A stretch of 64,000 nucleotides of DNA, taken from NCBI GenBank assembly GCA_032718475.1, contig JAUCBJ010003887.1, positions 3,839 through 67,838 of the forward strand, read 5' to 3'. The notes below the pieces were generated by a model. That model saw only the letters and a program-made list of their open reading frames with translations, was not told where the DNA came from and searched no databases. The stretch comes from Nemertoderma westbladi. Lineage: Eukaryota > Animalia > Xenacoelomorpha. This document shows positions 1 to 64,000 of this stretch, piece after piece. Within the stretch, counting starts at the first letter, position 1. Each line of letters begins with the position of its first letter. Both the position numbers and the translations under genes were made by a program.

Positions 1-225
1 TTATAGATGAAACTCCTAGAGGACGAATATTGGGCGAACCAAAAGCGGGTTTGGAATACGCGGATGGATTGTTGACCCAGTTCGACGGAGAACTTCCAGG
101 TTAAACCGGAAGAAGGATAATATGAGAGACAGCGGATTACCCAAATAGAGCCGATGGCTCAGCAGAACCCTAGGCAGGAATTTATTACGAGGGAGGAGTT
201 AAGCGCCAGTCTAGCGTAAGCTATA

Positions 226-1750
226 TTGCCGCACATCCAACCTATAACGGACATGCTTAGTAACTTACAGTTAAAGGAAGCAGCTCAGGTAAGAAGTAAT
301 TCTAATCCTAGCAGGCAAGAACTAGACAGAGTCCAACCTGGCCAACGAGTACACACATCGGAGGCGACAATACCTCAAAGACCTCAGGTAAGAACGCCCG
401 TCCCTACGATCCATAATCCCGATTTTGAACACTCGGCAGAAAGATTTTTACAAGAGGCTTGGGTCAGGGCCTTGGTGCATAAACCAATGCGAGCGCCGAG
501 AACCGACACAGACTCGAGTGATGACGAGGAAGAATTGAGACGTCAGAAGTCCCAAAACCGGAAGGAAAGAAGGACAGACGCGGAGCAGGTAAGTATGAAT
601 CCCCGGGAAAGGATCAGACTTAATAATCCTGCAGAACTAAACAACTTATTAACCCGGAATGGCGCCATCCTTAGAGACATAAGTAAGTTTGCTGCTAGGC
701 AGGGATTGCCGGTGCAGCAACCCCACAAGTTTATGGGTAACCACAAACATTGGAGGACATTTAAAACCTATGTCGAAGAACAACTGACCAACAGCACTTT
801 TACTCCCAATGAGAAATTCAACTATCTACTACAGATGCTCCATCGAGAACCTAGAGCCATTGCTGATAACTTTGTCGCAATGAAAGATCGTTTGAACTAG
901 CTATGAAAACACTTAGTGACATCTACGGGAATAAAACCAAGATGGCACAGTCGATAGTGGAAGACTTGGGTAAGGGTGGAATGATTACGACGCCGTTGGA
1001 GCTGTTGAATTCAGCGAACGCCATCTCGAACGCATTAGATATCTTAAGGGCGGTAAATCTGCCTCATCATGGTGATCATGCCGAAGTTTTAAAGAGCATA
1101 ATAAGACATTTGAACATGCGTTACCGACAGAAATGGACAAAACTGGGAAATAAACTGGAGGGTCAAGACAAAGTGTTGACGCTTCAACATATCCATGATA
1201 TGATAGCCACAGATGCGGTAGCAGAGATGAAATCAAATTTCTCAGAGGAGAATATGAGGGAGTTTAAACCTTTTAACGGTAAGTCAATGGTAAGTTTTGA
1301 CAATGGCAGAACCATTGTGACTTTTAACTCAGTAGACAAATACAACCCGAGTATCCCTGCCTTTAGACCAGACTCGCGAGTATGGTCAGGTGAGAGGTCT
1401 GAGCAACCCAAAGTGAAGCAAAAGGAGTTGCCGGATGGATTAGGTTGCGAATTTATTATTAGTAGGTTTGCGAATTCATTATTTGTAGGTTGCGAATTCT
1501 GCTCTACTAAAGGAGGTAAGATCAGACGACCATAAGTTGGACAGTTGCAGACGGTTCAAAGAATTAACTTTGAAACAGAGAAGGGTTCAAGTGCGGACGT
1601 TGGAAACCTGTTGGGCATGTCTTGTTCCAGGTCACGTACGGCGCCAGTGCCTGAACAGTAAGGACGGATGCATGGAGTGCAGCAGACTACACCACAAGTT
1701 GCTACATGCGGACTTCCATACCCCAACGGACTGTTATCTACAGAGAAATC
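226..1750 (+). pseudogene. BEL/Pao gag of element B, disrupted
   Basis: FMGNHKHWRTF...EKFNYLLQML (BEL gag DUF1759-like) and Cys/His knuckles CWACLVPGHVRRQC and CMECSRLHHKLLH. Clearly similar to gag of A. Broken into several ORFs and cut at 1750 by an LTR. Confidence 0.85.
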
Positions 1751-2964
1751 TGTACGCGCTTTTGAAGACCTTTAGCAGTTTAACCTGCCAAAATTTATAT
1801 GTCTTTTGGTTTATAAATAGACTTTAGAAGATGACAAATATTTAATACCAATAAACACAACATTAGCAGAAGCCAGCCTAGTGCGCGTCCATTCACCCGC
1901 TGGATATTCCCGGGAGACTGGATTCTGAGGGCTTAGATTATTATTGCAGTGTAAGCTTACTGTATTATTCGATTGATCGTTAATAAATAATTTCTTACGA
2001 ATATTATTCACTTTCGGGAAATATTAGCAGTTCCTTTAGGACGTGGCGCTCTATCTATTTAAACAGAGCTATGACTTATACTAATCACAACGGTAAGTCG
2101 GTAAGGCTTATGATTCACGTATGAGGCGCATTCTTTAGGAAATGCTTAGTTATCAGTCACAATCATGCACACTACCGGTAACACACAATACTGCTCACTG
2201 ATTTGCCGACCGTCAATGAATTTAATCATATATAAAGAGAACAGCAACGGATTCATGTAGTGCTTATCAAATAGCATTAAATTCACTACAAACCACAATA
2301 ATATAAGTCGCAATCGCTATATATAACCCGTCTCTCTAACCTGTAGTGTATCAAGAAAATTGGGAAATTTGAGTTCTTTATAAATGTTCTCCAAATAATA
2401 TTCAACCAAACAACAGCAAACCATTAAGACGGTAGGTTAAGATATGATATGACAATGTACTGATATGGACCGATAACAGTTATACGCTCTATAATCTTAA
2501 GCCTACTAATGTTTCTTCTAAAGTCTGAAACGAATTGACTCTAGAGCCGGTGTTCCTGGCCTAGATAGAAACAACACAACAGTATCACAAAAACAGTAAG
2601 ACTGAACACTCCTAGTATGATCGACCGAATATCTACACGTCGACAGAAAAAATCGCTCTGATTGGCTCAAGCCAAACAAAGAACCATGCGTCCAATGGCT
2701 GTTTCCATGCCAGCAACCAGCTGCGAGATGTCGCAATCTGAATCATCAAGGCCAAGCCGTGTAAAGGTATTTGGTGTATTGCAGGTTTTTTGCCTTACCA
2801 TGTCCGCCAAAGCACGTATATAGAAGAATGACTTTTATGTCCGTTAAAACACCTGTAACAGTACCTTGCGGGCGAGGGGAATATATATACAGTTAGAGAA
2901 CCTTTTTAGAGTATTCCAGCGCCTGGGGGGAAACTGGATTGCGAAGCAAAAGGGGCCAGTTATA
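1751..2964 (-). repeat. Solo-type LTR of element C inserted in gag of B
   Basis: Near-identical to 13992-15205. Minus-strand termini TATA (probably from TGTA)...TACA. B gag continues on both sides. TSD not cleanly recognisable; right boundary approximate. Confidence 0.65.
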
Positions 2965-3032
2965 TCCCACAGAAGCTTATACAAAATCCTCAAAGGTAGG
3001 GAAGCAGAGATCCCATAACGATAAGGAAGTGT

Positions 3033-4918
3033 ATGTACACCAGCATCCAAGACGACCAGGTTCAACCAGGTTTGTCGGACGAGGACGGTGAAGCGAGTGT
3101 GAGGGAGGTGACTTGCCAGGGATTCACCACTGATAGTTTATTGACCAGCGCGAGGACGTATCTATCATCGGCCACGTCAGAAATATTCAGCGTGATACCG
3201 GTAAAACTTACTGGAGACAAGGGATCAAAGAGAACATATGTGATGTTGGACACTGCGTCTACATTATCATATGTAGACGAGGAAGTAGCAAGAGCCGTTT
3301 CCAGCTTCCGGGATGCCGAGGAAATCAAAATAGAGTTAAAATCTATGCATGGGGTAGGAGACGTTAAGGGACATAAAATTTATGTAGAACTACATCCTGA
3401 GAGAAGAGCACACTCGCCAAGAGCAGAGAACGTTGCCATTGGATGGATTTAAGTGTCTAGCTATGAAGGGGTTAGGCAGGCAGTTAGGTAAGGTGCCACT
3501 GATGAGTCCCATAGCACAGGAGTATTTTGACAAGCTCAGAATACCGAGACAGCAGGTAGGTTATAGGAATGTGTCTATGTTAATTGGAGCAGAACAGCTG
3601 ATCACGCACCAAATATGGGAAACGAGACCAGCTGAGCCATATGTAAATAGGCCACACACCCATAGGACTATATTAGGTTGGTATACACGAGTACCCATGT
3701 CCTATGAGTTTTCAGGTGGCGACAAGCCAAAGGATGGACACGACGAATTACAACCTATAACACAACAACTGTTAGTAGAACCACCAGACGTAGACGAGTT
3801 TAGGAGAACCTGTATTGACCACTATAGCGACTTTAGCAAGTCGGACAAGGATTTGATTCCCAACAATGTTACGTTGTCGGAACCACTCTATAATGACCGG
3901 ACAGATAGTGAGCCCGAGGACTACTGTTATCTGACCCATGGGTCTGGTTTAGTGGCCCACGCCACTTATTATAGTAACGTTTTGACTTATACCAATATAG
4001 TGGAGGGTCAGGTGGCAAAGTATCGAGACCTCGACACTTTCCAATTCAGTGAAGAGGAGTTACAAAAGGAATTGATACGCCAGGAACTCGAGACAGGAGC
4101 TAGAACCATCAAATGGCTGGATAGGGACGCGATGGAACCCAGTGGATACAATCTAACCATGTCCACCGACGAGAAGCGATCGCTAGAAATGATGGAAGAA
4201 ACCATACATCTGTTACCAACAGGACACTTTGAAGTTGGAATGTTGTGGCATCAACAACCTCCTAAGTTTGCGTTTACTTGCGACATCGAGGCAATGTTTC
4301 ACCAGGTAAAAGCCTGTAAGGCAGACCAGGATAGTCTCCGATTTCTCTGGTACGAGAATGAAGAACTATCCAGCCCAGTGGTTACATACCAGATGTATGT
4401 CAGGATATTCGGCGCCCGCAACAGTCCCAACGGCATGCTGTTTGTCTTAAAGAAAATAGTGACAGCCCAGATTGGTAAGTATCCAGTAGATGTAATCGAG
4501 TCCATCCTAAGGAACTTCTACATGGATGACGGATTGGTGTCCAAGGACACAGTGGAACAAGCCATAGAAGTGGCTCACGGTCTACAGGAGTGCTTGGCTA
4601 TGGGAGGTTTCCCACTGACCAAGTTCACCACTAATTCAGAGGCCTTATTAGAGTCGTTCCCAGTAAAGGATCGTGCGAGCAGAGACATTGAGTTGAGTGT
4701 AGAACCCATCCCCATGGCGCAAGTACTGGTTGGTTGGAATCCAAATACGGATAAATTCCAGGTGAGAGTTAGGTTTGAACCCAGTAGCCCAGACAAGACT
4801 TTGACCAAGAGAATCTGCTTATCGACCATGAGTAGACTATTTGACCAGATGAACTTTATCAGTCCGGTAATATTACAGGCTCGCATATGTATGAGGAAAA
4901 GGAAAATCTGGCTGTCTG
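3033..4918 (+). pseudogene. Protease-RT fragment of element B (copy 1), RT internally deleted
   Basis: Protease LDTAS; RT CDIEAMFHQV and NFYMDDGL. Frameshift near 3440. About 110 aa present in A are missing between MLWHQQPPK and FAFTCD. Confidence 0.9.
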
Positions 4919-5265
4919 TGTAAGGTCCAGTAGTATACCGCTTACCAAATCCTAGTAACGATTGTATCTTACCGTAAGATCTAGTAATGTATACGGGCTC
5001 GTACAGTATCTGACAACAAATCCCAGTCCAGGATATCTAAACAAACAGATACAATACACAAACGACTACTGGCGAGGAACAGAGCCTAGTGTATATTCTA
5101 TGTACGTGAGCGGGTCTAATGCCTACGAACTAGACGAAAGGATACCTGTCCTCTAACCGGTGAGGCAGATGTACAGTTACAGTAACAGACCAAACTCACG
5201 GGAAAACAATCCCCGCGCAGCGAATCCTAACTATCGCTGACAGTCCTAAATACCGTAACTTGCCG
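4919..5265 (-). repeat. Partial LTR of element A carried in the duplication
   Basis: Matches 17160-17506 and 34177 onward. Confidence 0.9.
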
Positions 5266-5327
5266 TGTACGTGAGAATTAACGTAAAATTACGTAAAATG
5301 TACGTGAGCGGGTCTAATGCCTACGAA

Positions 5328-5962
5328 TTATTAAATCAGCAATACGCGCAATAAATTTCCATCGCCGGTTGTTCGTGGAAATAGGAACAGCGGACGTTTG
5401 TGTCCATGGGCGTAACATGGTCTCTCGATGCGCATAACCGACAACGTTGCCGAGAAACATAGTTGGCATGGCGATAATCGTACGCAGTGAGACACTGTGG
5501 ACCTTGATACCATTCTAGGATGTAATCGTTGTCGCTGTTCTGAGCGCGATAGGCTGGATCTCCTCAGATTCTAGGCATATTGGTTCGTCTTCCCAGTCTG
5601 TTACGAATAGAATTTTCGTGATCTATTCTCGGTTTATCGTTACGACGCCGCTGGGTATGATATTTAAATAGAACCATTTCCCTTTCGGTGTCTACATCGT
5701 CCGTATCATGTAAATCGATAGGATGGCCGGTAGTTAGGAGGTCCATATACGTATTATTACGATGCGTATAGCGAGCGGTGAATTTTCGATAGTCCAATTC
5801 ACGCGTAAGTTGCTCTTGGGACATCGGCGGTTCGATATAACGACCATCGTCCTCCGTAATGGTTGGATCGGTTTCACCGCGTATCAAGCTATCCACAAAT
5901 GCTTGTAAAGGTAGAGTATATCGCTCCCTGATACCAAGATCATCTTCTATCAACTCCGTCAT
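5328..5962 (-). pseudogene. 3' accessory ORF of element C with zinc knuckles, truncated
   Basis: Reading through the TGA at 5564-5566 gives ...QRCRLCASRDHVTPMDTNVRC...IYCAYC*FNN, cut by the 5266-5327 junction. Lies downstream of the integrase remnant, same strand. Confidence 0.6.
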
Positions 5963-7611
5963 ATCTGCTATCTGAGTTTATTAATATCGAAATGAGTTTA
6001 TGTTTAGGCGAGCGGACGACGCTACCTACCTCTCTTTGCCCCCGGACAGTGGGATTCTCAGCGCCGATGTACCGTCGTCGCGGTGTTTACGCCAACATGT
6101 AGCAACATCACGACAACGATAACCGGCACAAGTCACTCCACTGTCCGTCCCAAAGGCTTGAATCCACTGTAGGTTCTTTCTATAGGAGAGTTGGGTTACT
6201 TTCACAATTGCGACTAGCTACTGTAAACACACCTTAGCAGTAACATTCACCTACAAACGCACAAATTCTACACAACTGTCACCAATTGTACATATACGGG
6301 CCATTTGTCCGTTAGTCAGTGCCTTCCAGAATGTCACGTTATTACTGTGTATCTTTGGATACTAACAGTGTGTTATGTATTCTCTATGCTATGCAATGGG
6401 ACAAGCTTTCTATTGTTCTTTTTAACTTGCTTCTAACTCTAGCGTGGGTGTTGCTATGGTGACATTATGGAATGCTAGCGGTAGAATTAGGGTAATTCTC
6501 ATGCATACAGATCTGGGATGCTATTTAATAATAATTCTATAATTGTCAATATCCTCTTTATGCATGATTTTATTAATTTTATCGGCTATTGACTATATGT
6601 TGGAGATTCTCGCACTCTAATACACTCAATAGGATAAATCTCCGCTCCCATGATCTATTAATTAATGGAATTTTGGGAATGTTATAAATTGCGCAAAAAT
6701 GACAATTTATGAAATTCATTTAAAAATATGAATTTAAATTTATTCCCGTGAATTTTATTATTTGATGTTAAGATTGACACAATTTTTATTCCAGAGCATG
6801 TCTGGGGACTGAGGATCCTTAATTCTAGAAAATTGCCTTTTAAGAGTATCGGTAAGTGCTGCGATATCTTAATTGACTAGAAATTTAAAGGATCTGAATT
6901 TTACAGATTTTACTAAATATTAAATTAATATTTAAGATGGGCACCGATTTATTCCCGAACTTGTCTGGGGACGTTAACCACTGATTCTAGAATTTGTCTT
7001 TCAAGTATATCGGTGGGTGCCGCGATATCTTAATCGACTAGAATTACAGATGGCCAAAAGGTTTAACAGATTTATTTGCGTTTTACGCTACTGTTATATG
7101 GACATCACGCTACTATATGTATTATTTAATATAAGGTAGAAGAGCAATATCGCACGAAGCAATGTCAGTGTGAAGAGGCATGTCGTTTCCAAGGTCTACC
7201 CAGAGCTTGGTTTAGCCGAGACACGAGGATCTGAACTTTGCATTCCTAATACTCTGCCTACCAATAATACCTGAATATAGTAGTGGCTTTATTGTACTTT
7301 AATAAGTACGGACATTTCATCTTACTGTAGTGACGTATTTCTAATATGATACGGACAGTAAGGAAAGAGAAAAAATAATTATTTCTCGCCGTCGCACTAA
7401 ATATATTATAAGTAATTACATACGTAGTAAACACTAATATATTGCACTAATCTACTAAATAATCACTAAAATAACATTTTACTAAAATAAAATTAAAGGA
7501 AACGATTATAATAAAATTACATAATAATACATACATAAATATAAAATAAAAACAAATATAAAATGATATAGTCACACGCCCACTCCATATGTTATTACGT
7601 TATGGAGTCCC

Positions 7612-8554
7612 TAGATATTTGTCGAATTAGGGAAGTGGTCGTAGGAAGAGTATCTTGCCTTCCATAGTTTCCGGACAGTTTTCGGTCTCTTTCCAGTAAA
7701 CATAAACGACTAGCTGGGCGATTTAGTTGTTGTGTTACTTTCTCCGCTCCCTTGGCCTGTCTAATCTTCACCGGGGTAAGATGAGGAGGCCATTCTTCAT
7801 CTTATTTACTTAAGAAGTCGGATCCACCTAACCAGCCTGGATTATCTATCAGTTCTTGAGGAGTTGCTCCTCTGGAAGCGATGTCGGCTGGATTAATCGT
7901 CCCAACGCAATGTCTCCATTGATCTACATTGGAGTTAATATCGTCATTATCTGAGGAGTATGGTGTTCCCTCAGTTGGATCGTCCACATCACTGCTCTCC
8001 ACTTCCCATTCCTTTACTTGGTATACCTGTTGTTGAGGTAATCTCTCTTTGAGAGTTCTACGGGAAGGGCCAGTGAAGTACCAACCTACTCTAGTTCTTA
8101 CCGCATAGGTTTGCAGTGGCTGCGGTTGAGCAGGCCGTTTCTCCAATGTCTCGAGCGCCTCATGCGCGTTTTGGCCGATGAGTATTTGCACTCCAGGATA
8201 ATCTGTCTGGAATCGAGGTATCTTAAGATGTTGGATGCTCTCATCCTCGTCCCAATTATAAAGGTCTGCTTGGGTAGTAGCGAAGTTCTTTATAGCCACC
8301 ATTTTTACCGACCTTATCCTTTGTGCTCCTAATTTATCCTGGGGGGTGGACAACACACCTACATAGTAGTCTGCCGTTAGGGTAGATTTCCAAACCTGCA
8401 TAATTCCTGACATATTCAATTTAGTCCGGAATTTGGGTTGTCCAGCAAAGATATCTTCGGCTAGTTCTTGATCGATGAATGTTCCTGTGCTGCCGGAGTC
8501 CAGGAGGGCGTTCACTATGTAACTTTTGTTAGGACCATGAACTCTTACCTGCAC
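7612..8554 (-). pseudogene. Protease fused in frame to RNase H C-terminal and integrase C-terminal remnants (element C)
   Basis: LLDSGS protease; then QWRHCVGTINPADIASRG (BEL RH tail); after the stop at 7802, DEEWPP...LNRPASRLCLLE (compare A VDRPVQRLVLLE). Confidence 0.8.
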
Positions 8555-8563
8555 TACAGGAAA

Positions 8564-11500
8564 TTATCTGATTCCTACGTTGGAAGTTGGAGCTTTCCAA
8601 GATGGTTGTCTGGCAAAAGTAGTTGGGGGGAACTCATTGTCGGTGTCCTTTTCATAAGTAAGTGCTCGATACACTGCGGTATTTATTAGGTAACAGGATT
8701 CGTTGGCGTCGGAGAATTCGTCCGTATAGAATCCTTCCATCTCAGATTCTTGATCAGTGTCATTTACATCACTGAATTGGACATGTAGTTCGGGCTCACT
8801 TACCTGACTCGGGTTGTCTCGTTCGAACTCACTGTGTAACAAGATGTGATGTTTCGCGCCACACTTTGCACACTTTACGTCGGAGTAACAGGTTCGCCGT
8901 TGGTGTCCTGATCTGAGGCAATTATAGCATAACCGCTTATTCCACAGGACTGTACGTCTGTCTACAAGGGATTTCTTTAGAAATTCAGCACACGCACTCA
9001 AACGGTGGGGCCCGTCGCACAGTGTACATTTTGGTTTGATGTTACTCACTTTACCTTGGGTAACTTGATGCACTCTCGTTCTTTCTTCGGGCTTTCTTCC
9101 GTGAATTCTCTTAGGAGACGTAGGAGGAGTTGTTGTTACCTGTTCTCTCCTGTCACTGGTTCGAGACTTGTATTTACTTACGTCTTTATAGGTCTTGTTG
9201 TCGTAGTAAGATTTTGCTGTGTCTTTCCCGCTGTCCTCTTCTTGAAAAGCTTGGCTTTCGCCGTCGTCAGTATAACACACCGGTATTATCCTTCTCCTAG
9301 AAACGGGTTTCTCACTTACCTTATTTTCCGATGTTTTCTCTCTGGACTGCTTTATGAGTTGTAATTTTACTTCACTATCTAAGAAGGACATGAGATCAGC
9401 CATGGTAGGGCTTCGTCGTTGCTGTTCATTCATATACAACACTTTCTTGTCCCAGCGCGTACATACTCCACCCTTTGGTAAAGTAGAGACTACGGCTCCA
9501 ATAACCATGGAACTCTGATATTCATGAGACTTACCTAACCAGTCCAATTGTCTACAGATTTCCTGAATCTCATCGGAAAACTCTATAATACCGCTACTAA
9601 GGAAGTTTCGGGGGGCTACTAATTTTGCATACAAATACTTAGCTATGTTATCCTTGTTACCATACCTGATGTTTAATGTATCCCAAACTTGTCTTAATCG
9701 TTCTGGATGTCCAATAAACTTTAACGCCATTAACTTGGGAGGTCCTTCCAAGCACTTGATGAGGAACCTAAGTTTCTCTCCGTTAGATAGCACAGAGTTC
9801 TGTATGCTGTCTTTGTAATATTCGTTGAAAGGTAACCATTTCATCTCATCTCCATTGAATTTGACGATCTCTCCCACTTTAACCGCTCGGCGGGCTTCTG
9901 TTCTAGCCATCTGACACGTAAAGCTTTCTTGGGCCATCGTGTTATTTAATATCGAATTATTGGTATATAAATTTCTCGGATCATTGTCAGGTCTATAGGG
10001 GATATCATTAATAACAGGTCTATAATCACCCTTAATAGGGTTTGCTATAGGAGTTTCTACTTCACTAGCAGTATAGATGCGTGTAGGCTCCACACCTTGC
10101 GCATGTAATACTTCAGACCTAACAGGTTGACACAATTTTACAGGGGGTATTGGTATGCCTTTTTGTATATTGACTAACTTGTCGCGTTCCAGTGCGATAC
10201 TTTGCTGCACTTCTTGCAACTCTGCCCTACCTTCCCTTACTGTTCCCTTAAGTTGGTGGACAGTCTCCTGCATCTGTCCGAGCAGGAGGTTCATCCCCCG
10301 CCGTCCCTCCTCTACCCACTCGACTGCTGAAGCGGGAGTCGCCAACATTGTAGCGGGCCGACGCTGGACGACGGGAGACAAATCTTTGATTTCTCTCTCT
10401 GCTATCAGGACAGGGATATTCTCATGGACTGTTCTACCGGGTACAGGCAGTGTAGTACTATGTAAAGGGAATTTAGAGTTAAGCTCTGGAAGTACAGGGG
10501 TCTCTAGCACAGAAGTGACTTTGGGAACGACAGGCCTAATTATTTCAGGCTCATCAACTATTGTAGGGAGTCTTTTGACCTGAATAGTTTGGTCTGTGGG
10601 TTCCGTACTACCTAAGTCTGTGCTAGCTAGCCGTCTTCTAACAGCTGGGGGCAAATCAGGCAATTTGTGACGGTGAGATGTTTTTCTATGCCTGCTTAGA
10701 CGAGATCTATTTCCTCCACCTTCAGGATCGGTGGTTTCGCTTTCCTCCGATGATGTGTATCCCTGGCGTTTGGGAGTAGATCGTCTCATCATCTGCATTT
10801 GACTAGCAGTTAACTGTTTATTTATGTTGTCTTGCGTCTCTTGCAGATTTTCCAACTCCAGTTGGGTAGTCTGCTCAGACGCTCTCCGTTCTGCTTCTGC
10901 CACTGCCTTTTCCGCCTTTGCTTCTGCCGCCGCTGCCTTTCTTTCCGTTTCTGCTTCTGCCGCCGCTGCCTTTCTTTCCGCTTCTGCTTCTGCCATGGCC
11001 GCCGCCCTTTGTTCCTCTATCCGTTTTTTCTTTACTTGTTCTTCTTGGACTCTAACGAGGCGGAGTTTTTCATCAAATTTAGCTTGGTTTGCAGCTAACA
11101 TTTCCGCATCGATTGCGTCCAACACAAGCTTGGTTCCTTCACTATTAGGGTGAAGTCCAGACAGTCGTCTCCTCAACTCTTCGTCTCCTATGAATCGCTG
11201 ATAGTCTGACAGATAGATGTCAATGGCGTCTCTAGTTCGCGGCTTCTCTGCTGCTGTTAATTCGCTTTCCACTTCGCTTTCCACCTCGCTTTCCACCTCG
11301 CTTTCCACTTGAGAAGAAGTGGCGTCGGTTGATTCTTCATAGGTTGGCCGCTCATCATAAACCGTATCCGCCATCTTCGCTCCGCGTTCGGGCGTCCGCT
11401 CAACAGTATCCGAACTACTGGAGCTATCGGGCCGCTGAGAACTAGGTTCTTGGCTAGGAGGTTGCTGCTGTTTTATAGCTTCTTCTTGATCCCGCTTGAC

Positions 11501-11722
11501 TTGGGCCCGAGTGCCTATGGCAGACCAACGGCGCTTCACTAACTTCGCAAATTGCGAAATCGCTTCTACCAACCTAGGTTCTGACACAACCACTGCAGGG
11601 GTTGCCCTTCTTACAGTATGAGGGGTTTCAGACATCGGTCTGGGATTATCTACACTTTGATCTGAGAAACAGGCTGTTGTTTCTAGGAGACTATCTGACA
11701 GAGTTTGCCTTGTGTCAGCCAT
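8564..11722 (-). CDS. BEL/Pao Gag of element C (1052 aa open frame)
   Basis: FNGDEMKWLPF...EKLRFLIKCLEG; knuckles CTLCDGPHRLSAC, CYNCLRSGHQRRTC, CAKCGAKHHILLH; Ala/Glu coiled-coil repeats. Protease follows in frame after TAA. Confidence 0.9.
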   Translation of the reverse strand: MADTRQTLSDSLLETTACFSDQSVDNPRPMSETPHTVRRATPAVVVSEPRLVEAISQFAKLVKRRWSAIGTRAQVKRDQEEAIKQQQPPSQEPSSQRPDSSSSSDTVERTPERGAKMADTVYDERPTYEESTDATSSQVESEVESEVESEVESELTAAEKPRTRDAIDIYLSDYQRFIGDEELRRRLSGLHPNSEGTKLVLDAIDAEMLAANQAKFDEKLRLVRVQEEQVKKKRIEEQRAAAMAEAEAERKAAAAEAETERKAAAAEAKAEKAVAEAERRASEQTTQLELENLQETQDNINKQLTASQMQMMRRSTPKRQGYTSSEESETTDPEGGGNRSRLSRHRKTSHRHKLPDLPPAVRRRLASTDLGSTEPTDQTIQVKRLPTIVDEPEIIRPVVPKVTSVLETPVLPELNSKFPLHSTTLPVPGRTVHENIPVLIAEREIKDLSPVVQRRPATMLATPASAVEWVEEGRRGMNLLLGQMQETVHQLKGTVREGRAELQEVQQSIALERDKLVNIQKGIPIPPVKLCQPVRSEVLHAQGVEPTRIYTASEVETPIANPIKGDYRPVINDIPYRPDNDPRNLYTNNSILNNTMAQESFTCQMARTEARRAVKVGEIVKFNGDEMKWLPFNEYYKDSIQNSVLSNGEKLRFLIKCLEGPPKLMALKFIGHPERLRQVWDTLNIRYGNKDNIAKYLYAKLVAPRNFLSSGIIEFSDEIQEICRQLDWLGKSHEYQSSMVIGAVVSTLPKGGVCTRWDKKVLYMNEQQRRSPTMADLMSFLDSEVKLQLIKQSREKTSENKVSEKPVSRRRIIPVCYTDDGESQAFQEEDSGKDTAKSYYDNKTYKDVSKYKSRTSDRREQVTTTPPTSPKRIHGRKPEERTRVHQVTQGKVSNIKPKCTLCDGPHRLSACAEFLKKSLVDRRTVLWNKRLCYNCLRSGHQRRTCYSDVKCAKCGAKHHILLHSEFERDNPSQVSEPELHVQFSDVNDTDQESEMEGFYTDEFSDANESCYLINTAVYRALTYEKDTDNEFPPTTFARQPSWKAPTSNVGIR

Positions 11723-13094
11723 GTTTGATTGTACAGTTGAATGCCTACTGCTATATTACAGTTAAAGCAAGTCTAGTAATTCAGTATCACTATTAGCCTA
11801 ATAATTAATTACCGATACTGCTACTCAGTGTAGCGTGATATATATATAATATATTAGAATACCGGTATGCTTATAATATATATATAAGTATTATTACAGA
11901 CTAGATTTGTCACAGAGTACCGGTATATAAATTTAGCACAAATATATATAAATATACAATAGGCCTATCGGGAATAATGGTATACAGCTGACACTTATAG
12001 TATATATAAGTATAATTATTACAGACTAGAATTAATTACAGAATAACGGTATGATTTCAGCCCAAATTCATAGAAATAAATATAATAAGCCTATGGTAAA
12101 TACCGGTATGTCAATTATTTTTAGAATAATTGAATTTCTGAATATTTTAGGGTTACTTGGTTACTTTAACTTACTTTGTTACCGTTATTTAAGCAGTAGT
12201 CCAACTGATTTTGAGATCTAGTTGTTGTATGGCAGGCCTACTATTTATAAATCGTTTGAGTTGATTTATAATAGATATATACCCGTTTAAAAGGGGTTTT
12301 GTCAATATTTGAAATAAATGTTATTATTTCTGGGGGAGTCACTACACAGAAGCTGTGCGCTCTCAGTGAAGTGCTACCTATGGGACACTAAAACAGATAA
12401 TTCTAATTTACCTAAGTTACTTAATACTACAAATTACTTACGATACGGGTGAAATTAAATCTCTAATTAAACACAACAAAAATATTACGTACGAAATTTT
12501 TAGGGTAATTTTACAGGAAGTCTACAAACCAGTCTAACAAAGGGTTAGAATTCTGGTTATTACAACGGACAGGGTACTACGGTATTTGAAATAATAAGTA
12601 GTAGTAAATATATTGCACTGTCCAGATAGGAAAATACCACCGCCTGACGACCTATAACCGTATCGCTATAGGTACTACGTTATGTATCACGGAGTGTTCC
12701 TACCTAGAAGCTAATTACCGCGGACTACCAGATCCAGCGTGCCTATTAACCACTTTACAACACAAATATACTGCCTACACACTAATTACTTCGGAAAGCA
12801 CTGTACACTAAACCCTAAATTAGGTACAAGTACTGGTACAACAAATAATCAGTAGTTAAATATACTTGAACAGTTAAAAGAACCACGGCATCTGCTGGAG
12901 TGACCGAAGCACAAAGTCACCAGTCTTTTCCTACGCCAAGCAGCCCGTGTAGTACCGGGGTTAATTTAACTATAACGGTATGTGTAACAACACAATTACT
13001 GTAGGAATAAACTTGGGGACATGAATGTTGCGAATAATCGCATAAACTCTGAATAATAAATATTACGCTACCCGTACAGAATACTCAAACAAAA

Positions 13095-13930
13095 TACAAA
13101 CCAAACGCTGGCAGACTACCACCAAGCCTAAATAAACTACAGTATGTGTAGATTCCAAAATGGTTAGTTAGTATGCGTTCTAACACGGTAGTACGACTTA
13201 TTCTTTAAGAGGGGATTGACCTTACAGCTATGGCTGCCCCAACTTACTAACTGGCACTCTATCGGACAAACTCTACACACACAGCAATCTCTTCAGACCT
13301 AATAATAGCTAGACAACAATCCAGCCTACAAAATATCTGAGTAATAACTATTATGGTACCTGAACAGACCACACAAACAAACACAGGCCAAAACGTTGGC
13401 AGAATACTGTCAAGCCTAAATAAACTACAGTATGTGCAGATTCCAAAATGGTTAGTTAGTATGCGTTCTAACACGGTAGTACGACTTATTCTTTAAGAGG
13501 GGATTGACCTTACAGCTATGGCTGCCCCAACTTACTAACTGGCACTCTATCGGACAAACTCTACACACGCAGTAATCTCTCCAAACCCAACAACAATCCG
13601 ACAACAGTCCGGCCTACAGTTATCTGAACAATCTGAGCAGACTTACACGTCTTCAGCTCAATATTAACTTACTAGGAAATAAAACTGACAGAAATAAGCA
13701 AACTATACAAAAGAATGAGGGGTGATCAATCCCTATTCCCCTGGTAGCCTACAATATACAATAGATCACAATCGAAATAATACTAATATACTTGTACTGG
13801 AAGTACCGGTTAGGACAGTTGGGCCTACAGACCTACAGAAGTACCGGTTCTGGCAGTTGGACCTACGGACCTACAGCAGTACCGGTTCTGGCAGTTGGGC
13901 CTACTGACCTACAGAAGTACCGGTTCAGGT
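13095..13930. repeat. Tandem duplications in the leader of element C
   Basis: ~289-bp direct repeat (13.1-13.6 kb) and ~38-bp CAGTTGGGCCTAC..ACCTACAGAAGTACCGGTT units (13.8-13.93 kb). Confidence 0.8.
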
Positions 13931-13980
13931 TTACCGGTCGACCGGTACTTTCAACTTTATTGCTTACTGCAATAAAGACA

Positions 13981-13991
13981 ATAACTGTTAT
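13981..13991 (-). promoter_or_regulatory. Non-tRNA primer-binding site of C (ATAACAGTTAT)
   Basis: Immediately follows the LTR end TACA on the minus strand; exact complement at 14714-14724 (2473-2483 in the other LTR copy). Confidence 0.65.
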
Positions 13992-15205
13992 TGTACGCGC
14001 TTTTGAAGACCTTTAGCAGTTTAACCTGCCAAAATTTATATGTCTTTTGGTTTATAAATAGACTTTAGAAGATGACAAATATTTAATACCAATAAACACA
14101 ACATTAGCAGAAGCCAGCCTAGTGCGCGTCCATTCACCCGCTGGATATTCCCGGGAGACTGGATTCTGAGGGCTTAGATTATTATTGCAGTGTAAGCTTA
14201 CTGTATTATTCGATTGATCGTTAATAAATAATTTCTGACGAATATTATTCACTTTCGGGAAATATTAGCAGTTCCTTTAGGACGTGGCGCTCTATCTATT
14301 TAAACAGAGCTATGACTTATACTAATCACAACGGTAAGTCGGTAAGGCTTATGATTCACGTATGAGGCGCATTCTTTAGGAAATGCTTAGTTATCAGTCA
14401 CAATCATGCACACTACCGGTAACACACAATACTGCTCACTGATTTGCCGACCGTCAATGAATTTTATCATATATAAAGAGAACAGCAACGGATTCATGTA
14501 GTGCTTATCAAATAGCATTAAATTCACTACAAACCACAATAATATAAGTCGCAATCGCTATATATAACCCGTCTCTCTAACCTGTAGTGTATCAAGAAAA
14601 TTGGGAAATTTGGGTTCTTTATAAATGTTCTCCAAATAATATTCAACCAAACAACAGCAAACCATTAAGACGGTAGGTTAAGATATGATATGACAATGTA
14701 CTGATATGGACCGATAACAGTTATACGCTCTATAATCTTAAGCCTACTAATGTTTCTTCTAAAGTCTGAAACGAATTGACTCTAGAGCCGGTGTTCCTGG
14801 CCTAGATAGAAACAACACAACAGTATCACAAAAACAGTAAGACTGAACACTCCTAGTATGATCGACCAAATATCTACACGTCGACAGAAAAAATCGCTCT
14901 GATTGGCTCAAGCCAAACAAAGAACCATGCGTCCAATGGCTGTTTCCATGCCAGCAACCAGCTGCGAGATGTCGCAATCTGAATCATCAAGGCCAAGCCG
15001 TGTAAAGGTATTTGGTGCATTGCAGGTTTTTTGCCTTACCATGTCCGCCAAAGCACGTATATAGAAGAATGACTTTTATGTCCGTTAAAACACCTGTAAC
15101 GGTACCTTGCGGGCGAGGGGAATATATATACAGTTAGAGAACCTTTATAGAGTATTCCAGCGCCTGGGGGGAAACTGGATTGCGAAGCAAAAGGGGCCAG
15201 TTATA
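13992..15205 (-). repeat. 5' LTR of element C
   Basis: Homology with the 1751 copy starts exactly at TGTA (plus strand); flanked by C leader on one side and B gag/protease on the other. Confidence 0.7.
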
Positions 15206-15273
15206 TCCCACAGAAGCTTATACAAAATCCTCAAAGGTAGGGAAGCAGAGATCCCATAACGATAAGGAAGTGT

Positions 15274-17159
15274 ATGTACACCAGCATCCAAGACGACCAG
15301 GTTCAACCAGGTTTGTCGGACGAGGACGGTGAAGCGAGTGTGAGGGAGGTGACTTGCCAGGGATTCACCACTGATAGTTTATTGACCAGCGCGAGGACGT
15401 ATCTATCATCGGCCACGTCAGAAATATTCAGCGTGATACCGGTAAAACTTACTGGAGACAAGGGATCAAAGAGAACATATGTGATGTTGGACACTGCGTC
15501 TACATTATCATATGTAGACGAGGAAGTAGCAAGAGCCGTTTCCAGCTTCCGGGATGCCGAGGAAATCAAAATAGAGTTAAAATCTATGCATGGGGTAGGA
15601 GACGTTAAGGGACATAAAATTTATGTAGAACTACATCCTGAGAGAAGAGCACACTCGCCAAGAGCAGAGAACGTTGCCATTGGATGGATTTAAGTGTCTA
15701 GCTATGAAGGGGTTAGGCAGGCAGTTAGGTAAGGTGCCACTGATGAGTCCCATAGCACAGGAGTATTTTGACAAGCTCAGAATACTGAGACAGCAGGTAG
15801 GTTATAGGAATGTGTCTATGTTAATTGGAGCAGAACAGCTGATCACGCACCAAATATGGGAAACGAGACCAGCTGAGCCATATGTAAATAGGCCACACAC
15901 CCATAGGACTATATTAGGTTGGTATACACGAGTACCCATGTCCTATGAGTTTTCAGGTGGCGACAAGCCAAAGGATGGACACGACGAATTACAACCTATA
16001 ACACAACAACTGTTAGTAGAACCACCAGACGTAGACGAGTTTAGGAGAACCTGTATTGACCACTATAGCGACTTTAGCAAGTCGGACAAGGATTTGATTC
16101 CCAACAATGTTACGTTGTCGGAACCACTCTATAATGACCGGACAGATAGTGAGCCCGAGGACTACTGTTATCTGACCCATGGGTCTGGTTTAGTGGCCCA
16201 CGCCACTTATTATAGTAACGTTTTGACTTATACCAATATAGTGGAGGGTCAGGTGGCAAAGTATCGAGACCTCGACACTTTCCAATTCAGTGAAGAGGAG
16301 TTACAAAAGGAATTGATACGCCAGGAACTCGAGACAGGAGCTAGAACCATCAAATGGCTGGATAGGGACGCGATGGAACCCAGTGGATACAATCTAACCA
16401 TGTCCACCGACGAGAAGCGATCGCTAGAAATGATGGAAGAAACCATACATCTGTTACCAACAGGACACTTTGAAGTTGGAATGTTGTGGCATCAACAACC
16501 TCCTAAGTTTGCGTTTACTTGCGACATCGAGGCAATGTTTCACCAGGTAAAAGCCTGTAAGGCAGACCAGGATAGTCTCCGATTTCTCTGGTACGAGAAT
16601 GAAGAACTATCCAGCCCAGTGGTTACATACCAGATGTATGTCAGGATATTCGGCGCCCGCAACAGTCCCAACGGCATGCTGTTTGTCTTAAAGAAAATAG
16701 TGACAGCCCAGATTGGTAAGTATCCAGTAGATGTAATCGAGTCCATCCTAAGGAACTTCTACATGGATGACGGATTGGTGTCCAAGGACACAGTGGAACA
16801 AGCCATAGAAGTGGCTCACGGTCTACAGGAGTGCTTGGCTATGGGAGGTTTCCCACTGACCAAGTTCACCACTAATTCAGAGGCCTTATTAGAGTCGTTC
16901 CCAGTAAAGGATCGTGGGAGCAGAGACATTGAGTTGAGTGTAGAACCCATCCCCATGGCGCAAGTACTGGTTGGTTGGAATCCAAATACGGATAAATTCC
17001 AGGTGAGAGTTAGGTTTGAACCCAGTAGCCCAGACAAGACTTTGACCAAGAGAATCTGCTTATCGACCATGAGTAGACTATTTGACCAGATGAACTTTAT
17101 CAGTCCGGTAATATTACAGGCTCGCATATGTATGAGGAAAAGGAAAATCTGGCTGTCTG
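15274..17159 (+). pseudogene. Protease-RT fragment of element B (copy 2)
   Basis: As 3033-4918; continues at 36486 after element A. Confidence 0.9.
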
Positions 17160-19466
17160 TGTAAGGTCCAGTAGTATACCGCTTACCAAATCCTAGTAAC
17201 GATTGTATCTTACCGTAAGATCTAGTAATGTATACGGGCTCGTACAGTATCTGACAACAAATCCCAGTCCAGGATATCTAAACAAACAGATACAATACAC
17301 AAACGACTACTGGCGAGGAACAGAGCCTAGTGTATATTCTATGTACGTGAGCGGGTCTAATGCCTACGAACTAGACGAAAGGATACCTGTCCTCTAACTG
17401 GTGAGGCAGATGTACAGTTACAGTAACAGACCAAACTCACGGGAAAACAATCCCCGCGCAGCGAATCCTAACTATCGCTGACAGTCCTAAATACCGTAAC
17501 TTGCCGCGGTTTTGTTTATATGGTTTATATACGAGCTAGTGGGTTAACAGACCTAGCGTAACAACGCTGATTCATGTCCTAAATCAGTCGAAAAGGGGTC
17601 GTGCCTAATGTAACAATAACTGATCCCCCTGTACGAAATCAGTCTAAAAGGTCAGGCCTAAATGTAACAATACTTCTGAACAGGAAGCAACAGTTTAATA
17701 ACGAAATGAAATACTCTCTCTTGGCGTAACTAAATATCAGATCCTAATTTACAAATGCAGATAATTTCTACCTAAAATAATGTATACAGTAGTGCGCTAT
17801 AGCTAGTAGAACTCTAAGGGCGAATATGTTTTAGGGCGTGTGTGTGTGGGTGTGTTACAAATAAAACAATTTTATGTATCTCTTTTACTAGGTTTTAGTG
17901 ATTTTCTGACCGAAATGATACCGTGCGCTAGCTACTAAAATAAACTAGTCGCGTTTTGTAGAACTTTATACTCACAAATGACGTCAAAGCTCTCTCCTTC
18001 CTATCCACAACTCAATGGGCAACCACGGTGTTAGTAACTACACCCGTGATCGGCACTAATACCAGATTCTGTTTGTAAGATAAGAAATAGTGGTTAATCG
18101 CTACCGTATGTTAGCTGATCTGGTATACTAATTTAATTCTAGAACTTTGTTGCCGCGGTAGTTAGCAGCAATACCTATCAGTGCGTGGCAAGGCGCGGTG
18201 GGATATTAATAAAACCTCCCTAGGCCAAGCAGTGTGCCGGTAGCAGAAATGCTCCTTGCCTGATCAAATAGCTAACTCCAGACAGGGGGGGGGGGGGGTA
18301 CTAATGTACGTTCTACAAAGCGAACCGGTACCAAACAGTCCGTACTACGAATCACTAAATTATGGAACATATGCTGTCCGTACCTATGTACTCGCGTACT
18401 GACGAATGGCAATAGTTCGCACCTGTAGGAAGTACAGGTTAACCCAGGGGTTCGCAGGACATAACAAAGGGGGGGGGGGGGTTCCTGTCTAAATGTAATT
18501 ATTTGTTCCTAAATTTGCGGCGTCCAGGACGGCGTCACGCTTACCCTGATCTATAGGTCTTAGGGCGGGCAAGGGCGTCGAACAAAGTCTTACCTTTCTC
18601 ACAAAGCGGGCGCTGCATGGCAAGTGGAGTATTTCGAAAGGCAAAGGGGGTGCGCGGTCAAATCCAATGTGGGCGCTAGCGTGTTGTGGACATCTTTCCC
18701 CTGCGTTGCTGACGGCCTAACGGTCTAGGCTGCCATCTTCCCGATGTTTGGCTGTCCCAAAGTTTGACCAAAAGAAAACATGTTCAGGAATTTGCAGTAT
18801 ATTTACAGTTTTAGCAAAGGATTTATCAAACAGATTTAACAAAGTTTCAACAAGAAACCAAATAAACTAATAACAATTTACTAAAGATACTAGCGAAGTA
18901 TAAGGTATTAGGTATTAGTGAGGGGTGTTAAGAAGGTGATAACCGAAGGCAAACCGGCCTTTTATACTAAATATCGCACATGGAAACCAAACAGAATTTT
19001 CCACAGCTTCACATTTGAGCAATAAAGTGCTTTATGCCCTATGATTGGCCCAGCTCATCGTTCAACGCAATCCGGCCCTTACACTAATCTGGGACATGGA
19101 ATCCTAACAGAATTTTCCATAGCCTCACATTTGAGCAATAAGATATTTTATGCCCCATGATTGGCCTGGCTCATCGTTCGCTACGTTGTACGCTTCTCAT
19201 TGGTCCACCAATTTGCACCAAATGAAAATAAATGGCCCCAAAATACAAATTTCCCGACCGGGATTCGAACTCGTAACCTATCTGTAATGTAACCAACGCC
19301 TTAACCATCTGACCACTACGCCACGAGAGTACCTAGGGGATTTATGTGTACAAATATGAATAGGCATATTACATTACTGTAACTTAATCAAAATGCGTCG
19401 GATTTTCGAAAGTTTTTACGTTAAAGTTAAACTACAAATGCTATCTTATAGTGAAATAATTCATCA
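17160..19466 (-). repeat. 3' LTR of element A
   Basis: Direct repeat of 34177-36485 with scattered differences. Confidence 0.96.
19251..19322 (-). ncRNA. tRNA-derived Pol III-like unit inside the LTR (second, damaged copy ~36259-36341)
   Basis: Minus strand GTGGTCAGATGGTTAAGGCG (A box-like)...GAGTTCGAATCCC (B box), followed by a TTTT run. No proper acceptor stem, so not a functional tRNA. Confidence 0.5.
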
Positions 19467-20103
19467 CCGCTCCATGAAAACAGTAAGTAAGACTGTTTTC
19501 ACCAATCGAAATATAAAATGTTTACAAACTACTTCTAAATCTACTGGTAGGGCCTAAAATATAAAATATAATCACTATCTAATTATTGCATACTTAATAT
19601 TGCAGATACGGCGTAAATACAATCGATCGTACATACAAATACAAATTTACTAATTAACTTTAGTGCCTAAAATACAAAAAAAGGCTTTCGGTTATCAAGG
19701 TAAGCAAATTAACAAATTAGATCAAGACAAATTAAAATAAATCAAACAAATAATTTCAAATCTCTTTCGATAAATCTTTACATATTGTAAATATACATAA
19801 TAAACTTCCACCAAATTAAATCAGTCTAAATATAATATAAACACAATGCGCTAATAACTTTTAAATGAGTCTTAAAGGGTCCTCTTGACGATCTTAAAAG
19901 TTCATCCTGCTGGTCTGGATATCTTCTCCTGAGCACTAATTGCTAACGGTAGGCTCGCAAGCCTTCCTTTCCATATCTCGCTCCTCCAAACCCAACATTC
20001 AAACATAATGTCCAATATAAGTATCCAAATATAATATCCAAATATAATATCCAAATATAATATCCAAATCGGTAGGCTCGCAAGCCTTCCTTCTTCTCGC
20101 TTC

Positions 20104-23100
20104 CTATTCCTTCGCTGAGCGGGCTCGTCCACGTCCTCTAGTGCGATTGGGGGGTGGTCGAGGTCGAACTGGGCTCGGACTTCGGCGTCGAGTCGTCGGT
20201 GGTTCCAAAACGCTAGGAAAGGGGATGACGGGAGTTTCGCACATCCGTCGTGCGCTCAATCCTCTAAATCCTCGTCCGATTCCAACTGTCGGCTTAACAT
20301 CGGATCGAGTCTCCACAACGCTATGAGGAAGTCGAAAGGGTGGGACTGTTCCGTCCGCTGACACCTCGCTCTCTGACGTCGTTTGAATCCTAATGGGTTC
20401 AGGCAAAGCGTATCCTGTCCCTCCGCGTGGTTCTCTAGCAAGGGAAACCGTGCCCCGAGTCATCCGGATTTGCGACTTCGATGTCGTCCTCTCGGCGACG
20501 TTTACTATCTTCTTTATCTCTTGTCGGCCTTCTGGGCTTTGAGTATACGAAATTGCTGATCATCCTGTGGATGACGCGTCTTCTCTGCTAACGGCGTGGC
20601 CTTGAAGCCAGTCTCACGCAAAACGTCGGTCTCGTCTAGAATACACGAGGTTACGCGTTTGTGATAAAATGCGCTCCGGTATGCCCAAGCTATCGAATGC
20701 CATGCTCCTCGATTCCGCTGTTCAACTCGCAGTTTATCGAATTCTCCGGCGGTAATCTTGTTCACCACAGTTTGAAAGTTCCAAGTATTCTTGTTGTCGG
20801 GGTGCACTTGTAAGAAATAGTCCCGCACAACCTTGAATCCGCTGTCCAATGGCAATATATCCAACACCTCCAACAATTCATCATACTGAGGCATAGCCGA
20901 TACATATCCTTCCTTTGACATTATGAGAGGGTTTACGGCCCAAAATCCCAAATGTGCTCTCATAGGGAAGTGGCGTCGCTGAGTCGCTACATGCTCGTCT
21001 GCTAGATCCTCCCAATGGTCGAATAATTGTCGAACGATTTTAACTGACATGTGCTCATAGGGGACGTCTCTAAGTTGACATTCGGATGCCCTATGGCCCT
21101 TAATATTACAATAAGTACACTGCGCCACGAAACGCCAGCAAGTGTAGAAAGTGTGTGAACGTTGATCTCCGCACCAGTTGCATACTAAATCCGGTAGAGA
21201 TATGTGCTTCGCTCCGCATTTCTTTGCGTGATGGCCAGTTGCTCCGCATCTGCCACAAATAGTGTTGGCAGGGTACCAAACTCGCTCATAGATGAGATCT
21301 CCGATGGGGCGAGCGCTACCGTCCACGTGATAATTCTCATCATCCGGGTCAGTCGGTATGTTCGTCTCCGTAGGTTGTACACAAACCATGGCATCGCTTT
21401 TCTCCAACTCGCGTATCTCAGTTCGCGTCTTCCTCGGAAGGTTCTCCTCTATCTCTATGAGTTGCCGTAGCGGTTCGTCTATTAGCGCCAACTCGGTCGG
21501 ATCCACATCGTCGTGATGGGCGGTAGGCTCGTGAGCCTTCCAGGATCCTTCCGGGCGTTCGAATTCCGCGTGGCTTTCGTAGGGTACTAACGTTAACATC
21601 GACGGTCTGTCGACTAGACTTCCCGCGTGAGTGAGATAGACGTCCCTGAAAACGCTAAGTCCCGCTCGCGTGAAAACTTCGCAGTGCGCATCGGTGTTAT
21701 AAAAGGGTTGGAGAAATCGTCGGAATACATCAGTATGCGTCCTTCCTCCATCGTAAAAGGTATGTCCTTCGCCAAGACATAACAGGTGTCGCTTTAGGGT
21801 TCTGGATACTACATCCGCGATGAAACAAACGTTAACCGAAGATTCTATCACTAAATAGTATTGCAAGATTATCCGCGGAGGTGAACTAATCGCCCAATAC
21901 ACGCAACCTCACCACTTCAACTGTGACTCGAACTCGTTTACGCCGGGGGTATCTCCCTCTCCGTACACGTCCGTGTATTTGCTCCTCTTACTCTCCTTGT
22001 AATCCCAACTGAACATTAGATATGAGATATAACCCGTCCCAGTTTTTAGCGTGTTATACTCCCTAAAATATCCTTGCTCAATAGCCCAAAGCAACAATGG
22101 TCTAGTATCCACGTATGGCGTAGGCAATCGGTGCTCTTCCGTGGGCATCCCTGCAAAGTCGCTAATGAGGTCATCCCGTACACCGGATCCGATCTTGACG
22201 ATGCTCTTATCCAACACAACGTCTCGCACGGCCTTTGGCAACATCCTAGCTTCTATGCTACAAGCCAGGTCCATCGATTTAACTATCCGTTTTATCATCG
22301 CGTGTCTTTGCGTCGTTCCTTCCGGCATAGGCATCTTCCTATCACTCCTCTGTCGGCTGAAGACATGTAACACGCCATCTGGTGCTCTAATCTGTATAGT
22401 CTTTGAAGTGAGGCTTTGCTGATGGCTTCCTCCTTCATTATCGTAAAACATATAACCATTATCTTTCAGAGATCGGCTAGTCACGTCCCAATCGTCGAGT
22501 AAATCGTTGGTAGGGTTCCAAATTCTCCCAATCGACTTTTCATCATCGAAACTAATAGGTTTACCGGTCCAATTGGTCGCGATATCGGTGTCGGTCTCAA
22601 ACGTTCCAACTCCGATCCATAATCGAATCGTCTTCGTCAGATATCCTCGCAAGATACAAGGTGCGATATCCGTCCCCGCGCGATCCACTTCCTTAAAGTC
22701 CGTAATATGTGGAGGCACGTTGCGTACAATTTTTTGAACTATTACTTTACGCAACTCGGCTGACTCTAACACATCACCGAAGGTAACCGATGGGAGGAAA
22801 TCCAGGTTCGAGATGATCTCCGGGTGTTCAACTATAGGGATCTCGTAAGTTGTCTCCTTCCGGGTCGGTATACTAATAGGAAAACTAGTTGGTCTCGCAA
22901 CCGGTACTATCGCTCCAGTAGAATGGGGCTGAGGTTCTCGCGTCATCTCGACATGAGGTATCTGTAGTCTCTGCGACAAACGCTGAGCAAAGGTGATACT
23001 ATCGAAGAGCTCGGGTGTCATCTCCTTGGGTTCGGTTTGATCGTGGGATATCCAATAGAATGGTAGGCTCGCGAGCCTTCCGCCGAACTCCTCGATCTCG

Positions 23101-23830
23101 CCTTTCTCGTACGCCTTGTACGCCCTGTAGAGGCTCAAAGCTTCCCGTTTCTCTTGTGTCGACTTATTAGACTCGTCCACTACCATGCTGTAGACGTCTG
23201 GTTCGACTAATTTGGGTTCGTAAATAACGATCTCGGTCCACTCATTTTAAACGAATGATACGGATTTGTCAAAGGGTATCCGCCTTCTTGGTAACGTAGA
23301 CTTTGGTGGTGTGAACATCGCGCTAATATCTGCTCGGGGTTCTCCGAGTTCAACCGCATAGGAATCGCGTTGTCTTGCTCGCGCATACACGCTCCACATT
23401 TATAAAACAGTTTGTATATGGAGAACGCGTCCTTGGTCTCTGGATCCGCTCCTCGAGCGCGTCTATAAAGATGCATTCCTTCAAATTCGTCTCTAGCTGC
23501 AGGTAAGGGTTCGTTTACCGTCAAATATTGCAGCGTATGATACAATCGGCGTATTTCGGTGTCTGGATCCTCGCAAATGTCGCTAGCATCGCATAACGCA
23601 TCGTAGGGATATAACGCATTGAACTCCGCGCATAATTCCTCCGTTCTTTTGTTGTATGCGTCCAACCGCTGTCGCGTAACATTCGGGTCCGCCTTGGATT
23701 TAGCGAGCTTGGCCGTACTCCTAGCCATACTCTCCACTCCAAACACACTAAAGTTTTTAGCTCCATAACGATTGAATGGCGCCTGGTGCTCTTGTTCTTG
23801 CGTAAACCCTTGACGTAACTCTTTATACAT
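20104..23830 (-). pseudogene. Accessory gene of A: unknown N-domain + DEDDy 3'-5' exonuclease + 3 CCHC knuckles + R/S/G-rich tail
   Basis: ORFs 23207-23830, 21909-23186, 20514-21902 and 20104-20463 are joined by one in-frame TGA and two frameshifts. Motifs FYDNEG, LPKAVRDVVLDKSIVKIGSGVRDDL, YVDTRPL, YYLVIE; knuckles CGRCGATGHHAKKC, CNWCGDQRSHTFYTC, CTYCNIKGHRASEC. Confidence 0.8.
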
Positions 23831-24580
23831 CTTCTCCGCTATCGTATACGAATATATATGTGGTTACATATCGTTACGTTTCTACTAGATGAAGCACAAA
23901 ATAGAGGTTAGATGTGAGGTGACTTAGAGTTTGTCGGCTTTTGGCTCAACTCTGCTCTAAACCCCAACCCATTTGCCTAATGATTTCGGGTTCGCGTGAT
24001 TTCGCACTGGCTCCTAATCCAAAAAATGTGCTGATAAAAAACGAATTCCGGGTAAACTAGCCGCGAGTCTAAAATACTCACCTTTTAATTTCCCATGCTA
24101 CATTCCCCAAGAAAAATAGTACAGTCGAGAATTAATTGGTCCAAATAATAGTAGACACGACTACGTAGAACAAGGCCGGTTTTCTTTTTCCAAAAAAAAA
24201 TTTATCGGTAGGCTCGCAAGCCTTCCATCCGCTCTTGTCCTCCCCAATTTTAATTTTTATCTAGCTGTATTCTAGAATTTGCTTTCACTGGAGAATCGTT
24301 TTTCTTAAATTTAAATCCATATAAATGGATTTGTCTAATAATATTTGAAAAATTGTCTCACTTGTGGGTTCCAAGTGGAATTCCATTCCTACTGTACACA
24401 CAATCCCGCTCCTATGTGATACATAAGGGTACTACCCTCCATGTTCACGTATAAAGACAATGGAATTCCACCGCTGTCTCTATCTACAGTGAAGAGGATT
24501 ACAAATGCACGTACAGTAATACAAATACAAAATAACTAAAATACAGTAAGTCTATGTGGCGGCCAACAAAGGTCCCACAT

Positions 24581-27500
24581 CTATTTACTAATATTGGGTG
24601 GAGATTTGTAGTCTCCTGTCTCGTTTCTAGTCTCCTCAAGGAGTACGAGACGTTGTACAGGTCTGTCTACGGTACGTCCGTCGATAGTCCTTACAGTAAC
24701 TGTCCTCACTACACCAGATGTAGGGTGCGTGGTCAAAATGACTCCAGTCAGCCAAAACCGTCTTTTCAGATTTGCTTCAGCCAATAAAACATGGTCACCA
24801 CGTCTTAAACATCAGGTATTTAGATACCAAGAGGTTCTGGTTGAAATAGAGGGCAAATAATATTTCTGCCATATTTCCCAGAATTTATTTGCAAGCAATT
24901 GAGTGATTTTCCAAGCCTTGTTGCCGTATCCGTCACTATCAACGGGTACCGAAATGGGCAACAATGTCGTCGGCGCCTGCATAAGCAGGTGCGCTGGTGT
25001 CAAGGCAAACTGTACGTCGTTATTGTCTGGGATCAAAGCGATCGGTCTAGTGTTTAAGATTGCTTCGATTTCTATTAGTAACGTCGTCAGTTGGTCGTCT
25101 GTCAATATGTGTTGCGTCGGTAAGACTTTAGCCATAGCTGTTTTAATTGAGCCAATCAGCCTTTCCCAAACGCCGCCTCTCCACGGACTGTCTGGAGTGT
25201 TGAAATTCCAAAAAATACGGTGAGGACGTAGTTCCTCGGAAATCTGGTTTTGGTCCAACCTTCTCAAAGCTCTGGTTATTTCGTTCCGTGAACCCACAAA
25301 GTTTGTCCCTTGGTCGCAGTAAATGGATTTGACCAATCCACGTCTAGCGACAAATCGCCGTAAGGCTAGGATAAAGGCATTGGTGGTCAAATCTGTCACT
25401 CGCTCTATATGGACAGCTCTGCTGGCCATGCAAGTGAAGATCAATCCCCAACATTTTACCTGTACCCTTCCGCGTTTCGCGATTATGGGTCCAAAACAGT
25501 CTATCCCTGTCTCAGTGTAAGGGGGTCTAAACGCCTGTAATCTAGCTAATGGTAGTTCACTCGTTTCTTGGTGTCCTATCCTCGCGTGCACCTTCTTACA
25601 AATAATACAGTTCCGTGTTACCGAACTCAGTGCCTTACTAGGTCTAATCAGTACAAACCTCGAGCGTAAGTGTGATAGACAGTGGTGTCTACCTACGTGT
25701 TTGAGTTGTACATGTGCGTCCAGTATCATAGCGCGCTGTAATTCATGGTGTTGCGGTATGATGATAGGTTACCTAAAGTCAAGTGCAAAGTCGATGTTTT
25801 GGAGTCTGGACTTGTGACAAAGTAAGCCCCTATAAATAATCGGACTCCAACTCAAAATCGGTGAAGACTTAATCTGTTTACCTTGTTTGATCGCTGTGAA
25901 TTCGCGTGCGAAATATCGCAATTGATAATGTCTAATGATATCAACTTCACAGTGGCCAACTTCCTTTGAGGTAAGTCTTCTAGGAAAGTCGCGTTTGCCT
26001 CTGGCATATTGTCTCAATCGTTTGAGCCATGCTAACTTGCGGCATGCGTCAGTCCATGATCTAGTTAGGTTCACTATCCTGTCAATGTAAGTGTTAGTGA
26101 CGTCATCAGGTAAGGTGTAGTCGTAGTGTGGATACTTGTCTGGACTTGGTAGGCCCACGGGCCTTCCGGTAGGTTTGTCTGAGTCCCCAAGTACGTCAAT
26201 CTCTACGGTCTTACCTTTACCGTCCGCACCTAATGTGTCGACTGGCAGTAACGGTTTCAACTCTACAGTATCAGTGTGTTCCTGTGAGCCTGTAAGCTTC
26301 CTAACCTTAGTCACACGCTTACCTGTAGGTGGTAAGTCAAGTACCTTCTTTGAGCGGAGTGTGATCGCTGTGGCCGCCACACCTTTGTCGTCCAAAGAAG
26401 TCAAATTCGGTAAGTCTCTAAAAGTCCGCTCCAATGGGTCTTCTAATGGAGTGTCTAATAGACAGTCTGGTGAAGCGTCCGGTGAACAGTCTGGTGAGAC
26501 GTCTGGTGAGACATAGCGCGGAACATCCGGCGAAATGTCCTGTCGTCGGTCCCAAAGTCTGTCTGGCGTAACTTCTGTCAGAAAGTCTGGTTCAAAGTCT
26601 GGTGGACAGTCTGTCGAGATGTCTGGTGGAAAGTCTGGTGAGACGTCCGGTAGACATTCTGTCGAGAGTTCCATCAAACAGTCTGGCGAACAATCCGGAG
26701 AACAATCTGGTGTCGCTTCTGGTGAATAATCTGGCGAGTAATCTGGTGAACAATCCGGCGAAACGTCTGGTGAAATCTCCTGCGGAACATCCGGCGAAGG
26801 ATTCGTACAAGCGTCTGGTCGAATGTCTGGTGAGACGTCTGGCGTAATGTCAGGTCTGGCGTCCAGGTCATCAGATTTCGTCCGTCCTTTTTTCCTCTTG
26901 ACCTTGGTGTTGGCTTTCGCTTTAGACTTGACAACCTTGTCGATTTTTATCTCGGCACCCTCTGGTATGGTGTTGGTTGTCGCGTCGAATAACAGTGGCC
27001 ATTCGTCTGATGGTCGCTGTAGGAAGTCGGGTCCTCTAAACCAAAAGGATTTATTGTCCGGTTTACAAAAGTCAAGCGGTTGCATCCCCCGTGACGCGAT
27101 GTCAGCTGGGTTCAGCTTCCCTGGACAGTGACGCCAATCTTGTTTGAGCGACCGGTCTAGTATTTCAGCCCGTCTGTTGGCTACGAAAGTCTTGAACTCA
27201 AACGCTTCATTGTTTATATACCAAAGTACCAACGTCGCATCCGTCCAATATGTGACCTTCAAGTTAGCCTCCAGCTCGCGTTGAACTAGACTGACAATAT
27301 CGGTGGATATCGTCCCGGCTTGCAGCTCCCCACGAGGTACAGTCATATACTTCAATGGCATTGTTCTAGCTCTTGAAGTAACGAGAGACACATCGTAGCT
27401 GTCCGATGTCACTTGTCGTCTAAGGTATAAAGTAACCCCCAATCCATCCTTGCTAGCGTCACTAAAGCTGTGAAGCTCTAAATCGGCAGGAAAGGTGGTT

Positions 27501-30500
27501 TGCAAAGGAAAGTATACCCTCGGTATGGTATAGTCATGTAGGAACGTCAGTTGGGCTTCCCAGTCCCTCCATCGCTCAGCTAACTTTTCTGGGATGGGGT
27601 CGTCCCATTCCAGTCCGGCTTGCCAAATGCTGTGGAGTATGATCCTAGCATGTAGGATCACTGGACTAATGAAACACAATGGGTCATACAATCGACTCAT
27701 GGTCGATAAGCAAGTCCTCTTAGTGAGAGGTCTAGTCTGGTCGTTGGACCTTACACGTACCCTAAAATTGTCGGTGTTGGGGTCCCAACTAAGTCCTAAT
27801 ACTTTGGTCGTCGGCAGAGGTTCTAGGTCTAAGTCCAAGTCACCTCCACTGCGACCCATCGGGTCAAATGAGTTCACCAGCTCTGGTTCGTTGGAAGCGA
27901 ACTTCGTCAGGTGAAATCCGCCCTCAGCGAGACAATCCTGGAGTTGGTGTGCTACGGTTGTAGCGCGCTCCAAGTTGTCACAACTCTTGAGGCTGTCATC
28001 CACGTAGAAGTCTCGTTCCACGGTCCGAACTACTTCTGGGTCAAATTGGTCTCGTCTGTCTAATGCGGTCTGCTTTAATGCGTACATGGTGCAGTTGGGG
28101 CTGTCCCTGGCTCCGAAAACTCTTACCTGCATTTGGTAAGTCTCTGGCGGAAGTTGTAAGTTTCTGTCCGGATACCAAAGAAACCTCAAGCTGTCCCTGT
28201 CCCGCTCCAAAGCCTTAACCTGGTGAAACATGGCCTCTACGTCACAGGTGAAAGCCACTTTGTGTTGTCTAAAACGCATTAGGACTCCCATGAGGTAATT
28301 GTTCATATTCGGCCCGTCCATCAGTTCGCTGTTCATAGACATCCCTTGGTAAAGCGCGGCGCAGTCGTTGACTACACGCACCTTGCCAGGTTTGTCCGGG
28401 TGTCGAACAAAATGATGTGGCAGGTAATATGTCTGGTCTGTGGTTACCTCGGGATTTAACATCCTAATGGCGTACCCCTTTTGGAGATACGTCTGAAGTT
28501 GTGCATTGTATTGCAAATGGGCCGTCTCATCTCGCAACAATCGCTGCCTTATTGATTTGAGTCGCCTCAAAGCAAGCGGGTAATTGTTAACGAGCTTAGG
28601 TTGTCCATTGCGCCACAACATACTAACCTCATAGTGGCCATTCGCGGTCTGGCGAATGGTATCTCTCATAATATTTAATGACCGTTTTTTCTGTTCTGAC
28701 ATAGCGGTCTCGTAACTACCGGGTTCTGCTGAGTCCTGTTCCAACCATTGAATGGTCCGTTCAGTCAGCAGTCGGTCTAGCGCTGCTTGCACTGCGCCAT
28801 GGTCCTCGTCCACGTCTTCGTCCGCTGCGGTGGCTAGTGTCAAGGTGTCTGGTAGGCTCGCAAGCCTTCCGGTGTCACTAGTCGGCGTCGAATCGTCGTG
28901 CGGCGGTTTGACAACTTCTTGATCTATTGGTAGGCTCGCAAGCCTTCCAAGATCAACGACCGGTGTCGAAGCCTGGTGGGTGGGGTCAATGACCTTCGGA
29001 TTTTTCGGTAGGCTCGCAAGCCTTCCAAAATCCTCATTCATCGAGTCATCCACGGCAACAACCCTTTGGTCTTCAGTAGTCAATACAACCTGGTCTACTG
29101 CAAGTAGTTGTAAGTCAGAGGTCCGTATGGTCATGTCCAGATCGGTTACGTCAGTATCGGTGGCGTCTGCGTTAGCGACGCAAGTCTGTCATAGTGCCGT
29201 CCGTACAATTGGACCACAGGAGTGTGAAGGAGAATTATCTATCGTGTTAGTCAATAAACTACACGTACTCAAAACATCGTCCTCCTGGTCACTTACCTCT
29301 AGTGAACGTATTGGTGCTCTAGTATACCAACCTATGGGAGTTCTACATGCGTAGGGGTTGCCCGCTGTAATAACAGATGGGCGTGTCTCCCACACCTGAT
29401 GTAAGTTAAACTGGTCTGTCCCAATTAACATCGCAATGGAACGATAATTAACAGGACATTCCGGTATTCCAAGGTGTCGGAAATACTTACGATCTTCCGG
29501 TGATTGCTCTGGCACAGGGCCGAGCAAGTTACTAAAGTCCTTCGTAGCTGCAAAGGTCAAATTTCTTACCAGAAGTAATGAGCGCTCCTCCTTGCTGTGT
29601 TCCGCTTTGGAAAGAAGAGTGTCTAAAGTTAGTTTTACTCTCGTCACAGGGATCGCTCTCTTACCATGCATGCTGCTTACAGTATACTGAGCAGTCTTAC
29701 CTTGACTCATGTCCGTAACTACGTCGGCTACTTGTTCGTCGACATAGCTATGTGATGACGCAGAGTCTAAGATGGCGTATATACGCTTGCTTCCTCGGGT
29801 TCCGGTAATCTTTATAGGAATCACACTAAACCCTTTCAGTTGGTTCTGTGTGAGGAGCGTTATCGAAGGCTGTTCCTCACCTGCATGCACGTAGAAAGTG
29901 TCGTCTTCCTCCTCGTCCTCGTCCGATGATCCTGACTGATCCATACAGTCTGTATAAAAGGTACGGATCTCGCGCGGCGCACGCTCCTTGTAAAGCGCGT
30001 CGCATCTAGCCGCTTTATCTGGATGCTCTCGTCGAAAGCGTCTGGTCGGAGTATGACTGGTTGTGTGAAGCAACGCGTCATGGTTACGTCCACACAGAGA
30101 ACATGTATCGTCGCTCGAGCAATCCTTCCGGACGTGTCCTGGCTTCATACATCTCCAGCAGGAATCTACAGATCGGATTTGGAGTCTCCTCTCCTCGATC
30201 CCCAACTCTTTAAAAGCGCGACATCCGCGTAGTTTATGTCCGCTGTAGTTTCTGCCGTTCCGCTCGCAGTATGAGCATCCCACAAAGTCCGCCGGCAACT
30301 GTTGTCGTGGCTGCGTGGTGCCGATAGGCGTCAGAACTTTAGAAGTCTCAATAGGGGTGGCGTAAGTAACGGCTTTCGCGTTCGTCGGAAGTGGTTTAGT
30401 CCGAATTGGCGCAGAAATAGCTATCCCTTCCGCCGCGATATGGTGATCGGTATAGTTCGATCGAGTCTCGATCACGGCCTCCCGTGAAATCAGTTGATAG

Positions 30501-33145
30501 ACATCGGTGAGTTTTAATAACCCTCCGGCCTCTTTGCGCTGGTACTCGATGCTTCGCCATTCTCGTCGTAGTCGATGGTGAAGTCGACCGATTATTCGAA
30601 TGAGAACCGTTGGTGCGTTAGCGTACTCGAGTTGTCCAATGGACCGCAAAGTCCCTATAGCGTTCTTGATTTCGTCCGCGAGTCGTAAAAGGTCGATCGG
30701 TTTCGAAATGTTGCCTCCTCTGCAGAGGTCTTCAATAATGGATTTAGCCATGGCGACGTTACCTCCGTAAATCGAATATAAACGGTCGTACGCCAACTCA
30801 AAGGCATCGGGAACACCAATGAAGGTTTCCGCTAATCGTTTCGGCTCACCAGACAGAACTTGGAGCAAGTAATTAAACTTCTCCGTCGAGGTGAAAGCAC
30901 ACTTAGCGATCTGGGACTCTACATAGTCTACCAGTGTGCGCCAGTGTTTCGCGTTGCCAGAGAACTTCGGCGGTTGCTGTGCCGGTAATCCGTGTCTAGC
31001 CGCGAATTTCGCAATCTCGCTAACTAAGTCCAACTGTCCGCGTCCCTGTTCGGCGGCGTCGTCCAGTCGCTCCCTTCCGCGCGTTGTTCGTCGGTAAGAA
31101 TTATTAATGGGATCTTCTTCTCGATGTGTCGGAGTCTGTCTAGTCTCCTGTTCTCTCCTTGGTGGTCGATATTGTCTAGGTTGTTCCAACTCCACGCTGG
31201 TTCGAGATCGATCCGACGGTTGCGCTTCGAGTCGTTCTTCGAGTTGAGCTATTCTGTCCGTCATCTCGGTGAACTGTTTGGCGCTGATCGTTTCCGCTGG
31301 TTTCAACGTGGGTTTCTGTTGGGGTGTTTCTCGAGGTGGATTGTCGATGTATGGATTTGTCGACATCTCCTCTCGTTTGTAATCCTCCGCCGCTCCAGTA
31401 CGGAATATTTCCCGTTCCGTCGACTCCGAGTCACTAGATGAGTCGCTGTCGTCCGGATAAGGTGGCTGGCGGGTTCGTGTCCGGCGTATTATTCTTGGTC
31501 TCGTCCGTTGTGGTCAGGGATCTACGGCTCTCCGTTGTTCGGTAGGCTCGCAAGCCTTCCACGAAGTCGTAGGTCTCGTTATACGTTGTCCGATCCCGTG
31601 GGTACTACCCACATCCATCCTCCTCCGTAGTTCGGTAGGCTCGCAAGCCTTCCACGAAGTCGTAGGTTGCGTCGAACATTGTGTCAACGGTCGAGTGAAA
31701 TAGTCGGGTTTCGTAGTCGGTCTATAAATAACTGGATTCGCACAGCACGTCACAGGTTTAACTTGTAATGGTTTACTCACCTGTTTAATGGTCATAAACG
31801 CAGGTTCCTCTCTTCCTACAAGTAGACTACGACTTACTGTAGGTGGGCTAGTTATGTTACCTGCTAAAATTGGCGATGAAGTCGCCCTAGGTTGCGGTAT
31901 TTCCGTCACAACAAACCTGTTGCCTTGCGTCGAACGCACAGGCGTTATTTCCTTAGGTTTCGTAACAAAGACCGGTTTTATCGGAGTCGCGGGTTTGAGC
32001 ATAGGAATAACTTGGGGAAAACGTTTACAGTAATCCTCGACGAACTCTTCTCCTCGCTCTATCGCTCCCACACTTCCTTCCTCGATTCGCTTCTGTATTC
32101 CGCGATATCGAGCTTCCATACGATCCAGGGCAGACAAGTCGTGTCCAGCTCGCGTTCTTATAGATCTATCTCTCGCGTCGAGTTCAAGGTCCGCTTGCGC
32201 ATTCGCTGCCTCGCGCGATCTACGATTAAATTTGAACTGTAGTTGCATCTCCCTTTCGCGTCGATCTGCTACTTGTTGTTGTGCCGCTAACTCCGCTTCC
32301 TGTATAGCTAAACGTGATTTTATTTGCCGTGCCTCCTACTGAGCGTCAGATGCCTCTTTCAGTCGTGTTAAGTCCTCCTCTAATCTTCTCAATTCGGCGC
32401 TTTCGACTTCGGCTTGCGCCTTGAGTTGCGCAATTTTCGTTTCGTCTTCTCTACGTTGTTTCTCTCCCTCGATAGCAATCTGTGCCATATGGTGTTGCGC
32501 TTCTTCCTCGGCGACTTGTTGTCTGCGTGCAACCTCCTGTTGTTGTCGAGTAATTACAGACGATGTCCTACTAACGTCGCCAACGTCACTCCGCATGCTA
32601 ACGAACGATCTATCCAGAGGTGGATGCTGGTAGGCTCGCGAGCCTTCCGTAGTGAGAACTTCCGTTATCCCTCGCGGTTCGACTTCCGGTTCGTCGATCG
32701 GTACGCCGCATCTACGAAGAAAATTGGTGAGCGTTTCCAACCTCCCGTCCAGGCAGTAGAGTTCTTCTTCCTCTTCGGGTTGTAACAACGCGTCCGAAAC
32801 TGACTCACCTAGCAGTTGGTCGAACTGCTCCTGTTGAGCCAATCTTATCACCGACTTAAACTGGATAAGGCTTTCTCTCGCACTTACCAACTTGTCTATT
32901 ATCTTTACCTGAGTAAAGTTATCGCCACGCAACTCTGCAAGTTCGTGTAAACCTTTAAGTTTATCTACGGAGGCATGTACCCTACTTTCTATCCTTACCT
33001 GTAAGGTGTAGAACTCGTATCTCGACATCGGGGCGGTTAACTCGCGTAAAACGCGAAAACCTTCTCCAAGGTTCCGAGTAATCTGGGCCATGTGTCCTCC
33101 TATACTCCTAATAACGTTCTCCTGGCTTCCAGTCGAACTTACCAT
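24581..33145 (-). pseudogene. Single-frame gag-pol of element A (2855 codons, 5 premature stops)
   Basis: All ORF pieces share one frame. Gag knuckles, protease ILDSAS, RT DFYVDD, RH FSDAS/YWTDA/NPADIASRG, integrase H-H-C-C plus GIDCFGP, CDQGTNF, GGVWE. Confidence 0.95.
26455..26860 (-). repeat. Degenerate 12-bp coding tandem repeat (SPDV/SPDC) in the RH-IN linker of A
   Basis: Runs of TCTGGTGAGACG-like units. Confidence 0.85.
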
Positions 33146-34165
33146 GTCCGGTTCCCTTACGTTATATACGTCAAGTACGGGTAATAAAATGTCAAAGTGT
33201 CTGAATGTTGAAGTGTCAAACTTACCTTGGTATATATAATATATATATACCCTAACCGGTACAAATAAATCAACAAAGTCAGAATGTCGAAATGTCAAAA
33301 TGTCAAAATGTACGAATGTCAAACTTACCTTGATATATATATATATCATATATATACCCTAACCGGTACAAATAAACTAACAAAGTATACAATAAAATAA
33401 GTAATAATCTAGCCTACCGGCCAAATTTGTACGAATAAATGAGATAACGGTATACGTTACCAAAATATAGATCAACAAGTACAAATAATAGGCAAAACAG
33501 CAAAGTCTAACGGGAAAATAAGTACCAACAACACTACTAATAGACAGTGAAACCCACAAATTTTGAGTACTACTGTGCTTTCTTAAGTTTGAACGACGCG
33601 AGTCGTAAAACTTACGTTCCTTTGATCTTCCAGTCGTGCAAATTCCCAAATACAAACCGGACGTGGGTCGTTCCGTTTTTCGGCGGCGCGGACGAATTTA
33701 TTGTCTCCCAAACTTTGCGAAAAGCGGTCTAATCCTCGAAGCGGTCCAGAAATGAGTCCTTGAGTCCTGAAAAGATCGAAGGTGAGAGTTTTACTTCTAC
33801 GCTACGAAAGGTCTTCCTAGGTACCGATACAAATTGGTCTTTAAACCCTATGTACCTTTTCAAGTACCGAAAGTAACACCGCACACACATGGCGTAAAAC
33901 AAAATGCTACAAACTAACTATTAGCTAGTCAAATATTAAATACGAAAGTACTAGCTACCCTAAAAGCCTACTGAAGCAGGGGACGTTCTAAATTACTAAA
34001 TTTACTAACCTTAAATTTTAAATATCTCCTACTTTCAATAGCTAACAGATCTAAATAATACTATACACTAATTTCAGAATTTGTATAATAATACTTCTTA
34101 CTGTTGTAGTGCGCACGCACTACAAAGCGTACAGATCTAAACAATACTATACACTAATTTATATA

Positions 34166-34176
34166 GTACTTCCTAC
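34166..34176 (-). promoter_or_regulatory. Non-tRNA primer-binding site of A (GTAGGAAGTAC)
   Basis: Flush with the 5' LTR end TTACA; no TGG; exact complement inside the LTR at 35437-35447 (18425-18435 in the 3' LTR). Confidence 0.7.
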
Positions 34177-36485
34177 TGTAAGGTCCAGCAGTATACCGCT
34201 TACCAAATCCTAGTAACGATTGTATCTTACCGTAAGATCTAGTAATGTATACGGGCTCGTACAGTATCTGACAACAAATCCCAGTCCAGGATATCTAAAC
34301 AAACAGATACAATACACAAACGACTACTGGTGAGGAACAGAGCCTAGTGTCTATTCTATGTACGTGAGCGGGTCTAATGCCTACGAACTAGACGAAAGGA
34401 TACCTGTCCTCTAACCGGTGAGGCAGATGTACAGTTACAGTAACAGACCAAACTCACGGGAAAACAATCCCCGCGCAGCGAATCCTAACTATCGCTGACA
34501 GTCCTAAATACCGTAACTTGCCGCGGTGTAATTTATATGGTTTATATACGAGCTAGTGGGTTAACAGACCTAGCGTAACAATGCTGATTCATGTCCTAAA
34601 TCAGTCGAAAAGGGGTCGTGCCTAATGTAACAATAACTGATCCCCCTGTACGAAATCAGTCTAAAAGGTCAGGCCTAAATGTAACAATACTGCTGAACAG
34701 GAAGCAACAGTTTAATAACGAAATGAAATACTCTCTCTTGCCGTAACTAAATATCAGATCCTAATTTACAAATGCAGATAATTTCTACCTAAAATAATGT
34801 ATAGTGCGCTATAGCTAGTAGAACTCTAAGGGCGAATATGTTTTAGGGCGTGTGTGTGTGGGTGTGTTACAAATAAAACAATTTTATGTATCTCTTTTAC
34901 TAGGTTTTAGTGATTTTCTGACCGAAATGATACCGTGCGCTAGCTACTAAAATAAACTAGTCGCGTTTTGTAGAACTTTATACTCACAAATGACGTCAAA
35001 GCTCTCTCCTTCCTATCCACAACTCAATGGGCAACCACGGTGTTAGTAACTACACCCGTGATCGGCACTAATACCAGATTCTGGTTGTAAGATAAGAAAT
35101 AGGGGTTAATCGCTACCGTACGTTAGCTGATCTGGTATACTAATTTAATTCTAGAACTTTGTTGCCGCGGTAGTTAGCAGCAATACCTATCAGTACGTAG
35201 CAAGGCGCGGTAGGATATTAATAAAACCTCCCTAGGCCAAGCAGTGTGCCGGTAGCAGAAATGCTCCTTGCCTGATCAAATAGCTAACTCCAGACAGGGG
35301 GGGGGGGGGGTACTAATGTACGTTCTACAAAGCGAACCGGTACCAAACAGTCCGTACTACGAATCACTAAATTATGGAACATATGCTGTCCGTACCTATG
35401 TACTCGCGTACTGACGAATGGCAATAGTTCGCACCTGTAGGAAGTACAGGTTAACCCAGGGGTTCGCAGGACATAACAAAGGGGGGGGTTCCTGTCTAAA
35501 TATAATTATTTGATCCTAAATTTGCGGCGTCCAGGACGGCGTCACGCTTACCCTGATCTATAGGTCTTACGGCGGGCAAGGGCGTCGAACAAAGTCTTAC
35601 CTTTCTCACAAAGCGGGCGCTGCATGGCAAGTGGAGTATTTCGAAGGGCAAAGGGGGTGCGCGGTCAAATCCAATGTGGGCGCTAGCGTGTTGTGGACAT
35701 CTTTCCCCTGCGTTGCTGATGGCCTAACGGTCTAGGCTGCCATCTTCCCGATGTTTGGCTGTCCCAAAGTTGGACCAAAAGAAAACATGTTCAGGAATTT
35801 GCAGTATATTTACAGTTTTAGCAAAGGATTTATCAAACAGATTTAACAAAGTTTCAACAAGAAACCAAATAAACTAATAACAATTTACTAAATATACTAG
35901 CGAAGTATAAGGTATTAGGTATTAGAGAGGGGTGTTAAGAAGGTGATAACCGAAGGCAAACCGGCCTTTTATACTAAATATCGCACATGGAAAACAAACA
36001 GAATTTTCCACAGCTTCACATTTGAGCAATAAAGTGCTTTATGCCCTATGATTGGCCCAGCTCATCGTTCAACGCAATCCGGCCCTTACACTAATCTGGG
36101 ACATGGAATCCTAACAGAATTTTCCATAGCCTCACATTTGAGCAATAAGATATTTTATGCCCCATGATTGGCCTGGCTCATCGTTCGCTACGTTGTACGC
36201 TTCTCATTGGTCCACCAATTTGCACCAAATGAAAATAAATGGCCCCAAAATACAAATTTCCCGACCGGGATTCGAACTCGTAACCTATCTGTAATGTAAC
36301 CAACGCATCTGTTCCACTACGCTCTATCTGACCACTACGCCACGAGAGTACCTAGGGGATTTATGTGTACAAATATGAATAGGTATATTACATTACTGTA
36401 ACTTAATCAAAATGCGTCGGATTTTCGAAAGTTTTTACGTTAAAGTTAAACTACAAATGCTATCTTATAGTGAAATAATTCATCA
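34177..36485 (-). repeat. 5' LTR of element A
   Basis: TGATG...TTACA on the minus strand; upstream of gag. Confidence 0.96.
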
Positions 36486-39045
36486 GTCTGACTTAGAGTG
36501 GGACGAGCCAATATCCGCTATACATGCAAAGCAGTGGAGAGAGTGGGAAGCCGAGTTGCATCTATTGAAAAATATAGATGTACCCCACTCCTACTTTCCG
36601 AATCAGCTGGTATTCCCAGCTGATCTACAACTGCATTTATTTAGTGACGCAAGTGATACCGGCTTTGGTATGGTAGCCTACCTTTGCCGAGAGGTAAGTC
36701 AGGATAAGTTTGAGACGGCCTTTGTGACTTCTAGATCAAAGACAATGCCGGTCAAATACATGACTGTCCCTTGTGCTAGTACCTTGTGCGGTAGTATCGG
36801 TTGAGGTGAGTAAGCAGATAATAGAGGAGTTAGACACGACCTTGACATTATTCTATTGGACGGACGCATCCTTAGTGTTAGTGTATATTGCAGCTGACAA
36901 TATTGCACTAAAGATATTTGTAGCCAACAGACGCGCTCAGATCGTTGAGTTTTCAATGAAGGAACAATGGAGACATTGTCGGGGAGTGTTAAACCCGGCT
37001 GACATAATTTCGAGAGGTGCTATGCCGGCGGAACTCTGTCAAGAAGAATCCCAGGAGTTTTGGTTACATGGACCGGATTTTCTAACAAGGACACAGGGAC
37101 ATTGGCCAGAGCGACTGAAGATCGTTACCAATCCGATGCCGATAGATGCAGAGGTCAAAGTGGAGAAAGTTTCCAAGTCTAAGTCGAAAGCCAAACTCGA
37201 GTCATTGGAGCGGCCTGAAGAGTCATTGGAGCAGCCTGAAGAGTCATTGGAGTGGCCTGAAGAGTCATTGGAGCGGCATGGAGACCTGTCAGACCAAGAG
37301 ACTTATGTGACTACAAGGTCCGGAAGAGTAAGTTATGACATAAAACCATCCTTACAGACTACACAAGGGTCACAATTAGTAAGTGACGGACAGAAAATGA
37401 CCAACAAGATGGAACCTTCGGTTTCCAAACCTGCGGGTTTGGATTCGAAACTTCCATTGGCTAGTGGGCAACTGTCGCTGGCGTTAGAGCCACGTAGTAT
37501 TTATGACAAATTACTAAATTCGTCCGCCTCTTGGCTGACAATTTGTAAAAGAACCGCGTGGTTAAGCCAATATGTTTCTTTCCTTTGTTTGAAACGTACA
37601 AAGCATTTAGGAGAACAAATGAGCACTAATAGTGAGCGGATTCAGAAATTGAAACAACCTCTTACAGAGGATGAGATTGATCAAGCGGAATTAAAGCATT
37701 TGAGACATTATCAAATGTGTGCCTTCCCAAAGGAATTCTATCTGTTATTGGTTCAACGACCAGTTCTCTATAAACCCCTCAAAAAATGGAGTCCATTGAT
37801 ACATAAGGGTTTGATTTTTCATAGATCAAGAATCCAGACTGTTGACATCACCCAATAGAATTACAAAGAGCGATTCTGTGGGATATACATAAGAGGCTAC
37901 ATCACGCGGGAAGGTTACACTGTTTCTCGGCAGCGAGACAGTGATTCATTCTGTTGCAGTCAAGCAGGGCAGTAGGTATCATGTACAACGCCTGTCTGGT
38001 TTGCAAGAGAGTGTACGCCAGAGTATTGGAACAGGAGATGGCTGAACTCCCGGAAGCAAGAGTGCAGGCATATGACCTACCCTTCATAAATACAGGAGTG
38101 GACTGTTTTGGCCCGATTGAGGCAACGAGTGGACGGCTGATGCACAAGAGATGGGGCCTGCTACTGATATGTATGGCAAGTAGAGCCGTACACATAGAGC
38201 GTGTGGCAGACATGTCGACCAAATCTCTGTTCCTGGCCTTAAAGAGATTTATGGCCAGGAGAGTACTAGTAAAGGCGTTCTTCTCCGACAAGGGTACAAA
38301 CTTTGTCAGAGGGGATAGTGAGTTGAAGCGGCTCACGGCGCAGAACAAAGAAATCTCTGCAGCACTTTTGCCGCAAAGAGTCGAGTGGAGGTTTAATACC
38401 CCAGAAAGTCCCTGGAGAGGAGGAAGTTAGGAGCATCTGGTTCGCTCCATAAAACAGGCCATAGCAAAAACATTGCCTGTAAATAAACAACTAACGGACG
38501 ACGAGTTGGTAACAGCTTTCATCAAAATCAAGCATACTTTAAACTCGAGGCCGATAGCTATGTTGCCCGACGGTGTTGCATTAACACCAAATCACCTGCT
38601 TATGCAGAGTCCAGCATTTCTTGTGCCGGCATCAGAACCCATTAGTTCCGACCTATATTGTCGAAAAAGCTGGAAAATTACCCAGTTTATAGCGTACACA
38701 TTCTGGGAATATTGGCGGGAATATTACCTTCCCACAATATCCACCAGAGCTAAGTGGTACAAAACAGTCCGGAGCCTCCAAAGAGGAGACTACGTATTAA
38801 TAACCGAACCAGTGATAAAGAGAAAATACTGGGAAACCGGCGTAATCTTGCACGTACACCCGGATGTACAAAATATAGTATGCACCATCACTGTAAAAAT
38901 AAGGTACAAGTGTCCGAACAAAAAGAAGTGTAAAACTAAGGGTTTTCACACTTTGGACAGGCCAGTCCAGGATATTGTGTTACGAGAAGAAACACGCATC
39001 GAGACAGGAGACTATAATTTGTCTTCTGCCTCAAAACAAAATTAG
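36486..39045 (+). pseudogene. RNase H-integrase of element B
   Basis: FSDAS, YWTDAS, NPADIISRG, GVDCFGP, SDKGTNF, LDRPVQDIVLRE; several stops and frameshifts; 21-bp ESLEQPE repeat at ~37199-37278. Confidence 0.92.
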
Positions 39046-39882
39046 TGTCAGAACGCAAATTCACTTTGTGTGCATTCCTCGTATGCAAATACTCGGAAAT
39101 ACATAGGAGCGGATTTGAGGTGAAATGCGTTGATAATTTGTCTGGTGGGTATCTAAACAAAATTAAATTTTTTCATAAAGTTTGGAAAATTCAAATTTAA
39201 AAAAATAAAAGTTGAACCCAAGACAATTCCAATGCTAAATATAGACGCGTTCGAGAACCTATCTATAAGTACAGTAATTTGAAAGTCGTGAGAGCCTGGA
39301 AAATAGTACCTAGACACCATGGTTATGGCTATATTATGTAGGAGTGTAAATTGAGTTCAGTAACTTCCACAGATTGGTGCCAACAGTACTACAACCAAGG
39401 TGCTAAAGGTTAGTAGCCCCAGAGGCGTACACAGACCCCACTCAGTAGTTTGTAGTGGAGAGAGGTGTTCGATTATCAAACCTGCAGGTTTGGTATAGTC
39501 GAGCGCCCTAGTTAATGTCCTTTCTAACCACTGTAGTCTAGTACAAGTATTGGGGAGTAGTTTGGGCATCAAAAAGTGAATCGGCCACGGCCAGTTTATC
39601 TCCAAAGTTTTTGCGCTATGCATGGGAATAAGTTAGAAGGTAGTTAAGAATGAGACGGGATCTAGAAAGCCGAACCTGAACTTCTGGAAGGCGGGCTTGG
39701 TAGCTCGGGATGTCTATCCCTCCGTACTATCTAACTGATCCACCCACAGTATAATTAGCTTACGTCATAGACCATTTGGAATATATATACATATAATACA
39801 CGCAAATGAAGAAGGACGTCTGTCCATCCGTCTGTATTCAAGTGGGTGCGCCTTGGGGAGGAACCCAGACGGATGAAAGCGG

Positions 39883-41205
39883 ATGGAGCTAAATGGGAAA
39901 TATAAACCCACTTACGACAAGGAATTGAGGAGAGAAAGATGGCGAGCATTTGGAGATCGTATGGAGGTGTTACGACGGGAATACCGGACTCGATATCCCT
40001 ACGACTTCGCCCTCGACGTGTGCGATATCAGCACCGACCCTGAAGAGGAAATAGCGCGCTTGTATCATATGAATATGTATTTGTCGCACGATGAACCTCT
40101 ACCTGCCGTCCGAGATCAGTTCGAAGGGATGCATCTTTACCGGAGGACCCGAGGCAGGGACGAGGAGACACCGAAGGTTTTCAGCATATATAAGTTGTTC
40201 TACAAATGCAGCGAGTGCATGAATAAACAAGACGTAGCATCCCCAACCGACTGAACAAGTTGAACCCCAAACCGATATTAACGCGGTGCCAAGCTCATCA
40301 GTTTCTTATAAATAACGAGGGAGGTTACCCGATGAATAATCCTATGATCAGCATTGACTTTAGCGGAAAGCGACCTCCGAGACCTATTATGTCGACCGTT
40401 ATGACATTGGACCTGTATATGGAGATTAAACCCTGTTCTACACCCGCTTTGACAGAAACGGTGGCGGCCATTTTGCTTTACCGAGCCTTTTGCCTCACCG
40501 GGAGAGGAAGCTCACGCCTGAGTATCCAGATGAGGTAAAAATACGACACGAAAAGACAACGCAAGCTGTTCCGACATCCAATAGAATCGCGCCATCCATC
40601 CGTCTACTAACTATACCCACGATCCGCGATTTATACAATATTTTTCTCCAAATTGTTTTGGGAAGTTTCGACGCACGCTTTATTAATTCCAAATATGTCC
40701 AATCCTTTATATATCATCGTTGCTCTGATATATACATCTTGATTTATTGCCCAGCGCACAATTGGCGGCCTAAGGAGACTCGTTTGGGGTCATTGACCAC
40801 TGAACGGGTGGAGGAGCAACAGACCACTGCGCCCACAGAAATAACAGCCAGAGCCCATAGCTTGCGGCAAGGACCAGAAGGATTAGTGCTTGGCAAGCGT
40901 CAAGCCAAGGACGAGCAGTTTCATGCCATGCGCAACGCGTGCAACGTAAGGCAAAAGGTGCATCCTAAAGGGCGCGAGTGCAGTTGCTGAAAAAGGAGTT
41001 GGCGGGGGCGCCTGCAGGGACACGGCATCTGGGACGAGGCCGAGGGAGGAGTACCAGCCGGGAGATAGTTGGGGCCCAGGGAACGTCGTCGCCGGTTCCG
41101 GGAAGTGACGCCTCATGGACGCCGTCAACAGACTGGTGTATCTGGGGAGGGGACGGAAGAGAGGAGCGAGCCCGAGAGACCCAGGAGCTAGCCAATGGGC
41201 GATAA
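39883..41205 (+). pseudogene. Accessory gene remnant of element B (N-domain and RG tail; no exonuclease seen)
   Basis: YPYDFALDVCDISTDPEEEIARLYH...EPLPAVRDQFEGMHLYRR...FSIYKLFYKC aligns with A YPYDALCDASDICEDPDTEIRRLYH...EPLPAARDEFEGMHLYRR...FSIYKLFYKC. Confidence 0.85.
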
Positions 41206-41479
41206 TATTACGGAGCAACAGACTCTAGACATATACATCATCGTCGCTCTGATGTATATCGTAGGTTTTGATAAAAACATTCGACTGGACTTGTATACAC
41301 TAGTCATATCCATATTTTAGAATTTTGTAAGTAGTGTATATTATATTAAGATATAATATTAATAGCGAGAGGCGAAGGAGGTGACTAGGAAGACAAACCC
41401 GCTGGTTTGGCTTACCCCTTTCACCTGCCCTATCCAGGGCGTTTTATATTATTTAAGTAGACCGTCAAATTGAAAATAA

Positions 41480-41645
41480 ATAAAGGAAGCAATATTTTTG
41501 TAATTTAATTTGTATGTAGTAATCATTATGCAGTAACGGAAGTAATATTTTTGTAGATTTAATTTGTATGTAGTAATCATTATGCAGTAAAGAAAGCAAT
41601 ATTTTTGTAAATTTAATTTGTATGTAAAAATCACTATGCAATATC
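41480..41645. repeat. 54-bp tandem repeat x3 in the 3' UTR of B
   Basis: Repeated AATATTTTTGTA.ATTTAATTTGTATGTAGTAATCATTATGCAGTAA. Confidence 0.8.
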
Positions 41646-41786
41646 AATGGCAATATTTGTACATATTAGAATTATTATAGAACTGAGTTATTAGATTATT
41701 TGAAAGTAAATTTTATTTTGTTTATTCACATCGCCCTATATTCTTCTACAATTGGAGGGAAACATTGCTTGTTTCGCTTGGAGCGG

Positions 41787-43004
41787 TGTTACGATATATG
41801 GCGCTGTGTACTACTATCAGCCTATTATACAGTATAGAGTATTTAGATAAGTCATAATTATGTACGGACGCAATTAGATAGGGACAATAAAATGTCCAAG
41901 TTTATATATCTCATCCATTTTGTATAGATGTAGTTTTGCGTACATAATTTTGTAAAAAAACCTTAATAAATAACATTTACGGTAGCAAGTTCCTATAAAA
42001 CCTTAATACGAGCTAGCTGTTTATTAATGATGCGACGAAGGGAAGTGCAGAAGATCCAAAGCAGGGTGACGCTGGCGGGGGGCCACCGTTGCGGTCAAGG
42101 CTAGTCAGTTGAGGACCGGGGACCAGCCGCTTTTACAGTATTAGGGGGCTGACGATCCAGATTTTTGTCTCTACTTTGTAGTATTAGGGGGCAGAATTTG
42201 GGTTTGGTTAGGAGTCCTATGTGTGGCTTTGGGTGGCCTGTGGTTCCTACACTGACTGACTGAATGACTAATACTGGTATACTGACGTACTAACGTATGG
42301 GTATTTAGTGCACTAGCTGACTGGTGTAGTTAGCGCTATCTGCCGTACTACTAGCTTATTGCTACGCTATTTATGTTGTGTTGCGAAAGAGTGCCTGATA
42401 ATACAGTATTTAGGCTGTTGCTAGTATAACCCAGTACATAATAAATTAGAAGTACGTATTCTGGAATATCTAGTAATTAGTACGCAAATTCGTATTTATG
42501 ACTGTAATTAATTTACCTATAAAATAAAATTAAGAATTTGTACGCAGCATAGCGAAGAGTAGTTTAAGTGATTGTTTAGAATACCGTAGACTATTCACGC
42601 TAGGTGGTTATTTGAAAATAGCGGGGCAACAGGCTGACAGCAGTGTCCAGTATACAGTACAGCAGTAGTAAGTTCGCTGGTCTAAAACCAGCCGAAGGCC
42701 AAGTTTTGACACCTAGGAAATTAAACAGATCTATCCCCCTTAACATTAAAATATTCTCACAATCGATGTGTTCTACCCAGTGAATTCCAGTATTTTGCGA
42801 TAAATGAACTCCGAGTGTTAGGCCACCCGCACTCGTTTTAAGAAGCTTAGGGAACCGATTCGGGTTTATTGTTTTGGTTATTCCCGCGTGGCTCATAGAT
42901 TCGAACAGTTAGCTCTCTGTTGAGCGATCAACAGAGAAAGGAGTAAGCGATTTGTAGGAGCCATATAGAAAATAATAGTAAAACATATTAGCGGACGCTC
43001 AACA
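41787..43004 (+). repeat. 3' LTR of element B
   Basis: Starts TGTT directly after GGAGCGG (same PPT as A). Ends AACA where the pogo-like ORF is cut. The end is inferred because no second copy is in the window. Confidence 0.65.
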
Positions 43005-46000
43005 GTAAGGACCATTTGGTGTTTTGCTGTATTGTCCAAAGGTAAGAACTATCTCCTGATCGCGCTTGTTTGATACAGAGGTTGGGTGCAGATCTTTTAA
43101 TCTTTGCATAAATGCATGATCTATCACATCGACTACTGAGGTATCTGGAGAAACATAATTTGGCGACCTTGATAATACTTCCAAGGGATTAAATGGATGT
43201 ATTCCACACTTTCTGAACCCGGATATCATTGTCACATTAGAAGAAATATTTTCCCCAAGAATTGGCTCAACATCACTCTCCAGTGTAGATCTACCCTCAC
43301 TATCAATCGACGCCATCACACCTTTCAACAAACCTGGAAACTTATCTTTTGGAAGAGAAAGTTGTTTCTTTCCCTCTTTAGCCTTAAATGATGATAAAAC
43401 TAATCGCCATTTTCGTTTGAGGGTTGCGAAGAATGCAACATCAAGCGGCTGCATAAGATGGGTTGAATTTGGCAGCAGGCAAACAAACCGAATGTTATAA
43501 TTCTCACACTTCTCAATCACCTGCGGAGAAAATGACTACTGAGATTGTCACCAATCATCAACTTGGGTTTCTCCTTTGGAAACCTTTTGAAATATGGCAT
43601 TGCTATCTTATTGAACCAATCTGTAATGAAGCTGCATCGAACCAGCCAGATGAGGTACGATTATACCAAGCACTCGTTGATCCTCCTTTCTTCCACTGAT
43701 CCCACATGCACTCAGCTTTGCCTTGCTTTGCTTTGGCTCTTGCCTCTGAGGCGGCAGATCACTGTGAGGGCTATACTGCCTCCACAGAGGCAGTTAAGTT
43801 AGCAGCTGCAGAAACAGTTCCTGTATACCCTCAAAACAGGAAACAGGCCCCCTGGACTGACAACAAAATTCAGAAGTGCCGAAATGACCTCTACAAGGCG
43901 CTGAAAGAGTCCCGACTCAAACAAACTACAGTGGCCAAGAAAGCAGTTAATGCTGCATCTAGGTCCCTGAACAGGCAGTACTCTGTTAATTTACAGGAGC
44001 TAATAAACCAACATGTTGATACCATCAATGATGCTGAAGACAGCAGGCAATCATCCCAGGCATGGAGATCGATCAACTTGCTTGCTGGTTGAAAAAGCCA
44101 ACCAGCCACCAAGGTTAAGGCTGAATCACCAGCCGATCGCCTCAATGGTTGGAAGGCCCACTTTGAAAAGCTCCTCAATAATGACAGGGTATTGCCTGAT
44201 AACTTTATAGAAGTAAAAGTGTCTGAGTCTGTACTCCCAGATATTCCCATTGGTGATATCTCCTTTGCTGAAGTGAAGGCTGCTGCAAAGAGCATTAAGA
44301 CCAATCGTGCCAGTGGAGTAGATGGTGTTCCCTCTGAGGTATTTAAAATACCTGAGTGTTTAAAGCTCGTCTATCCCATCATAGTAGATATGTATCGAAC
44401 AACAAGAGTCCCACAAGAAATGAAAATCAATAAGTTGGTGCCAGTTCCCAAGAAGGGCAACCTAACACTCTATGGTTCTTTTCTGGGAATCTCATTGATC
44501 TCGATTGCTGCAAAGCTATACAATAGAATTATATTAAATCGCATCAGGGATCCCATTGAGAGACTGCTCCGTGGAAATCAGAATGGGTTCCGTAAAGGTC
44601 GTGGGACCATGGAGCCTATTTTGGCACTTAGAAGGATAATTGAAGAGTTATCAAAAAAGAAAGACAGGCATCTGGCTGTTATCTTTGTTGACTTCTTCAA
44701 GGCCTTTGATTCAGTCTCTCGCTCACGTATGTTCAGCATACTTTCATCATATGGGATTCCTGATGAAATTATTGCAGCAATCAGATCAGTATACGATGGT
44801 TCGACAACATTTGTGTCTACTGTTGATGGTGACACAGAACCATTTGAAGTGTTATGGGGCGTCCTCCAGGGAGACACACTTGCACCATTCTTGTTCATAA
44901 TTGTTGTTGACTATGTTCTACGCATGTCCTTAGATCATCATAATGATGATGGGGTGATGATAACTCCACCTACTGGCTCCAGAAGTTGAGGAAATCCTGC
45001 CAAGTACCTAACTGATCTAGACTTTGCTGATGACTTAGGAGTACTCTCAGAATCACTAGAGGGAGCCCAACGGCTCCTCAGCGCATTAGAACATGCTGCT
45101 TCTAGTGTTTGTCTTTTTATTAACTCAAGAAAGACCAAAATTTTGACAGTTAACTTTGAAAGTCCTCAGCAAATCTCTGATCGGATGAGCATAAGCTCAA
45201 AAGATGGTATGCTTGAGCATGTGGATGACTTCTGTTACCTGGGATCATGGATCCGGAAGTCAGGTGAGGACCTTCGAATACGTAAGGGAAAGCACTTGAA
45301 GGCAGCCTTGAATAAGCTTTTCAGGATTTGGAAGTCACCTAGAATTAATCGGAAACTTAAGGTCCGATTATTTAGAGCAGCATAAGTTCCAGTACTCCTC
45401 TATGGGAGTCCATGCTGGGCTCTAACTGCTGAGGACACCAAATCTCTGGATGGCACATTCACAAGAATGCTACGCCGGGTTCATTGTGTCAAGTACAATG
45501 CACACATCTCCAACCAGACTCTATATAACATTGGAGGTGTCTCATTGGTTCCCCCAAGCTTGACACTAGAACAAAATCGCCTCCACTTTGCAGGACATTG
45601 CTTTCGCTGTGAAGACCAGCCAGTGCATAATCTTGTACTTTGGCAGCCTCATGGAGTGAATAAGCATGGTGGACAGCCCATGACTTTCTTTAGACGCATC
45701 ATAAAGGACACTGGCCTTGAAGATGCGGATGATCTAGCAAATGTCATGAGTGATAGGGAGTTGGGGCGGTGCAATTTTGTCGATAAGCCGGCACAGCATT
45801 CTTAAAAATGCAGCTGCTATGCAGCATGCCGATCCTATCCACTGATCCCACATGCACTCAGCTTTGTACACAACATATGGCGGCAGAACCACGCCAGTAG
45901 TAGCAGTTCCAGCCATCATTAGTGATATAGCTGTCTTAGATGAATTCCTAATATCCTCAGGATACTTTGTTCCTCGTTTCACAATAACCTTCTTCCGACC

Positions 46001-47349
46001 CGGGTCATCTGTGAGATTTGTTTCATCGTAGTTAAGCATCAGTTATTCAGTTCAGGATCGACACCTTCCAATGATGTTTTCAGATTATCAAAGTATCTGG
46101 CTACTTCATCCGCTGTTAGACCTGAACGTGAGCGATTTATATTCTGGCCTAGTCGTTTCGATAACTCCTTATGTCTCTTCAAGAATAGGTCTACACCAGG
46201 TAGATTCTTCACGAATTCCACTCCACCATTAAGAGATGTACCAGTAGTTGGTTTTTGAAATTCACGAAAATTTCTTCCTGCACAATTCAGATAATTTTTC
46301 ACCAGGAACCGTATGTCTAGCATTGTGCATGATATTATTAACTAAGACATCTTCATCTACAGCTGTTAAAGCAGTCTGTCCCCCGTATGAGCCCTGTTGT
46401 TTATTATTCATTTTTCGCTGAAGGACTGACTTCGAAATGCCAAATTAATTTTCCAGTTTCTTGTATGACGCTCCTGTAGCCTGCCTCGCCCTTACTGCGG
46501 CCTCAACTGAAGATGCATTATAATTTCTATTAACCCTGGTACCCGCGACATGCTTCCATTGTCTAACCATTTCCTCAGTATGTATAAATAAACAACATAA
46601 ATACGATGGGTACCAGTACAAAATATTTGTTGTCTTGCCGGTAGGCTCTAAGCCTTGGTAGGCTTCTAACCATTTCCTCAAACTAAACTACAAAAATCCT
46701 ATAGCTACCTGTAGGCCTATATTGATTATACACCTTTGAACTGCCGGTATAAACAAAGGCCTACATAATATTTGTTGTCTTGCCGTTAGGCTTACTGTAT
46801 CGACTGATGGTAGAAAATAAACTTTCATTTTTAAGAATATACCGGTAAGTTTTTAATGGGCCTACATACCACGACATAAAATGATAATACCAAATACAGC
46901 AATAAATCGTTACCAGAAGTAAAATAATCAATATCCCACTCCACCCCAAAAATTATCCCACTTCACCCCAGGTCAAGTTTCACAGTTTTTTACAGCTTTA
47001 ATATGATTTAAACTGGGATATATTAAGTTAACATCAAAACAGATTGATATATAATTTAGTGAACATATAACTTTTCAGTAAATATAAATTACTTTAGTAG
47101 GGCACATGTCATTTTTGATGCCAAAATTTTTTAACATTTTAGGTTGTCTCAAACTTTCAACTTTAAAATATGCAAATATAATTTATTATCTCTGTTATGC
47201 ATCAAAATAATTATGAAGATACATATCTTCATACAAACTAGTCGCAATTTTCACAATAAGTAATTGCATTTACATTTTATTGACATTTTAAACAAAATAT
47301 TTTTGCATCCCACTTCACCCCTCTGATCCCACTTCACCCCGGTTAACGG
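43005..47349 (-). mobile_element. pogo/Tigger-like (Tc1-mariner superfamily) DNA transposon, decayed, 3' end cut by B
   Basis: Terminus TA|CCGTTAACCGGGGTGAAGTGGGAT with internal repeats at ~46932-46970. HTH-psq-like N-terminus (~46570-46330), NYDETNL (~46030), LLPNSTHLMQPLDVAFF (~43480). Confidence 0.85.
43721..45837 (+). mobile_element. 5'-truncated RTE-like non-LTR retrotransposon inserted in the transposase
   Basis: RT QNGFRKGR, VDFFKAFDS, GVLQGDTLAPFLF, DLDFADDL. 29-bp TSD at 43692-43720 and 45838-45866. Clade assignment is by eye. Confidence 0.9.
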
Positions 47350-47384
47350 TATTGAATTTAGACTTGAATGATATAGACTTTATT

Positions 47385-48930
47385 AGGTTTTTACTTTGTT
47401 AGGCTTTATAAGGTTTTTAAAACAGCATAAGTCCACAGGTGATGACGGTATTTTTGCCGAACACATTGTTCATGGTCCTCAGTCTTTAGTTATATTTTTA
47501 TCACTACTTTTCACTTCATTTAACGTGCATGGTTTTTTACCTAAATGGATGATTTCCACAATTGTGGCTCCAATCGTGAAAGATAAGACAGGTGACAAAT
47601 CTGATAATAATAACTACAGGCCTGTATCCTTAGCTAGTATTATCAGTAAATTGTATGAAATTATAATACTATCTAGGATTGAACACTATTTATTTACAAC
47701 TGATTACCAATTTGGTTTTAAGAAAAAACTGGGTACCGAAACGTGTACATACTCCCTTAAGGAGGTTATTAATTACTATTTGCTTAATGGGTCTAATGTT
47801 TACGTAGCGTTTTTGGACGCCACTAAGGCATTCGACACCGTTGATTTGACTATTCTTTTTACCCGCCTTTTTGAACGCGGCATTACGTTGTTTATACTTA
47901 GAATTCTTTTGTTCTGGTATCAAAATCAGGTGATGTTCGTTAGATGGGATGGTGCACTTTCGAAACAGTTTAATCGAACAAACGGCGTAATGCAAGGCAG
48001 TATTTTGTCACCAAAATTATTTACTGTTTTCATTGATGGGTTGAGTAGAGAGTTAGCTAAATCGGAGTTAGGCTGCCATATTGATATTTGTTTGAATCAT
48101 TTGCTTTATGCTGACGATCTTAGCTTGATGAGTACATCGCCAGTGGCACTTCAGCAGTTATTAGATATTTGTGTAAATTTTGCAAACCGTAATAACATTA
48201 AGTTCAATCCTAAGAAGTCTAAATGTATAATTATGTATAGTGGTTATAGGAAACATTTTAGAACATGTACGAATTTCACATTAGGCGGTAAAAAACTTGA
48301 AATAGTGAACAAGTTTAAATATTTGGGGCATTATATCACATCAGATTTTTCTGATGACGTAGATATTAAAGCCCAAACCAGGTCACTGTATTCACGTGCT
48401 AATATTATAATTCGTAAATTTAATAAGTGCAGTAAATCGGTTAAACTTAAACTGTTCAATAGCTACTGTTGTAATATTTATTGCAATGCATTATGGGCCG
48501 ATGTTTACTACAGTCAACAAATATTTAATAGCCTCAAGGTGGCCTTAACTATATCTGTTAGGAAACTGTTTGGATATAGCAGCTATTGTAGTGCTAGTGA
48601 AATGCTAGTCACTCTAGGAATACGATCGGTTGTCCATATACACCGTTTTGCTTTACACAGTTTATTCTCACGAGTATCCACATCAACTAACGTCGTTATT
48701 CGTGCTGTCCGAGATAACTGTTTGTCTCAATCTGAGATGTTTAAGTCGTATCGCCGTTTACGGGTAGAGCCGAATTAATTTAATTATATTTTTTATTAGT
48801 TATAATATATTTTTATCACGCTATAGTAATAAATTCCGACATATTTTTATATTAATATAATTATTTATTGTGCACGTATATTTTAATATGTTCAACTGTG
48901 AATGAAATAAAATTGATATTATTATTATTA
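47385..48930 (+). mobile_element. 5'-truncated non-LTR retrotransposon (RTEX-like; RT ORF 47396-48778)
   Basis: YQFGFK, FLDATKAFD, GVMQGSILSP, LLYADDL; (ATT)n tail; interrupts one unit of the adjacent repeat array. Confidence 0.85.
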
Positions 48931-51900
48931 ATATACAGTTACCAAGGTAACTATATATTTCTGGAATGATTTGAGTTTCACTAAAAGTTCCAACTAGTGT
49001 TCCAGATAACACATTCCCAGTTTCGTTAAATTTTAACGCGAAGACTATGTGCAAATGAGTAATTTTTGTATGAAAACATCATAGTTGAGTTGAGAAACCC
49101 CAAGTTTATATCTATTATAGTTTTCCTACAAATAGAGTTTTAAATATGACTTGAAATACATAGACTTTTTTCTAAGTCCGTTGCCATGGAAACCAGATTT
49201 TTCCTGGATATGTGACCCAGTCCAAAAGATGCGCCTCGACGAGTAGTATATACATGCAAAATTTCAGGGTACTTTTAAAGGCTAGTTTTTTGCCCGGCCA
49301 AAAAACACTAAATCTGCTCCATACAAGTAAAATAGCCCACTATGAATAGACCATCTCAGCTAAGGAAAATCTTTCTTAGCGAAAGTAGTTGATTTTCCTT
49401 AGCTTTGTGGACCTGGATATGATAAAGTTGTGCCTTGGCGAGTAGTATATACATGCAAAATTTCAGGGTACTTTTAATTACAATTATTATACTGTAAATA
49501 CGAGAAAGGCATTTCCTAAAGGAAATGCAACCACGAAGCTAAGGAAAATTAAACAAACGGCCACACTTTGGTTCGTTGCTTATAGCCTAGTTTAGTAGCA
49601 ATTGCCAATAATTTACGTCTATTCCCATGGAAACTAGAGTTCTCTGGAACTGTGGGTTTTACCTTTGAAAAAAGATTCAGTCCAGATTGTGGTTCAGATT
49701 ATAACACATATACCGAGTTTCAGAAAATATTGTAGTTTATGTCCAAATTACCGATTTTCTATCAAAATGCATCTGTTTGCAGTGGTTGTCATGGAAACTG
49801 AAAAATATAATAATGTAATTCGGATGCAGAATAAGTCATATAGTGGGGGTAGGTCTTGGTCCCAAGTCATAATACTATTAACTTGTGCTTCAAATTATCA
49901 TTTTATAAATAGTAACATCTGTTTAGTCTTGTTGCTATGGTAACTGTACTTTCTAATTAACCTCAAACGGCTTGGATGGATATGGAAATTATAGATGAGT
50001 TACAAAACCCCAAGTTTATATATATTACAGTTTTGCTAGAAATAGAGTTATCAATATAGACTTGAATGATATAGAGTTTAATAAACTACAGTTACCATGG
50101 TAACTAAATTTCTGGAATGATTTAAGTTTCACTAAAAGTTCCAACTAGTGGTGCAGATAACACATACCCAGTTTTGTAAAATTTTATCGCGAAGTCTATG
50201 TCCAAATGAATAATTTTTGTATAAAAACATATGTTTTCGGCTGTTGTCATGGTAACTGAAAAATAGAACAATGTAATTCGGATGCAGAATAAGTTATATA
50301 GTGGGGGTAGGGGTTGGTCCCAAGTCATAACACCTTGCCCTTAGGCTTCAAATTAACATTTTATAAATTTTAACATCTGTTTATCCCGGTTGCCAAGGTA
50401 ACTGGATTTTCTATTTAGCCTCAATCGGTTCTGCTATGGACCTTATAGTTGTGTTGCGAAACCCCAAGTTTATATCTATTATAGTTTTCCTACAAATAGA
50501 GTTATAAATATTGACTTGAAATACATAGACTTTTTTTGAAGTCCGTTGCCATGGAAACCAGATTTTTCCTGGATATGAGACCCGGCCCAAAAGATGCGCC
50601 TCGTCGAGTAGTATATACATGCAAAATTTCAGGGTACTTTTAAAGGCTAGTTTTTTCGCCTATCAAAAAACCCCAAATCTGCCTCACACAAGTAAAATAG
50701 CCCACTATGAATAGACCATCTCAGCTAAGGAAAATCTTTCTTAGCGAAAGTAGTTGATTTTCCTTAGCTTCGTGGACCAAAACCTACTAGAAAGGCATTT
50801 CCTAAAGGAAATGCAACCACGAAGCTAAGGAAAATTAAACAAACGGCTACAATTTGGTTCGTTGCTTAGCCTAGTTTAGTAGCATTTGCCAATAATTCTC
50901 TTCTATTCCCATGGAAAATAAAGTTTTCTGGAACTGTTGATTTAATGTTTGAAAAAAGATTTAGTCCAGATTGTGGTTCAGATAACACATATCCCGAGTT
51001 TCAGAAAATATTGTAGTTTATGTCCAAATTACCGATTTTCTATCAAAATGCATCTGTTTTCAGCGGTTGTCATGGTAACTGAAAAATAGAACAATGTAAT
51101 TTAGATGCAGAATAAGTCATATAATGGGGGTAGGTCTTGGTCCCAAGTCATAATACTATTAACTTGTGCTTCAAATTATCATTTTATAAATTTTACCATC
51201 TGTTTAGTCTTGTTGCTATGGTAACTGGATTGTGTAATTAACCTCGAACGGCTTGTATATGGACCTTATAAATGTGTTGCAAAACACCAAATTTATATAT
51301 ATTACATTATTTTGCTACAAATAGAGTATTGAATTTAGACTTGAATGATATAGACTTTAATAAACTACAGTTACCATGGTAACTAGGTATTTCTGGAATG
51401 TTTTTTTGTTTCACTAAAAGTTCCAAATAGTGGTCCAGATAACACATTCCCAGTTTCGTAAAATCTAATCGCGAAGTCTATGTTCAAATGAGTAATTTTT
51501 GTATAAAAACATCTGTTTTCAGCGGTTGTCATGGTAACTTCAAAATATAACAATCGAATTCGGACGCAGTATAAGTTATATAGTGGGGGTAGGGGTTGGT
51601 CCCAAGTCATAACACCTTAACCTTAGGCTTCAAATTAACATTTTATAAATTTTAACATCTGTTTAGCCCGGTTGCCAAGGTAACTAGATTTTCTATTTAA
51701 CCTCAATTGGCTCTGCTATGGACCTTATAGTTGAGTTGAGAAACCCCAAGTTTATATCTATTATAGTTTTCCTACAAATAGAGTTATAAATATTGACTTG
51801 AAATACATAGACTTTCTTCTAAGTCCGTTGCCATGGAAACCAGATTTTTCCTGGATATGAGACCCATCCCACACGATGCGCCTCGACGAGTAGTACATAC

Positions 51901-52057
51901 ATGCAAAATTTCAGGGTACTTTTAAAGGCTAGTTTTTTCGCCTATCAAAAAAAACCAAATCTGCCTCACACAAGTAAAATAGCCCACTATGAATAGACCA
52001 TCTCAGCTAAGGAAAATCTTTCTTAGCGAAAGTAGTTGATTTTCCTTAGCTTCGTGG
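48930..52057 (+). repeat. Head-to-tail array of ~1.27-kb Helentron/HINE-like non-autonomous units
   Basis: Units 49501-50776 and 50785-52057 plus a partial unit. Each starts with the hairpin GCATTTCCT-AA-AGGAAATGC, has a subterminal IR CCACGAAGCTAAGGAAAAT/ATTTTCCTTAGCTTCGTGG, and ~0.4-kb internal subrepeats. Family assignment is inferred. Confidence 0.65.
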
Positions 52058-53719
52058 ATATTGTTAACTTCCAAAATTACCATTTTTCGGCCCCAATTTC
52101 AGGCCCTTAACCCTAATAGTACTGGGCTATAAAATGTTGTACAAATACCGGGGGGGGGGGTTATATTGACCCCCCCCCCCCCCCCCGTTTATTTGTACGT
52201 AGGTATCACTAGTCTGGTTCCGACCGAAAAAAAATTTAAAAAAATTTAAAAAAAATAATGTTTTCGAAAAAATGTACTGGTGTGGTTTTATTGCAGCACC
52301 AAAATTAGGCTCATTCCATGAAAAGGTCAACCTCCCCACTAATTTCTAAAAATGAGATGTAGCTTTGAATTTATACTTATTTTAGGTCAAAATTTATCGT
52401 ACTTCATGAATTCAGTGCTAAAAATTGTATCAACACAGGTGGTTTATCAAAAATAGTCGAATTACAAATTATGCACCTGCTCTGCACAAAATGTGAATAA
52501 AAGTGTGCAAAAGTTTCGTTTCCTGTAGGCACTTCCTATGACCAATAAATTAACATTTCTGAGCATGTACCAAATCAAAAACAAACCCATTTTCGAATTT
52601 TTTTGGTTTTATTTAATTTCACCAGTGTTTCGTTCCTCTGTAATGAAATCGATAAAGTTAATCTTGTGATGTCCCATACTTTACCTAAAATAGTGAAATT
52701 TTTAGTTTATTCACAGAGATGTAACTCAGCCTAATCACCCAGTGGAATGCAAAGCACGTTTGTGTTGCGTCATCGTATAAAACAATTAGTTTCATCTTCA
52801 CTCCCTCAGAAATATCATGGCGGCCAATTGAAAATTGTCCCATACTTTACCATCAAAATGGCGATTATATTAGTGCACTGTATTAATGTAAAATGTGAAG
52901 CCATGAGTGTTATAATACTCTAAGGTCATAGTCGGCCGTAAGAATAGGAGTCTATATTTGAACTGAGAATCATTCCTCAGTCAAGAAATCCTTGGGTTTA
53001 TGCATGTAAAGTCCCATACTTTACCAAAAAATAGTGAAATTTTTAATTTATACACAGAGAAGTAGTCTAACTCAGCCAAATCACCCAGTGGAATGCAAAG
53101 CACGTTTGTGTTGCGTCATCTTAAGAAACAATTACCTGTAGTTTCATAATCTACTCCCTCAGAAACATCATAACGGCCAATTGAAAATTGTCCCATACTT
53201 GACCATTATAATGGCGATTACATTAGTGCACTGTATTAATGTAATATATGAAACCTGGAGGGCAGGAGTGTTATTAATGCTTTAGGGTGATAGTAGGGGG
53301 AAGCATAGAAGTATGTATTTGAACCAAGAATCATTCCTCAGTTAACTAGTCGTTGCGTTTATGCATGTAAAGTCCCGTACTTTACAACAAATTTCAAAAA
53401 ATTTAGTTTTTTAGCAGATAAGAAGATCGGTAAGTACAGTAATTGATACATTTTCAGAAAAATGGAAAGAAATTCTAAACTTTTTACAGACTACATGCCA
53501 AGTTTGGTTATATTTCATCAATGATTGGCGGACTTATTTCGGTTTTTATCAAAATTTTGAAACTATCGGTACCAACAGACAGACTGTCTGATATGTGACC
53601 TTTGATTCCTTAAACTTCAGATTCTTTCCAAACTTTTGACAGACTTCATAGGACACTAGGTTACTGCTATTTTCGTATCTCCAACATATTGCTGAAAATG
53701 CCACTTCCCATTTTATGAG

Positions 53720-56700
53720 GGTAATTTGGCGGAATTGAATCCGCTTACACTCCCCCCCATGCTATCTTCCCGGTGAGAAGATAGCATCATCTACAAGTGC
53801 GCTTCAATTCCGCTGGAACTTGATCTACTATCGGGTGTGGGGTGGAGTTCTTTTTTCAAAGTCGGCTTTCCAGGCCGCTCCCTCTGGGTATGATATCACT
53901 ACCCCTTCTTGGTGCAACCGCAACCTATGTTGCACCAAGACATCTAACGTCTCTGTTCGAGACAATTGTGGACTCCTCTCACACAATTTTATATCTCCTC
54001 ACTCTAAACTGACTCTAACTTCACTAGCTCCACTCTAACTCCACTCTACTCTATCTTACTCTCGGACCTCTCTGTCCCTTACTCTCCCTCTTACTGCTCA
54101 CTCCCCACATTTGAATTGCACTCGTTTACTTTCCACACATGTCAACACCTCCTCTCAATATCTTCTCTGTACTCCTGTACCCAACCCTTTCTTGTACTCG
54201 TTCCTGTACTTACTTTGATTATATTGATTCTAATTATACTCTATTGATTATTACATACGTACATACTAATTGCACTTTTATTAAATTTGCACTTAGGAGT
54301 TCGTATTACTTGGCATGTGGTGCCTTCCAGGCATCCCCACATCTCCCCCTCCAAGTCTTAGTTCGCTCCTCCCGTCTTCGGGAACCATCTCAGTTCCTTC
54401 CCTATATCGTCATCTTGCCTCGGTCGCTTCCTTGTGGCTGTTGCTTCCTTGTTCTTATCCTCCTTAAGGCTCCCCATTCTCGCCGTTACCGCTTTACTGA
54501 TCCCTGTGGTCGATTCCTTGGGCGCTGGTGTTATTAGCTCCCAGTAATGCTTTACAGGTGGCCCTTCCGAATGCCCCTCCTGCTTCCCCCTAGTAGCGTC
54601 CCATAAGATCATCTTCATGGTCCACGGCACATGGATGGTAAGCAAGCTTCAGGACGTTAACGTCTCTGTCCATGTTTACGTCCTCGTCTCGTCTCGGCAT
54701 CGCCTCACCAAACACTACTCGTGGTGCCAGTCCTGGTTGCTCGCCCAACCTGATGGTGCTCCCCGCGAAATCCATCGCCGGCTCCTCATGCACCCAGGCC
54801 CGCTTGCCGGGTTTATCCCAGAAGGCCCTCGCCCCGCTGGCTGTCACCACTCTCCGTGGCCGATTCTCTCGATGGGCGGCATCTCCCCGAACTCGTCGTC
54901 ATCCTCATCCCCCGCTGGGACTGGATCCAGACCCGGTATCCCGGTAGATCCACCGTGTCCCTTCCCACCTTGGCTCTTGCCCGTAACTTTCCATCCTTCC
55001 AGTTCCCTCGGTCTCTTCCTCGCAAAATCGCCCTCAGAGCCCGCTGGCATGGGCGTCGCTTGCAGTCCCGATGTCAACTGTTTCGGCGATCCTTCCATCC
55101 ATCCTAGCTCCTCCCCCAGAAACTCGCCCGAGCGCCCTGATCCCCACCGTAACTCATCCAAGTTCTGGGCCTCGAATCCGTAGTCCTCTCCTCTAGCTAG
55201 CTCCTGCCTCTCTTTCATCTGCCTCCCTCCTTTCTCGTCTGGCGATTTCTTCCAATCGCTTCTCTTCTAGTCTATCCGCCTCCAGCTTCTCCCACCTCTG
55301 ATATGGTGTATCCACCTCCCTGTCTACTAGATGTCGGCAGTTGTAATATACCGACTCGCCTTTCAGCCCTGGGTGGTCTGCCAGACCCTCGAAGGCCACC
55401 TTGAAGGCTCTTCTGTAGTTTAGGGGTGATCCAGACAGTAGAAACACCGTTGGCTCTCTTCCGATAACCACGGCCATGAATAGGTTTAATAAACCTATCA
55501 TTATCCAATCCTCCTTGAGGATATATCGCTTCTGATATATCTTTATCGCTCCTCTCCGGAACTGATACACCTCCTGTTTCCCTGGCCTCGCTCCCCACTT
55601 CAGCGAGTTTGCCAGCTCCGCTCCGTACTCCTCTCTGAATTTGACCCAGTCCATCGGTTTATGGCAGACGAGCCCCATGAGCTGACCCATCGCCACTGCT
55701 CCACAATGTCCTGTATTCTCTACCAATCCCAACCCGGCTGGCCCTGTCATGGCCATGTAGACTGCTTGCATGTGCAGGAGGTTGGTGGTCTCCGGTCCGA
55801 AGATCCTCTCCGCATCGTCGCGGATCGCCAATCCCACCTTCATCGTCGTCTTCTCTCTTACTAGGTTCTGCACCGCCCTTGGTAACTGGTTCAACTTCGG
55901 TCCGCTCTTCTTTCCATACGTTCCCAGATTGAACAGGAATATGTCCCCATTTGGCGCAGCCAAATGCAGAAGTATGGTTCTGGCCGACCCCGCCGACCCT
56001 CTTCTCGAACCCTCGTCGTCTTCCACAGTCCCTTCGTCGTCTAGGACCATGTATCCTCCCCTGTTTACGGACTCTACGAACCTCCTCCAGTCCTTTCTTG
56101 GTGGTTCCCTAACGTAATGGAAATGTTCAAGGATCGCATTGTCTAGCGACGGTGTCCCGTAGGTCCCGACCAGTCGCCTCCCGTGCATCTCCCTGATATG
56201 GTCCTGCAGCGCTCGCGCCTTGTGACCCTTCTCTAACCGCACGTAGTATCCCCTCGTCTTCTCCTCCGGATGCCTCTGGGTGAAACCTACAAGTATCTCC
56301 TTTCCACCTCTTTCCGCCTTTCTCTTCCTGACAAGTCTCTCCGCCATTACGAACTCTTCCAATCGCTCACCCACAAGGTGGTGCCTTACAAAGGCTCAAA
56401 ATAGATGAGTGATGTAGTTAGGATGGTCTGTGTGGTCCGATAATGGCCTATCTCTCTCAGAACACTAGGTTTTCTGTTATATTTTACCTATGTACCCCAC
56501 AAAGTGCTAAATTTTCCTAAATTCCCTAAATCTGTCAGTTGCTTTTATAATGTTCTAGAATTTTTTGCCTACTGTTACCATAATTTATTGAATTTTATTT
56601 TTAATACTAAATTGTAATCCTACTACTGTGCTATTAATACTCATAATGGGTTATTTCTGCCTAAATGACCCCCATAGTTTGCATACAGGGTAGACTAGCT

Positions 56701-56860
56701 ATTTCTTACTGTGCTAGTCTGCACCAGGTAACCTCCTGGCCCTGTATCAAACATTCTGAACTACTCTACGGGCTGTGCAGTACAATAGTCTGTCTCGTGC
56801 GGCCTACACGGTCTGTCCTGCTGTGCCACCTTTCCTCTATATTACCCAAGTAGAACGGTT
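53720..56860 (-). mobile_element. LTR-element remnant 'D': accessory gene, hairpin, PPT and start of 3' LTR
   Basis: Minus strand hairpin ATGCTATCTTC...GAAGATAGCAT, then GGGGGGGAG (53750-53758), then TGTAAGCGG (from 53749). Boundaries approximate. Confidence 0.55.
55193..56374 (-). CDS. WRN/Mut-7-like DEDDy 3'-5' exonuclease domain protein, homolog of the A accessory protein
   Basis: GYMVLDDEG, LHLAAPNG, LPRAVQNLVREKTTMKVGLAIRDDAERIF, SLKW, QKRYILKED match A GYMFYDNEG, IQIRAPDG, LPKAVRDVVLDKSIVKIGSGVRDDL, QLKW, LQYYLVIES. Continues with frameshifts to ~54358. Confidence 0.75.
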   Translation of the reverse strand: MGERLEEFVMAERLVRKRKAERGGKEILVGFTQRHPEEKTRGYYVRLEKGHKARALQDHIREMHGRRLVGTYGTPSLDNAILEHFHYVREPPRKDWRRFVESVNRGGYMVLDDEGTVEDDEGSRRGSAGSARTILLHLAAPNGDIFLFNLGTYGKKSGPKLNQLPRAVQNLVREKTTMKVGLAIRDDAERIFGPETTNLLHMQAVYMAMTGPAGLGLVENTGHCGAVAMGQLMGLVCHKPMDWVKFREEYGAELANSLKWGARPGKQEVYQFRRGAIKIYQKRYILKEDWIMIGLLNLFMAVVIGREPTVFLLSGSPLNYRRAFKVAFEGLADHPGLKGESVYYNCRHLVDREVDTPYQRWEKLEADRLEEKRLEEIARRERREADEREAGAS

Positions 56861-58101
56861 TCGTTCTAATTAAATGAAACAGAGTTGTAATGATTTAAAA
56901 ATTGTAAAAAATGTTCAAATTTGGCCAAAAATTGGCCAAAAGTTTAATTATTAGCCGACTACTGAATGCCTTTTAGCTGCAAGTTTCAAAGAACATGCAC
57001 ACAGTATAGGCGCGTTTGTGGTATAAGTTTCAACCCCATAGGCCTAAAGCTCTATGAGCTAGGGGCTGCGGAATGTCGAAAAATAGCATTTTTTGACAAA
57101 TTTTCTGGGAAAAATGGATTCATTTAAAAATGGCCAATTTTTGGAATCTGAAAATTTTATAGAATGTGCATTATTTATATAGCTAGAAAAAACCCAAACG
57201 ACATTGCAGAGTTTGTATTTGATTATTTCGAGATAATTGAGCGCGAATATAAAAAAAACGTGATTTTTCCAAAATTTACAAACTTTGACCTTTGACCCTT
57301 AAAGTTCGATTTTCTAAAAAACTAAGGGTATCACTTCTAACGGGCGGGAGATCTGTCAGCATGCAAAATTTCAGCTTCTGAGGATTATCCCTTATATGGG
57401 CTAGTACGAACTGCGCGGAATATACTATATGTAGAAACGTGTACACGGGATGGTTCGCAGCTGGACTCCAGCTGCGAACGGGTTGACTTTTTGATTTTAT
57501 TTTTCGAGAGTCCGCATATCCAACTAGTAGGCACAGCGTTCTCCCTTAATGACAAGAACAATACCGGTACCGTTTCATTCAGTACTGCTGTACTGTACTT
57601 ACTGTTTGCCTGGCGCTGACAGAAAAAATATAAGAAAGCCATTCCGTACGCGAAAAGACAATTAAGGTGTTATTTCAGCCTTCTCATAGGGTTAATGTTA
57701 AATTAATTAAAAAAATTTAAAATTGTACTGTAAACTGTTTTCCTAAATTTAGTTTATTATTTTGTTTAAAAAAGCCTCTATTATAACCTGTTACTTTCCA
57801 TTAAAATGTACCTTAAATGGTGAATATCGAAATTAAATATTCGCGAAATTAAGCTAATATGTTTAAATGGGCTGAAACGACACCCCAATTGGTAATATGC
57901 GTTCCGTACAGGAATATTGGTCCGTGAATTAACTAATCAGCTCACTCACTCAATCAGCTGTTTTCATACAGGAATGTTTGATATTTCCAAAGACCCAAGA
58001 CCCAATTATAAAGACCTGCATAATATTGTAACATGTGTTAACTTTCGTTTATTGTTTTGGTTCCCTCTGTAACCTGCTACTTTACTAACCTGCTCCTTTA
58101 A

Positions 58102-58782
58102 GGGGGGGTACACCATTTTCGGGCAACTCCTCGATTTATCACTCTCAGCGTTTCAAAATTGTTTGGTTTTGGCTTACATTTGGAATATAGGTGCCTAAGA
58201 TGCTATTCTACATGACAGGTCAGAAATTTTTTTTTTTCGCTAATTAATATTAGTTAATACGAGTTAACAATAAAAAAAACTTGGTTGCGCTTAAAACCCT
58301 AAGGCTTTTACAGTTTTGAATCTAATCACATGAAAGTCTTTTTATATGATAGATCTAAGATGGGGCAACATAATTATCAGGTGAAATTTTGTGAAAATAA
58401 TTCTGCACCGCTAGGTGGCGCTGCAAATTTATGCTAATGTTTTAGGTTTGTTTTAAATAGTATTAAATTTTATTAACAAAAAATTTCGAAAAGTTGTTTG
58501 ATACTTTTATGAATAGTGGCTATGTAGACACCCACAGAAAGTTTCAGACTAATTACTCAAAAATTGTAGAAGGGTTTTGAAGTTGACAATTTCATAAAAT
58601 AAATATTTGGAGATAATCGACCTTTCATTATACAATATACCATAGTAATTTCAATAGGTCGCCCGAAATAGAAATTGTTTCAACTTGAAAACTAAAAGAG
58701 CTATTAAATAGCGGTTTTCAGATTTGGAAACACCATTCAATGGTGCATTATAATAGACCATAAAAAAAATTAAGGTGCCCCC
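58102..58782. mobile_element. Kolobok-like MITE
   Basis: TTAA on both sides; termini GGGGG..ACACC and GGTGCCCCC; second copy at 61.65-62.06 kb. Confidence 0.7.
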
Positions 58783-59503
58783 TTAAAGTGGCTTGGGGGA
58801 CAACTACTCCTTCTGAATGGATCAAAGATTCCAGATTATGAAAACAGGAAATTTGATTCATGAGCTGATTGGTTATTCACGGATTAAAACGGAACGGCTT
58901 GTAAAATATCCACTTCTGCAATATTGTAACTGTAATATTATATATTCTCCAATTATTACAGAATTAGGAACTAAAAATACCAGCCGCCGCCTAATCGTAG
59001 TGACAACGCTCGGCCACATGGATCGTTTTCACTACGATTGAAATTTATCTTTTATGTTCAATGTTCATGGCCAAACGTTGTCACTGCGATTTAATTCGTA
59101 GTGACAATGTTCGACCATGAACATTGAACCCAAAAATAATTTTAAATAATATATCATATTATATATACATATAAATCAAATAATTTACGTTTACGTAGTG
59201 ACGACAACGCTCGTCCACTATCTACTGTTAACTAGCTTCCATCCTCCCTGCTTCATTCAACCTTCAAGCATTATCTCTGCAGTACACAATAACGCTACGG
59301 AGCTTCAAACTCCAATATCCAATATCCAAACTCCAAAAATCGCATAAATGAAATAATAAGAGGATGTACCTACAGTATGTAGTAGCGCAAATGGGTGCTT
59401 GGATATTGAATGGATATTGGGGGATTGTCAGGAGTAACTGGATAAAGTGCGAAGTTGAAGAAAAAATATATCTTGATATGCATACTATTTCTACTTTTCT
59501 TAC

Positions 59504-60201
59504 CAAAGTTCTCCGCTTCTCGAATTTAATTTCACATCAAAACGTTGCGACATTTCCCCAGAAATCGTCACCCTTTTGATAGAATATTTTTCAGAATCCC
59601 TGTCGGTTGGTTTCGGTTTAATTTCGTAACATTTGTTCATTTCCGTACAATTTTTGATCTTTTCATCACATTCCTTAATGAACATTTCATTTAGCTTGGT
59701 ATTAAATTTCGGAGAATTGTCATTAGTATCCTCGGCTTTTAAAATTATTGTGTAGCTTTGTTCTACATTAGATTCGCCAGATCCTTTGAGATCATAATCG
59801 CCTCTATAGTCATCACCTAAATTCACGATAAAATCGAATAGAAACTCGCAGGTATCTAAGCATACACCACTAAGACTTTCATCGTCACGGTCAAATTCTT
59901 GTTTAGTGAAGATTTTGTGTTCTTGAAGTGAGAAATATTTCTTGGTATGTGTTTTCATGGTGATACCTCGATTAAAAAATAATTCGAAATTTAGTTTTTT
60001 TGCATTATCATTAGAAATTCTCAATAACGTTACAACGTCAACTACTTCGGTTCCTTTATTAATATTATCGTCTATGATTTTGTATTGTTTTAGTCCACTA
60101 GGAAGTTGAATATCTTCTTTCTTCGTACAAATCGTAATTGAAACAATAACTAATAAAACAGTTGATGTCTGAAATATATACATTATGGGTCCATATATCA
60201 C
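59504..60201 (-). CDS. First coding exon of a cadherin/protocadherin-like host gene
   Basis: Hydrophobic signal-like N-terminus; cadherin Ca2+ motifs FDRDD, AEDTNDNSPKF, TDRDS. The apparent stop lies in a splice donor G|GTAAGA at 59504/59503. Confidence 0.7.
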
Positions 60202-60492
60202 ATTTATAGAAAATATTATGTGTATTATAAGCTTAAAACGTCACCATTCGATTCGGCAGGGTAGGTTATTTATTATTAAGACCACAAAGTAAATTGGTAT
60301 TAGCTACATGTACCAGGCTCCTTCATACAATCAATTAATTAATTAATTAAACTCAATTAAATGCGAATTTTTACATGGATAACAGCAAAAAAAACAATTT
60401 GTGTTAACAAATTTGCTCGTGGGATGGGCCGCAACATGTAGCTAATTTATATTTTATATATAGCATATACACCACGACCAGTAATATAGTGT

Positions 60493-61326
60493 CATTTTCT
60501 GATGACACGGAACCCCCCCCCCTCCCCCCCAAAAAAAAAAATTCTACAAATCTTTATCATATTGATTGAAATTTAAAACACAACTAGTTCAACTCACCGT
60601 GGTTGTTACCATGAAGCCGGAATTTTCTATTTCACCTTTAAATTATTTTTATAAGCGTTTTAAAAAAGTGTCTTTTGCGAAATCGCACCCGCTGTATCGT
60701 AGCCATTCTTCACATTAGTCGTAATTTCTTCATATCAATAGAAAGCTTGCGTCGCGTCGCAAGGATTCCAAATATGTAACATATCTGAGTTTCGTTGAGA
60801 AACAACTGAGATATAGGCGTTCGGAGATTACAAGAATTATTGTTCACTGCAGGCCATTTATTCTATTTAATAAATACACAAAATTCTAGAACGTGTTATT
60901 TATTTTATGAGTTGGTAGGCAACAGCGGTATGCCATATACAATATCTATATTGCGTAGCTAATCATACATAAACAAATTGTTCCAGAATTGTGTATTTAT
61001 TAAATAGAATAAATGACCTTCAGAGAACAATAATTCTTGCAATCTTTGAACGCCTATATCTTAGCTGTTTCTCAACGAAAATCAAACATTGTTACATATT
61101 TGGAATGGTTGATGTTACATAATATGGCGATGATAGGAGATGTGCAATTTCGCAAAAGACACGTTTTTAAAACGCTTATAAAAAATTTTTTTAGGCGAAA
61201 TCGAAAATTCCGGCTTCATGGTAACAACCACGGACTTGAACTAGTTGTGTTTCAAATTTCAAGCAATATGATAAAGATTTGTAGAAAAATTTGGGGGGGG
61301 GGGGGGTCCGTGTCATCAGAAAATGA
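60493..61326. mobile_element. Fold-back MITE with ~0.4-kb inverted arms
   Basis: TCATTTTCTGATGACACGGA-polyC... mirrored by ...polyG-TCCGTGTCATCAGAAAATGA; arms match inward to about 60.9 kb. Confidence 0.8.
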
Positions 61327-61645
61327 ACCTTTATAACGGGCCATGGTTTATATTTAGCATATTACGTTTTGACTCTAAACGTACAGCAGTAATAGGCCTA
61401 CTACTTAAACAGAGCAATCAATTAATCTTACAAAAATAAATGTCCTATTTTAATCTAATTTCTAATTTTAATCTACTGTATAACATTTTCTGTTTAATAA
61501 AATTTATTAGCTGAGAAATTGAAAATATATTTTTCTAGAAGTAAGGTGCCAAGTAAACACAAAAAGTTTTGAAATATATTTTCTTTGAAATTATCCATTC
61601 AATCTTATATACAAAAATGCGGATAATAAAACATTTATCCAATTA

Positions 61646-62060
61646 AGGGGGCGTGGGGGGGGGGGGGGGGGGGGGGGGTGGGGGTGGGGGGGGTGGTGGA
61701 GCGGGGGGTGGGGGGGTACACCATTTTCAGACAACTCTTTGATTTATCAATCTCCGCGTTTCAAAATTGTTTGGTTTTGGCTATAATTTGGAATACTGTA
61801 TAGGTGCCTAAGATGCTATTCTACATGACAGGTCAGAAAAAATATATTTCGCTATTTAATATTAGTTAATCTAGTTAACAATAAAAATAACTAGGTTACG
61901 CTTAAAATCCTAACGCTTTCGAACAGTTTTGAATCTAATCACATGAAAGTGTTTTTAAATGACAGATCAAAGATAGGCCAACATAACTATCAGGCGAAAT
62001 TTTGTGAAAATAAATCTGCACCGCTAGGTGGCGCTGCAACTTTGTGCTAATTTTTGGAAG
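61646..62060. mobile_element. Truncated second copy of the Kolobok-like MITE with expanded G-tract
   Basis: Aligns with 58102-58445; ~70-nt G-rich run at the left end. Confidence 0.75.
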
Positions 62061-62583
62061 TTATAAAAATAGGCACACAGTGAAACACAGTCAAACACAA
62101 GCGGGAGAAGGCACACAGGCCCACACTGTTAGCGGATCCAATTCGCTGCACCACCCAGCGGTAAATGGGGAAAGTGGCGATTTACCAATTATGTTCGGCT
62201 ATGTGATATTAGCAATATAATATCACATACCGACACACCCTGGCATTAAACATTGCCAGCCAGAGGGAGATTTTGATTGATTATTGTCAGCACAGTAATA
62301 CATTTATATACATTATTACTTACACCAATAAAAACATACAGTAATACAAGGTAAGATCAATGTAGTGCAGACCGTGGGTAAAATAAATAATTATACATTC
62401 GTATATATATAGGCCGTGTGAGACTGATAAGTACGCACATAGTAGATTATATTATCATTAAAATAGCACAATAAGTTAATAAATGAGGATATAGAATTAA
62501 ATAATTAATCCCCAAATAACTAGCGCCTCGTGAGTGTCCCTCAAAAATTACAATAGATCAATAAATTATCGAATGCGTAAAAT

Positions 62584-63837
62584 TCAATAATCATTCCCCA
62601 TTTGGTAAATCATTTTTGCTACATTTACTTGGTCGTCCATGTCAAATAGGCCGGTCAGATCGTTCCAGTTACCTTTAACCGATAATCTAGATTCCGCCGT
62701 TTTTGGGCACACGGTGATGATGTGTTCCTCCGTCTGAACTGCTCCACATCCACACATTCGATTATCCGGTTTTACTCTCGCCCATCTCATTTTTTCGACT
62801 GGAAAGTTATGGCTCCCCAGACGAAACCGGGACCACGCGATTCGGTGACGTTCTGGAACGTTACAGTTGTTGTAAAGAGGTGGCGGTGACAATGTCGGAT
62901 TCATCAACTTGTAGAGATGCCGTTTCGTGGTCTTAGATTTAGAGACACGGTCTTTAAGTAATTCGTTTTGTTTTCTAATGTAGTTCAATGGAATTGATTT
63001 AGAGCGTTCCATTTCAGAATACATCGGAGTGTTATTTTCTCTAGCGATTTCCAGAGCAGTTTGTAAGGGAGAATCATCGACTGGTTTAAATTTTATGAGA
63101 TACTTCCTCTGTTTATCGCGAATTAGGGACTCAAATTCTGGGAGGTCGAGTTCGATTAGGCATAATTCCCCGCATGTGGTTGGTCGTACACCTAATAATA
63201 AACGAACCAAGGACATATATATTTTAGATATAGGTGCTAGGGATCCGCCGAACCATGTTTCACAGCCATATGTGATTGAAGATAAAACAGCTGCTTCGAA
63301 TACTTTCCGTTTTATAACAAATGGGAGATCGGGGTTTTTACTGATAAAAGTAGAGAACTTGAGAAGATGGCACTGTTTCTCGGAGGCGTGTAGTGCGATC
63401 GCTGTTGAGATTGCACCATCAGCCGAAATTGGCGAGCCCAGGTAAGTGTAGGAATCCGTGTGTTCGATTTGTTTGTCTCCGATGGAAAATGCACGCTTGT
63501 CACAGTCATTTCCATTTATAACTATAAATTTAGTTTTTTTGATATTTATAATCATCCCAGACTGGGAGCAAAAGACTTTCAGAACGTTTAATTTCTCAAT
63601 TATTTTATCTCTGGTCGTACCGAGTATGGCTGTGTCATCCATCAGTAAAATGCTATGAAGCTTTTTCAACCAATCGTCCCATGGTAAATTTCGTAGTGCT
63701 CGTACAAAAAAATCTATTACAATTACAAATAGGAAACCGCTTCCTGGGGAACCCTGACGGACTCCTTTGTTACAAATTACACGAAGATTGTTAATTTGAT
63801 AATAATTAAAAGATTGCTTGGCTAGATATGTCGCCAT
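62584..63837 (-). mobile_element. 5'-truncated non-LTR retrotransposon (RT C-half + CCHC)
   Basis: GVRQGSPGSGFLF, LLMDDT, YTYLG, RFRLGSH, CGCGAVQTEEHIITVC. Confidence 0.85.
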
Positions 63838-64000
63838 TCCAGTTGATAGAGGACCACAGCCCTTTCGAATCGTTGTTTTCTATCAGTCTTTTCCATCTAT
63901 TGGTGCCCCAATTACTTGAGTCGGAATTACCAGCACAGCCAGGAGTATTGCAGGAATTAGTAATTATTGCCTGTGTATGTTTAGCCGCCGCGTCGCGAAT

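Follow-up and report, generated by a model that had tools for sequence, protein, structure and literature searches.

A giant BEL/Pao retrotransposon of Nemertoderma westbladi that may prime on its own RNA and carries a putative exonuclease/zinc-knuckle gene and a hairpin family

How does a BEL/Pao element begin reverse transcription when the sequence behind its 5' LTR does not resemble a tRNA primer-binding site (PBS), and what are its non-env accessory gene and repeated hairpins for? The question is raised by element A, a 19,326-bp BEL/Pao LTR retrotransposon on the minus strand at 17160-36485 of a 64,000-nt window of the Nemertoderma westbladi genome (contig JAUCBJ010003887.1, positions 3,839-67,838, forward strand; assembly GCA_032718475.1); coordinates are window positions, and all features of element A are on the minus strand. 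The 5' LTR (34177-36485; 2309 bp, TG..CA ends) and the 3' LTR (17160-19466) are 97.9% identical (36485-34177 against 19466-17160), with 31 substitutions and 22 gap columns between them, and a 5-bp target-site duplication, CAGAC (36486-36490 and 17155-17159), flanks the insertion, which lies in the RNase H region of a second BEL element, B. The polypurine tract (PPT) occupies 19467-19476; a second PPT-like word is found at 24412, after pol.

Gag-pol (24583-33358) runs in a single frame up to 24812, interrupted by five in-frame stops, and encodes DUF1759, zinc knuckles, protease, RT, RNase H/Peptidase_A17, integrase and DUF5641, in that order. Pfam-type domains were recovered for DUF1759 (3e-10), Peptidase_A17 (9e-40), RVT_1, Integrase_H2C2 (the integrase zinc finger) and DUF5641; the polyprotein matches 1088 BEL-type polyproteins at E<=1e-60, and its RT/RNase H is 39-44% identical to those of cnidarian, echinoderm and mollusc elements. 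The gag-PR-RT-RH-IN order, the BEL-specific domains, the TG..CA LTRs, the duplication and the PPT together place element A in BEL/Pao and bear out the initial annotation of a duplication-bounded element with 2.3-kb LTRs. Element A is a recent insertion that is now defective, its accessory gene being broken by a stop and by two changes of frame in addition to the stops in gag-pol. Related copies, 85-99% alike, exist on short contigs in run X1.

The sequence behind the 5' LTR does not start with TGG and includes no 18-nt PBS of the host tRNA 3'-end type. Directly behind the CA of the LTR lies an 11-nt PBS of non-tRNA type (34166-34176), whose exact complement is found inside the 5' LTR (35447-35437) and, identically, in the 3' LTR (18435-18425). 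A PBS directly after U5 and complementary to LTR sequence is the arrangement of the Tf1/Sushi group; the Gypsy/chromovirus RT of that group is absent from element A, which has BEL/Pao domains instead. The complement is centred in a 7-bp hairpin (35433-35451), the sole inverted repeat in the LTR of at least 7 bp with a 3-7-nt loop. It recurred in 10 of 20,000 shuffled LTRs, and 12 of 14,685 internal positions reach an 11-nt LTR complement; the chance of such a PBS/LTR match is about 5-8e-4. From this sequence evidence, self-priming of element A appears likely, a reading that draws on one element. The self-complementary 11-nt PBS first noted here is thereby upheld for element A, whereas its claimed recurrence in relatives was not confirmed: in the window, no convincing complementarity was found in relatives C or D, and the 5' end of B lies outside. 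A PBS look-alike in D (56709-56699) was rejected for want of an upstream complement. A degenerate second copy of the PBS of element A is present at ~34101, within an 86-nt leader duplication.

To place the complement within the transcript, we used motif positions in the LTR. A Pol II promoter-like set (35940-36212) comprises three CCAAT boxes (36210, 36171 and 36055) and TATAAA at 35973, making a transcription start near 35944 (LTR position ~540) likely; ATTAAA words occur at LTR positions 1337 and 1770, from which we infer a poly(A) site beyond position 1340. By these promoter motifs the PBS complement would lie ~500 nt inside the likely transcript, and no TATA stands upstream of the 11-mer. 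In an equilibrium folding model of short fragments, predicted pairing with the PBS was 0.87-0.89 when the RNA 3' end lay 0-2 nt beyond the 11-mer, 0.13 at 3 nt and 0.01-0.04 at 4-17 nt, and it dropped again when the end was shortened past the 11-mer. Long folds of uncut RNA gave predicted PBS pairing of 0.00 (start at 35944) and 0.03-0.07 (start at the 11-mer).

U3 also contains a tRNA-like A-box/B-box unit followed by T4 (36257-36348; LTR 138-229), matched in 5 of 5000 shuffles. ARAGORN at default thresholds found no tRNA gene or cloverleaf in the LTR, nor did Rfam; ARAGORN calls the unit only at a lowered threshold (-ps80), with anticodons that differ between the two LTRs. The Pol III-like unit described at the outset thus stands as boxes and terminator and not as a default tRNA call. 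We rejected it as the primer source: its T4 runs would terminate the transcript at LTR ~240, ~800 nt before the PBS complement, and the transcript therefore cannot itself be the primer.

After pol, element A carries a 3.76-kb non-env accessory gene (23863-20104). Its N-terminal domain (23207-23863), which had no usable ESM Atlas match, is 52% identical to 39877-40373 in element B. It is followed by a putative DEDDy/EXD2-like 3'-5' exonuclease region (21800-22500; interrupted by a stop at 21911-21909), three CCHC-type zinc knuckles (21078-21257) and, in a different frame, an Arg/Pro/Ser-rich C-terminal part (20104-20559). DEDDy exonucleases are defined by DxE in Exo I, D in Exo II and YxxxD in Exo III. 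The corresponding residues are D 22442 and E 22436 for Exo I, D 22172 for Exo II (anchored on the EXD2 alignment) and YxxxE at 21857-21843 for Exo III, with E in place of D. Exo I DxE and Exo II D are conserved in both copies in the window, the second being an open, 400-aa orphan ORF on the minus strand (55193-56395; frame 56395-55196) that is homologous to the exonuclease region (E 7e-8) and lies without adjacent pol in repeat fragment D, which has a PPT-like end at ~53755; no PBS complement was found in D, the homologue's own element.

For this ORF, 25 of 30 ESM Atlas matches are PF01612 clusters at 0.91, and the Atlas match shares 161 features as against 170 typical of family members, the query being the window homologue and not element A. 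A two-sequence profile aligns with human EXD2 over the LP..KVG..D motif (E 0.72 and 1.9). The exonuclease region gave no match in Pfam at E<=10, in 1.84 billion sequences searched with HMMER at E<=0.001, or in PDB and Foldseek (models of pLDDT 40 and 34); protein searches with the exonuclease and knuckle parts returned none. The accessory domains were found within the same protein in none of 120 database relatives, a count confined to single polypeptides, and among metagenome contigs none of 428 pattern matches to the N-terminal profile was confirmed. The motifs, together with the window homologue and its Atlas matches, make an exonuclease fold in the accessory protein quite probable; since Exo III reads YxxxE, activity is uncertain, and we put a catalytically active enzyme at slightly under an even chance. 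Of the exonuclease/zinc-knuckle gene proposed initially, its size and its zinc knuckles held, and the exonuclease lacked Pfam, HMMER and fold support; its recurrence extends to the N-terminal domain in B, the exonuclease-like domain recurring only in the orphan ORF.

The initial annotation had further listed 12 copies of a 20-nt hairpin, and all were recovered (19948-32648), each with an internal A-A mismatch and with 5' ends at 32648, 31653, 31560, 29026, 28948, 28870, 26167, 24226, 23081, 21541, 20090 and 19967. Eight of the 12 are exact, all lie on the sense strand between the LTRs, and none of 100 shuffles yielded any copy at three mismatches. Nine are in coding sequence, in three reading frames, and three are non-coding, grounds on which a protein motif was rejected; flanks are shared by only 2 of 66 copy pairs, and an origin as tandem-duplication by-products was rejected for most copies. 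The stem sequence is nearly invariant, one copy has a compensatory pair change, and taken singly the hairpins do not exceed shuffled sequences in stability (z -1.0 to -1.6). Recurrence in a diverged relative was likewise confirmed: sister element B (37426-41409, plus strand) has its own family of three hairpins (none of 1000 shuffles reached two), with a 6-bp stem that differs from that of A and a YGCN loop of the same type. The B copies at 37426, 39477 and 41394 match in position those of A at 26167, 24226 and 20090/19967. In an RT tree with 44 database RTs, A and B group at 100/99, B on a long branch (1.77). Viral contigs searched by RT and by hairpin contained no relatives; the one metagenome locus from the hairpin search (L001; single copy, 57% GC, no element homology) was dismissed as a chance match. 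Strand bias, the shared YGCN-type loop and the compensatory change argue for a signal read as RNA and against a DNA site of VANC type, and we consider it quite likely that the hairpins are cis-acting RNA signals; that the accessory knuckles rather than Gag read them is a tentative suggestion. Of the anti-silencing model offered earlier, in which knuckles read the hairpins, the family specificity of the code was supported by the stem of B at matching positions, and the likeness to a VANC-type DNA site was not.

Set against described systems, element A shares with BEL/Pao the domain set and order, TG..CA LTRs, PPT and 5-bp duplication. ICTV gives Belpaoviridae (Semotivirus) as 4.2-10 kb, with LTRs of 0.2-1.2 kb (typical, not defining) and an 18-nt tRNA-Arg/Gly PBS; element A differs in its 19.3 kb, its 2.3-kb LTRs, its lack of such a PBS and its non-env third gene. 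Tf1/Sushi, Tj1 and Tcn1 (Gypsy) and TAR (Copia) resemble it in having a PBS complementary to the LTR, 11 nt long in Tf1, but belong to other superfamilies, and the Tf1 complement is the first 11 nt of the RNA and is cut by RNase H, whereas that of element A is apparently ~500 nt internal and hairpin-locked. In the accessible part of the bdelloid report (PMC5408684), Gypsy-type Juno/Vesta and the Terminons carry a non-env, RNase D-like DEDDy ORF3 after pol, as element A does, with an altered catalytic motif (DEED) and a suggested role in 3'-end processing of element RNA; these hosts are Gypsy-type elements or PLEs with LTRs of 159-551 bp, and the likeness is one of description only. The same part does not mention a knuckle triad, hairpin array or self-priming, and it describes DEDDy ORFs as acquired late, family by family, a history that speaks against the exonuclease being essential for replication. 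The portion available on VANC/VANDAL (PMC5735166) describes, similarly, an element-encoded accessory protein and family-specific, fast-evolving repeated motifs; unlike element A, these are plant DNA transposons with DNA targets in non-coding tandem repeats, whereas the hairpins here are dispersed, strand-biased and mostly in coding sequence, and the comparison is by description and not by protein homology.

We propose that element A uses a self-RNA primer instead of a tRNA, with a primer end likely made by the exonuclease and with hairpins as RNA tags for an element-encoded knuckle protein; taken whole, this is possible but on the unlikely side. The transcript would run from LTR position ~540 to beyond 1340, and would therefore have the 11-mer in R at both RNA ends. 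Digestion of the R copy at the RNA 3' end by the 3'-5' exonuclease would pause at the 7-bp hairpin, whose 3' arm the enzyme would then erode. Once released, the 11-mer would pair with the PBS and so be protected, its 3'-OH sitting exactly at the U5 border, with ~500 nt of 3' R kept for the first strand transfer. The twelve hairpins would serve as family-specific RNA tags for the zinc-knuckle protein. That the internal, hairpin-locked complement is predicted to pair only with the 3' end 0-2 nt beyond it speaks for the trimming suggested in the initial annotation, where this support was lacking; we hold trimming possible without favouring it. The broader proposal, that a giant BEL/Pao lineage has a third priming route by an exonuclease-trimmed, hairpin-gated 11-mer while its knuckles pick out the element's RNA by a family-specific hairpin code co-evolving with the protein, is unlikely on the present evidence.

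Release of the primer by RNase H, on the Tf1 model, has roughly the same probability as exonuclease trimming. In such a scheme, which overall has a minority but appreciable chance, the primer would come from the R copy at the 5' end, paired with the PBS and cut by RNase H of the element; the accessory protein and the hairpins would belong to an RNP module of their own, for packaging, localisation or small-RNA shielding, possibly with a catalytically weak exonuclease fold like that of EXD1 or Maelstrom. The 11-nt geometry is identical to that of Tf1, where RNase H cuts between bases 11 and 12 (PMC7175516), self-priming has repeated origins, in Gypsy and in Copia (PMC6317226), and Exo III is non-canonical; the bdelloid DEDDy ORFs are, as far as the accessible text goes, dispensable add-ons. 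Yet the Tf1 complement is the first 11 bases, while here promoter motifs lie 500 nt earlier with no TATA before the 11-mer; uncut RNA is predicted to be unpaired with the PBS, and an RNA starting at the 11-mer would lack the 5' strand of the 7-bp hairpin stem. It is rather improbable that the 11-nt match is due to chance and that a host RNA (a tRNA fragment or other) primes, leaving only the hairpin/accessory module as special: half-tRNA priming is known in Copia (PMC6317226), there is one instance only, and matches of at least 11 nt also follow other CA dinucleotides in the window, but the position was fixed beforehand by the LTR end, at the low chance given above, and the complement is also centred in the only 7-bp hairpin of the LTR.

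More improbable still is a DNA-level anti-silencing role, in which the 20-mer in the provirus would be an imperfect palindrome recognised by the accessory protein, keeping the provirus unmethylated or transcribed. Family-specific, fast-changing motifs are, in the text available, a property of VANC targets (PMC5735166). The nearly invariant stem, the CpG in the loop and a CpG o/e of 1.18 within A against 0.62 at 43-53 kb would also fit, but B too is without strong CpG loss (0.87), and 12 of 12 copies point the same way, with the A-A mismatch in the sense strand, and one has a compensatory change. A and B, moreover, keep the loop while their stems differ, no hairpin lies in the LTR promoter, and nine of 12 are in coding sequence; zinc knuckles and exonuclease folds bind single strands. 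Least probable, and by a wide gap from an even chance, is a role for the exonuclease in cDNA proofreading or end-processing, as a very long genome might require: element A is ~2x the stated maximum length of its family, ssDNA is a substrate of DEDDy enzymes and end-processing has been proposed for Dada transposons, but small bdelloid elements also carry DEDDy, and the larger LTR elements Ogre and Burro are, in the accessible passages, described without an exonuclease.

A DEDDy ORF3 is already known from bdelloid Gypsy, and self-priming from Tf1/Sushi and TAR, each on its own; with an exonuclease ORF3 described in bdelloid Gypsy, element A is better seen as a novel combination in another superfamily than as a wholly new system. 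In the literature searched we found neither a DEDDy ORF3 nor self-priming in BEL/Pao, nor a hairpin code; Repbase, Dfam and GyDB, outside this search, may list the family. Cer7-type BEL/Pao elements of C. elegans reportedly have an RNase D-like accessory domain, and some Cer elements are said to encode a tRNA-like primer; if so, the novelty here does not lie in a BEL/Pao exonuclease as such. Belpaoviridae are formally defined in part by tRNA priming. A self-priming lineage, if real, would mean that priming without tRNA had arisen independently once more, and a primer made by trimming the RNA 3' end would add a new route. It would also assign a first concrete function to the DEDDy ORFs found in several unrelated mobile elements, a question dating from 2017. 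The hairpin families of the sister elements, with the same positions and loop type and different stems, offer a testable case of how the RNA of an LTR element is distinguished from that of its relatives.

Element A, a BEL/Pao retrotransposon of 19,326 bp (36485–17160, − strand), is real and unusual: a new BEL/Pao variant that probably functions like a self-priming element. Its case has limits, as the primer-binding evidence is single-copy, the enzyme is weakly supported, and two parts have precedents. The initial annotation had described ~2.3-kb LTRs in an element bounded by target-site duplications, and both are borne out: the LTRs (2309 and 2307 bp; 97.9% identical, 31 substitutions) have TG..CA termini, and a 5-bp duplication lies on both flanks. 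The insertion site is the RNase H region of a sister BEL/Pao element, B (+ strand). Pfam recovers the BEL/Pao domain set in A, and 1,088 of 7,992 scored proteins match its RT/RNase H part at E ≤ 1e-60; identity is 39–44% in the top matches, which, where the source is named, come from cnidarians, echinoderms, and molluscs. A and B cluster (support 100/99; B's branch is long) in an RT-piece tree of both elements and the closest 44 of 120 database rows. The copy is defective, with five in-frame stops in gag-pol, and one stop plus two frame changes in its accessory gene. The accessible text of two family descriptions gives 4.2–10 kb, LTRs of 0.2–1.2 kb, and an 18-nt tRNA PBS (PMC8742986; PMC3118150).

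The first 11 bases past A's 5′ LTR (34176–34166) lack a TGG start and are matched by an exact complement at LTR 1039–1049 in both LTRs (35447–35437 and 18435–18425), central in the LTR's sole 7-bp hairpin; the match ends at the LTR border. The complement occurred in 10 of 20,000 shuffled LTRs, and 12 of 14,685 internal positions attain an 11-nt match to the LTR; coincidence is an unlikely explanation. The self-complementarity of the non-tRNA-type PBS proposed for A is confirmed in sequence, but its supposed recurrence in relatives was not confirmed: fragments C and D give AT-rich 9–10-mers or nothing, and B's 5′ end falls outside the window. Judging from three CCAAT boxes and the TATAAA at LTR 513, transcription would start near LTR 540; given this start and ATTAAA motifs at 1337 and 1770, the complement is likely inside R and would then be present at both RNA ends. 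Two 118-bp U3 repeats (35953–36186, −) each contain one CCAAT box. The reported Pol III-like unit (LTR 138–229) has A and B boxes at tRNA spacing, beyond chance (5/5000 in the control), but yields no tRNA gene at default settings. T4 runs directly downstream leave it unable to deliver a primer, and it was ruled out as a source; it is probably a U3 relic of tRNA or SINE origin, with no equivalent in B's 3′ LTR region.

The accessory gene (23863–20104, − strand) comprises an N-terminal domain, an exonuclease-like region, three CCHC-type knuckles, and a basic tail. The N-terminal domain has no Atlas matches and is 52% identical to its counterpart in B, so this part of the gene does recur, but B's decayed gene retains no exonuclease or knuckle remnant. 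The exonuclease-like region aligns with an unbroken orphan ORF in D (56395–55196) at 24% identity over 204 aa (E 7e-8); both keep DxE and the D after a KxG motif, and carry YxxxE at the place where DEDDy enzymes have YxxxD. The orphan's Atlas matches fall in 3′–5′ exonuclease clusters in 25 of 30 cases (PF01612, 0.91), at 161 shared features, below the usual 170. A two-sequence profile matched human EXD2 in the expected register at just E 0.72 and 1.9, and the region had no match in Pfam, PDB sequences, 1.84 billion representatives, or word searches. An exonuclease fold is probable; whether the predicted enzyme is active we consider slightly doubtful. D itself (53700–56900, −) lacks pol, and its 400-aa ORF lies ~300 nt beyond a PBS look-alike (56709) and upstream of a BEL-like PPT+TG (~53755); it is possibly a small non-autonomous LTR element with the exonuclease-like gene alone.

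The 12 hairpin copies claimed for A were confirmed by a scan allowing ≤5 mismatches: the window's 12 sites all lie in A's interior with their best match on the sense strand, and none of 100 shuffles gave any site at 3 mismatches. Nine copies lie inside ORFs, across three frames, and three outside; because flanks are common to just 2 of 66 pairs, local duplication does not account for most of them. The sense-strand A-A mismatch is preserved in every copy, copy 26167 holds a compensatory pair, and fold stability is modest (z −1.0 to −1.6 in four copies examined). B has its own, different family of three copies (6-bp stem; loops TGCG, TGCA, CGCT), and 0/1000 shuffles attain two. B's hairpin at 37426 opens the A–B alignment block beginning at A's copy 26167; 39477 falls between pol and the accessory ORF, 432 nt past the former and 400 short of the latter (A equivalents, 357 and 363), and 41394 lies 386 nt ahead of the PPT (A equivalents, 494 and 617). 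That the two families share positions and loop type but differ in stem is the strongest new finding, and it suggests an RNA signal specific to each family. The expected recurrence thus extends to B, but not to C and D, which lack such a family.

Predicted PBS pairing in uncut RNA is 0.00 with a start at 35944 and 0.03–0.07 with a start at the 11-mer. When the 3′ end was shifted base by base, in equilibrium calculations on RNA fragments, predicted pairing was 0.01–0.04 at 4–17 extra bases, 0.13 at 3, 0.87–0.89 at 0–2, and ≤0.36 once shorter. This calculated profile fits 3′ trimming that stops in a protected duplex; an RNase H cut would yield the identical 3′ end. Our leading mechanism, whose trimming step the initial annotation proposed, is offered tentatively: the exonuclease would trim the RNA into a self-primer, and the RNA would be hairpin-tagged. 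A Tf1-type cut making the primer, with the accessory module independent, is held with the same reserve; A probably works like a self-priming element yet lies outside the Tf1/Sushi group. In Cer elements, an RNase D-like domain and a primer carried by the element itself are reported. PBS (34163–34179) and complement (35433–35451), both − strand, can each fold as a hairpin, and the two 5-nt loops are complementary, so pairing might begin as a kissing loop; at −1.7 kcal/mol, the hairpin of the PBS is weak.

Of the other proposed roles, VANC-like targeting of DNA seems improbable for A; family-specific motifs are VANC targets in the accessible text of PMC5735166. A proofreading exonuclease is very improbable. 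The available portions of PMC5408684 and PMC6431247 place DEDDy ORF3s in bdelloid Juno and Vesta elements and in Terminons and suggest 3′-end processing as a hypothesis; those of PMC3706591 place DEDDy domains in some Dada transposons. Self-priming, an exonuclease, or a hairpin array in BEL/Pao was not found in the accessible text of the literature searched, including PMC554778, PMC6238403, PMC13524379, and PMC3601003, a scope exclusive of Repbase and Cer-element papers.

Further features accompany these elements. A 12-nt tandem repeat (26440–26880, −) forms a Pro/Asp/Cys-rich insert between A's RNase H and integrase; the matching place in B is occupied by a 21-nt repeat. A PPT-like word stands just after pol in A (24412, −) and B (39106, +), and after the pol remnant in C (7586, −); in A it is followed 18 nt later by a PBS-like word. 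It may represent a central PPT or a scar left by tandem fusion to a unit resembling D. A 3.5-kb duplication (1751–5265 and 13992–17506; 99.7%) holds part of B and the final 347 bp of A's 3′ LTR, and its copies flank BEL fragment C (5266–13991, −). The stretch 5266–5330, with micro-repeats and a 33-nt copy of LTR sequence, resembles a junction made by templated repair. Downstream of pol, C contains an unrelated ORF remnant of its own (5340–5977, −), with Cys/His motifs and no Pfam matches. Between 43000 and 64000 lie a DDE_1 transposase piece, three non-LTR RT ORFs (44093, 47387, 63879), nested repeats (48900–52060), an inverted-repeat element (60465–61353), and a 246-aa ORF (60240–59500) whose end is cadherin-like by eye.
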